Shown here: one piece after another, positions 1 to 54,289 of the stretch | Numbering within the stretch: the first letter of the stretch is position 1 | How the letters are laid out: each line of letters starts with the position of its first letter | Origin: Minisyncoccota bacterium | GTDB taxonomy: Bacteria; Patescibacteriota; Minisyncoccia; 2-02-FULL-40-12; GWA2-44-9 | NCBI GenBank assembly: GCA_017992005.1 | Contig: JAGOPO010000003.1 | Coordinates: 1-54,289 of the forward strand | Direction: 5' to 3' | DNA length: 54,289 bases | Program-made: the position numbers and the translations under genes | The notes under the pieces: generated by a model | The model's database searches: none | What the model saw: the letters and a program-made list of their open reading frames with translations, nothing else | Told to the model about the DNA's origin: nothing

Positions 1-307
1 GTATGCCGTGCGCTAGCGCGAGATAGGTTTTACGAATGTTGTGGTCGTGGAAAAGGGATTTGAGGTATGCAAAGGTCTTCTGATTTTTGGCGAGGACCAT
101 AACCCCCGATGTGTCGCGATCGAGGCGGTGCACGATACCCGGACGGAGAGGGTCTTCGCCGACGCCCGTCATTTCGGGCCATTGCTCAACGGCTAAATCG
201 GCCAGGGTAATCTGGGGGTCGTCGAGAGATGTTTTATGGACGGTCAGATGAGGCGGCTTATCGATAGCCACAAAATCTACGTCTTCGTAGATGACGGAGA
301 GGGTCAT
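1..307 (-). CDS. RluA-family pseudouridine synthase, N-terminal part (gene runs off the window start)
   Basis: Reverse translation from the ATG at 305-307 gives MTLSVIYEDVDFVAIDKPPHL...GIVHRLDRDTSGVMVLAKN, which contains the HRLDxxTSG catalytic motif. It is absent from the ORF track because no stop lies in the window. Confidence 0.8.
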   Translation of the reverse strand, partial: MTLSVIYEDVDFVAIDKPPHLTVHKTSLDDPQITLADLAVEQWPEMTGVGEDPLRPGIVHRLDRDTSGVMVLAKNQKTFAYLKSLFHDHNIRKTYLALAHGI

Positions 308-609
308 TTATGGGTCTTAATATAGCTCTTAATAATAGTCGCAACGGTGTGGCTGTTAATATTATTATCCATACAATATTGTGATTTAAGCCAGTCGCTT
401 ATATTCTTTGCGCCCTTGCTCGAATTGCATGACCTGCAGCACAGCACAATATTCCATTTCTCTATATCTTTCGCTCTATTATTGATGTGCTCCCAAGATG
501 CTCCAGCGCGAAAGTTTTTTTTAAATTTGACGCCACAATAAACACAGGACGTATCCCTAAGTCGAACTTCTTTCTCGAGTTGATCGGGAATGTTCCAATT
601 ATTTGACAT
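304..609 (-). CDS. HNH endonuclease
   Basis: CVYCG...WEHINN...NIVLCCRSCNSSKG is an HNH Cys/His pattern. Its TGA overlaps the downstream rluA-like ATG (ATGA). The start is set at MSNNW; the longer track ORF (to 687) has no better RBS. Confidence 0.65.
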   Translation of the reverse strand: MSNNWNIPDQLEKEVRLRDTSCVYCGVKFKKNFRAGASWEHINNRAKDIEKWNIVLCCRSCNSSKGAKNISDWLKSQYCMDNNINSHTVATIIKSYIKTHK

Positions 610-708
610 GGAGTTGCGATGCGGAAAAGCTAAGGGATTCGGCTTCGCTTCTCGCGTCGCCGTCGCGACTCTCGGGCTAGCCACCACCTCCGGCGGAGTT
701 ATTGTAGT

Positions 709-784
709 CCTGCGCGCCTATGCGCTTGAGGACACTTGGCCAGCCACTCTCTTTCATACAAACAGATATAAGAGTGGCCAAGTG
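709..784 (-). repeat. Conserved tRNA 3'-flank hairpin element, copy A (76 nt)
   Basis: CACTTGG-CCAG-CCACTCT / AGAGTGG-CCAAGTG forms a 14-bp stem with a bulge. It ends exactly at the tRNA-Val discriminator base. It is near-identical to 27799-27874, and its core is shared with 14539-14578. Confidence 0.7.
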
Positions 785-858
785 TGGGCGCTGAGGGATT
801 CGAACCCCCGACCTACTCGGTGTAAACGAGTCGCTCTAACCAACTGAGCTAAGCGCCC
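785..858 (-). tRNA. tRNA-Val (anticodon UAC)
   Basis: Reverse complement GGGCGCTTAGCTCAGTTGGTTAGAGCGACTCGTTTACACCGAGTAGGTCGGGGGTTCGAATCCCTCAGCGCCCA folds as a cloverleaf. Anticodon loop is TTTACAC. CCA is not encoded. Confidence 0.9.
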
Positions 859-906
859 TTTTCGGACACAGGATTATGCTACTTTTTGAGAGATTTAGCA
901 AGCAAT

Positions 907-932
907 AAAAAAAACCGAGGACGGAGCCTCGG
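907..932 (-). terminator. Intrinsic terminator of 944..1345
   Basis: Minus-strand hairpin CCGAGG-CTCCGT-CCTCGG followed by a run of 8 U. Confidence 0.75.
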
Positions 933-943
933 TTGCGCGCGCA

Positions 944-1345
944 CTATTTAGCGAACTCTTTGCAATCAGCGAAGTAGCCAGCGATTTGTTCACGAAAATC
1001 AGGGGGGCACAACTGCAGGATGAGGTCCACGGGTACGGCGATGTCCTGAGCAGCAAACGCGGTGCTGAAAACCATGCGCACGCGTGTTTCGAGGACCTCG
1101 ACGTTGTAGGCAGAGATATGCCCGTCGACCAGAAGGGTGTACCGCTCGGAGGCGTCTTCGAGGGCAGCTACTGCCTTTTTCTGAGGCTCATTGAGGGACT
1201 CAATGAGGAGTTGCGCCTGGTAGCGATCCGGATTCAGCAATCGAAGAAAGAACCTACTCATACGATCGAGGAGCTTCACGAGACCTCCTTGGTAAATGAC
1301 TAAAAATATAATAACAGCAAATATTATATGAGTCAAATCACGCAC
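944..1345 (-). CDS. Hypothetical protein (N-terminal hydrophobic segment)
   Basis: 133-aa ORF with its own terminator. No recognisable motif. The start is uncertain (internal MSRFF also possible). Confidence 0.5.
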   Translation of the reverse strand: MRDLTHIIFAVIIFLVIYQGGLVKLLDRMSRFFLRLLNPDRYQAQLLIESLNEPQKKAVAALEDASERYTLLVDGHISAYNVEVLETRVRMVFSTAFAAQDIAVPVDLILQLCPPDFREQIAGYFADCKEFAK

Positions 1346-1381
1346 ACAAGTCCGACACCTGAGGAGGTATCGGACTTGTTA

Positions 1382-1458
1382 TGGTGGGCCCGCCTGGACT
1401 CGAACCAGGGACATCCAAGGTATAAGCTTGGCGCTCTAACCAGCTGAGCTACGGGCCC
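1382..1458 (-). tRNA. tRNA-Ile (anticodon UAU), CCA encoded
   Basis: Reverse complement GGGCCCGTAGCTCAGCTGGTTAGAGCGCCAAGCTTATACCTTGGATGTCCCTGGTTCGAGTCCAGGCGGGCCCACCA. Anticodon stem is CCAAG/CTTGG and the loop is CTTATAC. Confidence 0.9.
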
Positions 1459-1465
1459 AAGGAGC

Positions 1466-3322
1466 CTACGCCTTCACGGGAGATGGCTCTCCTATAAGGG
1501 CATAGAATTCATCCTGTTCTATCGTCTCTTTTTCGATGAGATGAGCGGCTATCTTTTTGAGCTGCTCCATCTTACTGGTGATGATACCACGAGCGGTTTC
1601 GATTGCACTCTGCACGAGCGCGAGTGCTTCTGCGTCGATGAGCTGGGCGACGTGCTCGCTGTAGTTGCGTTCGTGCATGAGCTCTCGACCTAAGAAAATG
1701 GATTCGTGAGTCTCGCCGTAGGAGAGTGGGCCGAGTTTCTCGGACATGCCGTATTGCGTCACCATGCGACGAGCAAGATCGGACGCAACGCGAAGGTCGT
1801 TGGATGCGCCCGTGGTTAGCTCATTGAAGATGATTTGCTCAGATGCGTAGCCGCTCAATAGCACTGCAAGCTCTGCTTGGAATTCGGATTTTGTTTTGAG
1901 GTATTTATCTTGGCTTGGAAGCTTGAGCGTGTAGCCACCTGCGCGACCACGAGAGATAATGCTGACCTTGTGGACGGGGTCTGAGTGGGGGAGTGTGGCA
2001 GCAACAATAGCATGACCAGCTTCGTGATATGCCGTGACTTCTTTTTCTTTTTTGGATAGGACGTGCGAACGACGCTCAGGCCCGAGCATGACCTTCTCGA
2101 TGGATTCAATGAGGTTTTCTTGGGATACATCATCTCGACCCTTTCGTGCCGCTAAGATAGCTGCCTCATTGACGAGATTGGCAAGGTCAGCGCCGGAAAA
2201 GCCGGGTGTTCGCTCTGCAATGACGCGCATATTGATATCGGGTGCCATGGGCTTACCCTTGGAATGAATCGTGAGCACAGCGATGCGGTCTTCGAGGGAG
2301 GGCTCATCGAGGATGATGCGTCGATCGAAGCGGCCAGGACGCAAGAGTGCTGGATCAAGAATATCGGGGCGGTTGGTCGCTGCCATAATGATGACGGCAT
2401 CATCGGTGTCAAAACCATCCATCTCGACGAGAATCTGGTTGAGTGTTTGCTCACGTTCATCATTGCCGCCACCAATGCCGGCGCCTCGCTGTCGGCCAAC
2501 GGCATCGATTTCATCTACGAATACAATCGCTGGCGCTACGCGCTTTGCTGTCTCGAATGTATCGCGAACACGATTGGCGCCCACGCCCACAAACATCTCT
2601 ACGAATTCAGAACCAGATACATAGAAGAAGGGCACACTCGCTTCATTGGCAACCGCTTTTGCGAGGAGCGTCTTTCCGGTACCCGGAGAGCCAACCAGAA
2701 GAACACCGCGGGGGATGCGCGCACCAAGACGATGAAATTTCTTTGGGTCTTTGAGGAATTCGACTATCTCGGTCACTTCTTCCTTTGCCTCGATCAAGCC
2801 TGCGACGTCTTTGAAGGTAATATCCTTGTCAGAAGGATTCATACCTGCAAGCTTGGCGCGGGTTTTCCCAAAGGAGAACGCCTGGGACGATCCTTGTTTC
2901 GCTTGGCGGTACGTGAACCAAAAGAGCCCAACGATAAGGATGATGGGTAGGAGTATGGGGAGGTAATTGGCGAGAAAGACACCTAGTCCCGTGGGATCTT
3001 TTACTTCTACTTTCACTGCTGTGAGTTTTTCTTTCACGACGCCAGCGTTGACGAGGGTTTCAAAGATGGAAATTGAAAGTTCCTTTTGAGCGGAAAACTT
3101 TGTATCGTCCACTGCGGTGATTGCAATCTGATCTCCGCGCACCGTGATGTCTTTTATGGTGCCGGCGTTCACCTTGGAAACTAGCTCGCTGATAGCGATT
3201 GGTGTGATCGGGGCGACGGGTTGTGCAAATAGCGACGCGGCAAATGCGAGGCTGATGAGGATTGCGAAAACAATGCCAATGGAGCGAATGATTTGTCTCA
3301 TATGTGGAGGATATCCTACCAT
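1466..3322 (-). CDS. ftsH: ATP-dependent zinc metalloprotease FtsH
   Basis: Has an N-terminal TM segment, Walker [14 protein letters not shown], an AAA domain and the HEAGHA zinc site. The start may instead be MRQII at 3301. Confidence 0.95.
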
Positions 3323-3352
3323 GGAAGCCGCACAGCGGCAATCGGCTAAAAA

Positions 3353-3381
3353 TTGACAAAATGAAAATATATTAGTATGGT
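3353..3381 (+). promoter_or_regulatory. Putative sigma70-type promoter of the beta-CASP RNase gene
   Basis: TTGACA-N17-TATGGT lies about 55 nt upstream of the ATG, and an AAAGGAG RBS sits at 3421-3427. Confidence 0.4.
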
Positions 3382-3433
3382 AGTGGCGATTTCTAGCCGT
3401 TTAACAATGCAAAGACGAACAAAGGAGTAGGGC

Positions 3434-4705
3434 ATGTCAGACGTCACATTTACATCATGGGGCGGTGCAAATAGCATTGGCCCGAGTTGCCATGTGCTCA
3501 ATTTCGGTGGATATCGTGTCGGTATCGATTACGGAGCGGGTCTGCGTCCGCACGATAGCGAGCCTGCATTTGAGGGCGAGCTGGATGCGCTACTGCTGAC
3601 GCATGGCCATCGCGACCATGTAGGTATGGTGCCACGCGCCATCGCTCGTTGGCCCAAGATGTTGTGTTGGGCAACGAAGGAAACGCGCGAGCTTGCGCTT
3701 TGGATTTGGGAAGATGGGATGAAGATCGAAACCCGTGAACAGCGGGCACATCTCTTCTCTGCTGACGATATTCAGCGCGCATTCAGTCGAACGCAGAAGA
3801 TGATTCCTGGAACTCCTTTGCATCTGACCAAGGAGCTCACGGTGACTCCGTTTTCCGCGGGGCACATCCTCGGAGCCGTTGGGCTCATCTTCACCTATCG
3901 AGGCGAGCAGTATGTCGCAACGGGAGATATTGGCCTCAACGACCACGGATTCATATCTCGTGCCGCGGTGCCAGAGTTTGAACGGACGCGCTTGCTGATC
4001 ACCGAATCTACGTATGCCGGAATCTATGCTAAGAAGTCGCGGCAACAGATCAGACATGAGTTTCTCAAGGCTGTCTGGTCGGTGATGGATGACGGCGGAC
4101 GAGTGCTCATTCCTACGCTGGCGATTGATCGCATGCAGGAGATGTATCAGATTCTCCATGAGGCGGGCGTCGATAAGAAGTGGGATTTGTGGGTCGTTGG
4201 TGGCGCTGCGCCGACGGAAATCTATCGTCGATACGCACCTGATTCCAAGCTGCTCGCCACCATGCAGCGTTTCCGTGACATGCCTCATCAGTTTCGTGTG
4301 CAGAAATCGGAAAAGCCAGTCATCGTGCTGGCGAGCTCCGGTATGCTCGTCGAAGATACGCCTTCGTATGCGTGGGCGACGACGCTGCTCCATGAGCCGG
4401 GGAGTGCGATCTTCATGGTCAATTGGCAGGACCCTTGCGAGTTTGGAGGGAGGATTCTCGCGTCTGGGCAGGGCTGTCTCGTTGAGGCGGCGGATGGCTA
4501 CATCGCCAAGCGCTGCCGTGTTGAGCGATTCGATTTCTCGACGCACGCGAAGCAGGATGAGCTCGATGAGATTGTTCGAAGGCTCAATCCTGATCGAATC
4601 ATTCATGTGCACGGTGAGAACGAAAGAATCGATGAGTTTCTTTCGACGGCTCCCGATGCGTCTCGTCGAATCAAGGCGCACGTAGGTGTGGAGATTCCTG
4701 TCTAA
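3434..4705 (+). CDS. Metallo-beta-lactamase / beta-CASP family RNA-processing nuclease
   Basis: Motifs LLLTHGHRDHVG (HxHxDH), ITESTYAG, FSTHAKQDEL and HVHGE match the beta-CASP motifs A-C. Confidence 0.85.
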   Translation: MSDVTFTSWGGANSIGPSCHVLNFGGYRVGIDYGAGLRPHDSEPAFEGELDALLLTHGHRDHVGMVPRAIARWPKMLCWATKETRELALWIWEDGMKIETREQRAHLFSADDIQRAFSRTQKMIPGTPLHLTKELTVTPFSAGHILGAVGLIFTYRGEQYVATGDIGLNDHGFISRAAVPEFERTRLLITESTYAGIYAKKSRQQIRHEFLKAVWSVMDDGGRVLIPTLAIDRMQEMYQILHEAGVDKKWDLWVVGGAAPTEIYRRYAPDSKLLATMQRFRDMPHQFRVQKSEKPVIVLASSGMLVEDTPSYAWATTLLHEPGSAIFMVNWQDPCEFGGRILASGQGCLVEAADGYIAKRCRVERFDFSTHAKQDELDEIVRRLNPDRIIHVHGENERIDEFLSTAPDASRRIKAHVGVEIPV

Positions 4706-4710
4706 CGCAA

Positions 4711-4739
4711 CACCCCCGCTTGAGCGGGGGTGTTTTTTG
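4711..4739 (+). terminator. Intrinsic terminator
   Basis: CACCCCCGC-TTGA-GCGGGGGTG followed by TTTTTT. Confidence 0.85.
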
Positions 4740-4756
4740 TGCGTCGCTTTCGCTTG

Positions 4757-5836
4757 TTAGGCGGCGGCTTGCTCGAGTGTCAGGATAAGCTTGTGGTCTT
4801 TGGAGTCGATGTTCACAATGGCGCAGTCATATTCTTTGCCAATCGTGACTACATCGGTTGCAACGCGTCCACCAAATTCTGTCGTTGGCAGAAGTCCAAC
4901 AATATCTTCGTTGAGCTTCACGAAGGCGCCGTTGCTTCGAATCTTGATGACGATGCCACGTACCTTCTGGCCAACTTTGAAGGCCTCATCAACGGTGAGC
5001 CATGGGTCGGGACGGAGCGCTTTGAGCGATAATGCTACGCGACCACCATCGAGACTGATGATTTTTGCTTTGACGGTTTCACCACTGTGGAGAATCTGAC
5101 GAGGGTCTTCGACGAACTTCCAATCGATTTCACTGGAGTGAATGAGACCATCGAGGTTATCAGTGAGGCGAACAAATGCACCGAAATCAGTGACTTCTGT
5201 GATAACACCTTCAACGGTGTCGCCAAGCGCGAGCTTCGTGATTTCGCCTTTCGCCGCTTCCTCTTGGATGGCTCGCTCGGAGACGATGAGCTTGTTTTCT
5301 TGCTCGCTGTAATCGAGGATCTTCACCTTGAATGGTTGACCCTTGAATTTCTGGAGAGCCTGTACGATTTTGGTTGTGTCGCCACCCTCTACCTTCGGGT
5401 AGTGCTCACTGGAGAGCTGGGAGAGCGGCAAGAAGCCCTGGACGCCTTCTACTTGAACAATGAGCCCACCTTTGTTGATGTTGCTGATGATGGTGGTCAT
5501 AACGGTCCCTGCATCACGAAGTTCTTTGATGCGCTGCCAGGAAGTCGTTAATTGAGCTGCTTTGAGCGAGAGCTCGCGATAGCCGTTCTCATTTTCGAGC
5601 TCCAAGAGCACGGCTGAGACTTCTTCGCCGGGCTTGAGAGCCTTAATACGATCTGGATTATCATAAAACTGGCCAGGGTACACAATGCCGATACCCGCTG
5701 TTCCCAAATCAATGGTGACGCTGGACTTTGAAGCGCTAATCACTTTTCCTGAGAGGATCTGACCTGCTCGGGGGAGCTGGAATTCCTCTTTTGCGAGGAG
5801 GTCCTTCATCGTCTTGCCTGATGCTGATGTTGCCAT
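4757..5836 (-). CDS. rpsA: S1 RNA-binding domain protein (short ribosomal protein S1, four S1 repeats)
   Basis: Four repeated S1/OB modules are visible (G.ILSGKVI, G.VMTTIISN, GDTVEGVITEV, GQKVRGIVIKI). Confidence 0.75.
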   Translation of the reverse strand: MATSASGKTMKDLLAKEEFQLPRAGQILSGKVISASKSSVTIDLGTAGIGIVYPGQFYDNPDRIKALKPGEEVSAVLLELENENGYRELSLKAAQLTTSWQRIKELRDAGTVMTTIISNINKGGLIVQVEGVQGFLPLSQLSSEHYPKVEGGDTTKIVQALQKFKGQPFKVKILDYSEQENKLIVSERAIQEEAAKGEITKLALGDTVEGVITEVTDFGAFVRLTDNLDGLIHSSEIDWKFVEDPRQILHSGETVKAKIISLDGGRVALSLKALRPDPWLTVDEAFKVGQKVRGIVIKIRSNGAFVKLNEDIVGLLPTTEFGGRVATDVVTIGKEYDCAIVNIDSKDHKLILTLEQAAA

Positions 5837-5957
5837 AATAAAAATATATCTCTCCGTCGCGGCTTAGACGACTCTCGAGACTGGGGCACAATATACATGA
5901 TAAATTAGGTTTTTGCAAGAGTTGAATAATGCCCCGAATGCTGGTACGATAGGGGTA

Positions 5958-6596
5958 ATGAATATCTCCTGGTACGGACATCGTTGTATTCGCATTGAAG
6001 CAAAAGAAGGCACCGTTCTTGTCGATCCATTTGATCCGAAGGTTGTCGGAATGCGTGGGCCCACCATCAAGGACGATCTCGTTTTATTGAGCGATGGTGC
6101 GCCAGACAAAGAGGTCATCGAGCGTATCAATGACGAGGCATTTGTCATTCGTGGTGCGGGGGAATACGAGCGCCGCGGCATCGCAGTGCGTGGGATTCAG
6201 GCATATGCAGATTCTCAAGAAGGACGTGAGTTGGGGCTGGCTACTATCTATACGATTATCGCGGAGGAGGTTTCCGTGTGCCATCTTGGCGCCTGTGGGC
6301 AGGGGAAATTAACACCCGAGCAGCTCGAGGTTATCGGCGATCCCGATATTCTCATTATCCCTGTTGGTGGGCAGAGTGCGTTGGATGCAAAGGTTGCAGC
6401 CGAGTTTGCATCGCAGATAGAGCCAAAGATTATTATTCCTATACAATTTGCAGTTGATGGCGCGAAGTATGAGGCTGATTCCGTGGAGAAGTTCGTGAAG
6501 GGGGTTGGTCTCACCCCGCAATACGTTGACTCATTCCGTGTCACAAAAAAGCAGCTGCCAACCGATCAGACGCAATTGATTATTATTAACGCGTAA
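5958..6596 (+). CDS. MBL-fold metal-dependent hydrolase (UPF0173-like)
   Basis: MNISWYGHRCIRIEAKEGTVLVDPF matches the typical N-terminus of this family. The track ORF starts 45 nt earlier, at 5913. Confidence 0.75.
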   Translation: MNISWYGHRCIRIEAKEGTVLVDPFDPKVVGMRGPTIKDDLVLLSDGAPDKEVIERINDEAFVIRGAGEYERRGIAVRGIQAYADSQEGRELGLATIYTIIAEEVSVCHLGACGQGKLTPEQLEVIGDPDILIIPVGGQSALDAKVAAEFASQIEPKIIIPIQFAVDGAKYEADSVEKFVKGVGLTPQYVDSFRVTKKQLPTDQTQLIIINA

Positions 6597-6601
6597 GGAG
6601 G

Positions 6602-6946
6602 ATGTCGATTATTCACGAGATCCAACGACAGCATCCTACAGTTCGTCGAGCGCTGTTTGTGATGTCGCTTGTCATCTCGGTGTCTGTGGTTGGGGTTTTT
6701 ACTGCGTCATCAGTGCAGCAGACGATTTATTTTGGCATACACTCTGATCCCGCAGAGCAAGAAGCGTTTCTTGCTGCGCGAGAAGCGGGGAGACCGCAGC
6801 CGCTCGCCGCGATATCAAAGGCTACGGGTTCGTTGATTGCCAGCATTGGCTCACTCATTGGATGGGATACCAATGCCGGCTTTGACAGCAACGAGAAGTC
6901 AAGCAATACTCAAGGCGGCGTACATCTGCTTCCGTTGTCGGAGTAG
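6602..6946 (+). CDS. Hypothetical membrane-anchored protein
   Basis: An AAGGAGG RBS lies directly upstream, and there is one N-terminal TM helix. Confidence 0.6.
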
Positions 6947-6960
6947 TCTTTTTTCATTTT

Positions 6961-9432
6961 ATGGTCAAAAAAGTCACACAACCAATCGTCCCCGCTGTTG
7001 TACAGCAAACTCCCATTCGAGAAATTACGACGGAGATTCAAAAATCATATCTCGAGTATGCGATGTCGGTCATCGTTGCGCGCGCTCTTCCTGATGTTCG
7101 CGACGGATTAAAGCCGGTGCACCGTCGCATTCTGTGGGGCATGTGGGAGTCGGGCAATACTGCGGGTGCAAAACTTAAGAAGTCTGCTAGTACCGTCGGA
7201 GATGTCATGGGACGGTATCACCCGCATGGTGATGCAGCTATTTACGATTCGTTGGTGCGTATGGCGCAGGATTTTTCGTTGCGGTATCCGTTGGTGCAAG
7301 GGCAAGGAAACTTTGGCTCTATCGATGGAGATGGTGCGGCTGCTATGCGTTACACCGAGGCTCGTTTGGCTCGCATTAGCGACGAGATGCTCGGCGATAT
7401 CGAAAAGGACACCGTGGACTTTAGGCCGAACTACGACGGATCACGAAAAGAGCCGTCGGTGCTTCCTGCGAAGATTCCAAACCTTCTCATTAATGGATCA
7501 ATGGGTATTGCTGTTGGTATGGCAACCAACATTCCTCCGCATAATCTCTCGGAGGTACTCGATGGACTCGTTCACTTGATAGAGCATCCCGAGTCGGACG
7601 TGAAAGAGTTGATGAATTTTATCAAAGGACCTGATTTTCCGACCGGAGGCTCCATCTACAACGAGAAAGACATTCTCAACGCGTACGCCACTGGTCGCGG
7701 TCCCGTTATCTCGCGAGGTACCGCAGAGATCACAGAAGGAAAGCGCGGCCAGCAGATTATCATCACTGAAATTCCGTATCAGGTTATCAAGTCTGATCTT
7801 ATTATTAAGATTGCTGATCTCGTCAAAGAAAAGCGTCTTGAGGGAATCCGCGATATTCGTGATGAGTCAGATAGGCAGGGCATGCGCGTCGTGATCGAGC
7901 TCAAGCAAGACGCCTTTCCAAAGAAGGTGCTCAACTCGCTCTATAAGTGGACCGAGCTTCAAAAGACGTTTCACTTCAACATGCTGGCGCTGTCTGATGG
8001 TATTCAGCCGCAGACCATGGGCCTCAAGGTGATACTTGAGAAGTTCATTGAGCATCGACAGATTGTGGTGCGACGACGAAGTGCGTATGAGCTTGCACGG
8101 GCGTTGGAGCGCGCACATATCTTGGAGGGTCTCAAGAAGGCGCTCGACCATATCGATGAGATTATTAAGGTCATCAAGCAGTCGCCTACACGCGAAGAGG
8201 CGTTTGTGAATTTGATGAAGCGATTCAAGTTTTCTGATCGCCAAGCTAATGCGATTTTGGAAATGCGATTGCAGTCACTCGCCGGTCTTGAGCGGAAGAA
8301 GATCGAAGACGAACTCAAGGCAAAGCGCTTGATCATTGCGGAACTTGAAGAACTTCTCAAGTCGGTCAAAAAACTCTCAGGCGTTGTGAAGCAGGAGTTT
8401 CTTGAGATGCGACAGAAGTATGGAGATGAGCGTCGAACGCGAGTTATCAAGAGCGCGCTGCGAGAGATTGGCGACGAAGAGTTGGTGCCAGAAGAAGATG
8501 CACTCTTTATGATTACCCTGGGCGGCTACATCAAGCGTCTTCCACCTGATGAGTTGCGCGCACAGAAGCGGGGTGGAAAGGGAGTCGGCGGTATCGCCAC
8601 TAAGGAGGAGGATATTGTGAGTCATTTCTTCCTTGCGAATACACACGACAATATTCTATTCTTTACCAATTCTGGAAAGGTATTTCAGATACTGGGATAT
8701 GAAGTTCCTGAAGCGAGTCGCCAAAGCAAGGGGCGCGCCATTACGAATTTCTTGCAAGTCACCACTTCGGATTCAATTACCGCAGTGGTTCCGCTTTCGA
8801 AGGCAAAAGAGCAGAAGCAAAAGAGCCAATTCCTGTTTATGGCAACTACGAATGGCATTATTAAGAAGGTTGCCATGGATTCATTCGATAACGTGCGACG
8901 AAATGGCATCCTCGCCATCAACCTCAAGGGCGATGACAAGCTTGGATGGGTGTTGCCAACCTCGGGAACTGATCAGGTTATTATGACAACAGCCACGGGA
9001 TCAGCAATTCGTTTTACTGAAAAGGATGTGCGTCCTATGGGTCGGTCTGCGGCGGGCGTGCTTGGTATGCGCCTCGAGAAAGACGACAAGCTTGTCGGAG
9101 CTGACGTGGTTCCATCGAATGCAGATAAAGGATTGAGCTTGATGGCGGTCATGGCAAATGGTTATGGAAAGCGGACCGGGTTGAAGGAGTATAAGGTGCA
9201 ACACCGAGGAGGCGTAGGGATACTAACCGCAAATATTACATCGAAAACAGGGAAGCTCGTCTCTGCCCATGTTACGAGCGAGGAGAACGAAGAGTTTGTA
9301 GCGGTATCAAAAAAGGGACAAGTCATTCGCACGGCTATCACAGAAGTTCCCATGTTGGGGCGCGCTACTCAAGGTGTGCGTATCATGCGCTTGGACGGAC
9401 AGGATGAGGTTGCATCGGTGGTGCTCTTCTAG
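6961..9432 (+). CDS. gyrA: DNA gyrase subunit A
   Basis: [25 protein letters not shown], the active-site region and C-terminal beta-pinwheel repeats are all present. Confidence 0.97.
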
Positions 9433-9447
9433 CTGCTAATTTATACA

Positions 9448-9477
9448 CACAACGCCCCGAATGTACGGGGCGTTGTG
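9448..9477 (+). terminator. Hairpin after gyrA (no clear U-tract)
   Basis: CACAACGCCCCG-AATGTA-CGGGGCGTTGTG forms a 12-bp stem. Confidence 0.5.
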
Positions 9478-9493
9478 GTACCATAGAGTGTAT

Positions 9494-10042
9494 ATGGTTC
9501 AATCTCTCACTTCGGGTGCAGTTTTTGATACGCAGCGTGTCGTATCAATGATTGGGATAACATCCGGAAGTAAAGCTACTGATCTAGGATGCGGCTCAGG
9601 ATACGTAACCATTGCGCTAGCGCGAGCGGTGGGCCCTCAGGGTGCGGTGACCGCGATAGACGTAATGGAGGAGCCTCTACAAGCCGTTCGTGCCAAGGCG
9701 GAAGCGGGTGGGTTTAAGAATGTTATCGCAGTACGTGCGAATCTCGAGGTGTACGGTAATACCAAGCTCGCCGATGCAAGCCAGGATTACTCTGTATTGG
9801 CAAACGTCTTGTTTCAGTCAACTCAAAAAGAACATATTCTCGCTGAAGCGGTTCGTATTTTGAAACCCGGAGGCACCCTCGCAATTATTGACTGGAAGAA
9901 GGGGAGGCCTGGGTTCGGTCCTCCTGATGCGTTGCGGTCCGACGAGGAGACCCTCAAGGCGCTCAGTGTTGCCGCCGGCGCTCACTTCGAGCGCACAATT
10001 GATGTGGGCGAGTACTACATCGGCCTCTTATTTAAGAAATAG
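9494..10042 (+). CDS. Class I SAM-dependent methyltransferase
   Basis: DLGCGSGYVTIALA is the motif I glycine loop. The start is placed after the gyrA hairpin. Confidence 0.8.
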   Translation: MVQSLTSGAVFDTQRVVSMIGITSGSKATDLGCGSGYVTIALARAVGPQGAVTAIDVMEEPLQAVRAKAEAGGFKNVIAVRANLEVYGNTKLADASQDYSVLANVLFQSTQKEHILAEAVRILKPGGTLAIIDWKKGRPGFGPPDALRSDEETLKALSVAAGAHFERTIDVGEYYIGLLFKK

Positions 10043-10046
10043 TATC

Positions 10047-11375
10047 ATGAATATTACATCTATCCTTACCGATTCACGAAAGCTCACCTATATTCTGGGT
10101 GGATCGATCGCGCTCTTGGTTTTTTTGGCGTTTTTATTCGTGCTTTCTAATTCGCTTGGCAATAGCACGGCCACATCTGCCGACCTGGTGGTGTGGGGGG
10201 TGTTTGATGATGCGGCAGCGTTTCAAGAGTCTATCAGTGTATTTGAGCGTGCCAATAAGGGTATTAAAGTTTCGTACAAAATGTTTAATCCACAGGAGTA
10301 TGAGCGGGCGGTGCTCAATGCGCTCGCAGCTGGAACGGGTCCAGATGTGTGGATGATTCATCATACGTGGCTTCCTAAGCACGCGGACAAACTCATCCCC
10401 ATGCCAGCGGTTGCACCGGGACAAAAGGGACCCCTCATGACGCTTCGTCAGTATCAGGAACTGTTTGTGGATGTTGCGCAACAGGATCTCGTCGTTGGGG
10501 GCAAGATTTACGGGATGCCATTGTATGTCGATACTCTCGCGCTCTACTACAACAAGGATATATTTGCGTCTACGGGTATTGCACAGCCACCTGAGACATG
10601 GGCGACCTTTTTGGACGACGTAAAGAAGATTACAACCTATGATGACAGTAGAAATATCACACGTTCTGCTGCTGCGTTGGGGACGGCGCGTAATATCAAT
10701 CGCGCAACGGATATCTTGATGATGCTTATGTTGCAATCCGGTGTGCGGATGACGGATGCGGATAATACGCAAGCCTCATTCGCACGAGCTGTCGACGGAA
10801 CACCAGTAGGGGAAAACACACTACAATTCTTTACTGATTTTTCCAATCCCCAACGAGTATCATACACGTGGAACGGTTCGATGGATTATTCGTTTGATGC
10901 TTTTGTGGCGGGCACAACAGCGATGATGATAAACTATGAACATCAAGCCCCCGCGCTACGAAAGGCGGCACCACGACTTAACTGGGCCGTGGCTCCCGTT
11001 CCACAAGCATCAACTGCTGATGTGCGCACGTTTGCGAACTACTGGCCACTTGTTGTTTCCGCAAAAACAAAGTCACCAGATGCGGCGTGGAGCTTTGTGC
11101 ACTATATGACTGCGGGCGACGGCGCGCTTGCGTATCTGAATGCATCAGGACGGCCTGCGGCTCGCAAGGATCTCATCGAACAGCAGAAGTCGGATCCCGA
11201 TCGAGGGGTGTTTGCTGAGCAGGCGCTATCTGCGCGTTCGTGGTATCAGATTGACTCGGCAGCGATAGAGACAATTTTTGCCGAGATGATTGATGGTGTG
11301 AATCTTGGAAAACAAACAATATCACAGGCTTTGAAGGCCGCAGATGCGCGTGTGTCTGTGTTGATGTCGCGCTAA
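10047..11375 (+). CDS. Extracellular solute-binding protein (ABC sugar-binding family 1-like) with N-terminal TM anchor
   Basis: MNITSILTD..LLVFLAFLFVL forms the anchor, and the length and sequence are SBP-like. The track ORF start at 9888 would overlap the methyltransferase. Confidence 0.8.
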   Translation: MNITSILTDSRKLTYILGGSIALLVFLAFLFVLSNSLGNSTATSADLVVWGVFDDAAAFQESISVFERANKGIKVSYKMFNPQEYERAVLNALAAGTGPDVWMIHHTWLPKHADKLIPMPAVAPGQKGPLMTLRQYQELFVDVAQQDLVVGGKIYGMPLYVDTLALYYNKDIFASTGIAQPPETWATFLDDVKKITTYDDSRNITRSAAALGTARNINRATDILMMLMLQSGVRMTDADNTQASFARAVDGTPVGENTLQFFTDFSNPQRVSYTWNGSMDYSFDAFVAGTTAMMINYEHQAPALRKAAPRLNWAVAPVPQASTADVRTFANYWPLVVSAKTKSPDAAWSFVHYMTAGDGALAYLNASGRPAARKDLIEQQKSDPDRGVFAEQALSARSWYQIDSAAIETIFAEMIDGVNLGKQTISQALKAADARVSVLMSR

Positions 11376-11384
11376 CGATACTCA

Positions 11385-12542
11385 ATGAAAGGATTACGTT
11401 TACTTTTACTCTTCATAGCGATTACCGGGTTGGCCCTTGGGCCTACGGTGGTTTCTGCTGCTGATTTTCTTCCCATCGTAAAATGCGGAGCAACAGGGCA
11501 GGCGCCATGTACGCCGTGCGATATTTTTGGATCGCTCAAGAATATTATCGATTTTATTCTCAAGGGGGTTACGGGTCCGGTCGCTGCGTTTATGATTGTC
11601 TATTCTGGCGGCATGATGCTTCTGGGTGGGGGAAAGCCCGAACTCTATAGTGAGGGCAAGAAAATGCTCACGAACACACTTATTGGTGTCACGATCATTC
11701 TGCTCGCGTGGGTGGTGACTAATTTTTTGATTCGCGCACTCATGCCGGGAGTATCGACGGGCACGTCGTGGTTTGAGTTTTCGTGTCCTGCGAGCTTATC
11801 TGCTATCGCACCAATCGACACGACGCTACCAAGTCCAGTCCCCAGTACAGCGGCTGGCGGCTCTACTCCTGCTGCGCCCCCGACCACGAAGCCTTCGTAT
11901 GCGGGTATCTCGTGCCCAATTAGTAACAAGATAAATACATGCAGCACAGACTATGCGTGCCAAGGATGTCCAGAGTATAGAAATGCTGGATATTTCACAA
12001 AATATGGTGCCGACGCGAGAATCCTCGAGGCCATCATGGCAGTGGAGTCCTCCTGCGGAGCGCAACTTAAGAGCCCTGCGGGCGCTTATGGCGTCATGCA
12101 GTTATTGCCAGCCGTGGCGAATAAGCACGTGCAACAATGCCAGATTTACAAGTTAGGAGATGATGGGCAGCCAATGCGAAATACAAAAACAGGAAAATTT
12201 GTGTACGAGACCATTACTCCTGCGTGGTTGCTAAATAAAAATAACTTCGAAAAAAGTGTTTGCTTGGCAGCGATGGAGGTGCGCGCGATCAAGGGTATGT
12301 GCAACAACGATATTCGAAATATTGCCGCTGGATATAATGCCGGACCCGGATGGTGCAAGATTAGCAAGGACTGTGCACAAATGCCGAGCTGTGGGGGTGG
12401 TGTGATGCGCGCCTGGGAGTGTCCATGGGATAACGCAACGCACACTGTATGTAACGAAACCCGCAATGGTGGGGGGCTCATTGAAACGAAGCGATACGCA
12501 CCGAAGGTCGCAACGCTAGCAACCTGCGCAAATCCAAAATGA
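11385..12542 (+). CDS. Fusion of a VirB2/TrbC-like pilin module with a lytic transglycosylase (SLT) domain
   Basis: A signal peptide is followed by two hydrophobic helices around a charged loop, then a Pro/Thr linker. The C-terminal part carries AIMAVESSCG...YGVMQLLP (SLT catalytic Glu-Ser and the GLMQ-type motif). Confidence 0.7.
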   Translation: MKGLRLLLLFIAITGLALGPTVVSAADFLPIVKCGATGQAPCTPCDIFGSLKNIIDFILKGVTGPVAAFMIVYSGGMMLLGGGKPELYSEGKKMLTNTLIGVTIILLAWVVTNFLIRALMPGVSTGTSWFEFSCPASLSAIAPIDTTLPSPVPSTAAGGSTPAAPPTTKPSYAGISCPISNKINTCSTDYACQGCPEYRNAGYFTKYGADARILEAIMAVESSCGAQLKSPAGAYGVMQLLPAVANKHVQQCQIYKLGDDGQPMRNTKTGKFVYETITPAWLLNKNNFEKSVCLAAMEVRAIKGMCNNDIRNIAAGYNAGPGWCKISKDCAQMPSCGGGVMRAWECPWDNATHTVCNETRNGGGLIETKRYAPKVATLATCANPK

Positions 12543-13150
12543 AATATTTAATATCAATATTTTTTGCGTCTGCGATGCTTATGCCCTCATTTGCGTACGC
12601 GGAGAGTCTTTCCTATGATGAGGCGTATGGTAATTATTTGTACCAGTTTCACTTGAGTCTCTCAGGCGCAACCCTTACTAGTAATGAGATCTACGATATT
12701 TTGACCGGTGATGCGCCAGCGATTCCTCGAGGCGACTGGACGGTGGTGGTCACCAATAGCCGAGGAGAGAAGCTGTCGACGCAATTCTTTGACGCGACGA
12801 AGCTTTCAGCTCAAGGCGGAGACTTTACCATTCCGTATCAAAATAGCGGAACAGAGGCGATTTTTAAAAACAGTGCTGGCGTTAACGCTCTCGCTGTTGA
12901 TTTAACGGGCAGTAGGGTGTGCGATGATAATGGAGCATGCTACGCAGACGCAGGAGAGAACTCTTATAACTGTCCCGGTGACTGTGGGGCTGTAGCAGCG
13001 CAGCCTGCGCTGCAAATGGCCACCGTTGGTGCTCAGTTTCCGCTGTCGAGCAGGATTGGGGAGGTTGTGATGAAGCTGGCATTCGGGGCAGCGGGTATTC
13101 TCATGATCACAGGTATTGCGCAGTCGCTGGACAGGCGTCGAAGGGCATAG
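12539..13150 (+). CDS. Secreted protein with C-terminal TM anchor
   Basis: ATGA coupling to the upstream gene. Signal peptide MKYLISIFFASAMLMPSFAYA and a C-terminal hydrophobic helix followed by RRRRA. Confidence 0.6.
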   Translation: MKYLISIFFASAMLMPSFAYAESLSYDEAYGNYLYQFHLSLSGATLTSNEIYDILTGDAPAIPRGDWTVVVTNSRGEKLSTQFFDATKLSAQGGDFTIPYQNSGTEAIFKNSAGVNALAVDLTGSRVCDDNGACYADAGENSYNCPGDCGAVAAQPALQMATVGAQFPLSSRIGEVVMKLAFGAAGILMITGIAQSLDRRRRA

Positions 13151-13164
13151 GATAATGACGTGAC

Positions 13165-13437
13165 ATGGCCTCCTACTCTATTGTTAATCCCCTTGGTGTT
13201 GATAATCTAGAAGATATTTTTAAGTTACTCAGTGGGCGCTTGCTTGATGTTGTGATTCCGATTGCTGTGTTGCTGTATGTGTATGCTGGCTTTCTATTGC
13301 TTACCGCAGCAGGGGACACCACAAAGGTGAAAACAGCAAAGGATACTTTTCAGAATACCTCATTAGGGCTACTGGTTATTTTGATTGGAGCTGGTTTCGT
13401 GGACCTTATTCGTAGCATCCTCAATGCGACTACCTAG
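13165..13437 (+). CDS. Small VirB2/TrbC-like pilin paralog 1
   Basis: Helix, charged loop (TAAGDTTKVKTAKDTFQN), then helix. Confidence 0.6.
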   Translation: MASYSIVNPLGVDNLEDIFKLLSGRLLDVVIPIAVLLYVYAGFLLLTAAGDTTKVKTAKDTFQNTSLGLLVILIGAGFVDLIRSILNATT

Positions 13438-13732
13438 TAAGCTATTCTCAGGAGTGACACTTACGGCTGCGGGGAGCAGTGGCTTTACCTACGATAAGCT
13501 CATTGCGATTCTCAATAATCTCGGGGATATGCTTCGCGCTTTTGGGCTGACGCTGGCAACAGCAGTAGTGGTGTATTATGGATTTCAGATGGCGCTTTCA
13601 CGAGGCGATGCTGCAAAGTTTACGAAGGCCAAAGAGCACCTCATGATAGCTGCGCTGGGGGTCGCGATTATATTTGGCATCGATACCATCATCGCAACTG
13701 TTCGATATCTTGCGGACACACTTACAAACTAA
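13424..13732 (+). CDS. Small VirB2/TrbC-like pilin paralog 2
   Basis: VVVYYGFQMALSRGDAAKFTKAKEHLMIAALGVAIIFG. The start is uncertain; the track ORF starts at 13385. Confidence 0.55.
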   Translation: MRLPSKLFSGVTLTAAGSSGFTYDKLIAILNNLGDMLRAFGLTLATAVVVYYGFQMALSRGDAAKFTKAKEHLMIAALGVAIIFGIDTIIATVRYLADTLTN

Positions 13733-13753
13733 TTTTCTGGTATACTTATTGCT

Positions 13754-14101
13754 ATGAAACTCAAGCGCATATTCTCATTGCAAGCTGCAGCGTTTGTCGT
13801 TTTCTTAGCCGCTTCGTCGATAGCATTAGCTGCTGGCGAGGCCTTAACACTAGAGAAGGTAGTTGGTCTTATAACTGATTCCATTAATCTTCTTATTGGA
13901 CTCGCAGTTACGGTAACGATTGGTATTCTTATTTACGGGGGTTTTCAGATGGCGTATTCGAGGGGGGTGCAAAAAGATTTCGATGTGGGTAAAGAGACTA
14001 TTAAAAATGCATCCATCGGTCTATTAGTCATATTGGGCGTTGGAATAATAATCGCTACAATAAGTAGCTTCGCGCAGAATCCATCGAGTATTGTGCGCTA
14101 G
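13754..14101 (+). CDS. Small VirB2/TrbC-like pilin paralog 3
   Basis: Signal peptide ...ALAAGE, then ILIYGGFQMAYSRGVQKDFDVGKETIKNASIGLLVILG. Confidence 0.65.
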   Translation: MKLKRIFSLQAAAFVVFLAASSIALAAGEALTLEKVVGLITDSINLLIGLAVTVTIGILIYGGFQMAYSRGVQKDFDVGKETIKNASIGLLVILGVGIIIATISSFAQNPSSIVR

Positions 14102-14116
14102 AAGGGGGGTGCAACT

Positions 14117-14473
14117 ATGAAAAAAATAAAACAATATATTTCAGTATTGGGAACATCATTGTTAACGACAGTAACCGCGCATGCTGCGCAGTTGGAGCTT
14201 CCTAAGGCGCCTCAAACAAATGCCGCTGCCGGACTTACGGGGCAGGGCGTTGTTGATATTATAACGCAGTTTGTTAACTTGCTTGTCGGTGTTAGCACGG
14301 TAATTGCAGTGGGCGTGTTCGTGTACGGTGCAATTTTATTCACGGTGCTCGACAAGGCAGATGATGGTAAGACGAAGATGAAGAATGCAGCGTGGGGACT
14401 ACTTGCGATACTAGCGATCGGATTAGGCATAAGAACCATCGCAGATTTTGTCGCGAGAGGACTTACCATTTAA
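14117..14473 (+). CDS. Small VirB2/TrbC-like pilin paralog 4
   Basis: GGGGGG RBS, signal peptide ...VTAHAAQ, then VFVYGAILFTVLDKADDGKTKMKNAAWGLLAILA. Confidence 0.65.
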   Translation: MKKIKQYISVLGTSLLTTVTAHAAQLELPKAPQTNAAAGLTGQGVVDIITQFVNLLVGVSTVIAVGVFVYGAILFTVLDKADDGKTKMKNAAWGLLAILAIGLGIRTIADFVARGLTI

Positions 14474-14501
14474 GAGATCGTATTCATAGCTATGGATAAC
14501 C

Positions 14502-14524
14502 AAAAACCCGCAGAGCGGGTTTTT
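14502..14524. terminator. Bidirectional intrinsic terminator
   Basis: AAAAACCCG-CAGAG-CGGGTTTTT. Confidence 0.8.
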
Positions 14525-14538
14525 GGTTTGTAATCAGT

Positions 14539-14578
14539 CACTCTCTTTCATACATACAGAATATAGAGTGGCCAAGTG
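14539..14578 (-). repeat. Conserved tRNA 3'-flank hairpin element, copy B (core only)
   Basis: CACTCTCTTTCATACATACAGAATATAGAGTGGCCAAGTG abuts the tRNA-Leu discriminator base. Confidence 0.7.
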
Positions 14579-14662
14579 TGCTGGGGAGAGGACTTGAACC
14601 TCCACGGGATTGCTCCCACCAGCTCCTAAGGCTGGCGCGTCTGCCAATTTCGCCACCCCAGC
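14579..14662 (-). tRNA. tRNA-Leu (anticodon UAG), long variable arm
   Basis: Reverse complement GCTGGGGTGGCGAAATTGGCAGACGCGCCAGCCTTAGGAGCTGGTGGGAGCAATCCCGTGGAGGTTCAAGTCCTCTCCCCAGCA. Anticodon loop is CTTAGGA. Confidence 0.9.
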
Positions 14663-14701
14663 GGGGGTAGATGTGTCGCGGACGCATCGTAGCACAGAAA
14701 G

Positions 14702-15106
14702 CTACTTGAGCTCAATCTTGAGGCGCTTGGTCTTGGCTTTCTCGAGGGTCGGGAGGCGAATCGTGAGGATACCATTTTTCATGCTGGCTTTGGCTGCGTC
14801 AGCGTCGACTTCTTCGGGCAAAATGATAGAGCGAGAAAATGGACCCCAGTAGAGCTCCTGATAGTAGTAGCTATTTTGACGGACCTTGGTCTCTGGCTGG
14901 CGCGCGCCCTTGATGGTGACCATGTCATTGAGAATGGTGATGTCGAGGTCCGGTGCGGTCGCGCCTGCAATGGTGGATTGAATAACAATGTCGCCATCAT
15001 CGCGATAGACGTCGACGGTAAGCGAGCCCTCGGTTTGTTCTTGTGGTTCTTTGCGAGCGGATGCTAGCTGTATGTCGAGCTCCTCGTCGTTGGGTATGTA
15101 GGGCAT
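14702..15106 (-). CDS. Hsp20/alpha-crystallin small heat-shock protein
   Basis: Alpha-crystallin domain ending in ...KASMKNGILTIRLP. Confidence 0.9.
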   Translation of the reverse strand: MPYIPNDEELDIQLASARKEPQEQTEGSLTVDVYRDDGDIVIQSTIAGATAPDLDITILNDMVTIKGARQPETKVRQNSYYYQELYWGPFSRSIILPEEVDADAAKASMKNGILTIRLPTLEKAKTKRLKIELK

Positions 15107-15110
15107 GAGA

Positions 15111-15842
15111 TTAGACTATAGTTGGAGTTACGTTCCCGTCTCGTTCTTTCATTTTATCAAACAATGTCGATACCAGAAAGGCCATAGCAATCAACAGGAC
15201 GGTGGAATAGAAGAGACTGGCGGAATGCTGTGCTTGCGAGATGAAGAGATTGAATACCCAGTGAAAGAGCGTGGAGAGTCCGAGTCCAACAATAAAGAGC
15301 GCCTTGCGATGGTCAAAGTAATACCATGCCATAGCGATGAAGTAGCCTAAGAGAGCCGATGAGAGCGCGTGCAGGAGTGTGGCGCCCGCAAAACGGAGAC
15401 CCCAAATACTCAACGTTGCAGAAAAGCCATCGCCGATGACGCGATTGATGACGAGGATATTCTCCATCGCGGCAAAACCCAATGCGGCGGTTAGCATGTA
15501 GATCATTGCATCAACGGGTTCGTCGAAGTCGGGGGAACGAAGAACGACAAAGAAGACGGCGAGATATTTTACGACCTCCTCAACAAATGCTGCCCAGAGA
15601 TAAAACACTGGGCCATTGGTGGCAGTATCTGCGGCAATCCCAAGGAGGCGCGCAGCAAATGACGCAAACATGAGTTGGAGTGCAATGGCGAGGGGAGATA
15701 AGATGATGCCCAATAGCAACACCTTAGTGATGAGTACTTTTGGCTCGGGATGGGAGTCCTTCTGGAGCCAATACCACAACCAAATCAAGCTAGGCAGAAT
15801 TCCTAGGAGAACGAGTAACATATACGGCCCGAGCGAAAACAT
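15111..15842 (-). CDS. PrsW-family intramembrane protease
   Basis: LPSLIWLWYWLQKD..PEP at the N-terminus, then FVEEVVKYLAV (EExxK), FAAMENI and LHALSSALLGY. The start is set after the valS stop. Confidence 0.7.
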   Translation of the reverse strand: MFSLGPYMLLVLLGILPSLIWLWYWLQKDSHPEPKVLITKVLLLGIILSPLAIALQLMFASFAARLLGIAADTATNGPVFYLWAAFVEEVVKYLAVFFVVLRSPDFDEPVDAMIYMLTAALGFAAMENILVINRVIGDGFSATLSIWGLRFAGATLLHALSSALLGYFIAMAWYYFDHRKALFIVGLGLSTLFHWVFNLFISQAQHSASLFYSTVLLIAMAFLVSTLFDKMKERDGNVTPTIV

Positions 15843-15867
15843 TATCCAAAGTATACCACGAAAGACG

Positions 15868-18042
15868 CTAGAGGGTCTTCTGCGGCCACGACTGCACCAT
15901 AAGCATATCGTTGCGTGCCTCGCCAAAAAGGCGACCCCAGATATCTTCGGTGACAAACGGTGCGAATGGGTGAATGAGTTTTAGTGTGTTCGCGAGACAC
16001 CACACGAGGATGTGCTCGGTTGATGATTTGAGTTGTGCATCAGCAAGTTGTGGTTTTGAGGCCTCTAGGTAGACGTCAGCAAGCTCTTTCCAGGTGAATT
16101 GGTAGACCTGATTTGCGGCTTCATGGAGCACATGTCGGTCGAGATTGCTTGTGACATCTGTTATGGTTGTCTCGAGTGCGCTCAAGATGGCGCGATCTGC
16201 GTCGGTGGCTGCGGAGGGTTGTGTCGTTGCGTATGCCTTGAGCTGCTCGACGGGAACTGAAAGTAATACGAATCGGGTGATGTTCCAGAGTTTATTGGCA
16301 AAATGCTTGTAGGCGCGAACTTTGTCTTCTGAGATTCGGCTATCGGTGCCCGGTGTGTTGCCGACGATGAGGGCCATACGTCCTGCGTCGGCGCCAAAGG
16401 TGCGAGCAATATCGATAGGATCGATGCCATTGCCGAGAGACTTGGACATCTTGCGACCTTGGGCATCGCGCACCGTGCCATGAAGATAGACCGTTTTAAA
16501 CGGTATTTGATTGATGGCATAGCCACTCATCAAGATCATGCGAGCAACCCAAAAGAAAATAATCTCGTAGCCTGTCTCGAGGACATCGGTGGGGTGATAT
16601 AGTTTGAGATCGGGAGTCTCATCGGGCCATCCGAGTGTAGAAAACGTCCAGAGGCCTGAGCTGAACCACGTATCAAGCGTGTCGGAGTCTTGTGTCCATC
16701 CATCGCCGGTTGGCTCTTCACCCACGGCGATTTCTTCGCTGCGATACCACACAGGAATGCGGTGGCCATACCAAATCTGACGAGAGATGCACCAGTCACT
16801 CAGGTTGTCGATCCAGTGGAAGTATGTCTTGCCCCAATGCTCAGGAATGATGCGTATGCGTTCATCTGCGACGGGTTGGCGCATGAGCTCTTTGAGGGTC
16901 TTATCGCGAGAGGGTATATTTTTGTTGACATCAATAAACCACTGCAGCTTTGGGAGTGGTTCAACGATGCCGCCGGTGCGTTCCGCTGTGGCCACATTTT
17001 GCTGGATTGGCTCTGCTTTTTCGAGGAGACCCTCTTGGGTAAGCCATGCGACGACCAGCTCGCGCGCCTCAATGACCTTCTTGTCTTTGAGTGGCCCATC
17101 AACAATGATGCGTGCAAATTCATTGATGACCTGCACAACGGGTAGCTGGTGTCGCTGAGCCATCGCCCAGTCGATCATACTGTGTGCTGGGGTGACGCCA
17201 AGTGCGCCTGTGCCAAAGGTGGGGTCCACTTCTTTGTCGGCAATGATTTTGATGTGAAGTGGAGCGCCACAGAAGACAACATCATATTCCTTTCCGATGA
17301 ACTGTTGGTAGCGCTCATCGTCGGGATGTACAGCGACGCCTGTGTCGCCAAGTTTTGTTTCTGGTCGAGTGGTCGCAATAGCAATGGGGAAGTCTTTTGA
17401 GTACTTAAATGTCCAGAGAGTTGCGGGGCGCTGTTCGTGCACGACTTCATCGTCGGAGATCGTTGTTTGCCCTTTTGGATCCCAGTTCACAATGCGATTG
17501 CCGCGATAAATAAGGCCATCATCGTACATGCGCTTAAACATGGTGCGAACGGCGCGATTTCTTGATTCATCAAGCGTGAATGCTTCTCGAGACCAATCAC
17601 ACGAGGCACCCATTACTTTCATTTGCGAGGTGATGGTGGCATGGCTTTCTGCGGCAAATGCCTCAACGCGACGCAGAAGCTCCTCTCGTCCCAAGTCGTG
17701 ACGGGATTTGCCTTCTTGTTTGTAGATATCCTTTTCCACGCGAGATTGGGTTGCGATAGCTGCATGGTCGGTTCCCGGTAGCCAGAGTGTGCGATGGCCT
17801 TTCATGCGAGCATAGCGAACCATCACGTCCTCAATGGTGAGCATGAGTGCGTGTCCCATATGTAAAATTCCCGTCACATTCGGTGGAGGCATCATCACGG
17901 TAAATGGTGTAGCGTCCGACTTGGTGACACCAGCTTCGATACATGTTTCTGGATTAAAAAATCCACTCTCGATCCAGCGCTGATAGATGCGAGGTTCGGT
18001 CGAGGTGGCGTCGTAATTTTTGGGGAGTTCGAGAATAGACAT
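15868..18042 (-). CDS. valS: Valine--tRNA ligase
   Basis: PPPNVTGILHMGHA (HIGH) and KMSKSLGN (KMSKS). The start MSILELPKNYD lies 1 nt after the tsaD stop. Confidence 0.95.
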   Translation of the reverse strand: MSILELPKNYDATSTEPRIYQRWIESGFFNPETCIEAGVTKSDATPFTVMMPPPNVTGILHMGHALMLTIEDVMVRYARMKGHRTLWLPGTDHAAIATQSRVEKDIYKQEGKSRHDLGREELLRRVEAFAAESHATITSQMKVMGASCDWSREAFTLDESRNRAVRTMFKRMYDDGLIYRGNRIVNWDPKGQTTISDDEVVHEQRPATLWTFKYSKDFPIAIATTRPETKLGDTGVAVHPDDERYQQFIGKEYDVVFCGAPLHIKIIADKEVDPTFGTGALGVTPAHSMIDWAMAQRHQLPVVQVINEFARIIVDGPLKDKKVIEARELVVAWLTQEGLLEKAEPIQQNVATAERTGGIVEPLPKLQWFIDVNKNIPSRDKTLKELMRQPVADERIRIIPEHWGKTYFHWIDNLSDWCISRQIWYGHRIPVWYRSEEIAVGEEPTGDGWTQDSDTLDTWFSSGLWTFSTLGWPDETPDLKLYHPTDVLETGYEIIFFWVARMILMSGYAINQIPFKTVYLHGTVRDAQGRKMSKSLGNGIDPIDIARTFGADAGRMALIVGNTPGTDSRISEDKVRAYKHFANKLWNITRFVLLSVPVEQLKAYATTQPSAATDADRAILSALETTITDVTSNLDRHVLHEAANQVYQFTWKELADVYLEASKPQLADAQLKSSTEHILVWCLANTLKLIHPFAPFVTEDIWGRLFGEARNDMLMVQSWPQKTL

Positions 18043-18043
18043 C

Positions 18044-19096
18044 TTAGAGTGTATTGTGCCCGAGTCGGAGGTTGGCGTCCATGTGGCAATCCTGCCACTG
18101 TTGACCCTCGGAATTGGTACGATACGAAAAATATGCGGCCACCGCAATCATGGCCGCGTTATCAGTGGTGTATTTCATTTCGGGAAGCACGCAGCGAATG
18201 GAGAGCTCACCGCAGAGTGTGGTGATGCGGTCACGCAGAAGGGCATTGGCGCTTACACCACCGGAGAGAAGCACCGTAGTCGCATTGTGTGACTGAACGG
18301 CACGTTTTGTTTTTTGCATAAGCACATCAACGGCTGCTTCTTGGAATGAGGCTGCAATATCGGCTTTTTCTGTATCGGTAAGCTCGCGAGTGCCGCTCGT
18401 TAAGTCGCGGATGAGATATAACACCGCAGTTTTGAGTCCGCTGTATGAAAAATTGAAATCCTTTGAATTGAGCATTGGACGGGGTAGTTCGTATGCGTGG
18501 GGATTGCCCGATAGTGCGAGCTTGGAGACCTTGGGACCGCCCGGATAGGAAAGACCGATGAGGCGGGCGACTTTGTCGAACGCTTCACCGGCCGCGTCAT
18601 CGACGGTCTCGCCGATGAGCTCATAGTCGCCATGATCGCGCATGAGCATGATGTCGGTATGACCCCCGGATACAATAAGGTTGAGCGCTGGAAAGGTGAT
18701 TGGATCTGATAGAGGGCTCAACCAATTTGAGTGTACGTGTCCGTCCATATGATCGACGCCGATGAGGGGTTTAGTATGTTTCCATGCAATGGTACGCGCG
18801 AAGGTGAGGCCCACCAGGAGGGCGGGTCCGAGTCCTGGGCCGCGGGTGACTGCAATGGCGTCGATTTGCGATTGCAGGTCGGTGATACCTGCTTCTTTGA
18901 GCGCGGATTCAAACACGGGGCCAATATTGGCGACGTGTTCACGCGCGGCGAGTGCTGGCACCACGCCACCGAATTGTTCATGGAGGGCTATCTGACTGGA
19001 GATAACATTTGAGAGCACGGTAATCTGATCATCGTGAGCTTCGATGACCGAACATGCGGTTTCATCGCAAGATGTTTCTATCGCGACTATCTTCAT
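18044..19096 (-). CDS. tsaD: tRNA N6-adenosine threonylcarbamoyltransferase TsaD
   Basis: MKIVAIETSCDETACSV..., Kae1/Gcp family along its full length. Confidence 0.95.
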   Translation of the reverse strand: MKIVAIETSCDETACSVIEAHDDQITVLSNVISSQIALHEQFGGVVPALAAREHVANIGPVFESALKEAGITDLQSQIDAIAVTRGPGLGPALLVGLTFARTIAWKHTKPLIGVDHMDGHVHSNWLSPLSDPITFPALNLIVSGGHTDIMLMRDHGDYELIGETVDDAAGEAFDKVARLIGLSYPGGPKVSKLALSGNPHAYELPRPMLNSKDFNFSYSGLKTAVLYLIRDLTSGTRELTDTEKADIAASFQEAAVDVLMQKTKRAVQSHNATTVLLSGGVSANALLRDRITTLCGELSIRCVLPEMKYTTDNAAMIAVAAYFSYRTNSEGQQWQDCHMDANLRLGHNTL

Positions 19097-19101
19097 GATT
19101 G

Positions 19102-19176
19102 TAGCCTCGACGGGATTTGAACCCGTGTTACTGGAATGAAAATCCAGCGTCCTAGACCAGGCTAGACGACGAGGCC
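19102..19176 (-). tRNA. tRNA-Glu (anticodon UUC)
   Basis: Reverse complement GGCCTCGTCGTCTAGCCTGGTCTAGGACGCTGGATTTTCATTCCAGTAACACGGGTTCAAATCCCGTCGAGGCTA. Anticodon loop is TTTTCAT. Confidence 0.9.
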
Positions 19177-19264
19177 ATTGACAACTATTTATTTTAGCAG
19201 GTTTTCAAGTAAATTCAAGCAGAAAAAATCCTCCACGAATTTCGTGGAGGAGGTCGAACGAGAA

Positions 19265-19597
19265 CTACTCAGGCGTCTGGGAGCTCGCCGATGTCTTTTT
19301 GGCGCGAAGGAGTTTTCTTCGTGGGGAGCGATTCTTGGGTGTCTGGAAGTCCAACAGCGTCTTCTGAATGTGACAGAGCTTTCGAAGGGCGCGCTTCTCG
19401 TGCTTCGTCAGCTCACCTGCTATTTTGGACTGGGCTTCAATGCCCCTAATGACCACACCAAGAGAAACCGTTAGCACTTCGAATGATGCAGCGTCCATCT
19501 TCTTCCGTGCCCGACGGATTGAGTGGGGGTTCAAATCGAATACGTTGCCGGTGAGTCCTAAGAGAAGGATCGCCGAAGACGCGATTATGTTATTCAT
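19265..19597 (-). CDS. Hypothetical small secreted, basic protein
   Basis: Start MNNIIASSAILLLGLTG with an AAAGGTG RBS. The terminator CCTCCACGAAATTCGTGGAGG plus a U-run lies at 19228-19256. Confidence 0.5.
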   Translation of the reverse strand: MNNIIASSAILLLGLTGNVFDLNPHSIRRARKKMDAASFEVLTVSLGVVIRGIEAQSKIAGELTKHEKRALRKLCHIQKTLLDFQTPKNRSPRRKLLRAKKTSASSQTPE

Positions 19598-19709
19598 GGA
19601 ACACCTTTCTGGAAATGTACGAAGAGCCAATACTATACCACAAGCAAAACTACCCGGCAAGGATGGTCGATTATGGGGAGGAGTGTATGGCGTGGTACCA
19701 TATAGGCAT

Positions 19710-20534
19710 ATGCAGCGCATCCTTTTAGGAGTTATCTTGCCATGCGCCTTGGTCGTGATTGCTTTTGTTGCGCCGTTATTTCAATTCACATTTGATATCG
19801 CAACATTTCTCACGGTCATCTCGCTGATCTTCGCTATTCTCACCGGGTTCTTCTTCGCTGCGGCAACATCAAACTACCTACGATTGCAGTCGTTGATTTC
19901 CGAGATTAACGCTGGTTTGGTGAGCGTATTTGCTCTGTCGAAGCTCATCGATGAAAAGGGATCTGTGGCGGTAGCCGATGCCGTTGATGCCTATATGATT
20001 GCCGATCTGGATTATGAGCTGCTCGGTTTTGATATGGTGAAGAGTAAGGAATTTAACGAGCTCACGAATGCGGTGGATCGCTTGGAGATGCGTGATGAGC
20101 GAGGAGCCGCTCTCATGAGTGCGCTCCACGAAAAGAAAGAGGCGCTTCGTGCAGCGGGATTTGAGACCGCGCTGACGTCGAAGACAATCATTAGCCCGGG
20201 ACATTGGGCGATCCTCATCGCGCTCTCGTTGTTGGTAGTTATCCTGACGTTGGCGCTGCGTGATGCGAGTTTCGTGTCGCGAGCATTCGTGGCATCGATA
20301 TGTATGACAATCTATCTTGTGCTGCAGCTACTACATTCGATAGACAGCAATCTATTCTTGGCAAAGAACTTAGCGTTTCAAGATGCTCAAAAAGTGTTTC
20401 TCGGCGTTGGGAGATTGCCCTATTTTCCTGAGTACGCACTTCGTATGGGGTATGCACGCCCGCGGCACCCAGTGTATCGTGTCGGGATACGACGCCAGGA
20501 TGGAAGTCGAGAGCTGCGCCGTATTGAATCATAA
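19710..20534 (+). CDS. Hypothetical multi-pass membrane protein
   Basis: Start MQRILLGVILPCALVV. The N-terminal 95 codons of the track ORF overlap the divergent gene and look non-coding. Confidence 0.55.
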   Translation: MQRILLGVILPCALVVIAFVAPLFQFTFDIATFLTVISLIFAILTGFFFAAATSNYLRLQSLISEINAGLVSVFALSKLIDEKGSVAVADAVDAYMIADLDYELLGFDMVKSKEFNELTNAVDRLEMRDERGAALMSALHEKKEALRAAGFETALTSKTIISPGHWAILIALSLLVVILTLALRDASFVSRAFVASICMTIYLVLQLLHSIDSNLFLAKNLAFQDAQKVFLGVGRLPYFPEYALRMGYARPRHPVYRVGIRRQDGSRELRRIES

Positions 20535-20555
20535 AAGCCCCTGGAAGGGGCTTTT
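20533..20555. terminator. Bidirectional intrinsic terminator
   Basis: AAAAGCCCCT-GGA-AGGGGCTTTT lies between convergent genes. Confidence 0.85.
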
Positions 20556-20564
20556 ATGTAGATG

Positions 20565-20906
20565 CTACGCAGTGGCGACGATTTGCTTGAAGATCTCAGG
20601 CTGATCGGCTGCGATGCGGGAGAGGACCTTGCGATCAAGCTCGATGTTGGCGGTCTTGAGCTGAGCAATGAGCTTGGAGTAGGAGAGGCCACTTTCGCGG
20701 GCGGCTGCGTTGACGCGAACGGTCCAGAGGCGGCGCATGGTTCGCTTTTTCTTCTTGCGATCAGCAAACTGGAATGACCAGGCATGCAAGAGGGCTTCTT
20801 TTGCTGCGCGGAACTTGCTCTTTCTGCCCCACATGAAACCCTTCGTATTCTTGAGAAGACGCTTGCGGCGGGCGTGTGCTACGGTACCTCGTTTAACGCG
20901 TGTCAT
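20565..20906 (-). CDS. rplT: 50S ribosomal protein L20
   Basis: MTRVKRGTVAHARRKRLLKNTKGF... Confidence 0.95.
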   Translation of the reverse strand: MTRVKRGTVAHARRKRLLKNTKGFMWGRKSKFRAAKEALLHAWSFQFADRKKKKRTMRRLWTVRVNAAARESGLSYSKLIAQLKTANIELDRKVLSRIAADQPEIFKQIVATA

Positions 20907-20916
20907 GGATTAAAAA

Positions 20917-21135
20917 TTATTGCTTGGAAGAAATACGACGTGATGGCATGAGCGACTGAAAGCTCTTGGCGAATACCACGGGAGATTGCTTCTGGCCGTG
21001 CTTGGTCATCCCCGTTGCGCCGGAATCCTTTGCATTGAAATGATTCTGACCTGATGGGCGCTTCAAAACGCGACCGGTGCTGGTGATCTTGATGCGTTTT
21101 GCGAGCGATCGATTACTCTTGTGTGTTTTTGCCAT
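20917..21135 (-). CDS. rpmI: 50S ribosomal protein L35
   Basis: Small basic protein sitting between infC and rplT (KRIKITSTGRVLKR). Confidence 0.85.
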   Translation of the reverse strand: MAKTHKSNRSLAKRIKITSTGRVLKRPSGQNHFNAKDSGATGMTKHGQKQSPVVFAKSFQSLMPSRRISSKQ

Positions 21136-21673
21136 GGGGTTCGGTTGGAAGTTTAGCAGGGGCTTTCTTGTCTTTTTGGATTACCAGCACCCATCCATAC
21201 GGTCCTCGCATAGGAGCGCGCTGGCGGATGATTGGTGTCTTGATGTGCGTGAGGAAGGTCTCCATTTGCGCGAGTCCGCGTTCTGGAAATGCCTTTTCAC
21301 GACCACGAAGCGTGAGCTCTACCTTGACCCAGTGGCCATCAGCGAGAAACTCATCGGCTTTCTTTGCTTTGAAGAGCAAGTCATGGATGCCGGTTTTGAA
21401 TCCGACACGCACTGACTTTGTTTGCTGTTCTTTGACTTTTGGTCGCGCCTTCTCTTCCTTTGCCTTGGTGTACATGTACTTGCCGTAGTCCATGATCTTG
21501 GCAATCGGGGGTTGCGCAGTTGGCGCTACCTCGACGAGGTCCAAGTTTCGTTCACGGGCTATGCGCAACGCATCAAGAGTCTTCATAATCCCCAGCTGTT
21601 TGCCATCAGCGTCGATGACCTGTACTTGGGGGATGCGGATTTGCGTGTTGGCGCGAAGTTCTCTGGTAGACAA
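21113..21673 (-). CDS. infC: Translation initiation factor IF-3 (TTG start)
   Basis: IRIPQVQVIDADGKQLGIM plus the C-terminal IF-3 domain. It has a non-ATG start and overlaps rpmI by 23 nt. Confidence 0.9.
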   Translation of the reverse strand: MSTRELRANTQIRIPQVQVIDADGKQLGIMKTLDALRIARERNLDLVEVAPTAQPPIAKIMDYGKYMYTKAKEEKARPKVKEQQTKSVRVGFKTGIHDLLFKAKKADEFLADGHWVKVELTLRGREKAFPERGLAQMETFLTHIKTPIIRQRAPMRGPYGWVLVIQKDKKAPAKLPTEPHGKNTQE

Positions 21674-21733
21674 GATAGTAAAAAATCAGGCCAGAGCAGT
21701 ATACCACTGGGTCGTCTTTTTGTCTATACGCTG

Positions 21734-22264
21734 CTACTTTTTGATCGGACAGGACGCCCAGAGGCCTCGACCGGCGGTGCGCGCTTCGGTTTGAGCGGTG
21801 GAAAACTCCTTCGCGTGCGCAATATCAGGAGGGTAGGGGTTGGCGTATGCGTATCCTTCGGCGACAAGCTTGAGATTCACAAATGTGCCGTCGGCAAGGT
21901 AGGCATAGCGCAACAAGCGGCCGTATTTGTCGGTATCGCTAATGTCCTTTTTGAGGGCCACGACACCGTCTTTGAGGAGGCCTTTGGTGAACGCTGATGC
22001 TTCTTTGCCGAAGCACTGTACGGTGCGTCGAGGATCGACAGTCTCGGGAGTGTTCACGCCGATGAATCGCACACGTGTGCCCCCCTCGAGCTCAATGGTG
22101 TCGCCGTCGACGACGCGGGCAACGCGAACCATTCCCGAGGGCGCAGGAAGTGGCGTGGCAGTCACGACGGGGTCGTTGTGTATGTCGCGCGGTTGCGCAA
22201 GCCACTGCGTGTACAAAACTGCAATGACGAGCGACAGCGCGGAGATGATGCGACGATTGCTCAT
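21734..22264 (-). CDS. Thermonuclease (staphylococcal nuclease-like), secreted
   Basis: VVDGDTIEL..RVRFIGVNTPET...YGRLLRY is the SNase signature. An N-terminal anchor is present. Confidence 0.85.
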   Translation of the reverse strand: MSNRRIISALSLVIAVLYTQWLAQPRDIHNDPVVTATPLPAPSGMVRVARVVDGDTIELEGGTRVRFIGVNTPETVDPRRTVQCFGKEASAFTKGLLKDGVVALKKDISDTDKYGRLLRYAYLADGTFVNLKLVAEGYAYANPYPPDIAHAKEFSTAQTEARTAGRGLWASCPIKK

Positions 22265-22267
22265 TGG

Positions 22268-22795
22268 TTAGCGATATAAGAGCGCACGCAGCACCTCGAG
22301 TTGCTTTATGGCGCCGTCCATGGCGCGTCGGGGCAGGGGTTCGGGAATGATGTCCAGACGCTTACAGATGCTGTCGAGGTTGGAAGGGCCAGGTCCGAGG
22401 CGTGACCATGCAAGCGAGAAGATATCGAGACGATGATAATCGGTGGGATCCTCGACGCCGAATGCTTTAAACCCTGCATCAAGAAATGAGTAGGCGAGAA
22501 ATACGTTGTAGGACACAAATATTGAGCCCGCTGCTTTTTGGGCATACACCGTGAGGGCGGTCTCCAGGTCGACAGCGGAGCGCCATGCCGATTCGCTGTA
22601 GCCGGCAACTTCGAGTGCGCGCTTTGCGGCCGTTCGAATGTGCGTGGGTCGTACTTTGACGTGATACTGCCCACGAACACGGAGGGTTTTCTGGTCGACG
22701 AGCAGCACTGCGAGCTCGATGATCTCATGGGTGGCGCTATCGAGTCCGGTGGTTTCGATGTCGGTGATGGCGAGTGTGCGGTCGGCAAATCTCAT
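22268..22795 (-). CDS. DEDD 3'-5' exonuclease (DnaQ-like)
   Basis: LAITDIETTGLD is the ExoI motif. Confidence 0.75.
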   Translation of the reverse strand: MRFADRTLAITDIETTGLDSATHEIIELAVLLVDQKTLRVRGQYHVKVRPTHIRTAAKRALEVAGYSESAWRSAVDLETALTVYAQKAAGSIFVSYNVFLAYSFLDAGFKAFGVEDPTDYHRLDIFSLAWSRLGPGPSNLDSICKRLDIIPEPLPRRAMDGAIKQLEVLRALLYR

Positions 22796-22890
22796 AGGCG
22801 CAGTGTAGCACGCCGCGGGAGTGGGGAATATTGACCAAATATGTTTTCTATGCTATAAATGAGTGTTCGTTATACCAACAAGGAGAAGCA

Positions 22891-23376
22891 GTGACTGCTC
22901 ACGAAAGTCCAAAGCCGCATCTTCATGCGGAAAATACGGTCATTAGTGCGTGCAGAGAGTGGCTGGACATCATCTGTTTCCGACGCATCTCTGAGACGCG
23001 CATGTCGCCCAGTTTGAAGCCACTGGTCATCTCTGCGGCTGTTGCTGAGCGTCTTGAAGATTCTGCGGACCCGAATCATCCCGAGGTCGTCATTCGTGGC
23101 ACGGTCCGTCACTCGCGATTGGCTGGAGGTGTGAAGTTTGAGTGGCGAACCACCCTGACGGACTCGCCTGCATTTCGGATGCTGGGACGGAGTGTGGGAT
23201 TCGGCTTCGTCGAGTACGTTGGGATTAAGACCCACTTCATGCTCGAGCGATCCGCCGATGGCGTCCTCTGGGTGCGCATTTGCACGTCAAAGGGCGAGCC
23301 AACATCGCAACGCTACAGCGGCCGACGAGGAAAGATGAAGCCTCGTACGGTCGATATGACGATGCATAAGTACTAG
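22891..23376 (+). CDS. Hypothetical protein (GTG start)
   Basis: An AAGGAG RBS lies 5 nt before the GTG at 22891, and a terminator follows at 23387. Confidence 0.5.
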   Translation: MTAHESPKPHLHAENTVISACREWLDIICFRRISETRMSPSLKPLVISAAVAERLEDSADPNHPEVVIRGTVRHSRLAGGVKFEWRTTLTDSPAFRMLGRSVGFGFVEYVGIKTHFMLERSADGVLWVRICTSKGEPTSQRYSGRRGKMKPRTVDMTMHKY

Positions 23377-23386
23377 CGATACGCAA

Positions 23387-23416
23387 ACTCCCCGACACAG
23401 GTCGGGGAGTCTTTTT
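23387..23416 (+). terminator. Intrinsic terminator
   Basis: ACTCCCCGAC-ACAG-GTCGGGGAGT followed by CTTTTT. Confidence 0.85.
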
Positions 23417-23436
23417 GTAAACTCAACTATAACTGA

Positions 23437-24012
23437 CTAGCGAGTGAAGACGAACGATCGAATCATTGCGCCGTACACATCGAGGATCTTCTTATCTGAT
23501 GTCGCGGTGCCGAATTCGAACAATTTGCCACCGTGGACGATAAAGTGAGAGGTGATGATGTCGCCGGTTGTTGGTTGCTGGAGCGTTAGCTTAGTCCACT
23601 TGTTGGCTCCTGCGGTGATTTCTTCTTTGGCAACCAAGAATGGCTCTGCCTGTTTCAATACATCCGCGAGTGTGCCATTGGAGCGTACAATGCCGACCGC
23701 AAAGCTTGTCGCCGATGATCCTGCTGGTGCCCACGCGACGCATCCTGCGCCACATACTCCTGGCGTCCAGTCGGCAGGATAGGAGACCTTAAAGCCCGCA
23801 GATGCACTTGCGTAGACCTTCCAATCCGATGCTGCTGGCTCATAGGCCACGACGAGTGGTGATACCGACGCGAGTGGCTGGAGGCTCACCGCTGGTGTTC
23901 CAAGTTCTTGTTTTGCATCACGACGCTGGGCATACCAAATGCTTGCGACCGACAACAGAATGGCGATAACGACAATAATAATTCGATTTGTTGGTTTCAT
24001 GAGTGGCATCAT
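23437..24012 (-). CDS. Hypothetical secreted, anchored protein
   Basis: N-terminal TM segment IIIVVIAILLSVASIWY. Confidence 0.6.
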   Translation of the reverse strand: MMPLMKPTNRIIIVVIAILLSVASIWYAQRRDAKQELGTPAVSLQPLASVSPLVVAYEPAASDWKVYASASAGFKVSYPADWTPGVCGAGCVAWAPAGSSATSFAVGIVRSNGTLADVLKQAEPFLVAKEEITAGANKWTKLTLQQPTTGDIITSHFIVHGGKLFEFGTATSDKKILDVYGAMIRSFVFTR

Positions 24013-24051
24013 GACAAAGAGAAGCCCCTCTGTACAGAGGGGCTGTTGAGA

Positions 24052-24447
24052 CTACGGGACGGTAACGCCTTGGGCTTCGACGGAGCCTTCTCGGCAGTGC
24101 AGAATGAAGCCAGTTGTTATGGTACGTGCCGTTCGCGAGTCATTGCTTTGCTCCGATAGCTCTTCGGTAAATCCCTGGAGCTCGCAGCGGCGCCATGGAA
24201 ATAGTTTGTAGAACACGGCAAGCGAGCGTCGATACGACTCGCCTGTGGCGGGGAAGTAAAAGATGCCGTTGCCGTCCTCGATGGGCGCGACTTCGGAGGC
24301 GATGGCGGCTTTTTGTGACGGTTGTAGCGGATGAAGTTTTCCAGAGTTGTAATAGACGATGAGTCCGAAAAGCAGGACTATATTCACAACAACTGCGAGT
24401 TCAAAGCCGAGACTCGAAGAAGGTTCTTCTTTCAATCCAGTTGACAT
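24052..24447 (-). CDS. Hypothetical membrane-anchored protein
   Basis: A GGAG RBS precedes MSTGLKEE, and there is one TM helix. Confidence 0.55.
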   Translation of the reverse strand: MSTGLKEEPSSSLGFELAVVVNIVLLFGLIVYYNSGKLHPLQPSQKAAIASEVAPIEDGNGIFYFPATGESYRRSLAVFYKLFPWRRCELQGFTEELSEQSNDSRTARTITTGFILHCREGSVEAQGVTVP

Positions 24448-24554
24448 GCAAGCTCCTTTGTAAAGTAAATGAACGCAGCGATAATACAATCAATTATTGA
24501 CGAAGTCAAGAAAGTACAGTACGCTGTGGCCGCACGTTTACAACGGAGGTAAGT

Positions 24555-25478
24555 ATGTATCTTGCTGCTCTATTTACACTACTACAGAGTGTCGTAACCC
24601 CGACGTACCCGGCGAACGCACAGATGGTCGGCGTTATTGTTTCTGCGACGCATGAAAATACCGGCGAGCCGGTATTCGATATGGCGGCTGATGACTTCGT
24701 GGTCCTCGAAGATGGGAAGCGACAGCAGATCACTCATTTTCAACGAGAAGACGTTCCTGCGAGCGTTCTCATTCTTCTTGATACGTCGTTGTCGATGCGC
24801 GGCTTCATGCCTGAAATCAGAGATTCTGCCATGAACCTCATCCGGTCGTTGCGCCCCATCGATGAGGTGCACGTTGCCACCTTTGATGTTGGGTATCGAG
24901 TGTTGAGCGATTTCACCGAAGATCACGAAGCTGCAATCGCATCCCTGAATCTCATGCGTCCCGGCGGGCCAACAAATCTCAATCAATCACTCTACGTGGC
25001 TACCCGCTACCTGGAGCGACAGCATCGAGGAGAGGTTCGGCGACGAAGAATTCTTGTGCTGCTCTCTGATGGCGAGGACACCGAAAGCTCGCAATCATAC
25101 AGCGTGATTGAGGAGACGATTCGCAGGAGTTCGGTTGTTTGCTATGTGGTGTACATCCAGCGCGCCGATACGCGAGGTACGCTGACGCAACTTCTCAAGC
25201 GACAAGCGGTCCTTGCCCGTCGGGCCACGCAATTCGTGCAGACGATTGTCTTTGATACCGGCGGTAAGCTGCGCACGATAAAAGATCCGTATCCGCGCAT
25301 GATGATCACGCGAGCATTTGTCGACATCGCCAAAGACATTGGTAATCAGTACTACCTCGGTTACCCGCTAGCGCGAACTACTAATGACAGCGGCTGGAAG
25401 AAGGTGAGCGTCATGACAGTTCGTAGAAGCGATGTGCGACTGCGCTACCGGACGAGCTACTTCTTCGAAGCGAAGTAG
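24555..25478 (+). CDS. von Willebrand factor A (vWA) domain protein
   Basis: VLILLDTSLSMRG is the MIDAS DxSxS motif. Confidence 0.85.
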   Translation: MYLAALFTLLQSVVTPTYPANAQMVGVIVSATHENTGEPVFDMAADDFVVLEDGKRQQITHFQREDVPASVLILLDTSLSMRGFMPEIRDSAMNLIRSLRPIDEVHVATFDVGYRVLSDFTEDHEAAIASLNLMRPGGPTNLNQSLYVATRYLERQHRGEVRRRRILVLLSDGEDTESSQSYSVIEETIRRSSVVCYVVYIQRADTRGTLTQLLKRQAVLARRATQFVQTIVFDTGGKLRTIKDPYPRMMITRAFVDIAKDIGNQYYLGYPLARTTNDSGWKKVSVMTVRRSDVRLRYRTSYFFEAK

Positions 25479-25484
25479 TAGCGG

Positions 25485-25511
25485 CTGCCCTCTCACGAGG
25501 GCAGTTTTTTT
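25485..25511 (+). terminator. Intrinsic terminator of the vWA gene
   Basis: CTGCCCTC-TCAC-GAGGGCAG followed by TTTTTTT. Confidence 0.9.
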
Positions 25512-25515
25512 GTAC

Positions 25516-25542
25516 AAAAAACCGGCTCCTGTGTGGAGCCGG
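25516..25542 (-). terminator. Intrinsic terminator ending island 1
   Basis: Minus-strand CCGGCTCC-ACACA-GGAGCCGG followed by UUUUUU. The adjacent CCGGTGAGGGTGGGG resembles the island hairpin family. Confidence 0.8.
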
Positions 25543-25559
25543 TGAGGGTGGGGTTGGAG

Positions 25560-25964
25560 CTACCGACGGAGTCGCTTCTTGATCTCGTGTGCGAGAGCGA
25601 AGCGGACTGTCATTTTATCGGACGTGATGGGGCATCGATGATGAACAGTCTTCACGCGGACGAAATAAACGGATACGTGTTTCGTCTCAGGGCGTGACAC
25701 GCGTTTTAGTAAGCCCGTGTTTCGCATATATTCGCCGTCCGCTGGACACGGACCAATTCGTCCAAGAATCGTGACGCAATTGACCGCGTACATTTTGTAG
25801 CAATCCTTGCAGTCGAATTTTTTCGTACGACCACGCACATTCCGGAACTCTACTCGATCACCTTCAGCGAACCACTGTCGATCAAGGCGGCGTTGAGCGC
25901 ATTGATCTGCCGCTTTTCGGGAAGAGTATTTGGTGTTGCAGATTACGCACGGGAAGCGACTCAC
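25560..25964 (-). CDS. Cys-rich zinc-ribbon protein, paralog of 26330..26779 (GTG start)
   Basis: FPCVICNTKYSSRKAADQCAQRRL...FDCKDCY. GTGA coupling to the upstream gene. Confidence 0.65.
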   Translation of the reverse strand: MSRFPCVICNTKYSSRKAADQCAQRRLDRQWFAEGDRVEFRNVRGRTKKFDCKDCYKMYAVNCVTILGRIGPCPADGEYMRNTGLLKRVSRPETKHVSVYFVRVKTVHHRCPITSDKMTVRFALAHEIKKRLRR

Positions 25965-26233
25965 TTGGATTTCACCTCCAGTTTTTCAACCCTGCAAACG
26001 GGCTCAGCCCAGTGCCCACGCTTGGGGGTGATGTAGACGTTGCCATCACCAGTTGTGAAGAATGGGTATTGCGAGCAGCGAGCGAAGTCGATGATTATGT
26101 CGACTTCCTTGGTGTGCAGCAGCGATCCGTTGAAGGTGTGCTTCCACGTCGGGTTCTTAGGGCGTCGACGCACGAGTGGCGGGATAATTGCAGTTGCCTT
26201 CATGTGAAGGCGTCCACCATCAATTTTTGACAT
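25961..26233 (-). CDS. Hypothetical small protein
   Basis: First gene of a two-gene cassette, with a GGAA RBS and its own promoter. Confidence 0.55.
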   Translation of the reverse strand: MSKIDGGRLHMKATAIIPPLVRRRPKNPTWKHTFNGSLLHTKEVDIIIDFARCSQYPFFTTGDGNVYITPKRGHWAEPVCRVEKLEVKSK

Positions 26234-26265
26234 GCGTATTTCCTTTCTTATAAACGAGCGAAGAT

Positions 26266-26294
26266 ACTATACATAACTATAAATCATGCGTCAA
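26266..26294 (-). promoter_or_regulatory. Cassette promoter TTGACG-N17-TATAGT
   Basis: Lies immediately 3' of the preceding terminator hairpin on the minus strand. Confidence 0.6.
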
Positions 26295-26299
26295 ATAAC

Positions 26300-26323
26300 A
26301 AAACCCCACCGGTGAGGGTGGGG
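26300..26323 (-). terminator. Island hairpin terminator, 20-nt variant
   Basis: Minus-strand CCCCACC-CTCACC-GGTGGGG followed by UUUU. The stop codon lies 7 nt upstream. Confidence 0.8.
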
Positions 26324-26329
26324 TGAGGG

Positions 26330-26779
26330 CTACTTCTTGTGACGCAGAGGGCGAGCGGGCTTGCGGGTTCGACTTCGAAGCTTCTTCAGCTTGTACTGGG
26401 GGACCACGTAGACGCGTTCGCACGGTGACGATGAATTGCAGCTGTGTGGCGTTGTCGGATAGATATCAATGTCATACCGATAATCGTGCACGCGTTGCGT
26501 GTGCCACGCGAGATCCAGTCGGAGCTCCGGTGTGCAGTCTGTGAGGATGGGTGGGTCCGAGGGGAATGGGCCGGCAACGCGCACGACGATGATCTTCTTG
26601 ATCTCCAGAGGGTCGCGGCAACGCAAGCACCAGAGCTTAAGGTCTGTGCCTACTTGCTCACCCACTCGAAATATTGGAGGTATGAGGCGGCGCTGCTGAC
26701 ACTCCTGAGCGTATTGCGGGGTCAGATATTGAGTGCAGCAAACTTTGCAGGCATAGACCTTTGATTTTCGGTTCTTCAT
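26330..26779 (-). CDS. Cys-rich zinc-ribbon protein, paralog of 25560..25964
   Basis: An AAGGAG RBS precedes MKNRKSKVYACKVCCTQYLTPQYAQECQQRRL...WCLRCRD. Confidence 0.65.
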   Translation of the reverse strand: MKNRKSKVYACKVCCTQYLTPQYAQECQQRRLIPPIFRVGEQVGTDLKLWCLRCRDPLEIKKIIVVRVAGPFPSDPPILTDCTPELRLDLAWHTQRVHDYRYDIDIYPTTPHSCNSSSPCERVYVVPQYKLKKLRSRTRKPARPLRHKK

Positions 26780-26810
26780 GATGACTCCTTCATTGGAAAT
26801 GAACGCTTGA

Positions 26811-26839
26811 TATATACAATATAAAGAGAGTATCGTCAA
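26811..26839 (-). promoter_or_regulatory. Cassette promoter TTGACG-N17-TATATA
   Basis: Directly follows the terminator at 26841-26869. Confidence 0.6.
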
Positions 26840-26840
26840 T

Positions 26841-26869
26841 AAAAAACGACCCCACCGGTGAGGGTGGGG
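26841..26869 (-). terminator. Island hairpin terminator, 20-nt variant
   Basis: CCCCACCGGTGAGGGTGGGG plus a 6-nt U-run on the minus strand. Confidence 0.8.
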
Positions 26870-27011
26870 CAGGGAGGAAACGGCTAATCAAATCGCTGCG
26901 ATGTTCTTGGTGGTCCTTTCGGTACCAGGGGCCGATGGGGCCCTTTTGAAAACAAGCGATTACTTCGAGCAGCGTACCAGTCCTCCCGGCCTGGCAAACC
27001 ATCATCGACAG
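26842..27011 (-). ncRNA. Short promoter-to-terminator transcript: sRNA or about 37-aa micro-ORF
   Basis: The promoter is TTGACA-N17-TATACT (27019-27047) and the terminator is at 26850. No ATG with an RBS is present. The only in-frame option ending at 26884 is a TTG-started 37-codon ORF. Confidence 0.3.
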
Positions 27012-27131
27012 TAGATAAAGTATAGCATAGTGCAATATTATTGTCAATACCCCGGAAAATAGCAGAAAATGGGGGTGTAGTCCGTCGGCGTACTCGCCTG
27101 TGGATCATCGCCGGACGGATGCCGTCGAAAG

Positions 27132-27156
27132 AAAAACCCCACCGGTGAGGGTGGGG
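27132..27156 (-). terminator. Island hairpin terminator, 20-nt variant
   Basis: CCCCACCGGTGAGGGTGGGG plus a U-run. The stop codon lies 11 nt upstream. Confidence 0.8.
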
Positions 27157-27166
27157 AGGGAGTATG

Positions 27167-27469
27167 CTAGTGGGGGCTTCCGTCGATAGGTGAGGGGACG
27201 AGTCGCTGGTAGCCGCAGCACTCACACACCGCGAGCTGCTTCAGGGCCTGCCAGTTCATCCTGCGATCGCAGATCATGCATTCGCGGACGACTACTTCGC
27301 GATATCGCGTCATTGCTTTTCCACAATGTCGCCTCGTCCAGTAGGTGGCTGCCCCGGTGATTCCGGGATTGGGCACAAGTTGAGAATCTAAGATGGCCCA
27401 TTCCGGCTTGTGGCCGAGGCACTCTCCATGAACGCATCTTTTGGCAGGAGCGGGTGCGGTTGTTGGCAT
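27167..27469 (-). CDS. Cys-rich small protein
   Basis: MPTTAPAPAKRCVHGEC...CMICDRR...CECCGY. The start lies 1 nt after the upstream stop (TAATATG). Confidence 0.6.
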   Translation of the reverse strand: MPTTAPAPAKRCVHGECLGHKPEWAILDSQLVPNPGITGAATYWTRRHCGKAMTRYREVVVRECMICDRRMNWQALKQLAVCECCGYQRLVPSPIDGSPH

Positions 27470-27470
27470 A

Positions 27471-27659
27471 TTAGGCACGGGGCTTCTCCTCGTAGAGAAG
27501 CATGCCGATTCCGATCCACATCGCAAGCCCAATTGCGGCGACAAACAATTCGGCTGCATCAGCAGGGCGAGCTCCGCGTTGCAGGAATGTCAGGTACTCC
27601 TCCACTGAGCCGACGAGTGGAAATAGGAGCATCCAGAGAACGAAACTCAAATTGCGCAC
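27471..27659 (-). CDS. Small two-TM membrane protein (GTG start)
   Basis: A GGAGG RBS lies 6 nt before the GTG. Sequence is RNLSFVLWMLLFPLV...IGLAMWIGIGMLL. Confidence 0.5.
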   Translation of the reverse strand: MRNLSFVLWMLLFPLVGSVEEYLTFLQRGARPADAAELFVAAIGLAMWIGIGMLLYEEKPRA

Positions 27660-27695
27660 GGGCAACCTCCCGAAATGAAAAAGTGAACTATTTGT

Positions 27696-27723
27696 ATATT
27701 ACATGATTATTGGGGATTGTCAA
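27696..27723 (-). promoter_or_regulatory. Cassette promoter TTGACA-N16-TAATAT
   Basis: Read on the minus strand, upstream of 27659. Confidence 0.55.
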
Positions 27724-27764
27724 TATGCGTATGAATGGGAGTCGGCTTCGCCTTTTGGATACAC

Positions 27765-27786
27765 AAAAACCCCTTGCGGGGTTTTT
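27765..27786. terminator. Bidirectional hairpin
   Basis: AAAAACCCC-TTGC-GGGGTTTTT. Confidence 0.75.
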
Positions 27787-27798
27787 GTTGGCGGTGAC

Positions 27799-27874
27799 CC
27801 TGCGCGCCTATGCGCTTGAGGGCACTTGGCCAGCCACTCTCTTTCATACATACAGAATAAGGAGTGGCCAAGTG
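27799..27874 (-). repeat. Conserved tRNA 3'-flank hairpin element, copy C (76 nt)
   Basis: Near-identical to 709-784. It abuts the distal tmRNA 3'-end fragment, not the complete gene. Confidence 0.7.
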
Positions 27875-27890
27875 TGGAGATGTGGGGAAT
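27873..27890 (-). repeat. Distal direct copy of the tmRNA 3' end (T-loop to acceptor, 18 nt)
   Basis: TGTGGAGATGTGGGGAAT is identical to 28085-28102. Confidence 0.9.
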
Positions 27891-28084
27891 TTCGTCCTCG
27901 AGCTACTGTCGTCACAGTAGCTCTCGTAGTCCTGGGTAGCGGTACACTATTCACTGGATAGTGTACCGGCGCTTCTTCAATCTGTGATTGAGCTCCATCA
28001 CAGATTGGTTCGCTGCTACCCGTTCGATTCCCTGCACATGCTCGCAGAAAACAAAACAGACCCCTATGGGTCCATTTTGTTTTC
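27891..28084 (-). other. 194-bp hairpin-rich insertion between the two tmRNA 3'-end copies
   Basis: Perfect stems at 27900-27923 (10 bp), 27941-27967 (10 bp) and 27978-28007 (11 bp), plus a long hairpin at 28045-28086. An inverted T-loop/acceptor-like fragment, GTTCGATTCCCTGCACATGCTCGCA, lies at 28022-28046. Confidence 0.6.
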
Positions 28085-28086
28085 TG

Positions 28087-28436
28087 TGGAGATGTGGGGA
28101 ATCGAACCCCAGTCCACTACGATGACCGACACGACGTACTACCAATGTATCCGATTCGGTTGTTCGCCTGCGCGTAGGGAACCGGCAAGATAAGCGCAGA
28201 CTATCATGATCTTAGGTTCGGAGAGTCACGACATGAAGGTGACTAACCAGAGCGAGCTAGATGACACCGCAGAATCCCGTAGCAAGCGTCAGGGTGCGAT
28301 GCGCGACGCCCTTAGGCGAACGCGTAATTGGCGGTTGAATAGCCAGTTATATGTTTGACCAGTGTTTAGTGCGGTTACTGGCCGACCGCATATGGCATCG
28401 TGTGGGCATGAAGCAGTGTCGAAACCGATCATCCCC
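28087..28436 (-). ncRNA. ssrA: tmRNA (SsrA), about 350 nt
   Basis: The 5' end is GGGGATGATCGGTTTCGAC and the 3' end is GGGGTTCGATTCCCCACATCTCCA, with a G3:U70 Ala-type acceptor. The candidate tag reading frame GGC UAU UCA ACC GCC AAU UAC GCG UUC GCC UAA (GYSTANYAFA) lies at 28312-28344. CCA is not encoded. Confidence 0.85.
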
Positions 28437-28445
28437 ATAGAACGT

Positions 28446-28474
28446 ATTATACTACAAAAATTGACAAATTGCAA
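28446..28474 (-). promoter_or_regulatory. ssrA promoter TTGCAA-N17-TATAAT
   Basis: The -10 box ends 9 nt before the GGGG 5' end. Confidence 0.7.
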
Positions 28475-28488
28475 CAGTGCTATAAAAT
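28461..28488 (+). promoter_or_regulatory. Divergent promoter TTGACA-N16-TAAAAT for the Cys-rich operon
   Basis: Interleaved with the ssrA promoter on the opposite strand. Confidence 0.6.
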
Positions 28489-28518
28489 CAGATTCGTTCG
28501 AAATTAGGAGGCATGAAT

Positions 28519-28788
28519 ATGTGGGTAGATGGCGGGTTCGTTCCCAAGGGGGAGCTCTGCACGAAGTGCGATGGGCGAGGATCGGAATCTCGTGGCATTA
28601 CTGCGCGTCATGCTGATGGTTCGGTGTGTGACACTCGGGATGTCGTGTGTGTACTGTGTACGCTGTGTGGCGGTACGGGGCGAGCTACGAAGAAAAAAGC
28701 CCCCGTCTATCTGTCGCCAGCACTTCGATGGGTGCTTCAGGCGTCTCGCATTGCGGCTCGTATTCGCAGGAGTCGAATACGAAGATGA
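28519..28788 (+). CDS. Small protein with two DnaJ-type CxxCxGxG zinc-finger motifs
   Basis: CTKCDGRG and CTLCGGTG. An AGGAGG RBS lies 7 nt before the ATG at 28519; the track start at 28513 is too close to the RBS. Confidence 0.55.
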   Translation: MWVDGGFVPKGELCTKCDGRGSESRGITARHADGSVCDTRDVVCVLCTLCGGTGRATKKKAPVYLSPALRWVLQASRIAARIRRSRIRR

Positions 28789-28808
28789 GTACAACAAGGA
28801 GAGAGAGC

Positions 28809-29108
28809 ATGACACGAAAGCGACGTACGCGATTTTCGGTACCACGTCTTCATACGAAGATTGCTCCGGAATTTTGTACAACATTTCTCGAGGCGGAAGG
28901 ACGGAAGATGTGTGCGAGTGAACAGCCGCGGCAACATCCGAAACGTCCCCTGCATGCGCAAGTATGGCTGTCGAAGATTGCCGTAAATGCGTTGAAGGGG
29001 TTCCGTCGCAACCACGGGCGGTATCCGACTCGTGAGGAAGCGCAGAAGATTCTCAAGAACCTGTTTACGCCCTGGTGGCCGGATCTTTCCAAAGGAGCAA
29101 AGAAATGA
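28809..29108 (+). CDS. Small basic hypothetical protein
   Basis: An AAGGAGAG RBS precedes MTRKRRTRF. The track ORF start at 28647 overlaps the upstream gene. Confidence 0.5.
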   Translation: MTRKRRTRFSVPRLHTKIAPEFCTTFLEAEGRKMCASEQPRQHPKRPLHAQVWLSKIAVNALKGFRRNHGRYPTREEAQKILKNLFTPWWPDLSKGAKK

Positions 29109-29401
29109 ATGCAATGAAGGTGCTGTGCACGATTCGGGAGTATTTTTTCGGAAGCAAGCGATTGCCGCAGAGCGTGCTCGATGAGCATGAACGAGTTATG
29201 CGTCGCTCGTGTCGATACTGCGATGATGTGGCAACACGCGTGGTGTATCACACGCATGATTCCTGGGATACACCGGCGGGAACGACGAATCGTGGCGCGG
29301 TGATCTACGTGTGCAATAAGCCAGAATGCATCACGAAGTCCAAGGAGCACCCGTCGTTGAAGTGCGAAGAATACCCGTGGCCGTTTCCGAGAGCCGCGTA
29401 G
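29105..29401 (+). CDS. Small Cys-rich protein
   Basis: ATGA coupling to the upstream gene and an AAAGGAG RBS. Motifs CRYCDD...VCNKPEC. Confidence 0.55.
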   Translation: MNAMKVLCTIREYFFGSKRLPQSVLDEHERVMRRSCRYCDDVATRVVYHTHDSWDTPAGTTNRGAVIYVCNKPECITKSKEHPSLKCEEYPWPFPRAA

Positions 29402-29405
29402 TTAC

Positions 29406-29431
29406 ATCCCGCCACAGAGGCGGGATTTTTC
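29406..29431 (+). terminator. Intrinsic terminator
   Basis: ATCCCGCC-ACAGA-GGCGGGAT followed by TTTT. Confidence 0.85.
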
Positions 29432-29582
29432 TTGGCGTGCATCGATGTGCCGGCGTCGCGCAACTGTCATATCGCTGGCACGACGCGGCGTCTTTTCATG
29501 CTTGAAAAGCGCCTCCGCTCTCGTCCTCACGGACTCCGAGATGGTCGTTCCATCGATATGCCAGTTTTACTTACGAGCGAGC

Positions 29583-29742
29583 CCAGTCGCTATACCCCAG
29601 CGAACCCTAGTAAAGCGGCTCGCGCATACCCTTGGCAATCGTTATGAATTCCGCTAGGACCAGCGTCCTATTTGCTGGGCCGCAGGAATTCATAGAGTGC
29701 ACTACCCCTGTAGCGAGGGGTGAGTCGGGGTATAGCGACTGG
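29583..29742. repeat. 160-bp element bounded by 16-bp perfect inverted repeats (MITE-like or structured RNA)
   Basis: CCAGTCGCTATACCCC ... GGGGTATAGCGACTGG. A nested 10-bp palindrome pair is TATGAATTCC/GGAATTCATA. CGAGCGA occurs next to both ends. Confidence 0.4.
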
Positions 29743-29749
29743 CGAGCGA

Positions 29750-30196
29750 CTATTCTTCGCTCATACCGCGCATGCGAGAGCGGGCGGTATCTTTCTTTTT
29801 GATGCTTTCGCGTTTGTCGTGTTTCTTTTTTCCGCGAGCAACACCGACTTCTAATTTGATGAGTCCTTTTTTCCCGTAGAGGCGAATCGGTACGAGGGTG
29901 ACGCCGTGTGATTTTGTGAGGCCGGCGAGATTATCCAGTTGTGACCTGGTGATGAGGAGCTTGCGATCGATTTGCTCTTTATAGTCATCGGGGACGTTGC
30001 CGGGTTGATAGGGTGATATGGATGCACCGACGAGCCAGAGCGCGCCTTTGATGCTGCGTACATAGGAGCCCTTAATGCTCACCTTGCCAGTCTTGATGCT
30101 TTTGACTTCGAACCCGCGCAATATCATCCCAGCCTCGAGTGTTTCGAGGATTTCATAATCAAACCGTGCGCGTGGATTGGTGGCGAAGTCTGCCAT
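29750..30196 (-). CDS. smpB: SsrA-binding protein SmpB
   Basis: NPRARFDYEILETLEAGMILRGFEVKSIK... Confidence 0.95.
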   Translation of the reverse strand: MADFATNPRARFDYEILETLEAGMILRGFEVKSIKTGKVSIKGSYVRSIKGALWLVGASISPYQPGNVPDDYKEQIDRKLLITRSQLDNLAGLTKSHGVTLVPIRLYGKKGLIKLEVGVARGKKKHDKRESIKKKDTARSRMRGMSEE

Positions 30197-30227
30197 AGCG
30201 ACACTATACGTAAAACCGGCAGTTCAC

Positions 30228-30749
30228 TCAAACGGAGGAGGGTGCGAGTTTGGCGCTGATGATGGTGGCGATGTACCCGACGAGGATTCCTAAGAAGGCG
30301 CCGACAAGAATGTCGAATGGCCAATGAGCGGCTCCAACAACGCGTGCGATGCCCATGATCGTTGCGCCAGCAAACAACCAGCGCCCAAGACGAACATCAG
30401 ATCGGTAGGCAACCATTGCGAGTGCAAAAAAGAAAATTGCGTGGCCTGAAGGGAGTGATTGGAGCTGCTCTCCAGCATCCTGTGAGATGACTGCGTGCGC
30501 ATCGGGAAGAGCAGCGTACGGTCGAGCACGCTCTACAAAAGTGATAATGAGTGTTTTGACACCGAATCGCGCGATGAAAGCGGCGCCTAGTCCAGAAATG
30601 AGCAAGGCGTATTTTCGGGTAGGCCACAGCGAGGCGCCGATAAACAATGCAATGAGAGCGTACTGCAGATACGAGGCGAGCGCCACAATGACGCCGTCGA
30701 AACCGTGTCCGACAAAACTATTGAAGAATCGAAAAAGTGCGAGGTCCAT
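30228..30749 (-). CDS. PAP2-family phosphatase (undecaprenyl-diphosphatase-like)
   Basis: SLPSGHAIFFF and ARVVGAAHWPFD are PAP2 motifs. TAATG coupling to the HtrA gene. Confidence 0.8.
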   Translation of the reverse strand: MDLALFRFFNSFVGHGFDGVIVALASYLQYALIALFIGASLWPTRKYALLISGLGAAFIARFGVKTLIITFVERARPYAALPDAHAVISQDAGEQLQSLPSGHAIFFFALAMVAYRSDVRLGRWLFAGATIMGIARVVGAAHWPFDILVGAFLGILVGYIATIISAKLAPSSV

Positions 30750-31798
30750 TAGGTGCGCTCAGCGAGCGTGATGGAGCACTCGTGCTCTTTGCCCTCGCGG
30801 AGATAGGTGACAGCAATGGCATCGCCCACTTTGTGCTTCTGGAGCATATCGCTCAAATCGGTGCCCGGCGCGATGTCGATGCCATTGAGCTTCGTGATGA
30901 GGTCGTGTTCTTTGAGTCCCGCTTTTGCAGCTGGCGAATCCACAAGCACCGCTGTAGCGTCGGGGCGGTGATCACGAATAACCATGGCGCCATGATCTGC
31001 CGCGAGCGCATAGCGATGTGCGAGCTCGGGAGTGAGCATGATGTACATGAGGCCGAGGTATGGCTTGATGATGCGGCCATGCGCGAGAATATCTTCGAGG
31101 TCACCCTTGGCCCATGAGATAGGGAGGGCGAAGCCGATGTTCTGTGCGCCGAAGATGACGGCAGTGTTGATGCCGACCACCTGACCTTCCAGATTAATAA
31201 GCGGTCCACCAGAGTTGCCTTGGTTGATGGCAACATCAGTCTGAATGACACCACGCAGCTGCTCCATGTGTGCGCCTGGCTCGCCGCCAAGTGATGCGGA
31301 GATACTGCGAGAAATGCCTGAGATGATGCCCTTGGAGACGCTATTGGAGAAGAGGCCGAGCGCATTTCCGATGGCAAGCACGGTTTGGCCTAATTCAATA
31401 GGAAGTCCTGTGGCGAGTGTGGCGTGAGGGAAGTCGGCGCCTTCTATCTTTAATACAGCGATGTCGTTGATGGGGTCGCGACTCAATACTTTGGCGGGAT
31501 GCTCGCTGCCGTCGTTGAGCACGACGGAATAATCAGCTTGTGTATCAAAGACAACGTGCTTGTTGGTGAGGATGATGCCAGTGGGGTGCACGATAAAACC
31601 CGAGCCACCGCCTACTTTTACTTTCTGTCCGGCACCGTCTTCGACGTCGCCAAGCATAAACGGATTGAAGAGCTGCGACGGATTGATGTCGTGCATCCGA
31701 GGCAAATATTTTGATACCACTACGCTCACTACTGCGGGTGCTACTTTTTTGACTGCATCGATGGGGAGTTTGTCGTAAGTATGTGCGTCCATAGCCAT
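30749..31798 (-). CDS. HtrA/DegP-type serine protease with PDZ domain
   Basis: GSGFIV..TNKHV, DIAVLK and GNSGGPL form the catalytic triad context, followed by a C-terminal PDZ domain. The start is set at MAMDAHTY; the longer track ORF (to 32059) would overlap the divergent gene. Confidence 0.8.
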   Translation of the reverse strand: MAMDAHTYDKLPIDAVKKVAPAVVSVVVSKYLPRMHDINPSQLFNPFMLGDVEDGAGQKVKVGGGSGFIVHPTGIILTNKHVVFDTQADYSVVLNDGSEHPAKVLSRDPINDIAVLKIEGADFPHATLATGLPIELGQTVLAIGNALGLFSNSVSKGIISGISRSISASLGGEPGAHMEQLRGVIQTDVAINQGNSGGPLINLEGQVVGINTAVIFGAQNIGFALPISWAKGDLEDILAHGRIIKPYLGLMYIMLTPELAHRYALAADHGAMVIRDHRPDATAVLVDSPAAKAGLKEHDLITKLNGIDIAPGTDLSDMLQKHKVGDAIAVTYLREGKEHECSITLAERT

Positions 31799-31913
31799 CA
31801 GTATGCCGATACCGTCGCGAGACTTCAAGGGTGACGCGAGAGCTTTGACAAGAACGATGAAGAATTGTACCGTAGCGCGCAATGTACGTTTACAACGAAG
31901 GAGGGTTCTCGTC

Positions 31914-32735
31914 ATGTACGAACGCCACATTCGAGAGGCAGTGAAACACGCAGTTCCTGACGTGCTATCGCGTCGGCTGGTGCGACGTGTCGGTGGGGCA
32001 TCAAAGGCGGACACCGCTCGAGCAAGTCGTATTCGCAGTAGTACCACCATCGCTACCATGCAGTATCGTGATGGAATTCTGTGCGTGGCAGATCGCCAAA
32101 CGAGCGGGTGGGGTTACTCCATTATTTCGCAGCGGTCTATCAAGATCACGCCGGTTTCGTCGCATAGTGCGCTCTTGGGTTCGGGATCGGTAACCGATAT
32201 CCAGCTGGCATATCAGACGCTGCAAAACGTGAATAGTGAATTCGAAGAAGACAACAATGACGATGCGCTCTCGCTTGCGGGACAGGCGCATGTGTTGTCT
32301 CAGTGCTTTCGCTATTGGAGCCAGGAGTACGGCGCGAAGTTCTCGGTGGGAGTGATTCTCGCCGGATTCGATAGCATCAACGGTCCGACTATGTTTTCGG
32401 TGGATGATGATGGGTGTGCTATGCGTCGTACCGAGTTTGCAACCGCAGGCTCAGGCGGTGAACGCATCGAGGATCAGTTCGACGCTCGCTGGGAGCCAAA
32501 TCTTCCCTTTGAGAGAGCGCTCGATGTTGCTATGCATGGCATGATTCATTCGGGGATGCGCGACTCTGGCTCATCCTCTCCTATCATCGCGCTGCCTACA
32601 GTCGTGGTGGTTCGCAACGACGGCGTGCACACGATTCGTGAGCGCGTCATCGAGCGAGCTCTCGGGCATGCATTGCTCTCGAAGCGCCACGTACGTCGAA
32701 GTTTTGCGCACGCACTCATCGGAGGGAAGAAGTAA
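31914..32735 (+). CDS. 20S proteasome beta-subunit-like Ntn hydrolase with propeptide
   Basis: An AAGGAGG RBS lies 8 nt upstream. A propeptide of about 45 aa is followed by TTIATMQYRDGILCVADRQTSG (Thr1, Asp17), a Lys at about position 33 and ATAGSGGE. I align it along its length, from memory, with actinobacterial PrcB. Confidence 0.75.
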   Translation: MYERHIREAVKHAVPDVLSRRLVRRVGGASKADTARASRIRSSTTIATMQYRDGILCVADRQTSGWGYSIISQRSIKITPVSSHSALLGSGSVTDIQLAYQTLQNVNSEFEEDNNDDALSLAGQAHVLSQCFRYWSQEYGAKFSVGVILAGFDSINGPTMFSVDDDGCAMRRTEFATAGSGGERIEDQFDARWEPNLPFERALDVAMHGMIHSGMRDSGSSSPIIALPTVVVVRNDGVHTIRERVIERALGHALLSKRHVRRSFAHALIGGKK

Positions 32736-33382
32736 TGTCTACTGAGTTAGCGGTTCCGGCGGTTGTTGCGCTCCATGATTACAAAAAGGCAGACGCTAGT
32801 CGGCGTATGGCAAAAACGTTTGTCGCCTTTGTTCGGGTGGGCCGAGCAAAAAAGAAGGCATCCGGATATATCGTGTTTTCAGCGAATCGTCCGCTGAGGG
32901 CGTTTCGCCACCCTAATTTCGTTGCGTTCTGGGCAGCACCTGAACTCGAAGGTTTGCATGTGGTCAATGCGATTCTCGATAGTGCACGACAGGCAAATCG
33001 AGATACGTATCTTGATGAAAACTTCCACGATTCGATGGTTATCTCGGCGATAGGTGGCTGTGCGCGTGGCGTGATGAACGACAAAAATATTCCGAAGGCG
33101 CTTGCCTTTGGTCTCATTACTGTCGACACGCATGCCAATGTGACTGCCGCGATGGGAAGCGGCGAGACGCTCGCAGAGGAGTCAGTGTCGCGTCGTGCGC
33201 CGAAGATCGTCATCGCAGGGTGTACCGACATACCGACGCGACGCGCGATTAAGGACCTGCTTACGAAGTATCTCGTGAAGGGGTCTGGTAGCGATGTTGC
33301 TCGCAAGAAGCTCGCCCGTGAGATTCGCAAGCTCACTGGCTTGAAGATGACCGGTTCGTTGATAGTGGCGGATGAGTCGTAG
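32735..33382 (+). CDS. Candidate proteasome alpha-like partner subunit (divergent)
   Basis: TAATG overlap with the beta-like gene, and the beta-then-alpha order matches prcBA. Resemblance to PrcA is only weak (VAFWAAPE, IVIAGCTDIP..AIKDLLTKY). Confidence 0.4.
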   Translation: MSTELAVPAVVALHDYKKADASRRMAKTFVAFVRVGRAKKKASGYIVFSANRPLRAFRHPNFVAFWAAPELEGLHVVNAILDSARQANRDTYLDENFHDSMVISAIGGCARGVMNDKNIPKALAFGLITVDTHANVTAAMGSGETLAEESVSRRAPKIVIAGCTDIPTRRAIKDLLTKYLVKGSGSDVARKKLAREIRKLTGLKMTGSLIVADES

Positions 33383-33387
33383 TTCAG

Positions 33388-33430
33388 CGCTTTGATAGTA
33401 TCCCTTCGGGGAGCTGTCAAAGCGTTTTTT
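33388..33430 (+). terminator. Intrinsic terminator of the proteasome-like pair
   Basis: CGCTTTGATAG...CTGTCAAAGCG forms an 11-bp stem with one G:U pair, followed by TTTTTT. Confidence 0.85.
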
Positions 33431-33472
33431 GTTGGGGTTACGCTACGCCACGAAACCTGCTATATTTTCACC

Positions 33473-35134
33473 ATGTTTCGAACGTGGCTTCATACAACTC
33501 TGGAAAGCGCATACCCCGGCCATGCTTTTGATGTGCTCGTGCCGCCTGATGCCAAGATGGGTGACTACTCGGTAAACCTCGCCTTTGTCGTGGCAAAATC
33601 ACTGCAAAAAAGTCCTCGTGATGTTGCGCAAGCGATTTGCGATCTTCTCATGGCGCAGGGAGCGGAGATGATTGAGCGCTGTGAGGTCGCGGGCCCGGGA
33701 TTTGTGAATGTTACACTGCGCGATACGTGGCTGCAGGAGCAGTTTTCGCATCAGAAGATTCGCGATGTGGGGCATGGAGCGCGCGTGATTCTTGATTGTT
33801 CTGCGCCCAATATCGCCAAGCCGATGCATGTGGGGCATCTGCGCTCGACGATCATCGGCGATGCGCTCTCTCGTGTCTATCGTGCGCTGGGATACGAGGC
33901 GATGCGATGGAATTACATTGGAGATTGGGGGACGCAATTTGGTCGTCTCATTGCAGCGTTTAAGAAATACAATGAGCCCGTCGCGTCGGTGGATGATTTG
34001 GTGGCTCTCTATGTGCGGTTTCACGCTGACATGAAAGAAGATCCGTCGCTTGAGCAATTGGGCCGCGCTGAGTTTAAGAAGCTTGAAGATGGTGATCAAG
34101 AAAATCGCGCACTGTGGCTTCGCTTTCGCGAGCTTTCAATGGCGGAGTATCAGCGAACCTATGAGCTCCTCGATGTCGGATTCGAAGTCACAAAGGGTGA
34201 ATCGGAGTATGAGGCCGAGCTTGCTCCGCTCATTGAGCGATTGCAGGCCGCAGGCATTGTGCATGAGAGTGAGGGGGCTCTCGTGGTGAATCTCGACGAT
34301 GAGGGGTTGCCGGTGGCGCTCGTTCGCAAGTCCGATGGCGCAACACTCTACCTCACGCGTGATGTGGCATCGCTCGAGGACCGTATCGCAACGTATGCTC
34401 CTGCCAAGGCGTTGTATGTCGTGGCCAATGAACAGGCGCTACATTTTGAGCAGTTCTTTGCGACGACACGCAAGATGGGGATGGCGGCACTCCCTGAATT
34501 GGTGCATGTAAAATTTGGACTTGTCCTGGGAGCGGATGGAAAGAAATTTTCGACACGTGAGGGCAACGCGGTGCCATTGCAGAGTATTATCGATGAGAGT
34601 ATTTCCCGTGCCGATGCTATTGTGCGCGCGAAAAACACATCACTCACCGATGAAGAAGTGTCCCGCGTTGCGCGAGCGGTGGGAATTGGAGCATTGAAAT
34701 ACAACGACCTGCGCCAGCATCCCTATTCGGACATTGTCTTTGATTGGGATTCCATGCTGGACATGAGCGGCAACTCCGGGCCCTATCTGCAGTACACGTA
34801 TGCTCGTCTTCGCAATATTGTCGCCACCGTTGGCGTGGTTGGCGCTGCGGATCGTTCGCTGTTGGTGCATCCCGCAGAGCGTGCACTCATGCGACACCTA
34901 TTGGATTTTGAATACGCCGTGCAGACGTGCGCGGAGCATCACACGCTCAACGCGCTCGCGCTCTACTGCTATGAGCTTGCGGTGATTTGCAACCGCTTCT
35001 ATGAGCAGGTTCGCATCAATGATGATGCCAGCGACGAGCGAAAATCTGCCCGCATACTTTTGGTTGATGAGGTTACCGAAACGCTCAAGCAGGGGCTTGA
35101 GATTCTCGGCATACAAACACCGGAGCGTATCTAG
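33473..35134 (+). CDS. argS: Arginine--tRNA ligase
   Basis: APNIAKPMHVGHLRS is the HIGH region, and the anticodon-binding C-terminus is present. Confidence 0.95.
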   Translation: MFRTWLHTTLESAYPGHAFDVLVPPDAKMGDYSVNLAFVVAKSLQKSPRDVAQAICDLLMAQGAEMIERCEVAGPGFVNVTLRDTWLQEQFSHQKIRDVGHGARVILDCSAPNIAKPMHVGHLRSTIIGDALSRVYRALGYEAMRWNYIGDWGTQFGRLIAAFKKYNEPVASVDDLVALYVRFHADMKEDPSLEQLGRAEFKKLEDGDQENRALWLRFRELSMAEYQRTYELLDVGFEVTKGESEYEAELAPLIERLQAAGIVHESEGALVVNLDDEGLPVALVRKSDGATLYLTRDVASLEDRIATYAPAKALYVVANEQALHFEQFFATTRKMGMAALPELVHVKFGLVLGADGKKFSTREGNAVPLQSIIDESISRADAIVRAKNTSLTDEEVSRVARAVGIGALKYNDLRQHPYSDIVFDWDSMLDMSGNSGPYLQYTYARLRNIVATVGVVGAADRSLLVHPAERALMRHLLDFEYAVQTCAEHHTLNALALYCYELAVICNRFYEQVRINDDASDERKSARILLVDEVTETLKQGLEILGIQTPERI

Positions 35135-35550
35135 GAGCGCGCCTTCCGAAGAGTCCACACGGCCAACGCGAGGGCTCCGAGGGTGTCTGCGACCAGATCG
35201 CCCAGCGTGTCGGTGAGGTCACCACCACTGAAGTAGTGGTACAGCCATGGCGTTTGCGCGCGCGTGTAGCTAGAAAGATATTCTGCCCACTCCCAGACAA
35301 CGCCAATGAAGGCAGTCACGGAGACAACGATGAGTGCTTGTTTCCACCAGCTCATGGGGGTGACTTCATCCTGCATGAGCGAGAGCGCAAACCATGCGGC
35401 TACAGCTCCACCTAGAAAGTGGAGCGCTTTATCAAATTGAGGGATGCGGTAGTAGAGCTCGTAGTACTCGCCAATGAAAAGGCCAACAAAAATGAGTAGG
35501 AATCCAGCGATGACCGGATAGCGCGTTCGAAGATGTTTGAGCATACCCAT
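35131..35550 (-). CDS. Hypothetical 4-TM membrane protein
   Basis: 139 aa. It overlaps the argS stop and is preceded by a structured leader. Confidence 0.6.
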   Translation of the reverse strand: MGMLKHLRTRYPVIAGFLLIFVGLFIGEYYELYYRIPQFDKALHFLGGAVAAWFALSLMQDEVTPMSWWKQALIVVSVTAFIGVVWEWAEYLSSYTRAQTPWLYHYFSGGDLTDTLGDLVADTLGALALAVWTLRKARS

Positions 35551-35572
35551 AGTGTATCACGAGAAAGAAGAA

Positions 35573-35775
35573 CCCCTACTGAAACAGTAGGGGGTGCTCG
35601 GGCGACTTCGAATTTTCACGTAGCAGGGTGGTATCTCTGTGGCGACTTCGCACAGCCCGGAAGCCATGGTTCAGCGTCTCCCACCTATTTCAGCGCAGCT
35701 ACGATGTTAATTTCTCGGTCCATCATGCGGAATTCGAATCCGCTAAGGCCATACCCCTGATGTGTTGCCCGAGCG
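35573..35775 (-). promoter_or_regulatory. Structured leader of about 200 nt (riboswitch or attenuator candidate, class not recognised)
   Basis: The promoter is TTGACA-N17-TAGTAT (35804-35809 is the -35 box). A long-range helix pairs CUCGGGC with GCCCGAG. A T-arm-like hairpin GCGGA-UUCGAAU-UCCGC is complementary to AUUCGAA near the 3' end. The terminator CCCCUACUG-UUU-CAGUAGGGG plus a U-rich tail lies 22 nt before the ATG. Confidence 0.4.
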
Positions 35776-35811
35776 TTATAATACTAGCATATCGAAGGCG
35801 TTTTGTCAAAT

Positions 35812-35837
35812 AAAAACCCTCGCTGATGAAGCGAGGG
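35812..35837 (-). terminator. Cassette terminator
   Basis: CCCTCGC-loop-GCGAGGG followed by UUUUU on the minus strand. Confidence 0.75.
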
Positions 35838-35844
35838 GTGCGAG

Positions 35845-36294
35845 CTAGTTAGCTTGCAGCTTTTCGACGAGGTTGCCGAGCGTGACTTCTCCGCCGCATT
35901 CGCTCATGATCCAGGGGATGCTGAATCGGTTCGCGCATTCCTGCTTGGCGCTAAAGCCGCAGTCGCATGCCACCATGGTGACTTTCTTGCCCAGGGGCAT
36001 AATGCTCTCGATGAACGTGAGCGCTTCTTTCATGGCGCTGGCGCCGACGTAGACGTAGACGTGCTCGGCGTGTTCGATGTCAGCGCTCTGTGAGCGAACG
36101 ACCCCGTCGAGCGTTTTGCGTGCCGTTGCCATGAGCTCTTCGACTTGCTCTAGTGACAACGATGCACGAGATGCAAATGGGGAATAGCCGAGGTAGTCGC
36201 CGGTATGGCAGGCAACCGGGCCAACGACTGTGCGGCCGAGTGGCACGCCATCGATCGGATTGTATGAGATAACAAGAACTCGGGGGGTATTCAA
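35845..36294 (-). CDS. Hypothetical protein (TTG start)
   Basis: A GGAGGA RBS is present. 149 aa with no recognised motif. Confidence 0.55.
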   Translation of the reverse strand: MNTPRVLVISYNPIDGVPLGRTVVGPVACHTGDYLGYSPFASRASLSLEQVEELMATARKTLDGVVRSQSADIEHAEHVYVYVGASAMKEALTFIESIMPLGKKVTMVACDCGFSAKQECANRFSIPWIMSECGGEVTLGNLVEKLQAN

Positions 36295-36325
36295 TGGATC
36301 TCCTCCTGTGAAAAAACAGATACTA

Positions 36326-36353
36326 TAATATCACAAAAACATACAAAGTCAAT
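36326..36353 (-). promoter_or_regulatory. Cassette promoter TTGACT-N16-TATTAT
   Basis: Follows the terminator at 36366-36391. Confidence 0.55.
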
Positions 36354-36365
36354 CATTGTGACTAC

Positions 36366-36391
36366 AAAAAACCTCCGCGGTGAAGCGGAGG
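36366..36391 (-). terminator. Cassette terminator with a family-like loop
   Basis: CCTCCGC-GGTGAA-GCGGAGG (plus strand) with a 6-nt U-run on the minus strand. Confidence 0.75.
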
Positions 36392-36397
36392 CGAGGA

Positions 36398-36613
36398 TTA
36401 CTCGAGCGGTGGCAGAGGGGTCAGTGTGGTGTCGTATCCCATCACGAAGCTCATCAAAAGCGCGCATCCAATCGTGATGACGATGATGCTGTTGCGGGAA
36501 AAGGTGCACTCCCACATCGCTTTCTTGCACGACGTGCGATGATCGATCATTGCCGCCAGCGATGCAGTGACGAAGCCGAGTGTTGCCCCTAGGAGGGCAC
36601 CGAGCAGTGACAT
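36398..36613 (-). CDS. 71-aa two-TM protein with a Cys-containing loop (paralog of 36626..36841)
   Basis: TM, then IDHRTSCKKAMWEC, then TM (IVITIGCAL). Confidence 0.5.
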   Translation of the reverse strand: MSLLGALLGATLGFVTASLAAMIDHRTSCKKAMWECTFSRNSIIVITIGCALLMSFVMGYDTTLTPLPPLE

Positions 36614-36625
36614 GCGATATCCTTT

Positions 36626-36841
36626 CTAATGAAGCACAGCCCACGTGACCAGTGCGCCCTGAATGGCGCAAATCGTGGTGATGGTGAAGATCATGCCACG
36701 ACTTGCACGGCACTGATGCAGCGGAAGTGGGCAGGGGTGATCAGGTGCGCCGGGATGGTCGAGCGTGCAGCCGATGTAGGATGCGAACCATCCCAGGCCG
36801 CCCCCGATACAGCCGCCCAGTAGAACAAGCAGTGCGAGCAC
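36626..36841 (-). CDS. 71-aa two-TM protein with a Cys-containing loop (GTG start)
   Basis: A GGAGG RBS is present. TM, then LDHPGAPDHPCPLPLHQC, then TM (FTITTICAI). Confidence 0.5.
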   Translation of the reverse strand: MLALLVLLGGCIGGGLGWFASYIGCTLDHPGAPDHPCPLPLHQCRASRGMIFTITTICAIQGALVTWAVLH

Positions 36842-36901
36842 GAGACCTCCTTTGTAAATGAGAAAACATACTATACCACGAAATTATGCCCATACAAGAA
36901 C

Positions 36902-36924
36902 GCCCACCCCGAGACGGGGTGGGC
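36902..36924 (-). terminator. Hairpin after the MFS gene (9-bp stem, weak U-tract)
   Basis: GCCCACCCC-GAGAC-GGGGTGGGC. Confidence 0.55.
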
Positions 36925-36930
36925 ACTGTA

Positions 36931-38130
36931 TTATGCTTTTTGCATTTTCCAGAGTATGAGCGCGGAGCACACCATCATGACGCCTGACACATTCCAGGCG
37001 GTCGTAATGGTGGTGTAGTTTGCGATGACGCCACTGGCAAGGAGTCCCGCCATGCCGCCGATATGACTTGCAAGCGCGGCGAACGAGATGATCGTTGCCC
37101 GCTCCTGCGGCGGGATGTTGTCGTTGAGATAGACGTCGCGAAGCGGATTGATGATGCCGCGACCAATCTCGTGCATCAGAAATGCCGCAAGCACGATACC
37201 GAACGTGGACGTTGCAACGGTGGCAAGGATGCTGATGCCAGTGAGGGCTTGTGCGGCAAGCAATGCGGTGCGCTCGCTGCCGAAGAATCGCAGAAACCGC
37301 CGCGCGTAGCCTGAGCCAACCATGAGCGCAATAGACATGCTCGCAAAGATGTACCCAAGACTAGTCGTGCTCACGGTCAGTGAACGAAAGAATGGCTGCC
37401 ATTGCATGTTGAGTGCCTGCACGGCAAACGTTTGGAGGATGCTCATCGCAAGGATGAATCGTACGGCAGTGTTGGTGCGGCTGTACTGGGCGCTCTGCAC
37501 GGCAATGTCGCGCATGCGTAGGTAGCCACCGCGGAGTGATACCGTTGTTTTCACAAACTCATCTTCTTCGCGCATGTAGCGAGCGGCGAGAATGCTCGCG
37601 ATGGCCATCATGATGCCACCGGCGTGCCAGGGAAGCGCAACGCCAAAGGTCGCCAAGTAGACGCCGAGGATTGGCGCGAGGATGCCGATGCCACCGGCCA
37701 TCTGTTCTTCACGAGCGAATATGTCGGTCAGCGAGTCGCGGTACCCCTGATGATGGAGTCTATCCACGAGCCACGCTCGAAATGCGCCGCTGGCAAAGGT
37801 AAGACCGATGCCGATAATCACTTCTGCTGCCACGTATCCCCAAAATGACGTAGCGCATCCATAGGTGACCATGCCGGCAGCCACGAGTGCGCAGGAGAGG
37901 ACGTACGAGCGCTTTCGGCCGAAGACATCGGCGAACGCACCCGTGGGAATCTCACAGAGAAACAGCGTGGTGAAGAACGAGAAGTTGACAAGGTTCACCT
38001 CGAGCAAATTCAACCCGCGTGCCATGAGGAAGGTGACGTAGTAGGCGTTGGTGAACGCCATGCCAAACTTCGATACTGCGCGCAGTACGAGATAGTGACG
38101 AATCGTCTCCCGTATTTCTGGAGTCTGCAT
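36931..38130 (-). CDS. MFS transporter
   Basis: 399 aa with about 12 TM segments. The loop motif DVFGRKRS is MFS-typical. Confidence 0.9.
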   Translation of the reverse strand: MQTPEIRETIRHYLVLRAVSKFGMAFTNAYYVTFLMARGLNLLEVNLVNFSFFTTLFLCEIPTGAFADVFGRKRSYVLSCALVAAGMVTYGCATSFWGYVAAEVIIGIGLTFASGAFRAWLVDRLHHQGYRDSLTDIFAREEQMAGGIGILAPILGVYLATFGVALPWHAGGIMMAIASILAARYMREEDEFVKTTVSLRGGYLRMRDIAVQSAQYSRTNTAVRFILAMSILQTFAVQALNMQWQPFFRSLTVSTTSLGYIFASMSIALMVGSGYARRFLRFFGSERTALLAAQALTGISILATVATSTFGIVLAAFLMHEIGRGIINPLRDVYLNDNIPPQERATIISFAALASHIGGMAGLLASGVIANYTTITTAWNVSGVMMVCSALILWKMQKA

Positions 38131-38311
38131 CGGAATCCTTTCTGGTTGTGAATGAACAAAAATCGCCCTGGCGAGTGCCAGAGCGATGTGGGAGAGTCAG
38201 GTATGGAAAACGAAATTACATGACGCGCACACATCGATCGAGCACAAAAGCTGCTCCGAGAACGGAGTCCTTCTGCGTGAATTCGATTGTGGGTCGGTAG
38301 CTATGCATAAC
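38131..38311 (-). promoter_or_regulatory. 180-nt leader with an internal intrinsic terminator (attenuator or riboswitch candidate)
   Basis: The promoter is TTGACT-N17-TATTAT (38318-38346). The hairpin AUCGCUCUGGC-ACUC-GCCAGGGCGAU followed by UUUUUG lies at 38162-38187, about 30 nt before the MFS ATG. Confidence 0.4.
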
Positions 38312-38344
38312 GGTATAATAATAGCACGAAACGGTGTAAGAGTC

Positions 38345-38372
38345 AAAAAGCCCACCCCGGGGAGGGGTGGGC
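38345..38372 (-). terminator. Cassette terminator
   Basis: GCCCACCCC-GGGGA-GGGGTGGGC plus a U-run on the minus strand. Confidence 0.75.
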
Positions 38373-38386
38373 GAAGCCGGTGGTGG

Positions 38387-38683
38387 TTAGACCTTCGGCA
38401 GAGGACCGTGGAGACGGCGCGACGAGCGAGTGCCCGTGCCGGGAACGTGGCGAGGGTTCATTTGCTTGATCGCATGGACAAACGCCAGGCGTCGATCACG
38501 CGGTTCGGCGAGATCACTGACGGTCAGGACCTGGTGGGTCAAGTGGAGCAGATCAGCCTCTCCCAACGTCACCGACTTTCCATCGCACATGATGGTGACA
38601 ATCCTGCCAAGCTTGGGCTTGCCCCCGATTATCGCTACCGTGCCTTTGGGCGTCCGTCGATCCTGCATCATGGGAAGTTTCAT
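38387..38683 (-). CDS. Hypothetical small protein
   Basis: A GGAGAG RBS is present. 98 aa. Confidence 0.55.
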   Translation of the reverse strand: MKLPMMQDRRTPKGTVAIIGGKPKLGRIVTIMCDGKSVTLGEADLLHLTHQVLTVSDLAEPRDRRLAFVHAIKQMNPRHVPGTGTRSSRRLHGPLPKV

Positions 38684-38772
38684 AATCTCTCCTGAAAGGT
38701 GCTGTGCCCGCCTTGTGTGTAGCGGGGTAACTACTATACCACAGGTGAGGTATTACGCAAGCGTCTGTGGTG

Positions 38773-39120
38773 TTAGGGGGTGAGCCAATTTTCCCAGCGA
38801 TAGGCGATACGTTTGCTGGTGTCACGCAGTCTGGTGATACGAATCACATCGCCGTTGCGCAGGAGCGCGCACTTGTCGCAGGGGATCGACGCGCCGAACT
38901 CGTTTCGAGACATACGAAATTCGACGACCTCACCACCGTTGATGGTGGCGGTGAATCCGCATGCCAGCACGTTGCCGGAGCTATAGGGCGCTGTAGCCAC
39001 CACGGTGCGAACATCTGATACGGTTGCAGTGACGTCGCCGAGCGACGGATCGATAGGCTCGGGTGGGCATTGAACACTGGCGAGAAGTGCCAGTGTCAGT
39101 GAACCGAGAAGGAGCTTCAT
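38773..39120 (-). CDS. Hypothetical secreted protein
   Basis: Signal peptide MKLLLGSLTLALLASVQC. The track ORF extends through the promoter and terminator to 39321. Confidence 0.55.
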   Translation of the reverse strand: MKLLLGSLTLALLASVQCPPEPIDPSLGDVTATVSDVRTVVATAPYSSGNVLACGFTATINGGEVVEFRMSRNEFGASIPCDKCALLRNGDVIRITRLRDTSKRIAYRWENWLTP

Positions 39121-39158
39121 GGGTTGCCTTTCTATTGCATGGAAATGTGCGAAGATCG

Positions 39159-39187
39159 ATTCTACAACGAATATATGACATTGTAAA
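39159..39187 (-). promoter_or_regulatory. Cassette promoter TTTACA-N17-TAGAAT
   Basis: Follows the terminator at 39189-39214. Confidence 0.55.
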
Positions 39188-39188
39188 G

Positions 39189-39304
39189 AAAAACCCCCTG
39201 CGTAATGCAGGGGGTTGCGGCAAGCCGGAGGGCCTCGAGGGCGCCGGGCGGGTCGTGGCATTGGGACACTCCATGTGCGACGCTTCGGGTGGATCCCTAA
39301 CGTG
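39189..39304 (-). ncRNA. Short promoter-to-terminator transcript (sRNA candidate, about 115 nt)
   Basis: The promoter is TTGACA-N17-TATACT (39312-39340). The terminator CCCCCTGC-ATTA-CGCAGGGGG plus a U-run lies at 39189-39214. The only ATG ORF lacks an RBS and reads through the terminator. Confidence 0.3.
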
Positions 39305-39357
39305 CTAGATAAGTATAGCATATCGATATGTATTTGTCAACTGCCTCAAAAACCAAG

Positions 39358-39380
39358 AAAAACCGCCCATTTCTGGGCGG
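39358..39380 (-). terminator. Cassette terminator, variant B
   Basis: CCGCCCA-TTTC-TGGGCGG plus a U-run. Identical to the copy at 40005-40027. Confidence 0.8.
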
Positions 39381-39387
39381 GGAGTGG

Positions 39388-39927
39388 CTAGGCTTCGTCG
39401 GAGAATGTAACAATGGGGCAGCTCTTTGTTTTCCAACCGCGGATGTGTTCGGCGATCAGTTGTCGCGTCGAAGACTTCTCCCATTTATTCTCGACTGAGA
39501 CGCAGATGATCAGGGTCACCATAAGAGCGACGACAGCTGCGCCTAATCGTGCTACGACCTCGAGCTCGGTGTGAGTCAATGAGCTGATGAATAACACTAC
39601 AAGCTCTCCGATAAGGAAGAGGCCAGGGTAGAGGCGATATCCGAGTGCTGTGGGCCACCAGCGATAGGGAATGAGAAACTCTCGCTTTGACTCCGGTGGG
39701 TCGCTGGGCATGATTGGTGGCCGTCGACCGAACAGAAACCCAGCAAAAAAAATCATTGTCATGACGCATGCGACGAAGAAGATGATCAGCGGCCATATGA
39801 TGAGGAGTCGTAGCCAGAACCTCAAAAACAGCTGACAGGTCGTGGTGTGCGTGGGGAGTATGATGTGCTCGCACATGAAATCATAGTATGTGACACGTGC
39901 GACAAATCCCGTAGGGGAAATTTTCAT
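39388..39927 (-). CDS. Hypothetical multi-TM membrane protein
   Basis: 179 aa with a GGAG RBS. Confidence 0.6.
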   Translation of the reverse strand: MKISPTGFVARVTYYDFMCEHIILPTHTTTCQLFLRFWLRLLIIWPLIIFFVACVMTMIFFAGFLFGRRPPIMPSDPPESKREFLIPYRWWPTALGYRLYPGLFLIGELVVLFISSLTHTELEVVARLGAAVVALMVTLIICVSVENKWEKSSTRQLIAEHIRGWKTKSCPIVTFSDEA

Positions 39928-39962
39928 AACGTCTGCTCCGTTCTTGGAAACGAACGAATATA

Positions 39963-39990
39963 TTTATACTCTATTTTATTACATTGTCAA
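39963..39990 (-). promoter_or_regulatory. Cassette promoter TTGACA-N16-TATAAA
   Basis: Follows the terminator at 40005-40027. Confidence 0.6.
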
Positions 39991-40004
39991 TAAATGATGA
40001 TAAG

Positions 40005-40027
40005 AAAAACCGCCCATTTCTGGGCGG
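40005..40027 (-). terminator. Cassette terminator, variant B
   Basis: AAAAACCGCCCATTTCTGGGCGGGGAG is identical to the 39358 copy. Confidence 0.8.
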
Positions 40028-40043
40028 GGAGGGAGGAGTCGAG

Positions 40044-40430
40044 CTAGCCGCTGCTTCGCTCATCGGTGCGTACGAAGATTTCTTCGCTTGCTGCATATCG
40101 ATGTTCCTTGCCTATGAGTCGAATAATCTCTTCGCGCGCGGGGTGATTATGGAGATAATTCTCATGACCGCACGCTGGGCAGATTATGTGACACACCCTG
40201 ATTTCGCTACGAAGATAGTAGTCGCCGCCGTTGCACGAGTACGGCGCAACGTAAAACAATTCTTGAATGAATGCCCACGTCGAAAGCGGGTTGCGGGCGT
40301 GGCATTTCGTGCATTCGACGAGGTAGCTACGAACGAAATCGAGGCGTCGCTGGAGCAGTATTGCTAGCCGCTTACTTGTTGCAGCTCTATACTTCGCAAT
40401 CGATCGTTCAATCTTGTCGAGTTCCTTCAT
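40044..40430 (-). CDS. Zinc-ribbon protein
   Basis: A GGAG RBS precedes MKELDKIERS. Motifs ECTKCH ... CPACGHENY. Confidence 0.6.
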   Translation of the reverse strand: MKELDKIERSIAKYRAATSKRLAILLQRRLDFVRSYLVECTKCHARNPLSTWAFIQELFYVAPYSCNGGDYYLRSEIRVCHIICPACGHENYLHNHPAREEIIRLIGKEHRYAASEEIFVRTDERSSG

Positions 40431-40493
40431 GGAGCACTCCTTTTGAAATGTGCGATGGGACGATGTCTTGTACCGCATATTCAGCGATTTAGC

Positions 40494-40520
40494 AAAAAAG
40501 CCACCCGGTGAGGGGTGGGG
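40494..40520 (-). terminator. Island hairpin terminator, near-copy of the 22-nt variant
   Basis: GCCACCCGGTGAGGGGTGGGG plus a 6-nt U-run. Confidence 0.8.
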
Positions 40521-40526
40521 AGAGCG

Positions 40527-41009
40527 TCAGGAGAGCGTCTTGAGAAGCGCTGGACCGTGGACGATACTAATCCAGGCGATAACACTGGCGCTGATGTGGA
40601 TGGCGAGTGTTTTGCCGCGTGGAGTGGCGCATGCGATTGATAGCAGGATCGCGGTTAGTGCGGTCATACCCAAGCCTAAGCCACTGAAAATGACAGCTAC
40701 GTATACGTTACTCGACGCATGGTATCCAGAAATCACGGCAGTCAGCGGGATGCCTGCAACCATGCCAACGATAAATACGTTTTCCGAAGCCGACGCACGT
40801 ATTGGTAGCAAGAGCAGCACGCACGATAGGAGCGTGACAGCGAGAGAAATGACCAGCAGCAAGTCCGCAACGTGTTGCGCTGGTAATCCAAGGATATATC
40901 CAAGAATGACCACGATGCACGTGCAGAGGATCGCCACTGCATCAGCGATGAGAATGTTTTTCACGAGATACCTCCAGGAGGGGGTTGTTTTGTGGTAGGA
41001 ACTAGGCAT
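40527..41009 (-). CDS. Hypothetical 5-TM membrane protein
   Basis: 160 aa, hydrophobic throughout. Confidence 0.6.
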   Translation of the reverse strand: MPSSYHKTTPSWRYLVKNILIADAVAILCTCIVVILGYILGLPAQHVADLLLVISLAVTLLSCVLLLLPIRASASENVFIVGMVAGIPLTAVISGYHASSNVYVAVIFSGLGLGMTALTAILLSIACATPRGKTLAIHISASVIAWISIVHGPALLKTLS

Positions 41010-41042
41010 AATGATGCATTAGATTTATTAATTTGTCAATAC

Positions 41043-41069
41043 AAAAACCCCACCCGGTGAGGGGTGGGG
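41043..41069 (-). terminator. Island hairpin terminator, 22-nt variant
   Basis: CCCCACCCGGTGAGGGGTGGGG plus a U-run. The stop codon is 7 nt away. Confidence 0.85.
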
Positions 41070-41075
41070 AGGGGG

Positions 41076-41360
41076 CTACGAGAAGTAGACGAAGGCATCG
41101 CGGATGTCGTCGCGGGTGCCGCGAATGAACTGCACGATGCGCTCGTTGCCATTGCCGTCAAAGAATGTAGTTGCTCCACCCGAGACGGTGACCTTCCAGT
41201 TAGCAGGAATGGCAACGCCGTAGAAGAGTGGATTTGCAGCATCTTCCGTTTCCACGTCGAGTCCAAGGGAGCGGAGGCATGCCTTACTGTCGCCGGACGG
41301 GTTGATGGTTCGCCGGGCAATGTTGTGCGTTTCCGTGAGTGACGGATTATAGTTTGGCAT
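41076..41360 (-). CDS. Hypothetical small protein (second gene of a two-gene cassette)
   Basis: A GAGG RBS precedes MPNYNPSL. Confidence 0.55.
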   Translation of the reverse strand: MPNYNPSLTETHNIARRTINPSGDSKACLRSLGLDVETEDAANPLFYGVAIPANWKVTVSGGATTFFDGNGNERIVQFIRGTRDDIRDAFVYFS

Positions 41361-41370
41361 GCTGCAAACC

Positions 41371-41598
41371 TCACCCGACGATGTCGTCATCCCAGTCCTC
41401 GTGCGCAACTCCACGGATGTCTTGGTAGGCGATGAAGGTAAGGAGTGTGGCGTCGGTATGTTCTGATTCGCTACCAATATGAACGCCATTGTCGTCGCAT
41501 TTGGTTACAACACCTTTAGCATCGGTGCCATGTGCGCGGTGTATCACCACCGGAACATCTTGGAGCGCTTCGAGGTGTTGCTTGTAGGGGCTTTCCAT
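41371..41598 (-). CDS. Hypothetical small protein with an acidic C-terminus
   Basis: A GAGGG RBS precedes MESPYKQH. The sequence ends ...HEDWDDDIVG. Confidence 0.5.
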   Translation of the reverse strand: MESPYKQHLEALQDVPVVIHRAHGTDAKGVVTKCDDNGVHIGSESEHTDATLLTFIAYQDIRGVAHEDWDDDIVG

Positions 41599-41686
41599 TC
41601 GGACCCTCTTCGTTGTTAATGGTGCCAGTGATTGGCGTTGATAAAAACCATGCCACAATTATTACACATATGCAAGCTGTTTACAT

Positions 41687-41717
41687 AAAAAAGAACCCCA
41701 CCCGGTGAGGGGTGGGG
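41687..41717 (-). terminator. Island hairpin terminator, 22-nt variant
   Basis: Exact CCCCACCCGGTGAGGGGTGGGG followed by AGGGG. Confidence 0.85.
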
Positions 41718-41724
41718 AGGGGCG

Positions 41725-42387
41725 CTAAGGCTGACTGGCCGTTACGGGGCGGGCCTCTTTGAGGGCAAGGTACTTCTCGTCGGCTTCGCGCATCTCCTGA
41801 AGGGTGACTTCGGGAATGCGCGACTTGATGGCGATGACAAGGCCTCCTCCGGCGAAAGGATTGGGGCGACCTTCGACGAGCATGATGATATCCAACTGCA
41901 GGAATGCGTGGTAGATCTGTTCGAGAATCATCACTTCGGAGTCGAGGATGTCATTTTTCACTCGGATGCCGAAGTTATTACTGCTCCAGGCAGTCCAGAT
42001 CGGCTCGTCCTTGTAGACGCGCAGCTGGCTGTTGAGGTCATCAGCGGACATCTCCGTATCGCTGTCGCACCCGACGAATGGCGAGAAGCTGTACATCAGG
42101 TACGCGTAGCCATTTAGGTTCTTGTAGAACCGGAGACCCTCGGGGACCTTGGTGATCGTGCGAGCATCGGCTCCCAGTAGGTCGCCGAGTGGTGTGGATC
42201 GCCGAGCGGGAGCGTCGGGGATTCCGAACGCTTTTACGAGCGGGTCGATGCCGCGCTCGTGTTCTGCACAATAATCCCAACCGAGGTTGAAGCCGATTAT
42301 CTGGCCTCCTCCTGCGATGTTGCCCTCCGGCGTCCTTTTCACTTCCGATACGAGAGACTTCTCGCCCTTCAAGAATCCTGGTCGCAT
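41725..42387 (-). CDS. Hypothetical protein (220 aa)
   Basis: A GGAGGG RBS lies 5 nt before MRPGFLKGEK. No motif recognised. Confidence 0.6.
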   Translation of the reverse strand: MRPGFLKGEKSLVSEVKRTPEGNIAGGGQIIGFNLGWDYCAEHERGIDPLVKAFGIPDAPARRSTPLGDLLGADARTITKVPEGLRFYKNLNGYAYLMYSFSPFVGCDSDTEMSADDLNSQLRVYKDEPIWTAWSSNNFGIRVKNDILDSEVMILEQIYHAFLQLDIIMLVEGRPNPFAGGGLVIAIKSRIPEVTLQEMREADEKYLALKEARPVTASQP

Positions 42388-42423
42388 TGCACCCTCCTTC
42401 ATTTCTTGTTAAAGACTAATATT

Positions 42424-42452
42424 ATAATAACACACTTTTGTCTATTTTGCAA
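42424..42452 (-). promoter_or_regulatory. Cassette promoter TTGCAA-N17-TATTAT
   Basis: Part of the duplicated terminator-promoter module. Confidence 0.65.
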
Positions 42453-42458
42453 GCTACG

Positions 42459-42485
42459 AAAAACCCCACCCGGTGAGGGGTGGGG
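42459..42485 (-). terminator. Island hairpin terminator, 22-nt variant
   Basis: Exact copy. The stop codon is 6 nt away. Confidence 0.85.
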
Positions 42486-42490
42486 AGGGG

Positions 42491-42751
42491 CTACTTCGTT
42501 TTCTGAGGAGGCAGAAAAAGGAAGCTCGAGACGATGAGTCCTATTCCCGGTAGCTTGAGAATAAAGCTTTCTCCCGTAGCCATGAGGAGGAGTCCATATC
42601 CCAAGATGGGCAGATACTTCGTCCACCAGAAGAAGCCACTGCCAGGAACACCGAATGGGTACCGCTCAGAAAGCTGAAGCCAGGCGGCGAATGCGGCTAT
42701 TCCGATAAGGACATAGCCAAGAAGTACGACGAGAGCCAGTAGGTAGATCAC
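42491..42751 (-). CDS. Small membrane protein (GTG start)
   Basis: A GAAGGGGGG RBS is present. Sequence IYLLALVVLLGYVLIGIAAFAAW... Confidence 0.55.
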   Translation of the reverse strand: MIYLLALVVLLGYVLIGIAAFAAWLQLSERYPFGVPGSGFFWWTKYLPILGYGLLLMATGESFILKLPGIGLIVSSFLFLPPQKTK

Positions 42752-42783
42752 GGCAGACCCCCCTTCTTTGTTAAGCGGATTCG

Positions 42784-42812
42784 AATATACCACACTTTTG
42801 ATGTATTTGCAA
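42784..42812 (-). promoter_or_regulatory. Cassette promoter TTGCAA-N17-TATATT
   Basis: Homologous to the promoter at 42424-42452. Confidence 0.65.
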
Positions 42813-42813
42813 T

Positions 42814-43134
42814 CTACAAAAGCCCCACCCGGTGAGGGGTGGGGAGGGGCGAGCGTGAAGGTTGCTTGTACCCAGTAACAACGGTGCGCGTCGTTGTTGT
42901 CTCGCCGGCGGTGCCGGTGAGGGCCACAATCCAAGCCAAGACGCACAGGCCTGGGTTGGTGCCCCAGTATGCAGTCGTTGCCAGGATGGCGACCGTGAGG
43001 TGTGGGGCAAAGACGAAGCCCAGCCATCCCAACGGTCCGAACCCGGATGCGATGCCGGCAAACAGCATCGTCAGCCGAGGAAAGAACGCGATAGCGATGA
43101 GGAAGCCAAGGCCGTGAACTTGCCAGAAGTCCAT
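42814..43134 (-). CDS. Small 3-TM membrane protein
   Basis: A GGAGAG RBS precedes MDFWQVHGLGFLIAIAFF. The C-terminal 15 codons overlap the terminator hairpin, so the true C-terminus is uncertain. Confidence 0.5.
   Translation of the reverse strand: MDFWQVHGLGFLIAIAFFPRLTMLFAGIASGFGPLGWLGFVFAPHLTVAILATTAYWGTNPGLCVLAWIVALTGTAGETTTTRTVVTGYKQPSRSPLPTPHRVGLL
42818..42844 (-). terminator. Island hairpin terminator, 22-nt variant (lies inside the 3' end of the upstream ORF)
   Basis: Exact copy. The ORF 42814..43134 reads through it, translating it as ...PLPTPHRVGLL. Confidence 0.8.
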
Positions 43135-43180
43135 TGGGGACTCTCCTTTGTTAAGATAGACGCGAGTGTCTACTATTTAT

Positions 43181-43209
43181 ATTATAGCAAAAAAATCAAC
43201 CCAAGTCAA
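43181..43209 (-). promoter_or_regulatory. Cassette promoter TTGACT-N17-TATAAT
   Basis: Near-consensus promoter immediately after the terminator at 43215-43239. Confidence 0.7.
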
Positions 43210-43214
43210 TAATG

Positions 43215-43239
43215 AAACCCCACCCGGTGAGGGGTGGGG
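43215..43239 (-). terminator. Island hairpin terminator, 22-nt variant
   Basis: Exact copy. Confidence 0.8.
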
Positions 43240-43273
43240 AGGGGCGTTTGTGCACGAGCGGTCATGACGTAAA

Positions 43274-43480
43274 CTAGTCGGAATCGTTCCTGCCAAACCC
43301 TGCGATGCGGAACAGGAAGTTCAGGAGCCCTCCGCTTTCCGAATCGCTCGTCTTATTTTCATTTCGCTCCGGGAGACTACCTGAGCCCGCAGCATCCTCA
43401 CGGGCTTGATGCCAAGCTCGCGACGCTTCCTTCGGGGTCACACCGTCACGCTGTACGCTATCGTCTTTCGTCCAACCCAT
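43274..43480 (-). CDS. Small hydrophilic protein (68 aa)
   Basis: A GGAGG RBS precedes MGWTKDDSVQRDG. Confidence 0.5.
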   Translation of the reverse strand: MGWTKDDSVQRDGVTPKEASRAWHQAREDAAGSGSLPERNENKTSDSESGGLLNFLFRIAGFGRNDSD

Positions 43481-43542
43481 AGTAACCTCCTGGTATATGT
43501 GTTGGGCGCATGGTATATCATTGGTATTGCAGGGTCAACCGT

Positions 43543-43857
43543 ATGAAAAACAGAGTTTTCAAGATTCGAACTCACGAGCAGGATGCAGGTATCGTTCGGC
43601 ATGACGATGCAGATTTTACGCGAACAAAAAAGTATATCGAGGAATTGATACTTGAGGCACTCCTCGTATTTGATGCACCGGATGACGAAAAGAGCATGGC
43701 TCTTCAAAATCTTACACATCTAATTCCGGTAGCAGCGAAGCGGTATCTCGGTAACCCTAAAAATTTCGAGCACAAATTCTCGACGTATTTCACCTGGTAT
43801 ATTCACGAAGAATTTAAGAAGTATAACTGGAACCGCAAGCAAGATCCGAAGAAGTGA
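43543..43857 (+). CDS. 104-aa protein resembling only sigma-70 region 2.1-2.2
   Basis: LIPVAAKRYLGNPKNFEHKFSTYFTWYIHEEF resembles V.IAKKY....F...KFSTYATWWIRQAI. There is no region 2.4, 3 or 4. Confidence 0.45.
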   Translation: MKNRVFKIRTHEQDAGIVRHDDADFTRTKKYIEELILEALLVFDAPDDEKSMALQNLTHLIPVAAKRYLGNPKNFEHKFSTYFTWYIHEEFKKYNWNRKQDPKK

Positions 43858-43908
43858 GGTTATTCGTTTACGAAAAATCCCCCATATTGGGGGACCTTTC
43901 GTATGTAG

Positions 43909-44191
43909 TTGCGGGGGTGGGATTCGAACCCACGACCTTCAGGTTCTTTCTGTTGTCTGCCATTCCTGGCAGTGTCGGACTATCCCATCATCCGTCCCGT
44001 GTGGGCGAGGATGCTCCCATTATAGTCTCTGAACCTTCCATATGATCTATGCAATCATATGGCTTGGCTGCGGATTGCCCTCGGTTGAACCGGTGGGGTT
44101 TCCCGACAGTTTCGGGTGTTTTCGATACGTATCTCTACGTAAAGTCACAATTGCTTATGAGCCTGACGAGCTGCCGCTGCTCCACCCCGCG
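43909..44191 (-). tRNA. Initiator tRNA-Met (CAU) interrupted by a group I intron; exons 44191-44157 and 43945-43909
   Basis: The joined exons read CGCGGGGTGGAGCAGCGGCAGCTCGTCAGGCTCAT|AACCTGAAGGTCGTGGGTTCGAATCCCACCCCCGCAA. The product has the C1xA72 mismatch and is close to E. coli tRNA-fMet as I recall it. Confidence 0.85.
43946..44156 (-). ncRNA. Group I intron (211 nt, no ORF) in the anticodon loop
   Basis: The 5' exon ends in U and the intron ends in G. P7 pairs GACUAU with AUAGUC inside UCAGAGACUAUAAUGGG...GGGAUAGUCC. P9 is CUGCC-AGGAAU-GGCAG. The IGS-like GUGA lies near the 5' end. Several GAAA-closed hairpins are present. Confidence 0.7.
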
Positions 44192-44289
44192 ATGTGATGG
44201 ACTCCGTGACTATACAGGATGTGAAACTATTGCACAAGGGGATTGTGGGACTGGTGGTGTATGCGATGATAGTTTGATACTCTTTAGGT

Positions 44290-44979
44290 ATGGCAAAATC
44301 GATACTCCGTGAGCAGGCGCGAGCACTCCGACGACAAGGAGCGAGTATTAGTGATGTCACCAAGCGATTGGGTGTCTCTAAATCGAGTGCAAGTCGGTGG
44401 TGTGCCGATCTTGAACTGACCGCGATTCAGCAAGAGCGTCTCGCTATCCGTACCCAGGGAGCCGTGCGACTGGGACAGCTACGAGGCGCTCTCGCACAAA
44501 AGAAGAAACGTCAGACAGTAGTAGATTTTCATATGCAGAAAGGTTTGCAACACTTCGCAACCCTTACCGATGCCGAGTTTTTCATGGCTGGGATTGCTTT
44601 GTATCTTGCGGAGGGAGCGAAAACAATGCGGCAGGTCCATTTTGTGAATGCCGACCCTCGCGTGGTCTTGTTTATGATGCGATGGCTTCGTCGTTTCTAT
44701 AATAAAGGTGCCGATGATTTTTCCGTCTCGGTGCTTATCAACGAACAACATCGATTACGAGAGCGTCGCATCGTTGAATTTTGGTCAAACTACTTGTCGA
44801 TACCAGCGAAGCAATTTCGAAAGACTGTCTTTGTTCGAACATTGCAAAAGAAGATTTATGAAAATACTGATCGATATTACGGAACCCTTCGATTCACGGT
44901 CTTGAAAAGCACTCAATTATACTATATAATAAGCGGGCTTATGGAGGGTCTCCTCCAGCACGTTCCAAAGCCGGCGTAG
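44290..44979 (+). CDS. HTH plus LAGLIDADG-like homing-endonuclease-type protein
   Basis: The N-terminal part SISDVTKRLGVSKSSASRWC is a resolvase-type HTH. FMAGIALYLAEGAK is LAGLIDADG-like. The last 10 nt overlap the tRNA-Met gene. Confidence 0.45.
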   Translation: MAKSILREQARALRRQGASISDVTKRLGVSKSSASRWCADLELTAIQQERLAIRTQGAVRLGQLRGALAQKKKRQTVVDFHMQKGLQHFATLTDAEFFMAGIALYLAEGAKTMRQVHFVNADPRVVLFMMRWLRRFYNKGADDFSVSVLINEQHRLRERRIVEFWSNYLSIPAKQFRKTVFVRTLQKKIYENTDRYYGTLRFTVLKSTQLYYIISGLMEGLLQHVPKPA

Positions 44980-45041
44980 TTCAACGGTTAGAACAGAACA
45001 CTCATAACGTTCAGACGAAAGTTCGACTCTTTCCGCCGGCA
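44970..45041 (+). tRNA. tRNA-Met (CAU; elongator, or possibly Ile2)
   Basis: GCCGGCGTAGTTCAACGGTTAGAACAGAACACTCATAACGTTCAGACGAAAGTTCGACTCTTTCCGCCGGCA. Anticodon loop is CTCATAA. Confidence 0.85.
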
Positions 45042-45058
45042 CACTGTATACTATCTCT

Positions 45059-46342
45059 ATGACCACAGGTTTTGACCATCGCCTCCATACGTTCGCGTCG
45101 GGGCTACGTTTAGTGACGATTCCTATGCCATCGGCAACGACGGCAACGGTGCTCGTGCTGGTGAAATGCGGATCCAAGTATGAGCCCAAGAATCTTGGGG
45201 GGATTTCTCATTTCTTGGAGCACATGATGTTTAAGGGGACGCAGCGAAGACCCGGCTATGTCGATATTAGCCGCGAGCTGGATGGCATCGGCGCATCGTA
45301 CAATGCGTTTACCAGCAAAGAGGTCACCGGTTACTACGCAAAAGCAGCTGCATCGAAGCTCGATACTATTATGGATGTGGTGTTTGATATATTCCTCAAC
45401 TCAAAGCTCGACCAGGGCGCCATGGAGATTGAACGAGGGCCGATTATCGAAGAGTTGCGCATGCGACGCGATGACCCGCAGCAACACATTGGGAGGCTTT
45501 TTGAGGAGCTTTTGTATGGCGATCAGCCTGCAGGTTGGGAGGTTGGTGGCACTGAAGATACCGTGAAGGGTATGCAATCAACTGATTTGCGGTCATGGTT
45601 TGATACGCATTATGTTGCCGCAAATACGATTATTGCGGTGGCGGGCAATATCAATGCCGATGAAGTTCGTGCAAAAGTAGAATCGACGTTTGCATCGATT
45701 CGAACGGCAGAACGCGCAGGAAAGCTGGCAACCATTGATACACAAGCAGCGCCAGCAATTATTACGGCAAAGAAAGACGTCGAACAGCTCTATGTGAGCT
45801 TGGGAGTGAGGGGATTTGATATGTATGACGACCGGCGCTATCCTGCGGCACTGATGGCGCAGATTTTAGGCGGTGGCATGAGCTCACGATTGTTTGATGA
45901 GGTACGTCAAAAGCGTGGTCTTGCTTACTACGTGTGGGCGGGGAACACGAACTACACTGATTCTGGCTATTTTGAGATTGGCGCTGGACTCAATCAGCAG
46001 AAGGCGCGTGAGGGCATTGAGGTTATCTTGAAGGAAATGCAGCAGATCGCTGCCGATGGTGTGACCACAGAGGAGCTTTCTCGCGTCAAAGATCAGGCGG
46101 AAGGGCGATTGGCGTTTACGCTCGAGAGCACGAGCGGAGTGGCTGATGAGTTCGGTGGATCGGTGTTGTTTTATGATGCAATTCATACTCCTGAAGAAGA
46201 TATTGCAAAGATTAAGGCGGTCTCCGCTGACGATATTCGCGATGTAGCGCAGACTATCTTCAAGGATGAGCGTTTGAATATGGCCGTTATTGGTCCTGAT
46301 GTGAACAAGGAGGATTTTGTCGATGTAGTAACATTCAAATAA
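45059..46342 (+). CDS. M16-family zinc peptidase (pitrilysin-like)
   Basis: HFLEHMMFKGT is the HxxEH motif. Confidence 0.9.
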   Translation: MTTGFDHRLHTFASGLRLVTIPMPSATTATVLVLVKCGSKYEPKNLGGISHFLEHMMFKGTQRRPGYVDISRELDGIGASYNAFTSKEVTGYYAKAAASKLDTIMDVVFDIFLNSKLDQGAMEIERGPIIEELRMRRDDPQQHIGRLFEELLYGDQPAGWEVGGTEDTVKGMQSTDLRSWFDTHYVAANTIIAVAGNINADEVRAKVESTFASIRTAERAGKLATIDTQAAPAIITAKKDVEQLYVSLGVRGFDMYDDRRYPAALMAQILGGGMSSRLFDEVRQKRGLAYYVWAGNTNYTDSGYFEIGAGLNQQKAREGIEVILKEMQQIAADGVTTEELSRVKDQAEGRLAFTLESTSGVADEFGGSVLFYDAIHTPEEDIAKIKAVSADDIRDVAQTIFKDERLNMAVIGPDVNKEDFVDVVTFK

Positions 46343-46354
46343 CCATTTCACGCT

Positions 46355-47395
46355 ATGGCGGAACGTATGCAAGTAGATATCTCGACGGCAAGCGTATTTC
46401 GGGCGCTTCTGGTCCTCATCGGATTTATTTTGGTGTACTTGCTCGCCGATGTGGTGAAAATTCTCTTATTGTCGGTAGTGATCGCTTCAGCGGTGCAGCC
46501 ATTCGTGAACTGGTTTCAAAAGAAGGGTGGCCCACGCATTTTGGGCGTTATCTTGCTCTACTTGTTGTTTTTGACCATTGTCGCCGGGCTCACGTCGCTT
46601 ATCTTGCCATCAGTGCTTTCGGATTTATCAAATTTGACCGTCTATCTTCCGAAGGTGACACAGCAGATTTCGTCATCGCTTGATTCGGTGCAGTCCGGCG
46701 CTCCAAAGTATTTTGATTTTGTTTCTGAATTGCAGAATATCTTGGAGGTTCTTGCTGGCTATCTCCAGCAGTTTTCCCAATCCGCGCTGAATCTGGCGGT
46801 GAGTACGTTTGGCGGTCTCTTCTCCTTTGTTGCAGTATTGGTGCTTTCCTTCTACCTATCGGTGATGAAAGACGGTGTGCCAAATTTCTTAGCTGCCATT
46901 GCTCCTGAGCGTTTCGAGGACTATATCATTGATCTCTGGCACCGCGTCGAGGTGAAGGTGGGGTATTGGCTGCAAGGGCAGATGTTGTTGGCGCTGATCG
47001 TGGGGCTTATGGTGTTTATCGGACTTTCATTGATGGGGGTTAAGTTCGCTTTGGTATTTGCGATTTTGTCGATTGCGCTAGAGATTTTTCCCGTCGCAGG
47101 GCCTGTTCTCGCTTCTATTCCGGCAATCTTAATGGCGTTTTTACAGGACCCAACGCTTGGCTTCTGGGTGTTTGTGATGTGGGTTGCTGTACAGCAGTTT
47201 GAAAATCATGTGCTTGTGCCGTTGGTGTTGGGAAAGTCGACAGGCCTCAACCCGGTCGTGGTTATGCTCTCGATTCTTATCGGATGGAAGCTTGGCGGTG
47301 TTGTGGGGGCTCTCCTTGGTGTCCCTATGGCGTCAGTGATCGTTGAGATTCTCGATGATATGGCGCGACTGAAGACGTCGCGTCGGACCTCCTGA
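46355..47395 (+). CDS. AI-2E family transporter (PerM/UPF0118)
   Basis: 346 aa with about 8 TM segments and family-typical length and topology. Confidence 0.8.
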   Translation: MAERMQVDISTASVFRALLVLIGFILVYLLADVVKILLLSVVIASAVQPFVNWFQKKGGPRILGVILLYLLFLTIVAGLTSLILPSVLSDLSNLTVYLPKVTQQISSSLDSVQSGAPKYFDFVSELQNILEVLAGYLQQFSQSALNLAVSTFGGLFSFVAVLVLSFYLSVMKDGVPNFLAAIAPERFEDYIIDLWHRVEVKVGYWLQGQMLLALIVGLMVFIGLSLMGVKFALVFAILSIALEIFPVAGPVLASIPAILMAFLQDPTLGFWVFVMWVAVQQFENHVLVPLVLGKSTGLNPVVVMLSILIGWKLGGVVGALLGVPMASVIVEILDDMARLKTSRRTS

Positions 47396-47396
47396 T

Positions 47397-48092
47397 ATGG
47401 CGACTCTCTGGGTGGTTGCGACGCCGATTGGCAACCTGCAAGACATGACATTTCGATCCGTGCAGACGCTGAAAGATGCGGATGCGATTTTGTGCGAAGA
47501 CACTCGCGTGACAGCGAAGCTGCTGCAGCATTTCGAGATTACCAAGCCGCTCATAGCCTATCACCAGCATAGCTCTGACGCGGTGGTTGCTCGTGCCGCA
47601 CTCATGCTCAATGAGGGACGCAACCTTGCGCTCGTCAGCGACGCGGGAACACCAGGGGTCAATGATCCGGGCGGACGTTTGGTCGAGCAACTATTGAGCG
47701 CTGTGGACGATCTTGTGGTAGTGCCGATAGTAGGAGCGAATGCCGCAATCGCAGCGCTTTCTGTATGTGGATTTCCTGCTGATCGTTTTTCATACTGGGG
47801 ATTTGTGCCTCATAAGAAGGGGCGAGAGACGTTCTTCCGTGAGATAGCGGAATTTCCTGACACGGTGGTATTTTATGAGGGTAAATATCGAATGGCGAAA
47901 GCGCTAGCGCAGCTTGCTGCTTGTTTTGCCGTAGCAGAAACGCCAGAGAGAAGGGTAGTCGTGGGGAGGGAGATAACAAAAAAGTTTGAGACATTTTATC
48001 GGGGGACTGCCCTCGAAGTTGCTCGTGCCCTTGAGGCGGACTCGACGCTCGGCGAGTTCGTTGTTGTTGTTGCGCCAAAGGCCTGGAAGTAA
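47397..48092 (+). CDS. rsmI: 16S rRNA (cytidine1402-2'-O)-methyltransferase
   Basis: LWVVATPIGNLQDMTFRSVQTLKDADAILCEDTR. Confidence 0.9.
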   Translation: MATLWVVATPIGNLQDMTFRSVQTLKDADAILCEDTRVTAKLLQHFEITKPLIAYHQHSSDAVVARAALMLNEGRNLALVSDAGTPGVNDPGGRLVEQLLSAVDDLVVVPIVGANAAIAALSVCGFPADRFSYWGFVPHKKGRETFFREIAEFPDTVVFYEGKYRMAKALAQLAACFAVAETPERRVVVGREITKKFETFYRGTALEVARALEADSTLGEFVVVVAPKAWK

Positions 48093-48120
48093 TGTTGGTT
48101 GTGTGGCATGATATTCCCCA

Positions 48121-49605
48121 ATGGCACGCTTTTATATTACGACCGCAATAGTCTATACCAATGCAGCGCCTCATATTGGCTTTGCGTTGGAGCTCGTGCA
48201 AGCAGATGCTATCGCTCGCTATCGGCGGCAATGCGGAGATGATGTGCGATTTGTCACAGGGACTGATGAGCATGGCACCAAAATTATGCGCGCCGCCTCT
48301 GATGCAGGAGTCCCGACACAGCAGTTCGTCGACCACATTGCGGGAAAGGTGGGCGAATTGGCGACGCGCTTGTCTATTTCAAATACCGATTTTATACGTA
48401 CAACCGATGAGATTCGGCATTTCCCATCGGCTCAAAAGCTTTGGTCAGCCATGGCAGAGAAGGGGGATCTCTATAAGAAGTCATACGAAGGGTATTATTG
48501 TGTTGGCCATGAGGCATTTATCAAGCAGAGTGAGCTTATTGATGGGCTTTGTCCGCTTCATAAGAGTAAGCCTGACGTCATTGCAGAGGAGAACTGGTTC
48601 TTTCGCCTCACGAAATACACCGGAAAGATTGCAGAAAGTATTGAGTCGGGACGCATGAGGATTGTGCCGGAAACGCGCACAAGTGAGATTCTCAATCTCC
48701 TCAAAGACGCGGAAGATGTAAGCTTTTCACGACCCTCTGCACAGTTGCCATGGGGGATTCCTGTGCCCGGTGATGATTCCCAGACGATGTACGTATGGGC
48801 TGATGCGCTTTCAAATTATATTTCAGCGCTGGGATACGGTACCGACCAAGAGGGTATGGTGTTCTGGCCTGCCGATGTTCATCTGATTGGAAAAGATATT
48901 ACACGATTCCATGCGATTTTTTGGCCGGCGATGCTCATGTCAGCGGGGCTCGAGATTCCAAAGAATATCTACGTGCACGGCTTTATTACGGTCGATGGTG
49001 AGAAGATGTCAAAATCGATAGGCAATGTGATTGACCCATTCGAGTTGCTCGATCGATATTCACCAGAAGTCATCCGCTATTTTATGCTTCGAGAGTTGCA
49101 AAGCACCGACGACAGTGATTTCTCATTCAAGAATCTGGAATCTCGCTATGTTTCTGATCTCGCAAATGGATTAGGTAATCTCGTACAGCGTGTAGCGACA
49201 CTGATCGACACCAAATTAAGTGGCTCATACGCGTTTAACGCCTCATGGCGCGATTCTGTAGGGGCTTTGGCTCAGATATACGACGATACGGATTATCATC
49301 GCGCCTTTGACCAATTTAGGCTTCACGACGCAGTCTCGGCGGTGTGGAGTAAGATAGGTGTTGCGAATGCGTACCTCAATAGTAATGAGCCATGGAAGCA
49401 AGAGGGGGATCAGCAGCGTGAAACGTTGGGTGTTTCAGCTGTTATGATAGCTCACATTGCGCAATTGCTTGCACCGTTTATGCCCGCGACGGCAGAAAAG
49501 ATTAGCACAGCTTTTAATCTTCAAGCAGGAGAGCCTCAGCAGGGTCAAGTGTATACTGTGAGCCGGCCAGAGCCGCTATTTCCGAAGCCGGAGAGCGCAT
49601 CATAG
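48121..49605 (+). CDS. metG: Methionine--tRNA ligase
   Basis: TTAIVYTNAAPHIGFAL (HIGH) and KMSKSIGN (KMSKS). Confidence 0.95.
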   Translation: MARFYITTAIVYTNAAPHIGFALELVQADAIARYRRQCGDDVRFVTGTDEHGTKIMRAASDAGVPTQQFVDHIAGKVGELATRLSISNTDFIRTTDEIRHFPSAQKLWSAMAEKGDLYKKSYEGYYCVGHEAFIKQSELIDGLCPLHKSKPDVIAEENWFFRLTKYTGKIAESIESGRMRIVPETRTSEILNLLKDAEDVSFSRPSAQLPWGIPVPGDDSQTMYVWADALSNYISALGYGTDQEGMVFWPADVHLIGKDITRFHAIFWPAMLMSAGLEIPKNIYVHGFITVDGEKMSKSIGNVIDPFELLDRYSPEVIRYFMLRELQSTDDSDFSFKNLESRYVSDLANGLGNLVQRVATLIDTKLSGSYAFNASWRDSVGALAQIYDDTDYHRAFDQFRLHDAVSAVWSKIGVANAYLNSNEPWKQEGDQQRETLGVSAVMIAHIAQLLAPFMPATAEKISTAFNLQAGEPQQGQVYTVSRPEPLFPKPESAS

Positions 49606-49632
49606 GGACACGAGAGACAATATACGGAGATG

Positions 49633-49662
49633 CATAAAATCCACTAAACAGTGGATTTTATG
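49633..49662 (+). terminator. Hairpin terminator after metG
   Basis: CATAAAATCCAC-TAAACA-GTGGATTTTATG forms a 12-bp stem. Confidence 0.65.
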
Positions 49663-51405
49663 ATAGTTTTAATAATCGGGTTACGCAATTATATGACATA
49701 CTGCGCTGGCTTACCGTGCCGAGCACTCCCGTGCCACCAGAGATCCAATGCGGGGAGATGGTAGGGAGCGGTTCCGTCGTCGAATTCACGCGTTATGGCG
49801 GTCTCGCTTGTGCTAGCGGCCAGACATTAGCAACGCCATTTTGTGGATTGTATCCAAGTCGCCGCTCGGTGATTTTCCGCCAAGCTCGTCGCAAGGAAGC
49901 GCCTAGGAGAAGTGACTAGCGGGTATCGTCGCATAAGATGAGACGGATAACTCTATGGTCGCATAATGTTGCACCTATGCCTTGCCGCCCTTGAAGTGCT
50001 GTGTTGCACGGATCGTTGAATTGTAGCCAGCAAGCGATGTGCACGGCAGTGACAATGTGGTAAGAGAGCGGAGAGAGTCGAGGGGGTGTGATTATTGATG
50101 AAAGATTTACCGAGTAGAGGTGATAGTAATATGACCAGGTATTTGAAAATGAGAGATGTTCAGAGTCGCTTTCGAAAATGAATCTGAATAGCATCGCAAC
50201 AGAAATGAAAACGAAGATCGATAGTGTGCTTGATGCGTGCTTCAGTAACGGCGCCAAGGGTGAGCGTACACGAAATGCGTCTCAGTGAAGGCGTTGATTC
50301 GACTGGAGCCGAGAACATATGGAGGCATGTGAGTGGCGCTGTCGCATGCGGATCGCTGACGCATGCGGATAGCTGCCGGTGATATGGAGCGGTGCCATTG
50401 CAGATTGCGTGCGCTCGCGGTCACGTGAACGGGAGAGCGAAGTCATTGCACGTCCGTGAGGTGTTTCACTGCGATGGAGTAGTAACGATGATGAAGGATT
50501 ATATAGCAAGGTACATCAGTGTGAATGATTAATAATGTTCGCCTTACGAGTGACATGCGAACTATGTACGTAACATTCCCACTTTTATCGAATGCCCGGC
50601 TATTTCATTTCGGCGGCGGTTCCGAGTGGCGGTCTATGTTGTTTGGACGTCTTCTATGGATTGGGCGCTTTCACTACGCAGGTGGATGAGAGCATCGTAA
50701 TGTGCCTCCGATCGTTGTGCGTTGCTTATCAGTAATTCGACGACGTTCGGTCGTTGATTGCGTGAGGCTAGTGCTGTTAGCGGGGGAGTGTCTGCGCTTT
50801 TTGATTGCATCGTAGTAAGGGCGACGCTGCCGATTGATAGCAGACCCAACTCCATAGTTTATAGAGTTCTAGGTGGAACATTAAGTCCGGTGTATAGGTT
50901 AGGGACTGAGCCGCATTGCCTCGTTTTACAATTGGCGTACGCAATCATTTGGCGTCGATGTTTATGCGGTTATGCAATTGCGACTTGTGCGTCATACTGT
51001 GAAGATCGATTACATATTCCCTTTTTGGTGGACCGTCTGACGTGGTGTAGGGACGTGAAGTGGGCCTATGTTGATGTGATGCGTAGGAGCTGTGGAGTTG
51101 GAAGCAATTCTCGAGTAGTATGGTGTAGGTGATTGAATGAATGCGCAGCCCTCCTTGTCGCCCATTCGGATCCTTCGGAGTCGCCTGGATCTCATGATTC
51201 CATGCGGTGGCAAGGGAGCCAGCGGGATCACTTCAAATTCGATATACGATACATGTCTAGGCCGTGACATGGGGCCCCTACAGCACCAACGAAGGGCCAT
51301 CCTGAGCTTGAAGCGAGGATGCAGGTGGTATCCATTCATCCAGAATAAATCATCGATAGATCATATTTCGAAATGTGCGGTTCGTAAAAACATGACATAT
51401 TAAGA

Positions 51406-52170
51406 ATGACGAAACATATAATTGATACGCATTGTCATCCGCAGCTTGAGCAGTACAACGACGATAGGGATGCCGTGGTTCGACGGGCGCTCGATGCGGG
51501 GATCACGATGATCTGCGTCGGCACGAATATCGAGACAAGTAGACAGGCAATTCGCTTGTCCGAGCAGTATGAAGGTGTATATACGTCGGTCGGCTCGCAT
51601 CCTACCGACGAACAAGGGATGGATTTTGACATCTCGGTCTATGAGGCGTTGGCGGCACACTCGAGTGTTGTGGCGATCGGTGAAATCGGACTGGATTACT
51701 TCCATGCCAAATCCGAAAAGGAGCACGATGAGCAAAAAATGAGATGCATGCGTCAGCTCGAACTCGCTGAGCGCATGCAAAAGCCAGTAATCATCCATTG
51801 CCGTGATGCTCATACGGATATGCTTGAGCTGCTCGCCCGGAAGCCAGCGCTGCGAGGAGTGATCCATAGCTTCAACGGAGATGTCGAGGCGGCGAGGCAC
51901 TATATCAAGCAAGGGTATATGCTAGGGTTGAACGCGATCGTTTCGTATTCAAAGTCTTACCATGAGATGGTTCGTAGTCTGCCGCTAGAAAATATTCTCG
52001 TCGAAACTGACGCTCCGTATCTCGCCCCAGCACCACAACGTGGAAAGAGAAATGAGCCCGCATATGTGACATATGTTCTACAGTCAATTGCGGCAATTCG
52101 TGGCGAAGCGCTTGAGGAGCTATCACGAGTTACAGCCCAAAATGCACGTCGTCTATTTAGCATGGAGTAG
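51406..52170 (+). CDS. TatD-family metal-dependent hydrolase
   Basis: IIDTHCHP at the N-terminus, and TatD/YabD-like over the full length. Confidence 0.9.
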   Translation: MTKHIIDTHCHPQLEQYNDDRDAVVRRALDAGITMICVGTNIETSRQAIRLSEQYEGVYTSVGSHPTDEQGMDFDISVYEALAAHSSVVAIGEIGLDYFHAKSEKEHDEQKMRCMRQLELAERMQKPVIIHCRDAHTDMLELLARKPALRGVIHSFNGDVEAARHYIKQGYMLGLNAIVSYSKSYHEMVRSLPLENILVETDAPYLAPAPQRGKRNEPAYVTYVLQSIAAIRGEALEELSRVTAQNARRLFSME

Positions 52171-52860
52171 TAAGGTATATGTAGTAAGACATAGTAACGT
52201 GTAGTAAAGAAAATAGCAGTGGTGATTACTATTGTTTTAGCAATGTAATGGGACTGCGTTGCGAGGAGCCTGTATTAAACCTTGGCATGTATTCGTGATT
52301 CGTATCGGTGATGGAATTGCTCTGCTTATGTGGGAATTGATGCTCTGCAAAGCGAATATATCGTAGTGCGACGACATTATCGGGATTTAGATGATTTGAA
52401 CTCGCATATTTCTGTGCGAGTGTATTTTTGACTCTCGAATTAGCCATCCTAAGGGCGCTGATTCGTGGCTCATCGGTCATTCTGAGCGTCGCCTGGGGAG
52501 TAATTAACTCTCTGGGCGACCTTTTGAGGCTCACGACTGGAGTGGATTACGTGTTGTCGTGATAGTCGCCTTGATGGAGCGGTAGTGTTGACGAGGTGCT
52601 GCGATTAAAGCTCTGATCGAGCATTATTTCTTGATGCTATTTTGATTTAGACTTATCAACAAAATCGTTTGTATTGAGATATCGGATACGTGATAAAATA
52701 TCTGAGTGATGAATTGCTTCTCAGTAAGAAATTGTGCGGGTATCGTTGATGTATCGTATACGCAAACCGATATGTCATCCGATATTTTTTCTAACTAACG
52801 TTTTTTGTGAATAGGGGGGATCAAAAAAACGATATCAAGATTTTCAAGGGAGAGACTTTT

Positions 52861-54289
52861 TTGTCTCTTCAGGCTGCCTCCAAATACACGACTCATTCTC
52901 AGGAGTATCTTCGTCTTCTGGCCTGCAAGAAGAAACTCAAAGCGCGGAAGATCGGTCATAACTGGTATGCAACACGAGAGGCGCTTGTAGAGTATTTTGG
53001 AGATAAGATTGTTTTTGATGTCGCAGCCCCTGTCGCAGCCCCTGTCGCAGCCCCTGTCGCAGCCCCTGTCGCAGCCCCTGTCGCAGCCCCTAGCCCTTCT
53101 GAGTATGTGGATGCAATCTTTACGAAGGTTATCCATGAGGCGCTGAGTGCGAGGCTTGCGCAGCAAGAACAGCAGCAGCTTCCCATTCGAGCCGCTTCGA
53201 GCTACGGCATTCGAATGTGGCAGTCGGTTGCTACGGTTGCGGTTATTTTGTTCTTTATTTCTCTGAGCGGTGTTTCAATCCGTTCTGGTGTCACGAAGTT
53301 TGCGCAATACAAGCAGCAGCAGCCCGTGGTAGCGGTAGCGGTTCCAGCTTCGCCATCGCCTAGTGCAACGCCTGATCTTTTTGTCTCCACATCTCCAGCT
53401 GCCTCCGTTGCTCCCCGCATTGTCGTCACCCAGGCAGTCAGCAAGGAGGCTATCCTCGCTGCCGTGGAGGATTTCCTAAGTCTTGGCCTCCCTCCTCAGA
53501 TCGCAGCGCAGCTCAAGGGTGACAAAGGGGATCCAGGGAGTCAGGGTATCCAAGCTCCTCAAGGATTTTCCATCGGCGCTGTCCCGCAGACTTCTTCAGG
53601 GGGAAGCGTTGGAACGATCGGTGGCATCACATACTTCGGCGCCAAGAGTCTCTCCACAGAGACTCTCTCCGTTTCTGGGGTGAGCACACTCGCAGAAGTA
53701 AACGCTGAAAGCCTCACCGTAAGTGGTGCCTTCTCTGCGGGCGCGGTTACCCTTGGCTCTTCAACACTCTCATCGCTATCAGTGACCGGATCATCGGTTT
53801 TTGCTGTTGCTTCTATCTCCGGGGACCTTGAAGTCACCGGCACCGCTTCAGCCTCCTCCACCTATGGATCTGGACTCACGAATTGCAATGCCGTGGCTGC
53901 AAAGCTTCTTTGGAATGAATCGACTGGTCTCTTTTCATGCGGTGTTGACCTCAACACTGGCAGTGGTCCGGGATCTGGCTCTCTCGTTGTGAAGGAAGGC
54001 TCAAGCGGCACATTTGTAAGCGTTGCATCGATGCAGTTCTCTGGTAGTGGCTTCAACCTCGCAGTCAATGGGTCATACGCTTCACTTTCCCTCGACTGGA
54101 TCAACGGTCCCGCCTCCCGCTCCACCGTTAACACCTGGACTGCGCTGAACGTGTTCAGTGTGGGTGCGAGTGTATCCACGAACCTCGAAGTCTCCGGTAC
54201 CGCATCCATCTCCGCCCTCAAGATCAACGGCACTGCATTCAACCCTGCCGCATATCAAACCCTCGACGCCACTCTCACCGCATTGGCAG
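52861..54289 (+). CDS. Large surface protein, 5' part (TTG start, runs off the window end): N-terminal HTH, VAAP repeats, TM helix, short collagen-like stretch, Ser/Gly/Thr-rich fibre-like region
   Basis: The frame is open from 52795 to the window end. An AAGGGAGAG RBS lies 6 nt before the TTG. Sequence elements: SLQAASKYTTHSQEYLRLLACKKKLKARKIGHNWYATREAL, (VAAP)x6, the TM segment VATVAVILFFISL, and GDKGDPGSQG. Confidence 0.6.
   Translation, partial: MSLQAASKYTTHSQEYLRLLACKKKLKARKIGHNWYATREALVEYFGDKIVFDVAAPVAAPVAAPVAAPVAAPVAAPSPSEYVDAIFTKVIHEALSARLAQQEQQQLPIRAASSYGIRMWQSVATVAVILFFISLSGVSIRSGVTKFAQYKQQQPVVAVAVPASPSPSATPDLFVSTSPAASVAPRIVVTQAVSKEAILAAVEDFLSLGLPPQIAAQLKGDKGDPGSQGIQAPQGFSIGAVPQTSSGGSVGTIGGITYFGAKSLSTETLSVSGVSTLAEVNAESLTVSGAFSAGAVTLGSSTLSSLSVTGSSVFAVASISGDLEVTGTASASSTYGSGLTNCNAVAAKLLWNESTGLFSCGVDLNTGSGPGSGSLVVKEGSSGTFVSVASMQFSGSGFNLAVNGSYASLSLDWINGPASRSTVNTWTALNVFSVGASVSTNLEVSGTASISALKINGTAFNPAAYQTLDATLTALA
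53020..53091 (+). repeat. Perfect 12-bp tandem repeat GTCGCAGCCCCT x6
   Basis: Counted directly from the sequence. It encodes (VAAP)6 in the plus-strand frame. Confidence 0.95.

Follow-up and report, generated by a model that had tools for sequence, protein, structure and literature searches.

We find that a 212-bp unit lodged in the 3′ end of the tmRNA gene ssrA in the window, which is the whole 54,289-nt stretch of DNA analysed here, is probably a non-autonomous, att-flanked, palindrome-rich, non-coding insertion cassette at an ssrA hotspot. The cassette would have arrived through recombination in the T-loop segment of ssrA, putatively as a T-loop site-specific event, supplying a substitute segment from the T-loop to the 3′ end as well as its own intrinsic terminator, and shifting the previous 3′ end (27873-27890) and the old flank downstream. 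With the replacement segment and the terminator brought in, the tmRNA remains intact and continues to be produced. As it contains no gene, we consider the cassette to be non-autonomous, and its mobility could rely on (i) a recombinase supplied in trans and acting on the T-loop repeats or (ii) homologous or repeat-mediated recombination, including allelic replacement after DNA uptake. The unit is the most recent of three or more generations stacked at this site, to which a sister strain (L198) adds a fourth layer in the form of a 4.56-kb island. The features of the locus, from the promoter-like site to the oldest layer, are the following.

28446-28474, minus strand: promoter-like site for ssrA (TTGCAA, 17-nt spacer, TATAAT), from a consensus scan.
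28087-28436, minus strand: ssrA, the tmRNA gene (ARAGORN; Rfam RF00023, 93.8 bits; metatranscriptome contigs over 28087-28425).
28085-28102, minus strand: DR2, proximal repeat copy from the T-loop to the discriminator plus CA, the working tmRNA 3′ end (an RNA contig of X25 ends at 28087).
28045-28084, minus strand: predicted intrinsic terminator, a hairpin followed by a U-rich run (compensated orthologous hairpins in L189, L193 and L198).
28022-28046, minus strand: IR, inverted copy of the tmRNA 3′ end (inverted-repeat pairs with the tmRNA end).
27934-28021, minus strand: Y-type body, a three-way junction closed by GGGTAGC/GCTACCC (RNAalifold; covariance model).
27891-27933, minus strand: third hairpin (27900-27923) and linker to the distal repeat (stem replaced yet still paired in L189 and L118).
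27873-27890, minus strand: DR1, distal repeat copy, the displaced earlier ssrA 3′ end (in L151 the tmRNA end is joined directly to the next element).
27797-27872, minus strand: H element, a conserved hairpin module (also behind tRNA-Val and tRNA-Leu; missing at the orthologous L210 position).
27763-27788, minus strand: older terminator hairpin ACAAAAACCCC/GGGGTTTTTGT, the previous-generation 3′ flank (L210 and L198 orthologues with compensated pairs).
27729-27752, minus strand: tail of a B-type body GGCGAAGC, then DR0 CGACTCCCATTCATAC (orthologous to L003, L103, L193 and L210).

ARAGORN placed the tmRNA at 28086-28436 on the minus strand with the tag GYSTANYAFA. The promoter-like site stops 10 nt upstream of its 5′ end, the discriminator is nucleotide 28087 and CCA is absent from the gene sequence. 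The last 18 nt of ssrA, which the earlier note had described as present twice, were recovered as an exact repeat: the 18-mer TGTGGAGATGTGGGGAAT occurs on the plus strand at 27873-27890 and 28085-28102 (18/18 identical) with a start-to-start distance of 212 nt, and a third match, allowing up to three mismatches, is absent from the window. Shuffled-sequence controls yielded a mean of 0.05 matches and two or more matches in 0 of 100 shuffles; a chance origin of the exact repeat is not expected. The repeat spans the T-loop, the 3′ half of the T stem, the 3′ acceptor strand, the discriminator and two flanking bases.

We used public RNA data to determine which of the two 3′ ends is in use. The RNA contig of X25 spans 28087-28372 and ends at the proximal 3′ end, and contigs of three further metatranscriptomes cover the tmRNA only; the proximal copy is the working tmRNA 3′ end. 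These contig ends speak against the alternative kept open in the earlier note, that an intervening sequence is excised from the RNA. A split or permuted tmRNA was rejected on the same grounds and because the one-piece model RF00023 matches ssrA at full length, end to end, while the permuted model scores 21.6 bits on the ssrA region against a threshold of 47 bits.

The 212-bp unit consists of one repeat copy and nucleotides 27891-28084; it is non-coding and hairpin-rich, and no ORF is found in the 194-nt interval between the repeats. Counted from the tmRNA, it contains an intrinsic terminator, an inverted copy of the tmRNA 3′ end, a three-way-junction body and one hairpin. The terminator hairpin begins one base past the proximal repeat, and 28045-28084, with its G+C-cored hairpin and U-run directly after the gene, has the composition of an intrinsic terminator and is predicted to act as such. 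The three perfect 10-11-bp hairpins described previously, and the terminator-like hairpin after the functional 3′ end, were all located within the 194-nt interval, with perfect stems at 27900-27909/27914-27923, 27941-27950/27958-27967 and 27978-27988/27997-28007; the Y body includes the hairpins at 27978-28007 and 27941-27967. The inverted, degenerate T-loop/acceptor piece was likewise found, at 28022-28046: its T-loop/T-stem part GGGAATCGAAC is perfect (11/11) and its acceptor part degenerate (8/12). An inverted copy fitting the local T-arm is also present in L003, L103, L118, L189, L193, L195 and L210. That this copy always fits the local gene is unexplained by ordinary integrase att sites, which counts against the cassette reading. 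Interpretation of the inverted copy as resembling a primer-binding site was rejected, as it complements the genomic flank (…CCACA/AAA) and not a CCA end.

At least six public metagenomes yielded the same arrangement in independent assemblies. Run X1 contains a Logan contig of 12.3 kb identical to the window, and the stretch that comprises both repeat copies and the insert between them is covered, in part or completely, by unitigs or contigs of X2, X3, X4, X7, X8 and X9. In X3, a 42-nt unitig consists of 28073-28102 followed by TTCGTCCTCGAG (= 27891-27902), at a depth of 3 compared to 5.5-7.4, and the unitigs break at 27873-27902 and 28073-28102. X9 has the same break pattern, with one contig extending 12 letters beyond 28102. 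This junction, in which the unit end is followed by the repeat and then by the unit start, is present in X3 and probably in X9. It would correspond to a second tandem copy or to a circle, both of which fit equally; it may be just a tandem duplication. No empty-site allele was seen within the unit-carrying populations of the metagenome samples searched.

An empty site is found in a relative. In L151, whose tmRNA is 94.6% identical, the tmRNA 3′ end is fused directly to the H element without the 212-bp unit, so that the two loci differ by exactly this unit. The comparison bears out the proposal that about 212 bp with a replacement 3′ end had been inserted, and from the fusion it follows that the distal copy marks an earlier 3′ end and that the proximal copy arrived with the insert. 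Alternatively, the unit could once have been present in L151 and been removed by recombination between the repeats.

The 76-nt hairpin behind the distal copy recurs, as had been stated, behind tRNA-Val (709-787; 95% identity over 80 nt) and tRNA-Leu (14539-14580; 95% identity over 42 nt). In L210, the orthologous old 3′ end runs straight into the CACCGCC-terminator sequence without an H element, from which we conclude that the H element is itself an insertion and not the native flank. The earlier note had judged the distal copy to be the ancestral 3′ end by this hairpin: its status as an earlier 3′ end stands (L151), whereas the hairpin as native flank does not (L210). Further downstream, DR0 is what remains of the oldest T-loop and 3′ end copy, now decayed; its L189 orthologue still reads ATTCCCCCACATCCCTACA. 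At least three generations of ssrA 3′ ends are thus stacked (DR0 oldest, then DR1, then DR2), where only two had been implied. The sister strain L198, which is the X4 contig, carries a 4,558-nt island between 28094 and 28085 with the repeat CATCTCCACA and retains the unit, DR1 and H behind it; L203 has the same island junction, adjoining a 509-aa large serine recombinase ORF.

Turnover at the locus is rapid. The tmRNA of L003 is 99.4% identical, yet its terminator, inverted copy and body differ, and relatives with tmRNAs 85-99% identical have other bodies or none; further states of the ssrA 3′ flank are represented by L193, L103, L195, L210, L147, L206 and L208. L189 and L193 carry different bodies between shared flanks, the repeat in L210 is unlike the resident tmRNA and equal to the 3′ end of another lineage, and in L195 the inverted copy follows a local T-stem change.

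The fold of the Y body is kept across three lineages (window, L189 and L118) whose tmRNAs are only 57-90% identical, with 24 of 54 pairs compensated according to RNAalifold. The B-type body, which occurs at tRNA-Val(gac) of L151 as well as at ssrA of L003, L103 and L193, has 12 of 27 pairs compensated. A covariance model of the Y body, searched over the window and 93 loci (1.34 Mb), matched at ssrA only, namely in the window, L198, L189 and L118, the same four sequences from which it was built; there is consequently no sign of the Y type at other genes, and the Y body could have spread by vertical descent with losses, not by transposition. The predicted structure of the region is strong (z = -11.4). 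G:U pairs amount to 4 of 313 in the cassette stems versus 54 of 427 in tmRNA folds. Given this near-exclusive Watson-Crick pairing in the stems, the hairpins, and with them the inverted copy, most likely act as DNA.

Cassettes of this type recur across the phylum. Taking recurrence of the last 12 nt of the gene within 600 nt as the criterion, tRNA genes have a second 3′ end copy behind them in 6 of 49 cases and tmRNA genes in 3 of 54, counted over distant, species-representative Patescibacteria loci; such cassettes stand behind about one in ten of the tRNA-type genes sampled. The duplications measure 17-26 nt and begin in the T-loop, and L018 and L076 contain perfect tandem units. Together these would form a cassette family behind Patescibacteria tRNA and tmRNA genes, in the order terminator or hairpin, inverted gene 3′ end, structured body and direct repeat. 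We found no description of such cassettes in the literature searched, an absence that is not proof of novelty.

The earlier note had offered a scar and a miniature non-autonomous element side by side. The miniature element fits better and the passive scar less well, because of the compensated body fold, the between-sample copy-number signal and the recurrence at many tRNA and tmRNA genes. As a passive scar, which we regard as improbable, the unit would be what is left of a larger integrase-bearing island or prophage in ssrA that was deleted down to its two att ends, with the hairpins as roleless leftovers. CPR genomes are small and deletion-prone, in line with such a history, and ssrA is a proven integration site in the clade, with serine recombinase islands in L116, L049 and L203 and the island in L198. 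Elsewhere in the phylum, L069 has a classical tyrosine-integrase island whose 23-nt repeat begins in the T-loop. CIMEs originate by decay of this kind (PMC5704250). A roleless leftover does not account for the compensated changes that maintain the body fold at the tmRNA divergence given above, for one module order at many genes and lineages, or for the perfect tandem units of L018 and L076, with which the X3/X9 junction agrees. Coding remnants are absent from the unit, and the att flanks of the L069, L049, L116, L198 and L203 islands, a small sample inspected by eye, have no inverted copy and no hairpins.

The same islands were considered as sources of the cassette. Those in L116, L049, L203 and L198 use a short core of 8-10 nt at the very 3′ end, and the serine recombinase islands were rejected as cassette parents, because they insert at the extreme 3′ end and are located upstream of pre-existing cassettes; the L069 island is without inverted copy and without hairpins. 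The integrase-bearing islands seen do not appear to fit as sources. Neither the two island ends nor the junction of inverted copy and Y body found a match in the viral contigs scanned, and a metagenome scan for the island/tmRNA junction was likewise negative. We infer that an integrase was involved in the insertion of the unit; none of the 20 window ORFs scanned contains a recombinase domain, and the unit itself has no ORF.

Local replication error would create the arrangement without any mobile element, by a template switch at the palindromic terminator that produces the inverted copy, re-priming at TCGA, the palindromic core of the T-loop, that produces the direct copy, and slippage that yields tandems. 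Quasi-palindrome templated mutation is an established process, and the geometry of the locus agrees with it (3′ end, palindrome, inverted copy and direct copy, with boundaries in the T-loop), as do the variable copy number and the constant fit of the inverted copy to the gene beside it, which in L195 extends to a T-stem change. We nevertheless give this explanation little credence. It leaves unexplained the unrelated structured bodies between inverted and direct copies, the homologous B bodies at different genes (ssrA in L003, L103 and L193; tRNA-Val(gac) in L151), the difference in body between L189 and L193, whose flanks are the same, and the L210 repeat, which matches the 3′ end of another lineage and not that of the resident tmRNA.

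We rate just as low the explanation that the unit is a functional RNA, either as part of a longer tmRNA precursor or as a separate small RNA, in which the inverted copy pairs with the distal repeat into a helix that imitates the acceptor/T arm or competes with it, for instance to guide 3′ processing. The strong predicted structure and the covariation of the body are compatible with such a role, the inverted copy is able to pair with either repeat copy, and in L151 the tmRNA and a tRNA flank the H element, a position in which it is likely to be co-transcribed. However, the terminator with its U-run precedes the inverted copy, G:U pairs are almost missing from the stems, unlike in tmRNA, and the element is missing or replaced in close relatives. 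With permissive thresholds, an Rfam search of 27560-28500 returned the tmRNA and chance-level matches only, and in four metatranscriptomes no RNA contig covers the insert, which is weak evidence since tmRNA depth is low (8-21). An assembly artefact, a misjoin induced by the repeat and mentioned before as a possible objection, has nothing but the presence of the repeat in its favour and is to be regarded as refuted, as 18 nt is below the word length of assemblers and the same order stands in X1, with its identical 12.3-kb contig, and in X2, X3, X4, X7, X8 and X9.

The cassette reading can be compared to several known systems. A general picture of 'traffic at the tmRNA gene' was reportedly drawn by Williams in 2003. 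Dehalococcoides contains tandem ssrA-specific genomic islands with a 20-bp repeat and insertion at the T-loop (McMurdie et al. 2011, PMC3146451). The locus described here is like these in its direct repeats of the ssrA 3′ end of about 20 bp, its T-loop insertion point, its generations stacked downstream of an intact ssrA and the occurrence of some units without integration genes. The unit shares with ssrA islands the bounding 3′ end repeats, the replacement 3′ end and the empty site in a relative (L151); an integrase gene inside, next to attL, was not found (no ORF in 194 nt; 20 window ORFs scanned). The Dehalococcoides islands are kilobases long and gene-bearing, with a serine recombinase module beside attL, whereas the unit here is 212 bp, non-coding and, unlike them, equipped with an inverted target copy and a fold kept by compensatory change.

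CIMEs are integrase-less, att-flanked elements (PMC5704250). The unit similarly has attL and attR flanks and is devoid of integration and transfer genes, and in L198/X4 it shares its att site with an incoming 4.56-kb island, an accretion at one tRNA-type gene as in CIMEs. CIMEs are kilobase-size decayed ICEs or IMEs without conserved secondary structure, whereas the cassette architecture is conserved and not decaying.

Folded single-strand recombination sites are used by the CTX phage, whose attP(+) hairpin is recombined by XerCD, and by integrons (attC). The cassettes bear a resemblance only, in that they have two inverted target-like copies with a short spacer, so that a strand could fold into a target-mimicking duplex, and in that tandem arrays are common, as with these sites; their target is the T-loop, whereas that of the CTX/attC type is dif or attI. 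It is conceivable, though in our estimate unlikely, that the cassettes constitute a distinct T-loop-specialised non-autonomous class in CPR bacteria, in which the inverted copy is functional, either as a folded single strand rebuilding the duplex target or as a guide-like match, and the Watson-Crick hairpins are the DNA form recognised by a host or phage recombinase. Like the small palindromic repeat elements REP/BIME, Rickettsia palindromic elements and MITEs, the cassettes are short, non-coding, hairpin-forming, intergenic and strain-variable. Unlike REP/BIME/MITE, their ends copy the 3′ end of the neighbouring gene and are not fixed terminal repeats, and the Y body is not dispersed. A MITE was rejected in view of the gene-specific T-loop ends, the 18-nt duplication and the absence of any further copy from the 1.34 Mb searched with the covariance model.

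CPR bacteria, with their tiny genomes, are considered poor in mobile DNA. Here, one essential RNA gene records at least three to four insertion events in layers. If truly mobile, the cassettes would be a new kind of hitch-hiker that repairs the interrupted gene and supplies its terminator; they may lead to new recombinase specificity and could be used as a strain-level marker in uncultured lineages, with ssrA and tRNA genes as a natural landing pad. They are also relevant to annotation, as tRNA/tmRNA callers and island finders can be misled by duplicated 3′ ends and inverted copies. The downstream repeats of L037 and L041 were rejected as cassettes, being in fact the T-arm of a neighbouring tRNA-Leu, and of the 106 metagenome matches to the tmRNA 3′ end, the majority belonged to unrelated permuted tmRNAs or tRNA clusters. 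Some cassette bodies contain a dispersed 20-nt palindrome; as a cassette hallmark, the palindrome CCTGCCTGCCGGCAGGCAGG was rejected, since it is found away from tRNA genes too. In the five relatives L021, L049, L022, L064 and L024, the inverted copy is bulged by a small hairpin.

The 212-bp unit at the 3′ end of the tmRNA gene (ssrA) is a repeat-bounded insertion/deletion unit of variable copy number that keeps the gene working, and it is probably one of a family of non-autonomous cassettes with att flanks, lodged in an ssrA hotspot built up in layers. The window encodes FtsH, GyrA, LeuRS, ArgRS, HtrA and SmpB and is bacterial chromosome of a Patescibacteria (CPR) organism. The tmRNA gene is preceded by a TTGCAA-17-TATAAT site. 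Its last 16 nt and two flanking bases, TGTGGAGATGTGGGGAAT on the plus strand, occur at 28085-28102 (proximal copy, DR2) and again at 27873-27890 (distal copy, DR1), 194 nt apart; no third match was found elsewhere in the window with up to three mismatches allowed, and two matches were reached in 0 of 100 shuffles. Predicted folding of the region is far stronger than that of shuffles (z = −11.4).

Features at the ssrA 3′ end and copies of the conserved hairpin element H
28087-28436, minus: tmRNA gene (ARAGORN, tag GYSTANYAFA; Rfam RF00023, 93.8 bits, full model)
28084-28045, minus (tmRNA strand): intrinsic-terminator-like hairpin
28046-28022, minus: inverted copy of the tmRNA end (T-loop part 11/11, acceptor part 8/12)
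3′ of the inverted copy, tmRNA strand: three-way junction (closing stem GGGTAGC/GCTACCC) bearing two perfect hairpins
Last in the 194-nt interval, tmRNA strand: third perfect hairpin
709-784, 14535-14578 and 27797-27872: H copies in the window (H also in locus L151)

The duplicated 18-mer, the three perfect hairpins with a terminator-like hairpin and the inverted, degenerate T-loop/acceptor piece that the earlier note had read from the sequence were thus all located. It had also proposed an insertion of about 212 bp and expected an empty site in relatives. A metagenome scan using the tmRNA 3′ end recovered such a site in L151, whose tmRNA is 94.6% identical to that of the window and has its 3′ end fused straight to H; what L151 lacks at this site is therefore precisely the repeat-bounded 212-bp unit of the window, which supports insertion at ssrA. 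The duplicated arrangement is no assembly artefact, the check named in the same note: independent Logan assemblies of public metagenomes reproduce the order, with one contig in run X1 identical over 12.3 kb to the window and unitigs or contigs in X2, X3, X4, X7, X8 and X9 covering part or all of distal copy, insert and proximal copy. The assembly graph of X3 is interrupted at both 27873-27902 and 28073-28102, and a 42-nt unitig joins 28073-28102 to TTCGTCCTCGAG, the first 12 nt of the insert, at a depth of 3 compared to 5.5-7.4 around it. Such a sequence, in which the end of the unit runs through the repeat into the unit's start, is what an additional tandem copy or a circular form would give. 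The X9 graph is interrupted at these positions too, with one contig continuing 12 letters beyond 28102. As no empty-site junction was seen in the X3 and X9 samples, a tandem copy is the simpler reading.

The ssrA site keeps receiving DNA. In a 13,976-nt contig of X4 (L198), positions 28094 and 28085 are separated by an island of 4,558 nt with the 10-nt repeat CATCTCCACA on either side; behind this island, unit A (the 212-bp cassette), the distal copy and H are all intact. The 4.56-kb island of this sister strain codes for a small Cys-rich protein (L198:1-2119; …YCYFHNP…KEKRLSRKKGG) that resembles, by eye, an ORF of the L069 tyrosine-integrase island. L203 has the same island junction, adjoining a 509-aa ORF whose N-terminal motif is that of serine recombinases, and related arrangements occur in L116 and L049.

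Large serine recombinase genes converging on ssrA
L116:1262-2872, confirmed by Pfam
L049:8305-9921, confirmed by Pfam
L203:6233-7762, N-terminal motif only

All three reading frames reach into the final bases of the tmRNA gene, placing the att core within the recombinase coding end. The L049 island additionally encodes a C5 DNA methylase and a HATPase protein.

H (27872-27797, minus) lies directly 3′ of the distal copy, consists of a conserved long hairpin (CACTTGGCCACTC…GAGTGGCTGGCCAAGTG) and a GCGCATAGGCGCGC hairpin, and always starts immediately after the discriminator and CA of a tRNA-type 3′ end. It is 95% identical to the sequence right after tRNA-Val and, in a shortened version, to that after tRNA-Leu, and loose ends in Logan runs indicate several further copies in the genome. 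In L210, the orthologous site holds an old copy of the 3′ end that leads straight into …ACCGCC, a terminator, a B-type tail and CGATTCCCATTCA; in the window, H sits between the distal copy and the same CACCGCC-terminator sequence. H was therefore itself inserted after a tRNA-type 3′ end. The hairpin had been taken as a sign that the distal copy is the ancestral end: L151 bears out the distal copy as a former end, and L210 shows that H is not native flank. DR0 (CGACTCCCATTCATAC, 27729-27744; still ATTCCCCCACATCCCTACA in the L189 ortholog) is a decayed remnant of a 3′ end older than DR1. The L210 and L189 orthologs give the order DR0, DR1, DR2, and the X4 strain has added a fourth layer. At tRNA-Val(tac), H is followed (window 620-708, with 629-641) by a B-type body tail (…GAGAAGCGAAGC) and then by GCTAAGGGATTCG, a 12/13 copy of that tRNA's own T-loop and acceptor, so that tRNA-Val also bears a decayed cassette.

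Relatives collected via SmpB and via the tmRNA end differ in the modules following ssrA, with structured bodies of types Y, B and C.

Module states after the tmRNA gene
Terminator type 1, inverted copy, Y body: window, L198, L189
Terminator type 1, inverted copy, B body: L193
Terminator type 2, inverted copy, B body: L003, L103
Inverted copy, C body: L195, L210
Another terminator, inverted copy, Y body: L118
Terminator only, or nothing: L147, L206, L208
H only: L151

L003 is 99.4% identical to the window in tmRNA and 97% in SmpB, and terminator, inverted copy and body are all different; L189 and L193 share terminator, inverted copy, decayed repeat and downstream gene, and their bodies differ. 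The inverted copy matches the local T-arm in every case, including a T-stem change in L195. The displaced repeat of L210, TCCCGCCATCTCCAC, is unlike the resident gene and equals the tmRNA end of other lineages (e.g. L040), which points to import or replacement by recombination.

Contigs on this stretch in four metatranscriptomes comprise the tmRNA only, one terminating precisely at the proximal copy's discriminator (28087); none covers the insert or H, at a low tmRNA depth (8-21) at which rare longer RNA could escape. In the window, L189 and L118, the Y bodies have identical junction motifs (GGGAATCGAACGGGTAGCAGCGAAC, GAGCGCC, GCTACCC), and 24 of 54 pairs are changed on both sides (RNAalifold). 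Hairpin stems remain paired in L189, with 4/11 and 1/10 pairs compensated, and in L118 they are wholly different yet paired. B bodies show both-sided changes in 12 of 27 pairs. G:U pairs account for 4 of 313 predicted cassette-stem pairs, compared to 54 of 427 in tmRNA folds. Near-pure Watson-Crick stems, the position of the terminator before the body and the absence of RNA contigs over the insert favour a constraint that acts on hairpins in the DNA and not on a stable RNA. Part of the body hairpins may be small palindromes of a generic kind: CCTGCCTGCCGGCAGGCAGG, a perfect 20-nt palindrome resembling a REP-type element, is dispersed in distant Patescibacteria (L022 at three sites, L024, L042, L050, L195), partly within cassette bodies and partly outside.

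Among species-representative Patescibacteria loci, a second copy of the gene's last 12 nt (≤1 mismatch, within 600 nt) follows 3 of 54 tmRNA and 6 of 49 tRNA genes; by our own estimate (600 positions, 37 accepted 12-mers of 4^12), the chance rate is ~0.001 per gene. The usual layout in inspected loci is gene end, hairpin/terminator, inverted copy of acceptor and T-loop, more hairpins, and a direct repeat beginning in the T-loop. In L021, L049, L022, L064 and L024 (3′ flanks of tmRNA or tRNA-Ile genes), the acceptor part and the T-arm part of the inverted copy are separated, exactly at their boundary, by a small hairpin (AG…CGT), with a compensated T:A to C:G change between L021 and L049. Tandem units occur in L018, L076 and L032, and B-type bodies at ssrA (L003, L103, L193) and at tRNA-Val(gac) in L151.

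Cassettes would enter by recombination in the T-loop, since 17-26-nt repeats starting there are what T-loop-crossing integrases leave. [quoted passage not shown] Because the cassette contains no gene, any enzyme must act in trans; no recombinase was found among the 20 window ORFs scanned. For strain-to-strain spread and body swaps, uptake of DNA followed by homologous recombination would be enough, the tmRNA gene providing one arm and either the repeat or the downstream gene the second, and repeat-repeat recombination would account for tandem copies and losses. The inverted copy may (i) act as a folded single-strand site mimicking the target, (ii) stem from templated correction within a long palindrome formed with the gene end, or (iii) mark a recombination junction, as modules meet at T-loop sequence, in one orientation or the other. 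Among known systems, tandem ssrA islands and CIMEs come closest; in contrast to these, the cassettes described here measure 130-230 bp without any gene, bear an inverted copy of the target, keep their fold by compensation and are spread over many tRNA-type genes of one phylum. A literature search found no published description of them.

Elsewhere in the window, a tRNA-Met(CAT) gene (43908-44191, minus), seen by ARAGORN only with introns allowed, is split in the anticodon loop by a 211-nt group I intron (Rfam RF00028, 60.7 bits, 43956-44168). A single ORF (11385-12542, plus) contains both a type IV secretion pilin domain (PF18895) and an SLT transglycosylase domain. The tRNA-Ile gene with anticodon UAU (1382-1458, minus) is also found near ssrA in L018, L022, L024, L032, L064, L075 and L076.

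Follow-up and report, generated by a model that had tools for sequence, protein, structure and literature searches.

Does a CPR bacterium, one of the ultra-small Patescibacteria, encode a 20S-like proteasome core that stands apart from the pupylation machinery? In reviews, 20S proteasomes of bacteria are presented as a speciality of Actinobacteria, horizontally acquired and run by Pup/Mpa machinery (PMC6466877), and our literature search turned up no relevant account of a proteasome in CPR bacteria. The question is raised by a two-gene locus in the window (the whole 54,289-nucleotide stretch of DNA analysed here), which the initial annotation had read as an unusual 20S-like β/α pair in a CPR-type genome. 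This interpretation holds: the first gene encodes a PF00227 β-type protein, its partner is predicted to adopt an α fold, and its relatives with titled records all lie in CPR metagenome-assembled genomes (MAGs). We describe the locus as a prcBA-type 20S core with a cryptic α subunit and no linked pupylation locus in the window or in annotated related loci, and we consider it likely that the pair forms the core of a bacterial-type (prcB–prcA order) 20S-like proteasome in a CPR lineage.

The two genes are organized as a compact operon (Table 1). In the prcB–prcA order and TAATG coupling first noticed, and confirmed here, the β TAA (32733–32735) and the α-like ATG (32735) have one base in common. 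We prefer ATG 31914 as the β start over position 31803, from which a longer ORF also runs, because both homologues and the AAGGAGGG site at 31898–31905 support it. A GGAGG-like site occupies the same position 5′ of β in most of the related loci compared, and another precedes the β/α junction in most of 13 loci; overlapping junctions (TAATG, TGATG or ATGA types) likewise occur in most related loci. At the other end of the operon, RNA folding recovered a hairpin followed by a U-tract (dG −26.5 kcal/mol, z −5.7; 0/200 shuffles as stable), which a consensus terminator scanner had missed because the stem contains a bulge. The pair therefore has the ribosome-binding site and terminator of its own that had been claimed for it, and the divergent upstream gene is indeed an HtrA protease; every related locus that reaches far enough has it at this position, and it is counted as a conserved neighbour.

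Table 1 Features of the β/α-like operon and its flank, in window coordinates
Feature	Start	End	Strand	Evidence or remark
HtrA/DegP-type serine protease (Trypsin_2 + PDZ), divergent upstream	30749	31789	−	Pfam E 3e-32
Shine–Dalgarno AAGGAGGG	31898	31905	+	8 nt 5′ of β ATG; read directly
β gene, prcB-like, 273 aa	31914	32735	+	PF00227, NCBIfam, HHalign, dN/dS
Propeptide, 43 codons, ending ...R-S-S before Thr1	31914	32042	+	Alignments of β relatives
Predicted catalytic Thr1 codon (T44)	32043	32045	+	Invariant, 13 sequences
Internal Shine–Dalgarno GGAGGG for α-like gene, within β 3′ end	32721	32726	+	
Cryptic α-like gene, prcA-like, 215 aa	32735	33382	+	AF2 + Foldseek; overlaps β stop (TAATG)
Intrinsic terminator, 18-bp interrupted stem then U-tract, closing the two-gene operon	33386	33432	+	

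Pfam separates the two proteins, which the initial annotation had proposed to check together: PF00227 matches the first at E 1.4e-20 (74.2 bits against a cut-off of 22.4) and does not match the second. The β active-site stretch reads ...IRSS/TTIATMQYRDGILCVADRQTSG, in which T44 corresponds to Thr1 and D60 to Asp17; the Lys33 equivalent is K77, displaced by a one-residue insertion, and G179-S180-G181 lies further on, bearing out the propeptide end, Thr1, Asp17, lysine at about 33 and GSG noticed at the outset. The catalytic set Thr1, Asp17, Lys33, Gly47, Ser129, Asp166 and Ser169 is present in full and is kept across 13 β relatives, with identity down to 26%. Among 13 sequences, T44, T45, D60, K77, G91, G179-S180-G181 and S221 are invariant, D217 is nearly so, and position 220, which corresponds to Ser169, carries Ser or Thr. 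The Thr1 region is in register with the HG/TTIVAL motif of Mycobacterium tuberculosis PrcB. The propeptide has a conserved N-terminal region (MxxDxxxxAVxxxxP), and its last residue (position −1) varies among S, D, N, G, K and R, in contrast to the canonical Gly, so autoprocessing might differ. 'Canonical-looking', the earlier description of this subunit, thus fits the catalytic residues and fails for position −1 and for the NCBIfam scores, which fall far below the equivalog cut-offs: 70 versus 224 bits for the archaeal β model (TIGR03634) and 55.7 versus 191.9 for the bacterial β model (TIGR03690).

These two models are nevertheless the best matches for all 13 β family members, and HHalign of the β family profile against a β reference profile derived from actual loci of Actinobacteria and archaea gave 100% probability (E 3e-38). 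In a neighbour-joining tree the CPR β family forms one group (95/100) within the β subunits (100/100) and joins actinobacterial PrcB weakly (42/100). Judged by sequence, the protein is a divergent β lineage, equivalog of neither the archaeal nor the bacterial subunit. PADLOC and PHROGs returned no match for the β or the α-like protein, giving no sign of defence or phage origin.

Related loci show that the two genes are kept together. The arrangement smpB–HtrA <> β–α–argS recurs in every related locus as far as each extends, including a 650-kb contig (Ga0439221_105164) on which both operon and synteny are retained, and the α-like gene lies directly 3′ of β in every related locus long enough, down to the weakest family members tested. 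Flanking housekeeping genes are 52–90% identical across these loci, and the seven whose records bear a title are all CPR MAGs. Purifying selection acts on both genes: dN/dS is 0.06–0.09 for β and 0.07–0.18 for the α-like gene, and in the unsaturated pair L009/L012 it is 0.063 for β, 0.073 for the α-like gene and 0.062 for ArgRS. Overall, the α-like gene evolves about twice as fast as β.

The second protein gave almost no signal in sequence comparisons. The window protein has no match in Pfam or NCBIfam, including the α models TIGR03691 and TIGR03633, and none in PDB searches with phmmer and profiles; PF00227 matches 0/47 members of its family at E<=1. HHalign of the family was negative against the CPR β profile, a β reference profile and single reference sequences, and against α profiles reached 6.5–7.8% probability, in a collinear alignment that was best with actinobacterial α. 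Among 1.84 billion proteins, a profile search picked out 45 cluster representatives (50% identity), all but three of them 204–245 aa long; in the sources checked, members carry no functional name, being unnamed or 'hypothetical protein'. Near-invariant residues are M1, K17, F29, F62, D131, G143 and G162. In this family strand S1 does not begin with a conserved Thr or Ser, hence there is no N-terminal nucleophile; the YDR gate motif is absent, and the tails before helix H0 vary in length. The activator-pocket lysine, K66 in Thermoplasma acidophilum and K52 in M. tuberculosis, finds no placement in the family from the low-confidence HH alignment around strand S3.

Structure prediction turned the faint α resemblance first suspected for this 215-aa protein into a confident model. 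AlphaFold2 (AF2) with a 5-sequence alignment reached a pLDDT of 44.5, and its Foldseek matches leaned to α subunits at non-significant scores; with a 47-sequence alignment, pLDDT rose to 93.4 and pTM was 0.89. The model has the topology H0–4 strands–H1–H2–4 strands–H3–H4–strand, with the α-specific N-terminal helix H0 at residues 9–24. Foldseek returned 229 PDB matches at E<=1e-3, of which the best 50 are 20S α chains at probability 1.00. M. tuberculosis PrcA chains, whose identities we checked for the respective PDB entries, scored best (TM 0.63–0.67; the top match at TM 0.66, E 1e-6), with Archaeoglobus fulgidus α at TM 0.60 and yeast α subunits at 0.54–0.59. The second gene product is thus predicted to have a proteasome α fold lacking a nucleophile, and only the predicted three-dimensional structure reveals it as an α subunit.

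A working model of the preferred 20S-core reading can be drawn from these features. The first gene would supply an N-terminal-threonine protease subunit, predicted to be active and made with its propeptide, whose autocatalytic removal during assembly would, by analogy with all studied proteasomes, expose Thr1. The second would supply a catalytically dead α-type subunit with helix H0 as modelled, and translational coupling should provide both products in balanced amounts. For ring stoichiometry, as for autoprocessing, gating and substrate class, we infer rather than observe: the two proteins most likely form an α7-β7-β7-α7 ring stack that sequesters the active sites inside. Because the operon has no linked gene for Pup, a Pup ligase/depupylase or a ring ATPase, we consider ATP-independent breakdown of peptides and of unfolded or disordered proteins the most likely activity of the core; the alternative is that it docks a regulator encoded elsewhere. 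Weighing against a 20S core are the partner's lack of significant sequence similarity to any α subunit, with its low HHalign probability, its N-terminal tails, which vary and lack a gate motif, the non-canonical −1 residue of β, and the local reach (window, and 5–10 kb around annotated related loci) of the observed absence of Pup and ATPase genes.

A bolder version of the 20S-core reading, which we hold as a tentative possibility, is that the pair represents an independent, long-diverged 20S lineage restricted to a CPR clade, one that works with no pupylation or dedicated unfoldase, or with a regulator of a new kind, and whose remodelled α ring has lost the canonical gate and docking features. 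Such a core may serve these minimal cells as their main chambered protease in the cytosol, and its function may be linked to that of the neighbouring quality-control genes for tmRNA/SmpB and HtrA.

Rather unlikely, in our estimate, is that the core belongs to a complete Pup/UBact-proteasome pathway whose tagging enzymes and Mpa/ARC-type ATPase are encoded elsewhere in the genome, a scenario that concerns regulation only and leaves the identity of both genes unaffected. Scanned with Pfam, the larger window ORFs yielded no Pup ligase and, as the sole AAA+ protein, FtsH; a C-terminal-motif scan found no Pup-like small ORF in the window, and small ORFs ending in GGQ or RGE proved to be antisense artefacts inside the htrA and PAP2 genes of related loci. 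No pup, pafA/dop or mpa/arc gene accompanies the prcBA-like pair in the 54-kb window, and none for Pup, PafA/Dop or a proteasomal ATPase is found among called genes within 5–10 kb of the annotated related loci. The original statement that the pair lacks a pupylation or unfoldase partner stands for exactly this scope, which itself leaves room for distant genes. Lehmann et al. (2017, BBRC) reportedly list Parcubacteria and Yanofskybacteria as candidates for carrying UBact/proteasome-locus homologues, a point for the complete pathway, as are the weak joining of CPR β to actinobacterial PrcB and the partner's best structural match to actinobacterial PrcA. Against it, Actinobacteria gather prcBA, pup, the tagging enzymes and the ATPase in one Pup-proteasome locus (PMC6466877), whereas none of these accessory genes adjoins the pair in any annotated locus, and Pup-like small ORFs, artefacts aside, are missing.

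We regard as improbable that the partner is an α-fold accessory (an assembly chaperone or inhibitor, or an inactive subunit mixed into the β ring) and that no four-ring 20S particle forms. Its extreme sequence divergence, its variable tails without a gate motif and its faster evolution would suit such a role. The fold match to α subunits, however, is full-length and includes H0, an element located at the α-ring surface; the protein has α-subunit size; and gene order, overlapping junctions and strict co-occurrence fit prcBA operons such as that of locus L030.

The initial annotation had also allowed for the first protein falling among HslV, Anbu or BPH; a homo-oligomeric enzyme of one of these types, with an unrelated downstream gene, is very improbable. 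PF00227 spans all these homologues, and 2/13 β relatives have weak HslV matches (~1e-3), yet the true β models always score best, the window protein has no HslV match at E<=1 (NCBIfam), no hslU lies near the locus, and the downstream protein has a predicted α fold. By sequence the first protein belongs to the true proteasome-β group and not to HslV. Its distinction from Anbu and BPH draws on their descriptions: propeptides are reported for proteasome β and HslV, not for Anbu, BPH or other homologues (Fuchs et al. 2021, PMC8665760), and the pair has both a 43-residue propeptide and an α-fold partner. Finally, mis-binning or recent transfer of a fragment from Actinobacteria or archaea, a concern prompted by nothing beyond the rarity of proteasomes in bacteria, is practically excluded by the uniform GC (0.54 at the locus, 0.48–0.56 across the window), by the mere 20% identity of β to M. 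tuberculosis PrcB and T. acidophilum PsmB, by the constant order of the operon among smpB, htrA and argS in flanks of conserved sequence, and by the 650-kb contig and seven titled CPR MAGs.

A conserved, selected β–α core in a CPR lineage, outside a pupylation locus, adds a data point to the debate on how proteasomes are distributed in bacteria, and the two-gene system offers a small model for studying how a 20S core works when its usual regulators are missing. It also indicates that α subunits of such systems can escape every sequence method, and that proteasome surveys requiring Pfam matches for α as well as β would record an orphan β in these genomes.

Among known systems, the actinobacterial PrcB–PrcA pair (M. 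tuberculosis Rv2110c/Rv2109c; PDB 3MI0, 3MKA, 5THO) shares the β–α order and the overlapping stop and start; in the L030 prcBA operon, β (6887–7681) overlaps α (7678–8355) as in the CPR pair. M. tuberculosis PrcB also resembles CPR β in its long propeptide, in a TTI... N-terminus in register, and in a C-terminal extension, the BLASTP alignment running to the PrcB end, and PrcA chains are the partner's best structural matches. The CPR proteins differ in the low identity of β, in a variable −1 residue where PrcB has Gly, and in a partner without significant sequence similarity to PrcA; their operon adjoins htrA and argS and no mpa/arc, dop, pup or pafA, and they come from a CPR bacterium whose genome measures about 0.65 Mb or more. 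The archaeal PsmA/PsmB core (T. acidophilum 1PMA; A. fulgidus 6HE7) likewise combines one α type with one β type, and it is the archaeal NCBIfam model that scores CPR β highest, at 70 bits, while A. fulgidus α fits the partner model at TM 0.60. By contrast, archaeal β subunits have short propeptides (T. acidophilum 8 residues, CPR β 43), archaeal α subunits have a conserved N-terminal gate motif and are easily recognized by sequence, and the archaeal core works with the partner ATPases PAN or Cdc48. HslV, Anbu, BPH and 22 further groups (Fuchs, Alva & Lupas 2021, PMC8665760) share the Ntn-hydrolase fold and catalytic triad, and most of them also lack a linked AAA+ partner. The 22 new groups, in a study that does not mention CPR bacteria, are individual proteasome-like proteins for which neither a co-occurring AAA+ interactor nor an informative genomic context was found (PMC8665760). 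Whereas these groups, HslV excepted, have no propeptide, the CPR system combines a propeptide with a dedicated partner of predicted α type.

The proteasome-like pair forms a two-gene operon in a window rich in proteostasis genes. The initial annotation had described a ribosome-binding site and terminator of its own, translational coupling, a divergent HtrA gene upstream and an IRSS/TTIATMQYRDGILCVADRQTSG junction in beta, and each is present as claimed. GC content at the locus matches that of the remaining window. A longer beta reading frame starting at 31803 was rejected, since it would collide with the divergent HtrA gene and homologues all begin at the equivalent of 31914.

Features of the proteasome operon and of the wider window
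Feature	Coordinates	Strand	Details
beta ORF	ATG at 31914	+	273 aa; start 8 nt 3′ of AAGGAGGG
beta stop codon	32733–32735	+	TAA; last base shared with the alpha-like ATG
alpha-like ORF	ends at 33382	+	215 aa; GGAGGG 9 nt 5′ of its ATG
Terminator	33386–33432		hairpin and U-tract; dG −26.5 kcal/mol, z −5.7 (RNA folding)
HtrA-type protease gene	5′ of beta	opposite	Trypsin_2 and PDZ (Pfam)
Arginyl-tRNA synthetase gene	3′ of alpha-like gene		Pfam
tmRNA, smpB, PAP2 phosphatase, htrA	28084–31789		directly 5′ of the operon; tmRNA tag GYSTANYAFA
tRNA-Ile	1382–1458	−	anticodon UAU
FtsH	1466–3322		
SLT transglycosylase/T4SS-pilin gene and small ORFs	11385–14473		followed by a 203-aa ORF and four ORFs of 90–118 aa
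Hsp20 small heat-shock gene, adjoining PrsW-family intramembrane protease gene	14702–15956	−	
Split tRNA	43910–44190	−	anticodon CAT; initiator-like 5′ end (GCGGGG...)
Group I intron	43956–44168		intron ~205 nt; coordinates are those of the Rfam RF00028 match, 60.7 bits

The group I intron interrupts the anticodon loop of the CAT tRNA, which ARAGORN did not call and whose exons we identified by eye. The window also carries a tRNA-Ile with anticodon UAU; in most bacteria AUA is decoded instead by a lysidine-modified CAU tRNA. The SLT/T4SS-pilin region, whose 203-aa ORF has no Pfam match, is probably a type IV secretion/pilus gene cluster like those described from CPR bacteria (Patescibacteria-type ultra-small bacteria).

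Sequence evidence places the first protein among the true proteasome beta subunits. It matches PF00227 (Pfam, E = 1.4e-20), and among NCBIfam models it scores highest with archaeal beta (70 bits), followed by bacterial beta (55.7 bits) and the alpha models, all far below the equivalog cut-offs; no HslV model of NCBIfam matched. The top PDB sequence matches are eukaryotic beta1, beta5 and beta6 subunits. We collected eight relatives from the protein collection and further ones from fetched loci. Across a 13-sequence alignment reaching down to 26% identity, T44, T45, D60, R61, K77, G91, G179-S180-G181-G182 and S221 are invariant and D217 is nearly so. Aligned in register to PrcB of M. tuberculosis (HG/TTIVAL...GDRR), the conserved residues correspond to Thr1, Asp17, Lys33, Gly47, Gly128-Ser129-Gly130 and Asp166, with the Lys33 equivalent (K77) displaced by a one-residue insertion and Ser or Thr at position 220 (Ser169 equivalent). 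The beta fold originally proposed, with Thr1, Asp17, a Lys near 33 and a GSG, is thereby upheld. Two features of the predicted protein are unusual: the residue preceding Thr1, Gly in canonical active beta subunits, is Ser here (codon 32040–32042) and S, D, N, G, K or R across the family, and the propeptide extends over 43 residues, its N-terminal part being conserved.

We compared the family with alpha and beta reference sets of real subunits from a metagenome scan, sorted with PrcA and PrcB of M. tuberculosis, PsmB of T. acidophilum and a presumed PsmA of the latter; the PrcA, PrcB and PsmB queries are identical to PDB chains. The references include freshwater metagenome contigs with canonical actinobacterial-type prcB-prcA genes overlapping by 4 nt (L030–L033, L037) and many marine archaeal contigs with alpha-then-beta pairs. 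The CPR beta profile aligned with the beta reference profile at 100% HHalign probability (E = 3e-38) and with the alpha profile at 99.3% (E = 6e-21). Neighbour joining gathers the CPR sequences in a single group (95/100) within the beta subunits (100/100); this group adjoins actinobacterial PrcB with weak support (42/100), a placement that, given the long branches, is no more than a hint. Beta shows 20% identity to PrcB of M. tuberculosis and 20% to PsmB of T. acidophilum.

The second protein has no match in Pfam or by PDB sequence search, and NCBIfam returned a single chance-level match (E = 0.055). A word-indexed search found one relative, and searching 1.84 billion cluster representatives with a profile returned 45, almost all of them between 204 and 245 aa long. 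None of 47 aligned members matched PF00227 at E ≤ 1, a PDB profile search with the family was empty, and HHalign against alpha reference profiles reached only 6.5–7.8% probability, strongest with actinobacterial alpha; this low-probability alignment pairs H1, H2 and the next strands in the same order, with 'GCxD' facing PrcA 'GGTTE'. AlphaFold2 gave a pLDDT of 44.5 from a 5-sequence alignment and of 93.4 (pTM 0.89) from 47 sequences. The predicted topology comprises H0 (9–24), four strands, H1 and H2, a second set of four strands, H3 and H4, and a last strand; H0 is the proteasome alpha-subunit hallmark. Foldseek returned 229 PDB matches at E ≤ 1e-3, the best 50 being alpha chains of 20S proteasomes: M. 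tuberculosis PrcA (TM 0.63–0.67, rmsd ~4 Å, ~218 columns; chain assignments confirmed against PDB chains), A. fulgidus alpha (0.60) and yeast, human and Plasmodium alphas (0.54–0.59), at 9–13% sequence identity. The family alignment has no conserved nucleophile at the start of strand S1, and the N-terminal tails differ among members, are often rich in Lys and Arg and lack a YDR motif. The model identifies the second protein as an alpha subunit recognizable from structure only; the faint resemblance first noted holds for the predicted fold and not in sequence searches.

The alpha-like gene lies directly 3′ of beta in every related locus reaching far enough, with an overlap of 1–11 nt in most, and the pairing persists even for the weakest alpha-family members whose loci we retrieved (P0056, E = 9e-5, and P0048). 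Between the window and related loci L001–L020, HtrA is 68–90% identical, beta 29–80% and alpha 22–61% (in L007, HtrA 79%, ArgRS 61%, beta 33% and alpha 24%), and the pair diverges much faster than its neighbours. Both genes are nevertheless under purifying selection (dN/dS 0.06–0.18): the unsaturated pair L009/L012 gives 0.063 for beta, 0.073 for alpha, 0.062 for ArgRS and 0.054 for HtrA, and more distant pairs give 0.07–0.09 for beta and 0.07–0.18 for alpha. Seven related GTDB loci are CPR MAGs labelled 'Candidatus Saccharibacteria', 'Candidatus Paceibacterota' (in NCBI, a synonym of Minisyncoccota, a CPR phylum) or 'Candidatus Yanofskybacteria', and one relative lies on a 650-kb contig. The family is rare, each cluster occurring on one to six contigs, and the high identity of flanking genes points, despite the differing labels, to a single rather narrow lineage.

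The neighbourhood is constant, running smpB, (PAP2), htrA, then divergent beta, alpha and argS, then a DUF2238 gene; in the window, tmRNA lies 1.3 kb past smpB. With smpB/tmRNA and htrA next to it, the operon may take part in protein quality control. The adjacency could also be no more than conserved gene order; the smpB and htrA arrangement is constant in all related loci reaching that far, with PAP2 absent from some.

Pfam scans of the larger ORFs found FtsH as the only AAA+ protein in the window and no Pup ligase/Dop, Mpa/ARC or Cdc48-like ATPase, and a C-terminal scan of the window and related loci found no credible small ORF with a Pup-like C-terminus, bearing out the claimed lack of such partners in the window. 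Outside these ORFs the window shares synteny with related locus L001, whose called genes have precomputed Pfam matches. The pair combines an intact Thr1 active site and an alpha-fold partner with coupled genes under selection. All studied 20S proteasomes are stacked heptameric rings in which the propeptide is removed on assembly and substrates enter through the alpha ring; by analogy, the two subunits would form such rings, the beta propeptide would be cleaved off during assembly and the alpha ring would admit substrates. Because the alpha tails are variable and lack YDR, and no regulator is linked, the core would most likely degrade unfolded proteins and peptides independently of ATP. Lehmann et al. 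2017 reportedly include Parcubacteria and Yanofskybacteria in a list of candidate groups for UBact/proteasome-locus homologues, so a complete Pup/UBact pathway with its tagging genes and ATPase elsewhere in the genome keeps some probability, though a low one, with no partner gene among the scanned ORFs of the window and only housekeeping genes in the 5–10 kb flanks of annotated related loci.

Reviews confine bacterial proteasomes to Actinobacteria (PMC6466877), and Fuchs et al. 2021 report proteasome beta also in several other bacterial groups, describing 22 further homologues without mention of CPR (PMC8665760); our full-text literature searches turned up no account of a proteasome from CPR bacteria. 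The pair is of real interest for proteasome evolution and of modest interest beyond that field. Among known systems, the actinobacterial prcBA core comes closest to this operon. Both have the same gene order, a long propeptide and a beta C-terminal extension, and actinobacterial alpha is the best structural match of the alpha-like protein. The operon described here differs in its unrecognizable alpha sequence, a −1 residue other than Gly, a setting outside any Pup-proteasome locus (pup, pafA/dop, mpa/arc, prcBA) and its CPR host.

Follow-up and report, generated by a model that had tools for sequence, protein, structure and literature searches.

A tandem array of promoter-bearing mini-cassettes beside the initiator tRNA gene: a probable strain-variable island in a Candidatus Saccharibacteria lineage

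Promoter-coupled terminators are reported to be widespread in bacteria (preprint 10.64898/2026.08.19.745784), and Saccharibacteria are naturally competent, with homology-based recombination of incoming DNA (PMC10633639). Both features bear on a block of small genes at 35.56-43.56 kb of the window (the whole 54,289-nt stretch of DNA that was analyzed), in which 15 minus-strand units were delimited by reading every junction (Table 1). On balance, we consider it probable that this block is a flexible, strain-variable island of a Candidatus Saccharibacteria lineage, with cassette exchange via shared junctions.

Each unit follows the same order, from a terminator hairpin to an extended -10 sigma70-type promoter, a short UTR with a GGAG-type RBS and one or two small ORFs. 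At the junctions read, the stop codon lies 0-27 nt ahead of a C-rich hairpin with a T-run, the -35 hexamer begins 2-10 nt past the T-run and is spaced by 16-17 nt from a (TG)nTATAAT-like -10 element, and a UTR of 25-40 nt carrying AAGGAG or GGAGG leads to the start codon. It is at these predicted sites that transcription would terminate and initiate. A consensus scan of 35000-45200 returned 19 promoter-like sites versus 7.5 +/- 3.1 in shuffled sequences, 13 of them on the minus strand ahead of ORFs, and 34 terminator-like sites versus 8.3 +/- 3.4. Enrichment was much weaker outside this interval (27 versus 16.6 and 31 versus 16.9; 21 versus 10.9 and 30 versus 15.7; 11 versus 10.1 and 15 versus 8.5). 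The sequence-only reading had described about 15 minus-strand cassettes, each with its own promoter and terminator and a stop 6-30 nt before the hairpin. The number and general layout stand, except that G10 lacks a terminator, the G8 promoter is weak, G2 has no stop ahead of its hairpin (42823-42844), which is read through by the 3' end of the ORF, and three units have no ORF of their own: the RNA units R35 (35573-35776) and R39 (39192-39306) and the leader-peptide attenuator of the MFS gene (38131-38312). As had been proposed, a single gene, P115, is oppositely oriented, and it shares a bidirectional terminator (43878-43894, terminator scan). The same terminator-then-promoter geometry is also seen at ordinary units, namely tRNA-Glu (19251/19218) and G16.

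Table 1. Positions of the cassettes and neighboring features in the window; promoters and terminators are predicted.
Feature	Positions	Strand	Product or content	Signals or basis
Initiator tRNA-Met(CAU), head of array	43909-44191	-		C1:A72 mismatch read from sequence
Group I intron in initiator tRNA	about 43944-44154	-	~209 nt	Rfam Intron_gpI, 60.7 bits
P115, between tRNA and array	43510-43857	+	sole oppositely oriented ORF	ORF list
Cassette 1	43218-43538	-	G1, 68 aa, soluble, 43274-43480	promoter 43538-43510; family hairpin 43218-43239
Cassette 2	42814-43209	-	G2, 106 aa, 2-3 TM, 42814-43134	promoter/UTR 43209-43135
Cassette 3	42464-42812	-	G3, 86 aa, 2 TM, 42491-42751	promoter 42812-42784; hairpin 42464-42485
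Cassette 4	41696-42452	-	G4, 220 aa, soluble orphan, 41725-42387	promoter 42452-42424; hairpin 41696-41717
Cassette 5	41048-41680	-	linked pair G5-G6	promoter read by eye; hairpin 41048-41069
G5	41371-41598	-	75 aa	dN/dS 0.29
G6	41076-41360	-	94 aa	dN/dS 0.09
Cassette 6	40501-41039	-	G7, 4-TM protein, likely GTG start 40964, stop 40527	promoter 41039-41011; hairpin 40501-40518
Cassette 7	40010-40500	-	G8, 128 aa, 40044-40430	weak promoter; type-B hairpin 40010-40027
Cassette 8	39363-40000	-	G9, 179 aa, 3 TM, 39388-39927	promoter; type-B hairpin 39363-39380
Cassette 9, non-coding	39192-39340	-	R39, RNA of ~115 nt	promoter 39340-39312; terminator 39192-39216
Cassettes 10 and 11	38350-39187	-	G10, 115 aa, 38773-39120, signal-peptide or lipoprotein-like N-terminus; G11, 98 aa, 38387-38683	promoter 39187-39159, second promoter; hairpin 38350-38372
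Cassette 12	36902-38346	-	leader (~180 nt; 30-codon uORF 38307-38215, attenuator hairpin 38162-38187) and MFS transporter G12, 36931-38130	promoter 38346-38318; hairpin 36902-36924
Cassette 13	36371-36910	-	linked pair G13 (36626-36841) and G14 (36398-36613), each 71 aa, 2 TM, Cys-rich	promoter; hairpin 36371-36392
Cassette 14	35817-36352	-	G15, 149 aa, soluble orphan, 35845-36294	promoter 36352-36325; hairpin 35817-35837
Cassette 15, non-coding	35573-35809	-	R35, RNA of ~204 nt	promoter 35809-35781; terminator 35573-35593
G16, proximal slot flank	35131-35550	-	DUF2238-like membrane protein	relatives' gene order
argS	33473-35134	+	convergent with G16
tmRNA	28084-28436
Exact 18-nt direct repeat of tmRNA 3' end (28085-28102)	27873-27890	-		2 matches, 0 expected
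Second, smaller array, 3' of tmRNA	25500-27760	-	4 units	same grammar

The cargo is mostly orphan, with 8 of 16 products being membrane proteins and 1 of 16 secreted or lipoprotein-like, and array ORFs have a GC3 of 0.65 versus 0.55 for housekeeping genes. The embedded MFS transporter was verified (Pfam MFS_1, 9.5e-25); in place of the three translationally linked pairs claimed earlier, the main array holds only two, G5-G6 and G13-G14. Searches among 5.8 billion proteins yielded only 4 homologues of G4 and two clusters for G15. A distant G4 homologue adjoins a phage-type DNMK kinase gene. G8 combines a long helix with a four-Cys zinc ribbon and belongs to a family (233 representative clusters) in which 4 Cys are invariant; its AF2 model (pLDDT 94) had no fold match in the PDB. 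Neither R35, which has a fold z-score of -2.7, nor R39 matched Rfam.

The turnover of this cargo was assessed in three strains: that of the window, strain B (96% ArgS and 99% M16 identity) and strain C (L096). Over 33459-39474, strain B and the window are collinear, with 90% nucleotide identity, and the proximal cassettes (35.1-39.5 kb) are under ordinary purifying selection (dN/dS 0.04-0.21). G10 and G11 share 93% and 86% amino acid identity with their strain B counterparts (dN/dS 0.10 and 0.09), and G13 and G14 share 94% and about 80%; G15 has a dN/dS of 0.14, the G12 leader is 97% identical in L003, R35 is 99.0% identical to L003 versus 81-94% for the flanking genes, and R39 is kept in strains B and C. 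Between 39.5 and 43.9 kb, by contrast, whole cassettes are missing, added, reordered or replaced in strain B, homology blocks mostly end at hairpins, and at least six cassette-level differences fall within 4.5 kb. The strain B homology blocks 40493-41727 (G5-G7) and 42460-42842 (G3) have both ends at a family hairpin. Within the former, cassette 5 retains 94% nucleotide identity and G7 96% amino acid identity; the latter is 94% identical to L103 (G3 dN/dS 0.23) and comes after another neighbor in strain B, G3 having moved relative to the promoter/UTR module of G2 and X94. This module (43139-43237, corresponding to L099 5740-5838), bounded by a hairpin at one end and by the G2 start codon at the other, is 90% identical in strain B and there drives an unrelated lipoprotein, X94. 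Strain B has no G4 between X94 and G5, no G1 on its contigs, an unrelated 194-aa reverse gene at the position of P115, and 155-aa and 188-aa cassettes that the window lacks. G8 is represented by alleles only 30% (strain B) and 55% (strain C) identical, and G9 by a strain B allele with 40% amino acid identity. Strain C presents another combination, in which G6 is partnered with a different first ORF (tm52-G6) and which also includes the 188-aa cassette and G8''; in the absence of G9, G8'' directly precedes R39. Single-run contigs L098, L100 and L103 independently reproduce the MAG contigs; parts of strains B and C come from short metagenomic contigs interrupted at the hairpin, which leaves their cassette order incomplete and some chance of chimeric joins across 30-nt repeats.

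Cassettes shared between strains are real coding genes (dN/dS 0.04-0.51), and their dS values span 0.04-0.87 versus 0.31-0.39 for ArgS and M16, a spread that indicates mosaic histories. The strains are mosaic at the level of cassettes, and the locus that the sequence-only reading had proposed to be hypervariable is so, at the timescale of close strains, only in its distal half. That reading had also suggested comparing relatives for cassette turnover; the slot varies in every relative examined, which favors turnover. In relatives whose ArgS is 78% and 62% identical, the flanks persist but G1-G15 are all missing, and G16 adjoins ArgS in L003, L004, L006 and L070 with 95, 70, 57 and 55% amino acid identity, respectively. 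The slot measures 9.5 kb in the window versus 4.3 kb in L004 and ~2.3 kb in L006 and L070, all three of which lack G1-G15; in more distant relatives, the conserved flanks enclose 1.7-3 kb with genes unrelated to those of the window. The earlier observation is confirmed and its interpretation partly supported. The stable, collinear proximal half also fits ordinary Saccharibacteria architecture, in which terminator-promoter pairs would punctuate many short genes and the block would be a lineage-specific orphan-gene patch diverging and decaying by deletion and mutation, the hairpin being a locally duplicated, efficient terminator with no mobility role, as do the occurrence of terminator-then-promoter geometry at tRNA-Glu and G16, the reported prevalence of promoter-coupled terminators in bacteria (preprint 10.64898/2026.08.19.745784) and the finding of no mobility gene among scanned proteins. 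This explanation is nevertheless rather unlikely given six or more cassette-level differences beside 96-99% identical flanking proteins, the ORF swap under a conserved promoter/UTR, the reordering of G3 and the partner swap of G6, the disparate dS values of neighboring cassettes, the distinct GC3 of the array and a hairpin family that, in the DNA sampled, is confined to two arrays.

This family is defined by a near-identical hairpin common to 6 units, CCCCTCCCCACCCCTCACCGGGTGGGG followed by a T-run. Allowing at most 1 mismatch, CCCACCCN6GGGTGGG occurs 6 times versus 0 expected, always within 40.5-43.2 kb, and the copies, 5 identical 22-nt hairpins and 1 variant, bound unrelated genes. The hairpins at 36902-36924 and 38350-38372 are looser variants, and a type-B hairpin, CCGCCCAGAAATGGGCGG, is present in 2 copies, at 39363 and 40010. 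The hairpin structure is conserved across species through compensatory stem changes: an A:U pair is changed to G:C at L003 position 17022 (CCCCGCCCCTGACCGGGCGGG) and in 3 L004 copies (CCCGCCCCTCACCGGGCGGG), and the loop CTCACC, with CCCCTCC as 5' flank, is invariant while the stem covaries. The L004 homologue of the G12 leader, which precedes a GNAT gene, likewise has compensatory changes in its terminator stem and keeps the uORF length. In agreement with the earlier claim, the hairpins that close housekeeping units are unrelated to this family in the DNA sampled (~54 kb plus ~60 kb from related loci).

Identical hairpins bounding unrelated genes, homology blocks that mostly end within a few nt of them, the conserved loop with its covarying stem, and arrays at tRNA and tmRNA 3' ends with att-like repeats are what would be expected if the hairpin were a single-strand recombination site for promoter-bearing cassettes, analogous to attC, REP or IS200/IS605 ends and served by a recombinase encoded elsewhere. 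We regard such a site-specific system as very unlikely. All hairpins carry a T-tract and occupy the position expected of a terminator, other cassettes end in unrelated hairpins (35817, 36371, 39192, 39363, 40010), and the array junctions read contain no GTTRRRY-type core. Breakpoints also occur away from hairpins, at the start codon of G2/X94, between promoter and second ORF in G5 versus tm52, and inside G9; some turnover may therefore reflect illegitimate recombination or plain divergence. Moreover, no tyrosine, serine or HUH recombinase was found among the scanned proteins and gene-call labels of the 54-kb window, some of whose ORFs lay outside the scan, and of the related loci.

The second array, absent from the sequence-only reading, carries a hairpin one base pair shorter, CCCCACCCTCACCGGTGGGG (26303, 26849, 27137). 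Its cargo comprises small Zn-ribbon paralogues, 1 small TM protein and 1 RNA unit, R27 (26845-27015), which is kept in L003 and L004; relative to its strain B counterpart, this array is rearranged and has one extra paralogue. Neither grammar nor hairpin family is consequently peculiar to the main block, and their occurrence at tmRNA and across species makes them a property of the lineage rather than of a single locus. The 18-nt tmRNA repeat at the head of this array looks like an att-site scar, although it encloses only ~190 nt and leaves the array outside. At the head of the main array, the expected initiator tRNA was borne out by its CAU anticodon and C1:A72 mismatch, with a group I intron inside. 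ARAGORN missed this split gene in the window and called an intron-less allele with identical exons in strain B (L099 4806-4878).

Att-like repeats, which copy the 3' end of tmRNA in the window and 21 nt of the 3' end of tRNA-fMet in L004, would fit another origin, in which integrative elements (prophages, ICEs or satellite-like islands) inserted in tRNA-fMet and tmRNA decayed, losing integrase and structural genes and leaving moron-like genes behind. Phage morons, too, are single genes flanked by promoter and terminator, the distant G4 homologue has a phage-type DNMK kinase gene as its neighbor, and array GC3 departs from that of the core. Even so, this is the least probable of the explanations considered, and a highly doubtful one: the 3' end of tRNA-fMet is not directly repeated in the window, the tmRNA repeat does not enclose the array, the proximal cassettes are under purifying selection, and the exact family hairpin was found in IMG/VR only in unrelated contigs of 66-69% GC. 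When 22 array proteins were searched against PHROGs, only 3 weak single-member matches emerged, the best with an E of 2.9e-05 and none to a family labeled structural. The earlier claim that integrase, transposase and phage structural genes are lacking held among the precomputed Pfam labels of overlapping-contig gene calls, and the proteins scanned with Pfam or PHROGs, which did not include several window ORFs, gave no hit to families of integrases, transposases, phage or defence.

The occurrence of different genes in the slots of near-identical strains points instead to a real strain-variable island. Its slot would lie between argS-G16 and the initiator tRNA gene, 3' of the latter, with a smaller sister island 3' of tmRNA, and the hot spots probably go back to older integrase-type insertions at the 3' ends of these two RNA genes. 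The island would be built of autonomous transcription units, each with its own promoter, SD-bearing UTR and Rho-independent terminator, the terminator T-tract abutting the next -35 hexamer such that junctions insulate the units; gain or loss of a neighbor would then leave unit expression unchanged. Since many junctions are near-identical copies of hairpin and promoter, we propose that they also provide short portable homology, through which RecA-type or homology-facilitated recombination could delete, insert, reorder and swap cassettes, using DNA probably taken up through natural transformation from the species' own pool. Points that weigh against this reading include the breakpoints away from hairpins, the length of the identical junction stretches (~30-100 nt), which is short for efficient RecA recombination, and the stability of the proximal half between close strains. 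The cargo, which would also include small zinc-ribbon proteins, a predicted attenuator-controlled MFS exporter and small RNAs, plausibly has a strain-specific role in surface, host contact or defence. With regard to known cassette systems, the view that the array is not an integron was upheld: neither of the integron hallmarks, intI and attC, was found, and each cassette of the array bears its own promoter.

The source of the window is an uncultured member of Candidatus Saccharibacteria whose ArgS is 96% identical to that of the metagenome-assembled genome CAZBFM01 and 78% identical to that of CAYUJB01. Between 35.1 and 43.9 kb, all convincing ORFs but one lie on the minus strand, and the grammar of this array (cassettes G1 to G15 and the RNA units R35 and R39, hereafter the fMet array) was derived by reading that strand and extracting each stop-to-start interval. 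At nearly all junctions, the stop codon is followed 0-27 nt on by a C-rich hairpin and T-run, then, 2-10 nt past the T-run, by a -35 hexamer, 16-17 nt of spacer and an often TG-extended -10, and finally by a UTR of 25-40 nt carrying AAGGAG or GGAGG before the start codon. Consensus scans of 35.0-45.2 kb returned 19 promoter-like sites where 7.5 ± 3.1 were expected; for terminator-like sites the corresponding figures are 34 and 8.3 ± 3.4. The enrichment was far weaker in the remaining window. Within the block, 13 minus-strand sigma70-like sites, many with a TG-extended -10, stand ahead of single cassettes, and 17 minus-strand terminator-like matches with at least 6 pairs fall 0-27 nt past stop codons. 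Junction reading gave 15 units, 12 coding and 3 non-coding, the latter being R35, R39 and the leader unit ahead of the MFS gene. The layout bears out the succession of terminator, promoter, RBS and small ORF described in a sequence-only reading of this DNA; that reading had also listed three translationally linked pairs, but only two were found, G5-G6 and G13-G14. The exceptions to the grammar are G10, which has no terminator, and G8, whose promoter is poor.

Two junctions show further particulars. The G2 ORF has no stop before its junction and runs through the terminator hairpin (ending in SPLPTPHRVGLL and a stop), a footprint to be expected where recombination has placed an ORF in a promoter/terminator slot that already existed. 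At the argS end, G16 probably starts at ATG 35544 on a leaderless mRNA, its TG-extended -10 (TGATACACT) following directly on the T-tract of the RNA unit R35; in L004, the relative with 78% ArgS identity, TGCTACAAT is placed 7 nt ahead of the G16 start codon.

Coordinates of features in the window and in contigs of related strains (L003 and L099, strain B; L004, more distant relative)
Feature	Sequence	Position	Strand	Description
Pilin/SLT protein	window	11385-12542	+	type IV secretion pilin domain and SLT transglycosylase domain in one protein
tmRNA array	window	25.5-27.75 kb		directly 3' of tmRNA
Zinc-ribbon paralogues	window	25560-26839	-	CxxC zinc ribbon, motif C..C...Y.....A..C.QRRL
Zinc-ribbon paralogues	L003	2165-3962		as in the window
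R27	window	26845-27015	-	RNA unit of the tmRNA array
tmRNA 3'-end repeat	window	27873-27890, 28085-28102		exact 18-nt direct repeat, 212 nt apart
tmRNA	window	28084-28436		
G16 start region	window	35544-35600	-	probable leaderless start
R35	window	35573-35776	-	promoter and terminator, no credible ORF
MFS leader	window	38131-38346	-	~180 nt; 30-codon uORF; putative attenuator hairpin 38162-38187
R39	window	39192-39306	-	promoter and terminator, no credible ORF
G8	window	40044-40430	-	predicted zinc ribbon
G2 read-through	window	42814-42860	-	no stop before the junction
tRNA-fMet	window	43909-44191	-	group I intron of ~209 nt in the anticodon loop
Group I intron (Rfam)	window	43956-44168	-	
P229	window	44290-44979	+	229-aa HTH protein, LAGLIDADG-like motif (LYLAEG)
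tRNA-Met	window	44970-45042	+	called by ARAGORN
metG-tatD interval	window	49606-51405		~1.8 kb, ORF-poor; strong minus-strand promoter-like site 50525-50498
Intron-less tRNA allele	L099	4806-4878		called by ARAGORN
MFS-type leader	L004	12901-13125	-	ahead of a GNAT acetyltransferase
tRNA-fMet 3'-end repeat	L004	14987-15007, 15178-15198		exact 21-nt direct repeat, 191 nt apart
Intron and HTH/LAGLIDADG-like ORF	L004	15170-15490, 15512-16255		both present

An identical 22-nt hairpin, CCCCACCCCTCACCGGGTGGGG, with CCCCTCC in front, is found at five junctions and in a one-base variant at a sixth; a search with the hairpin pattern gives six matches against none expected, all within 40.5-43.2 kb. Looser relatives of it terminate G11 and the MFS gene, and another hairpin, CCGCCCAGAAATGGGCGG, lies at the 3' ends of both G8 and G9. 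The stem covaries among relatives, CCCCACCC/GGGTGGGG in the window becoming CCCCGCCC/GGGCGGG at 17022 in L003 and at 14800, 14388 and 13793 in L004, with A:U in the window corresponding to G:C in these four copies and the CTCACC loop unchanged. Such paired changes indicate that the hairpin is maintained as a structure, and it is a predicted Rho-independent terminator, consisting of a G+C-rich stem-loop with a T-tract just past the stop codon. Whole junction modules also recur ahead of unrelated ORFs, for instance the UTR TCGCACATTTCCAAAGGAG.

The grammar of the fMet array recurs directly 3' of the tmRNA, where a hairpin that is shorter by one base pair (CCCCACCCTCACCGGTGGGG) stands, in three copies, between small zinc-ribbon paralogues, one small membrane protein and R27, and the spacer between hairpin and promoter is common to this second array and to the fMet array of L004. 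Scans of the 54-kb window and of some 60 kb from close relatives placed all copies of the hairpin family in the two arrays; the housekeeping terminators of the DNA sampled are unrelated to it, and no RAYT was found there. A paralogous zinc-ribbon family is seen in the tmRNA array only, no paralogy being detected within the fMet array at E < 1e-4. The CxxC zinc-ribbon paralogues number two in the window and three in strain B (the strain of CAZBFM01), and the gene order of p90 and Zn134 is inverted between the two.

Other associations of the hairpin were set aside. An exact copy of the 22-nt sequence occurs once in each of seven IMG/VR contigs, but a phage link was rejected, and the copies taken as convergent, because these contigs have 66-69% GC and nothing else in common with the window. 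A DNA-uptake sequence was rejected because the copies are clustered in two arrays and not dispersed. For an origin from the 3' end of the tRNA or tmRNA, the C-rich match of 8-9 nt, found by eye, is too weak to claim.

The fMet array is flanked by ArgS-G16 at one end and by tRNA-fMet, tRNA-Met and M16 at the other, and these flanks are conserved in the window, in strain B and in the more distant L004, L006 and L070. The slot between them is 9.5 kb long in the window and 4.3 kb long in L004; in both L006 and L070 it is about 2.3 kb. None of G1-G15 is present in these three relatives. Cassette order was compared in three strains, two of which are fragmentary because their assemblies break at the repeat; the sequences of the strain B contigs L003 and L099 were found again in L098, L100 and L103, which are independent contigs from single runs. 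Strain B is collinear with the window at 90% nucleotide identity over 33459-39474, with dN/dS of 0.04-0.21 for G10-G16. Past 39474, only blocks match: 40493-41727 (G7, G6, G5; 94%), 42460-42842 (G3; 94%) and 43139-43237 (a promoter and UTR module; 90%). The first two have a hairpin copy at both ends, and the third is bounded by the hairpin at one end and by the G2 start codon at the other.

Reading from the tRNA, the window carries P115 (a reverse ORF), G1, the module followed by G2, G3, G4, G5-G6, G7, G8, G9, R39 and G10 onwards, whereas strain B carries a reverse ORF of 194 aa, G3, the window's module followed by the lipoprotein gene X94, G5-G6, G7, then, after an interval, ORFs of 155 and 188 aa, G8' (30% amino acid identity), G9' (40%), R39 and G10 onwards. 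The partial order in strain C (contig L096) is tm52-G6'', 188aa', G8'' (55%) and R39, without G9. X94 is found in the more distant L004 too, and the dS of single cassettes ranges from 0.04 to 0.87, compared with 0.31-0.39 for ArgS and M16. The distal half of the block is hence the opposite of the same genes in the same order, the arrangement that the sequence-only reading had equated with ordinary gene architecture. As for the interpretation offered there, the variability stands, given the strain cassette maps, and so does the distinction from integrons; the uniqueness of the locus does not, an array with like grammar lying 3' of the tmRNA as well, and neither does the effector role suggested there.

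We lean towards regarding the locus as a flexible genomic island of insulated expression units, in which the repeated terminator-promoter junctions supply the homology for cassette exchange. The shared junctions appear to double as recombination handles, and their homology would permit the gain, loss, reordering and replacement of individual cassettes. Natural competence is a trait of Saccharibacteria, demonstrated in cultivated members, and incoming DNA is integrated by homology (PMC10633639). Considering the block ends at shared junctions, the heterogeneity of dS and the competence of cultivated Saccharibacteria, cassettes are probably exchanged via homologous recombination following DNA uptake. 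The hairpin has an invariant CTCACC loop, a covarying stem and a CCCCTCC flank, and it might instead be the recombination site of a previously unknown Patescibacteria cassette-capture system. Promoter-bearing cassettes would then be inserted and excised at single-stranded hairpins, as in an "expression-ready integron", with single-stranded DNA entering during natural transformation as a possible substrate, an unlinked recombinase, and arrays nucleated at tRNA-fMet and tmRNA. Breakpoints lie at a start codon, inside a bicistron and inside G9, which speaks against a recombinase that always crosses over at one point, and we hold such a system to be quite improbable. The flexible-island reading agrees with the conserved flanks, the differing content in the closest relatives and the lack of a match to any mobility family among the proteins scanned, and in kind the locus is a variant of a flexible or tRNA-linked genomic island.

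Beside the array, ARAGORN calls only the plus-strand tRNA-Met. Rfam places a group I intron on the minus strand, and the sequence flanking it is a tRNA-Met(CAU) with a C1:A72 mismatch; in a sister strain, the same exons are joined without the intron in an allele that ARAGORN calls. The array therefore lies 3' of the initiator tRNA, where the sequence-only reading had placed it. Beside this gene, the 229-aa protein P229 has its best, weak matches to I-DmoI. A strain with a 99% identical M16 has identical tRNA-fMet exons and neither the intron nor the 229-aa ORF, and the more distant L004 has both. The intron and a putative free-standing homing endonuclease look like a presence/absence polymorphism.

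In neither of the genes adjoining tRNA-fMet, P115 and P229, was a Phage_integrase or resolvase catalytic domain found, and no repeat of the tRNA-fMet 3' end was found in the window with up to 3 mismatches in 23 nt. There are exact direct repeats of the 3' end of the window's tmRNA and of that of the L004 tRNA-fMet. They look like att-like scars of integrase-type insertions and not like brackets, and no integrase was found near either. Likewise, no recombinase family was matched by the array proteins, the larger ORFs of the 54-kb window or the gene calls of related contigs; the scanned proteins and Pfam-labelled gene calls among which no recombinase was found leave out several ORFs at 13-15, 19-21 and 28.5-33.4 kb. 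The remaining window is housekeeping, including FtsH, GyrA, S1, aminoacyl-tRNA synthetases, TsaD, IF3, ClpP, SmpB and the M16 peptidase. Array ORFs differ modestly in composition from nine housekeeping genes (GC 0.562 versus 0.516; GC3 0.652 versus 0.554), and the GC profile at 1 kb is unremarkable. The metG-tatD interval shows the highest GC skew in the window; its counterpart in L004 is only about 160 nt long, and the interval may be an insertion that has become a pseudogene, or else a long non-coding region. The pilin/SLT protein is part of the Patescibacteria T4SS-like machinery.

The cargo consists largely of proteins without named relatives. Eight of the 16 products of G1-G16 are predicted membrane proteins, and the N-terminus of G10 resembles a signal peptide or lipoprotein. 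The MFS transporter is the only curated-family match among G1-G16 and the sole clear match in Pfam, PHROGs, PADLOC and NCBIfam, where 21 of the 22 array proteins had no match above noise. In 5.8 billion proteins, G15 has a single relative and is a true orphan, and G4 has four matches, one a 99% identical near-self copy and three distinct homologues, whose contexts are uninformative; the AF2 model of G4 (pLDDT 33) is unusable. G8 is a member of an unnamed protein family, about 120-150 aa in length, with at least 233 representative clusters, four invariant cysteines and a long N-terminal helix preceding the four-Cys zinc ribbon (motif W.FIQ...GGDYW...CHI.CP.C..NYIYNHP), and its AF2 model (pLDDT 94) has no solved structural relative (best PDB match E = 1).

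R35, R39 and R27, each with a promoter and terminator and without a credible ORF, are candidate new small RNAs, and Rfam, at E up to 5, gives no family for them or for the MFS leader. R35 is 99% identical to its strain B counterpart, the genes beside it being 81-94% identical, and R27 is conserved as far as the relative with 78% ArgS identity. The MFS leader is 97% identical in L003, and the homologous leader of L004 keeps the uORF length and shows compensatory stem changes; the attenuator stem of L004 thus covaries with that of the window. These are the classic marks of an attenuator responsive to a ligand or antibiotic, here putative.

CPR bacteria, Saccharibacteria among them, combine tiny genomes with a life on other bacteria, and to our knowledge very little is known of how they vary their surface and interaction genes. 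A locus in which each gene is a plug-and-play expression unit is a compact means of keeping a fast-changing accessory gene pool in a reduced genome, of relevance to CPR genomics and mobile-element biology alike. If confirmed, it would mark where to seek strain-specific host-range or defence determinants, supply the new Saccharibacteria genetic tools with insulated insertion sites of natural origin and with portable promoter-terminator parts, and extend the known kinds of flexible genomic island by a variant that works at cassette level with no recombinase. It also holds candidate new RNAs, a putative leader-peptide attenuator common to exporter and acetyltransferase genes, and a 233-cluster zinc-ribbon family with a confident predicted fold and no solved relative.

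No description of such arrays in Saccharibacteria was found in the literature searched. Integrons and superintegrons (e.g. Vibrio VCR) share with them long same-orientation arrays of small, mostly orphan ORFs, a repeated imperfect palindrome able to form a hairpin, and cassette content that varies among close strains. Integrons, however, have intI, Pc and attI, none of which is present here, and R''/L''-L'/R' core sites, whereas the repeat here is a G+C-rich stem and T-tract, an intrinsic terminator. Their cassettes are promoterless and depend on a common Pc, whereas each cassette here has its own promoter and RBS, breakpoints also fall beyond the repeat, and the array abuts a tRNA or tmRNA gene. 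The junctions read show the G+C stem, CTCACC loop and T-tract and no GTTRRRY core (attC RYYYAAC...GTTRRRY). With no intI found, no attC cores and promoter-bearing cassettes, the earlier judgement that this is not an integron is upheld.

Integrase-mediated tRNA/tmRNA islands resemble the locus in their position on the 3' side of an RNA gene, lineage-specific content, a shift in GC3 and short direct repeats of that gene's 3' end (here of the tmRNA of the window and the tRNA-fMet of L004); unlike them, the locus showed no integrase among the proteins scanned, no att repeat bracketing the window array was found, and it is modular inside, with repeated junctions. REP/BIME and Correia-type elements are also short intergenic palindromic repeats able to terminate transcription or carry promoters and to serve as recombination substrates, but the copies here occur only in two arrays in the DNA sampled, each exactly at a gene's 3' end, and are accompanied by no RAYT, transposase or target-site duplications. 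Promoter-coupled terminators, described recently (Fletcher et al., bioRxiv 10.64898/2026.08.19.745784), have, like the junctions here, a T-tract and, no more than a few bases on, the promoter of the next tandem unit. G16 has exactly the published geometry, with the -10 directly after the T-tract, whereas at most junctions here the T-tract abuts the -35, and the predicted start site therefore lies ~35-40 nt downstream instead of ~10 nt. The published examples, unlike those here, are neither repeated sequence modules nor tied to gene turnover.

The minimal mobile elements of Neisseria (Saunders and Snyder 2002; definition quoted in PMC3787668) are likewise variable regions between specific conserved flanks whose content differs among the closest relatives; they too lack mobility genes and are explained via homologous recombination after natural transformation. 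Given the competence and homology-based integration of Saccharibacteria, the locus can therefore be regarded as a finer-grained analogue of these elements. It differs from them in its CPR host and in that homology is also internal, in the repeated junctions, and exchange would therefore operate cassette by cassette inside the region and not only by replacement of the whole region.
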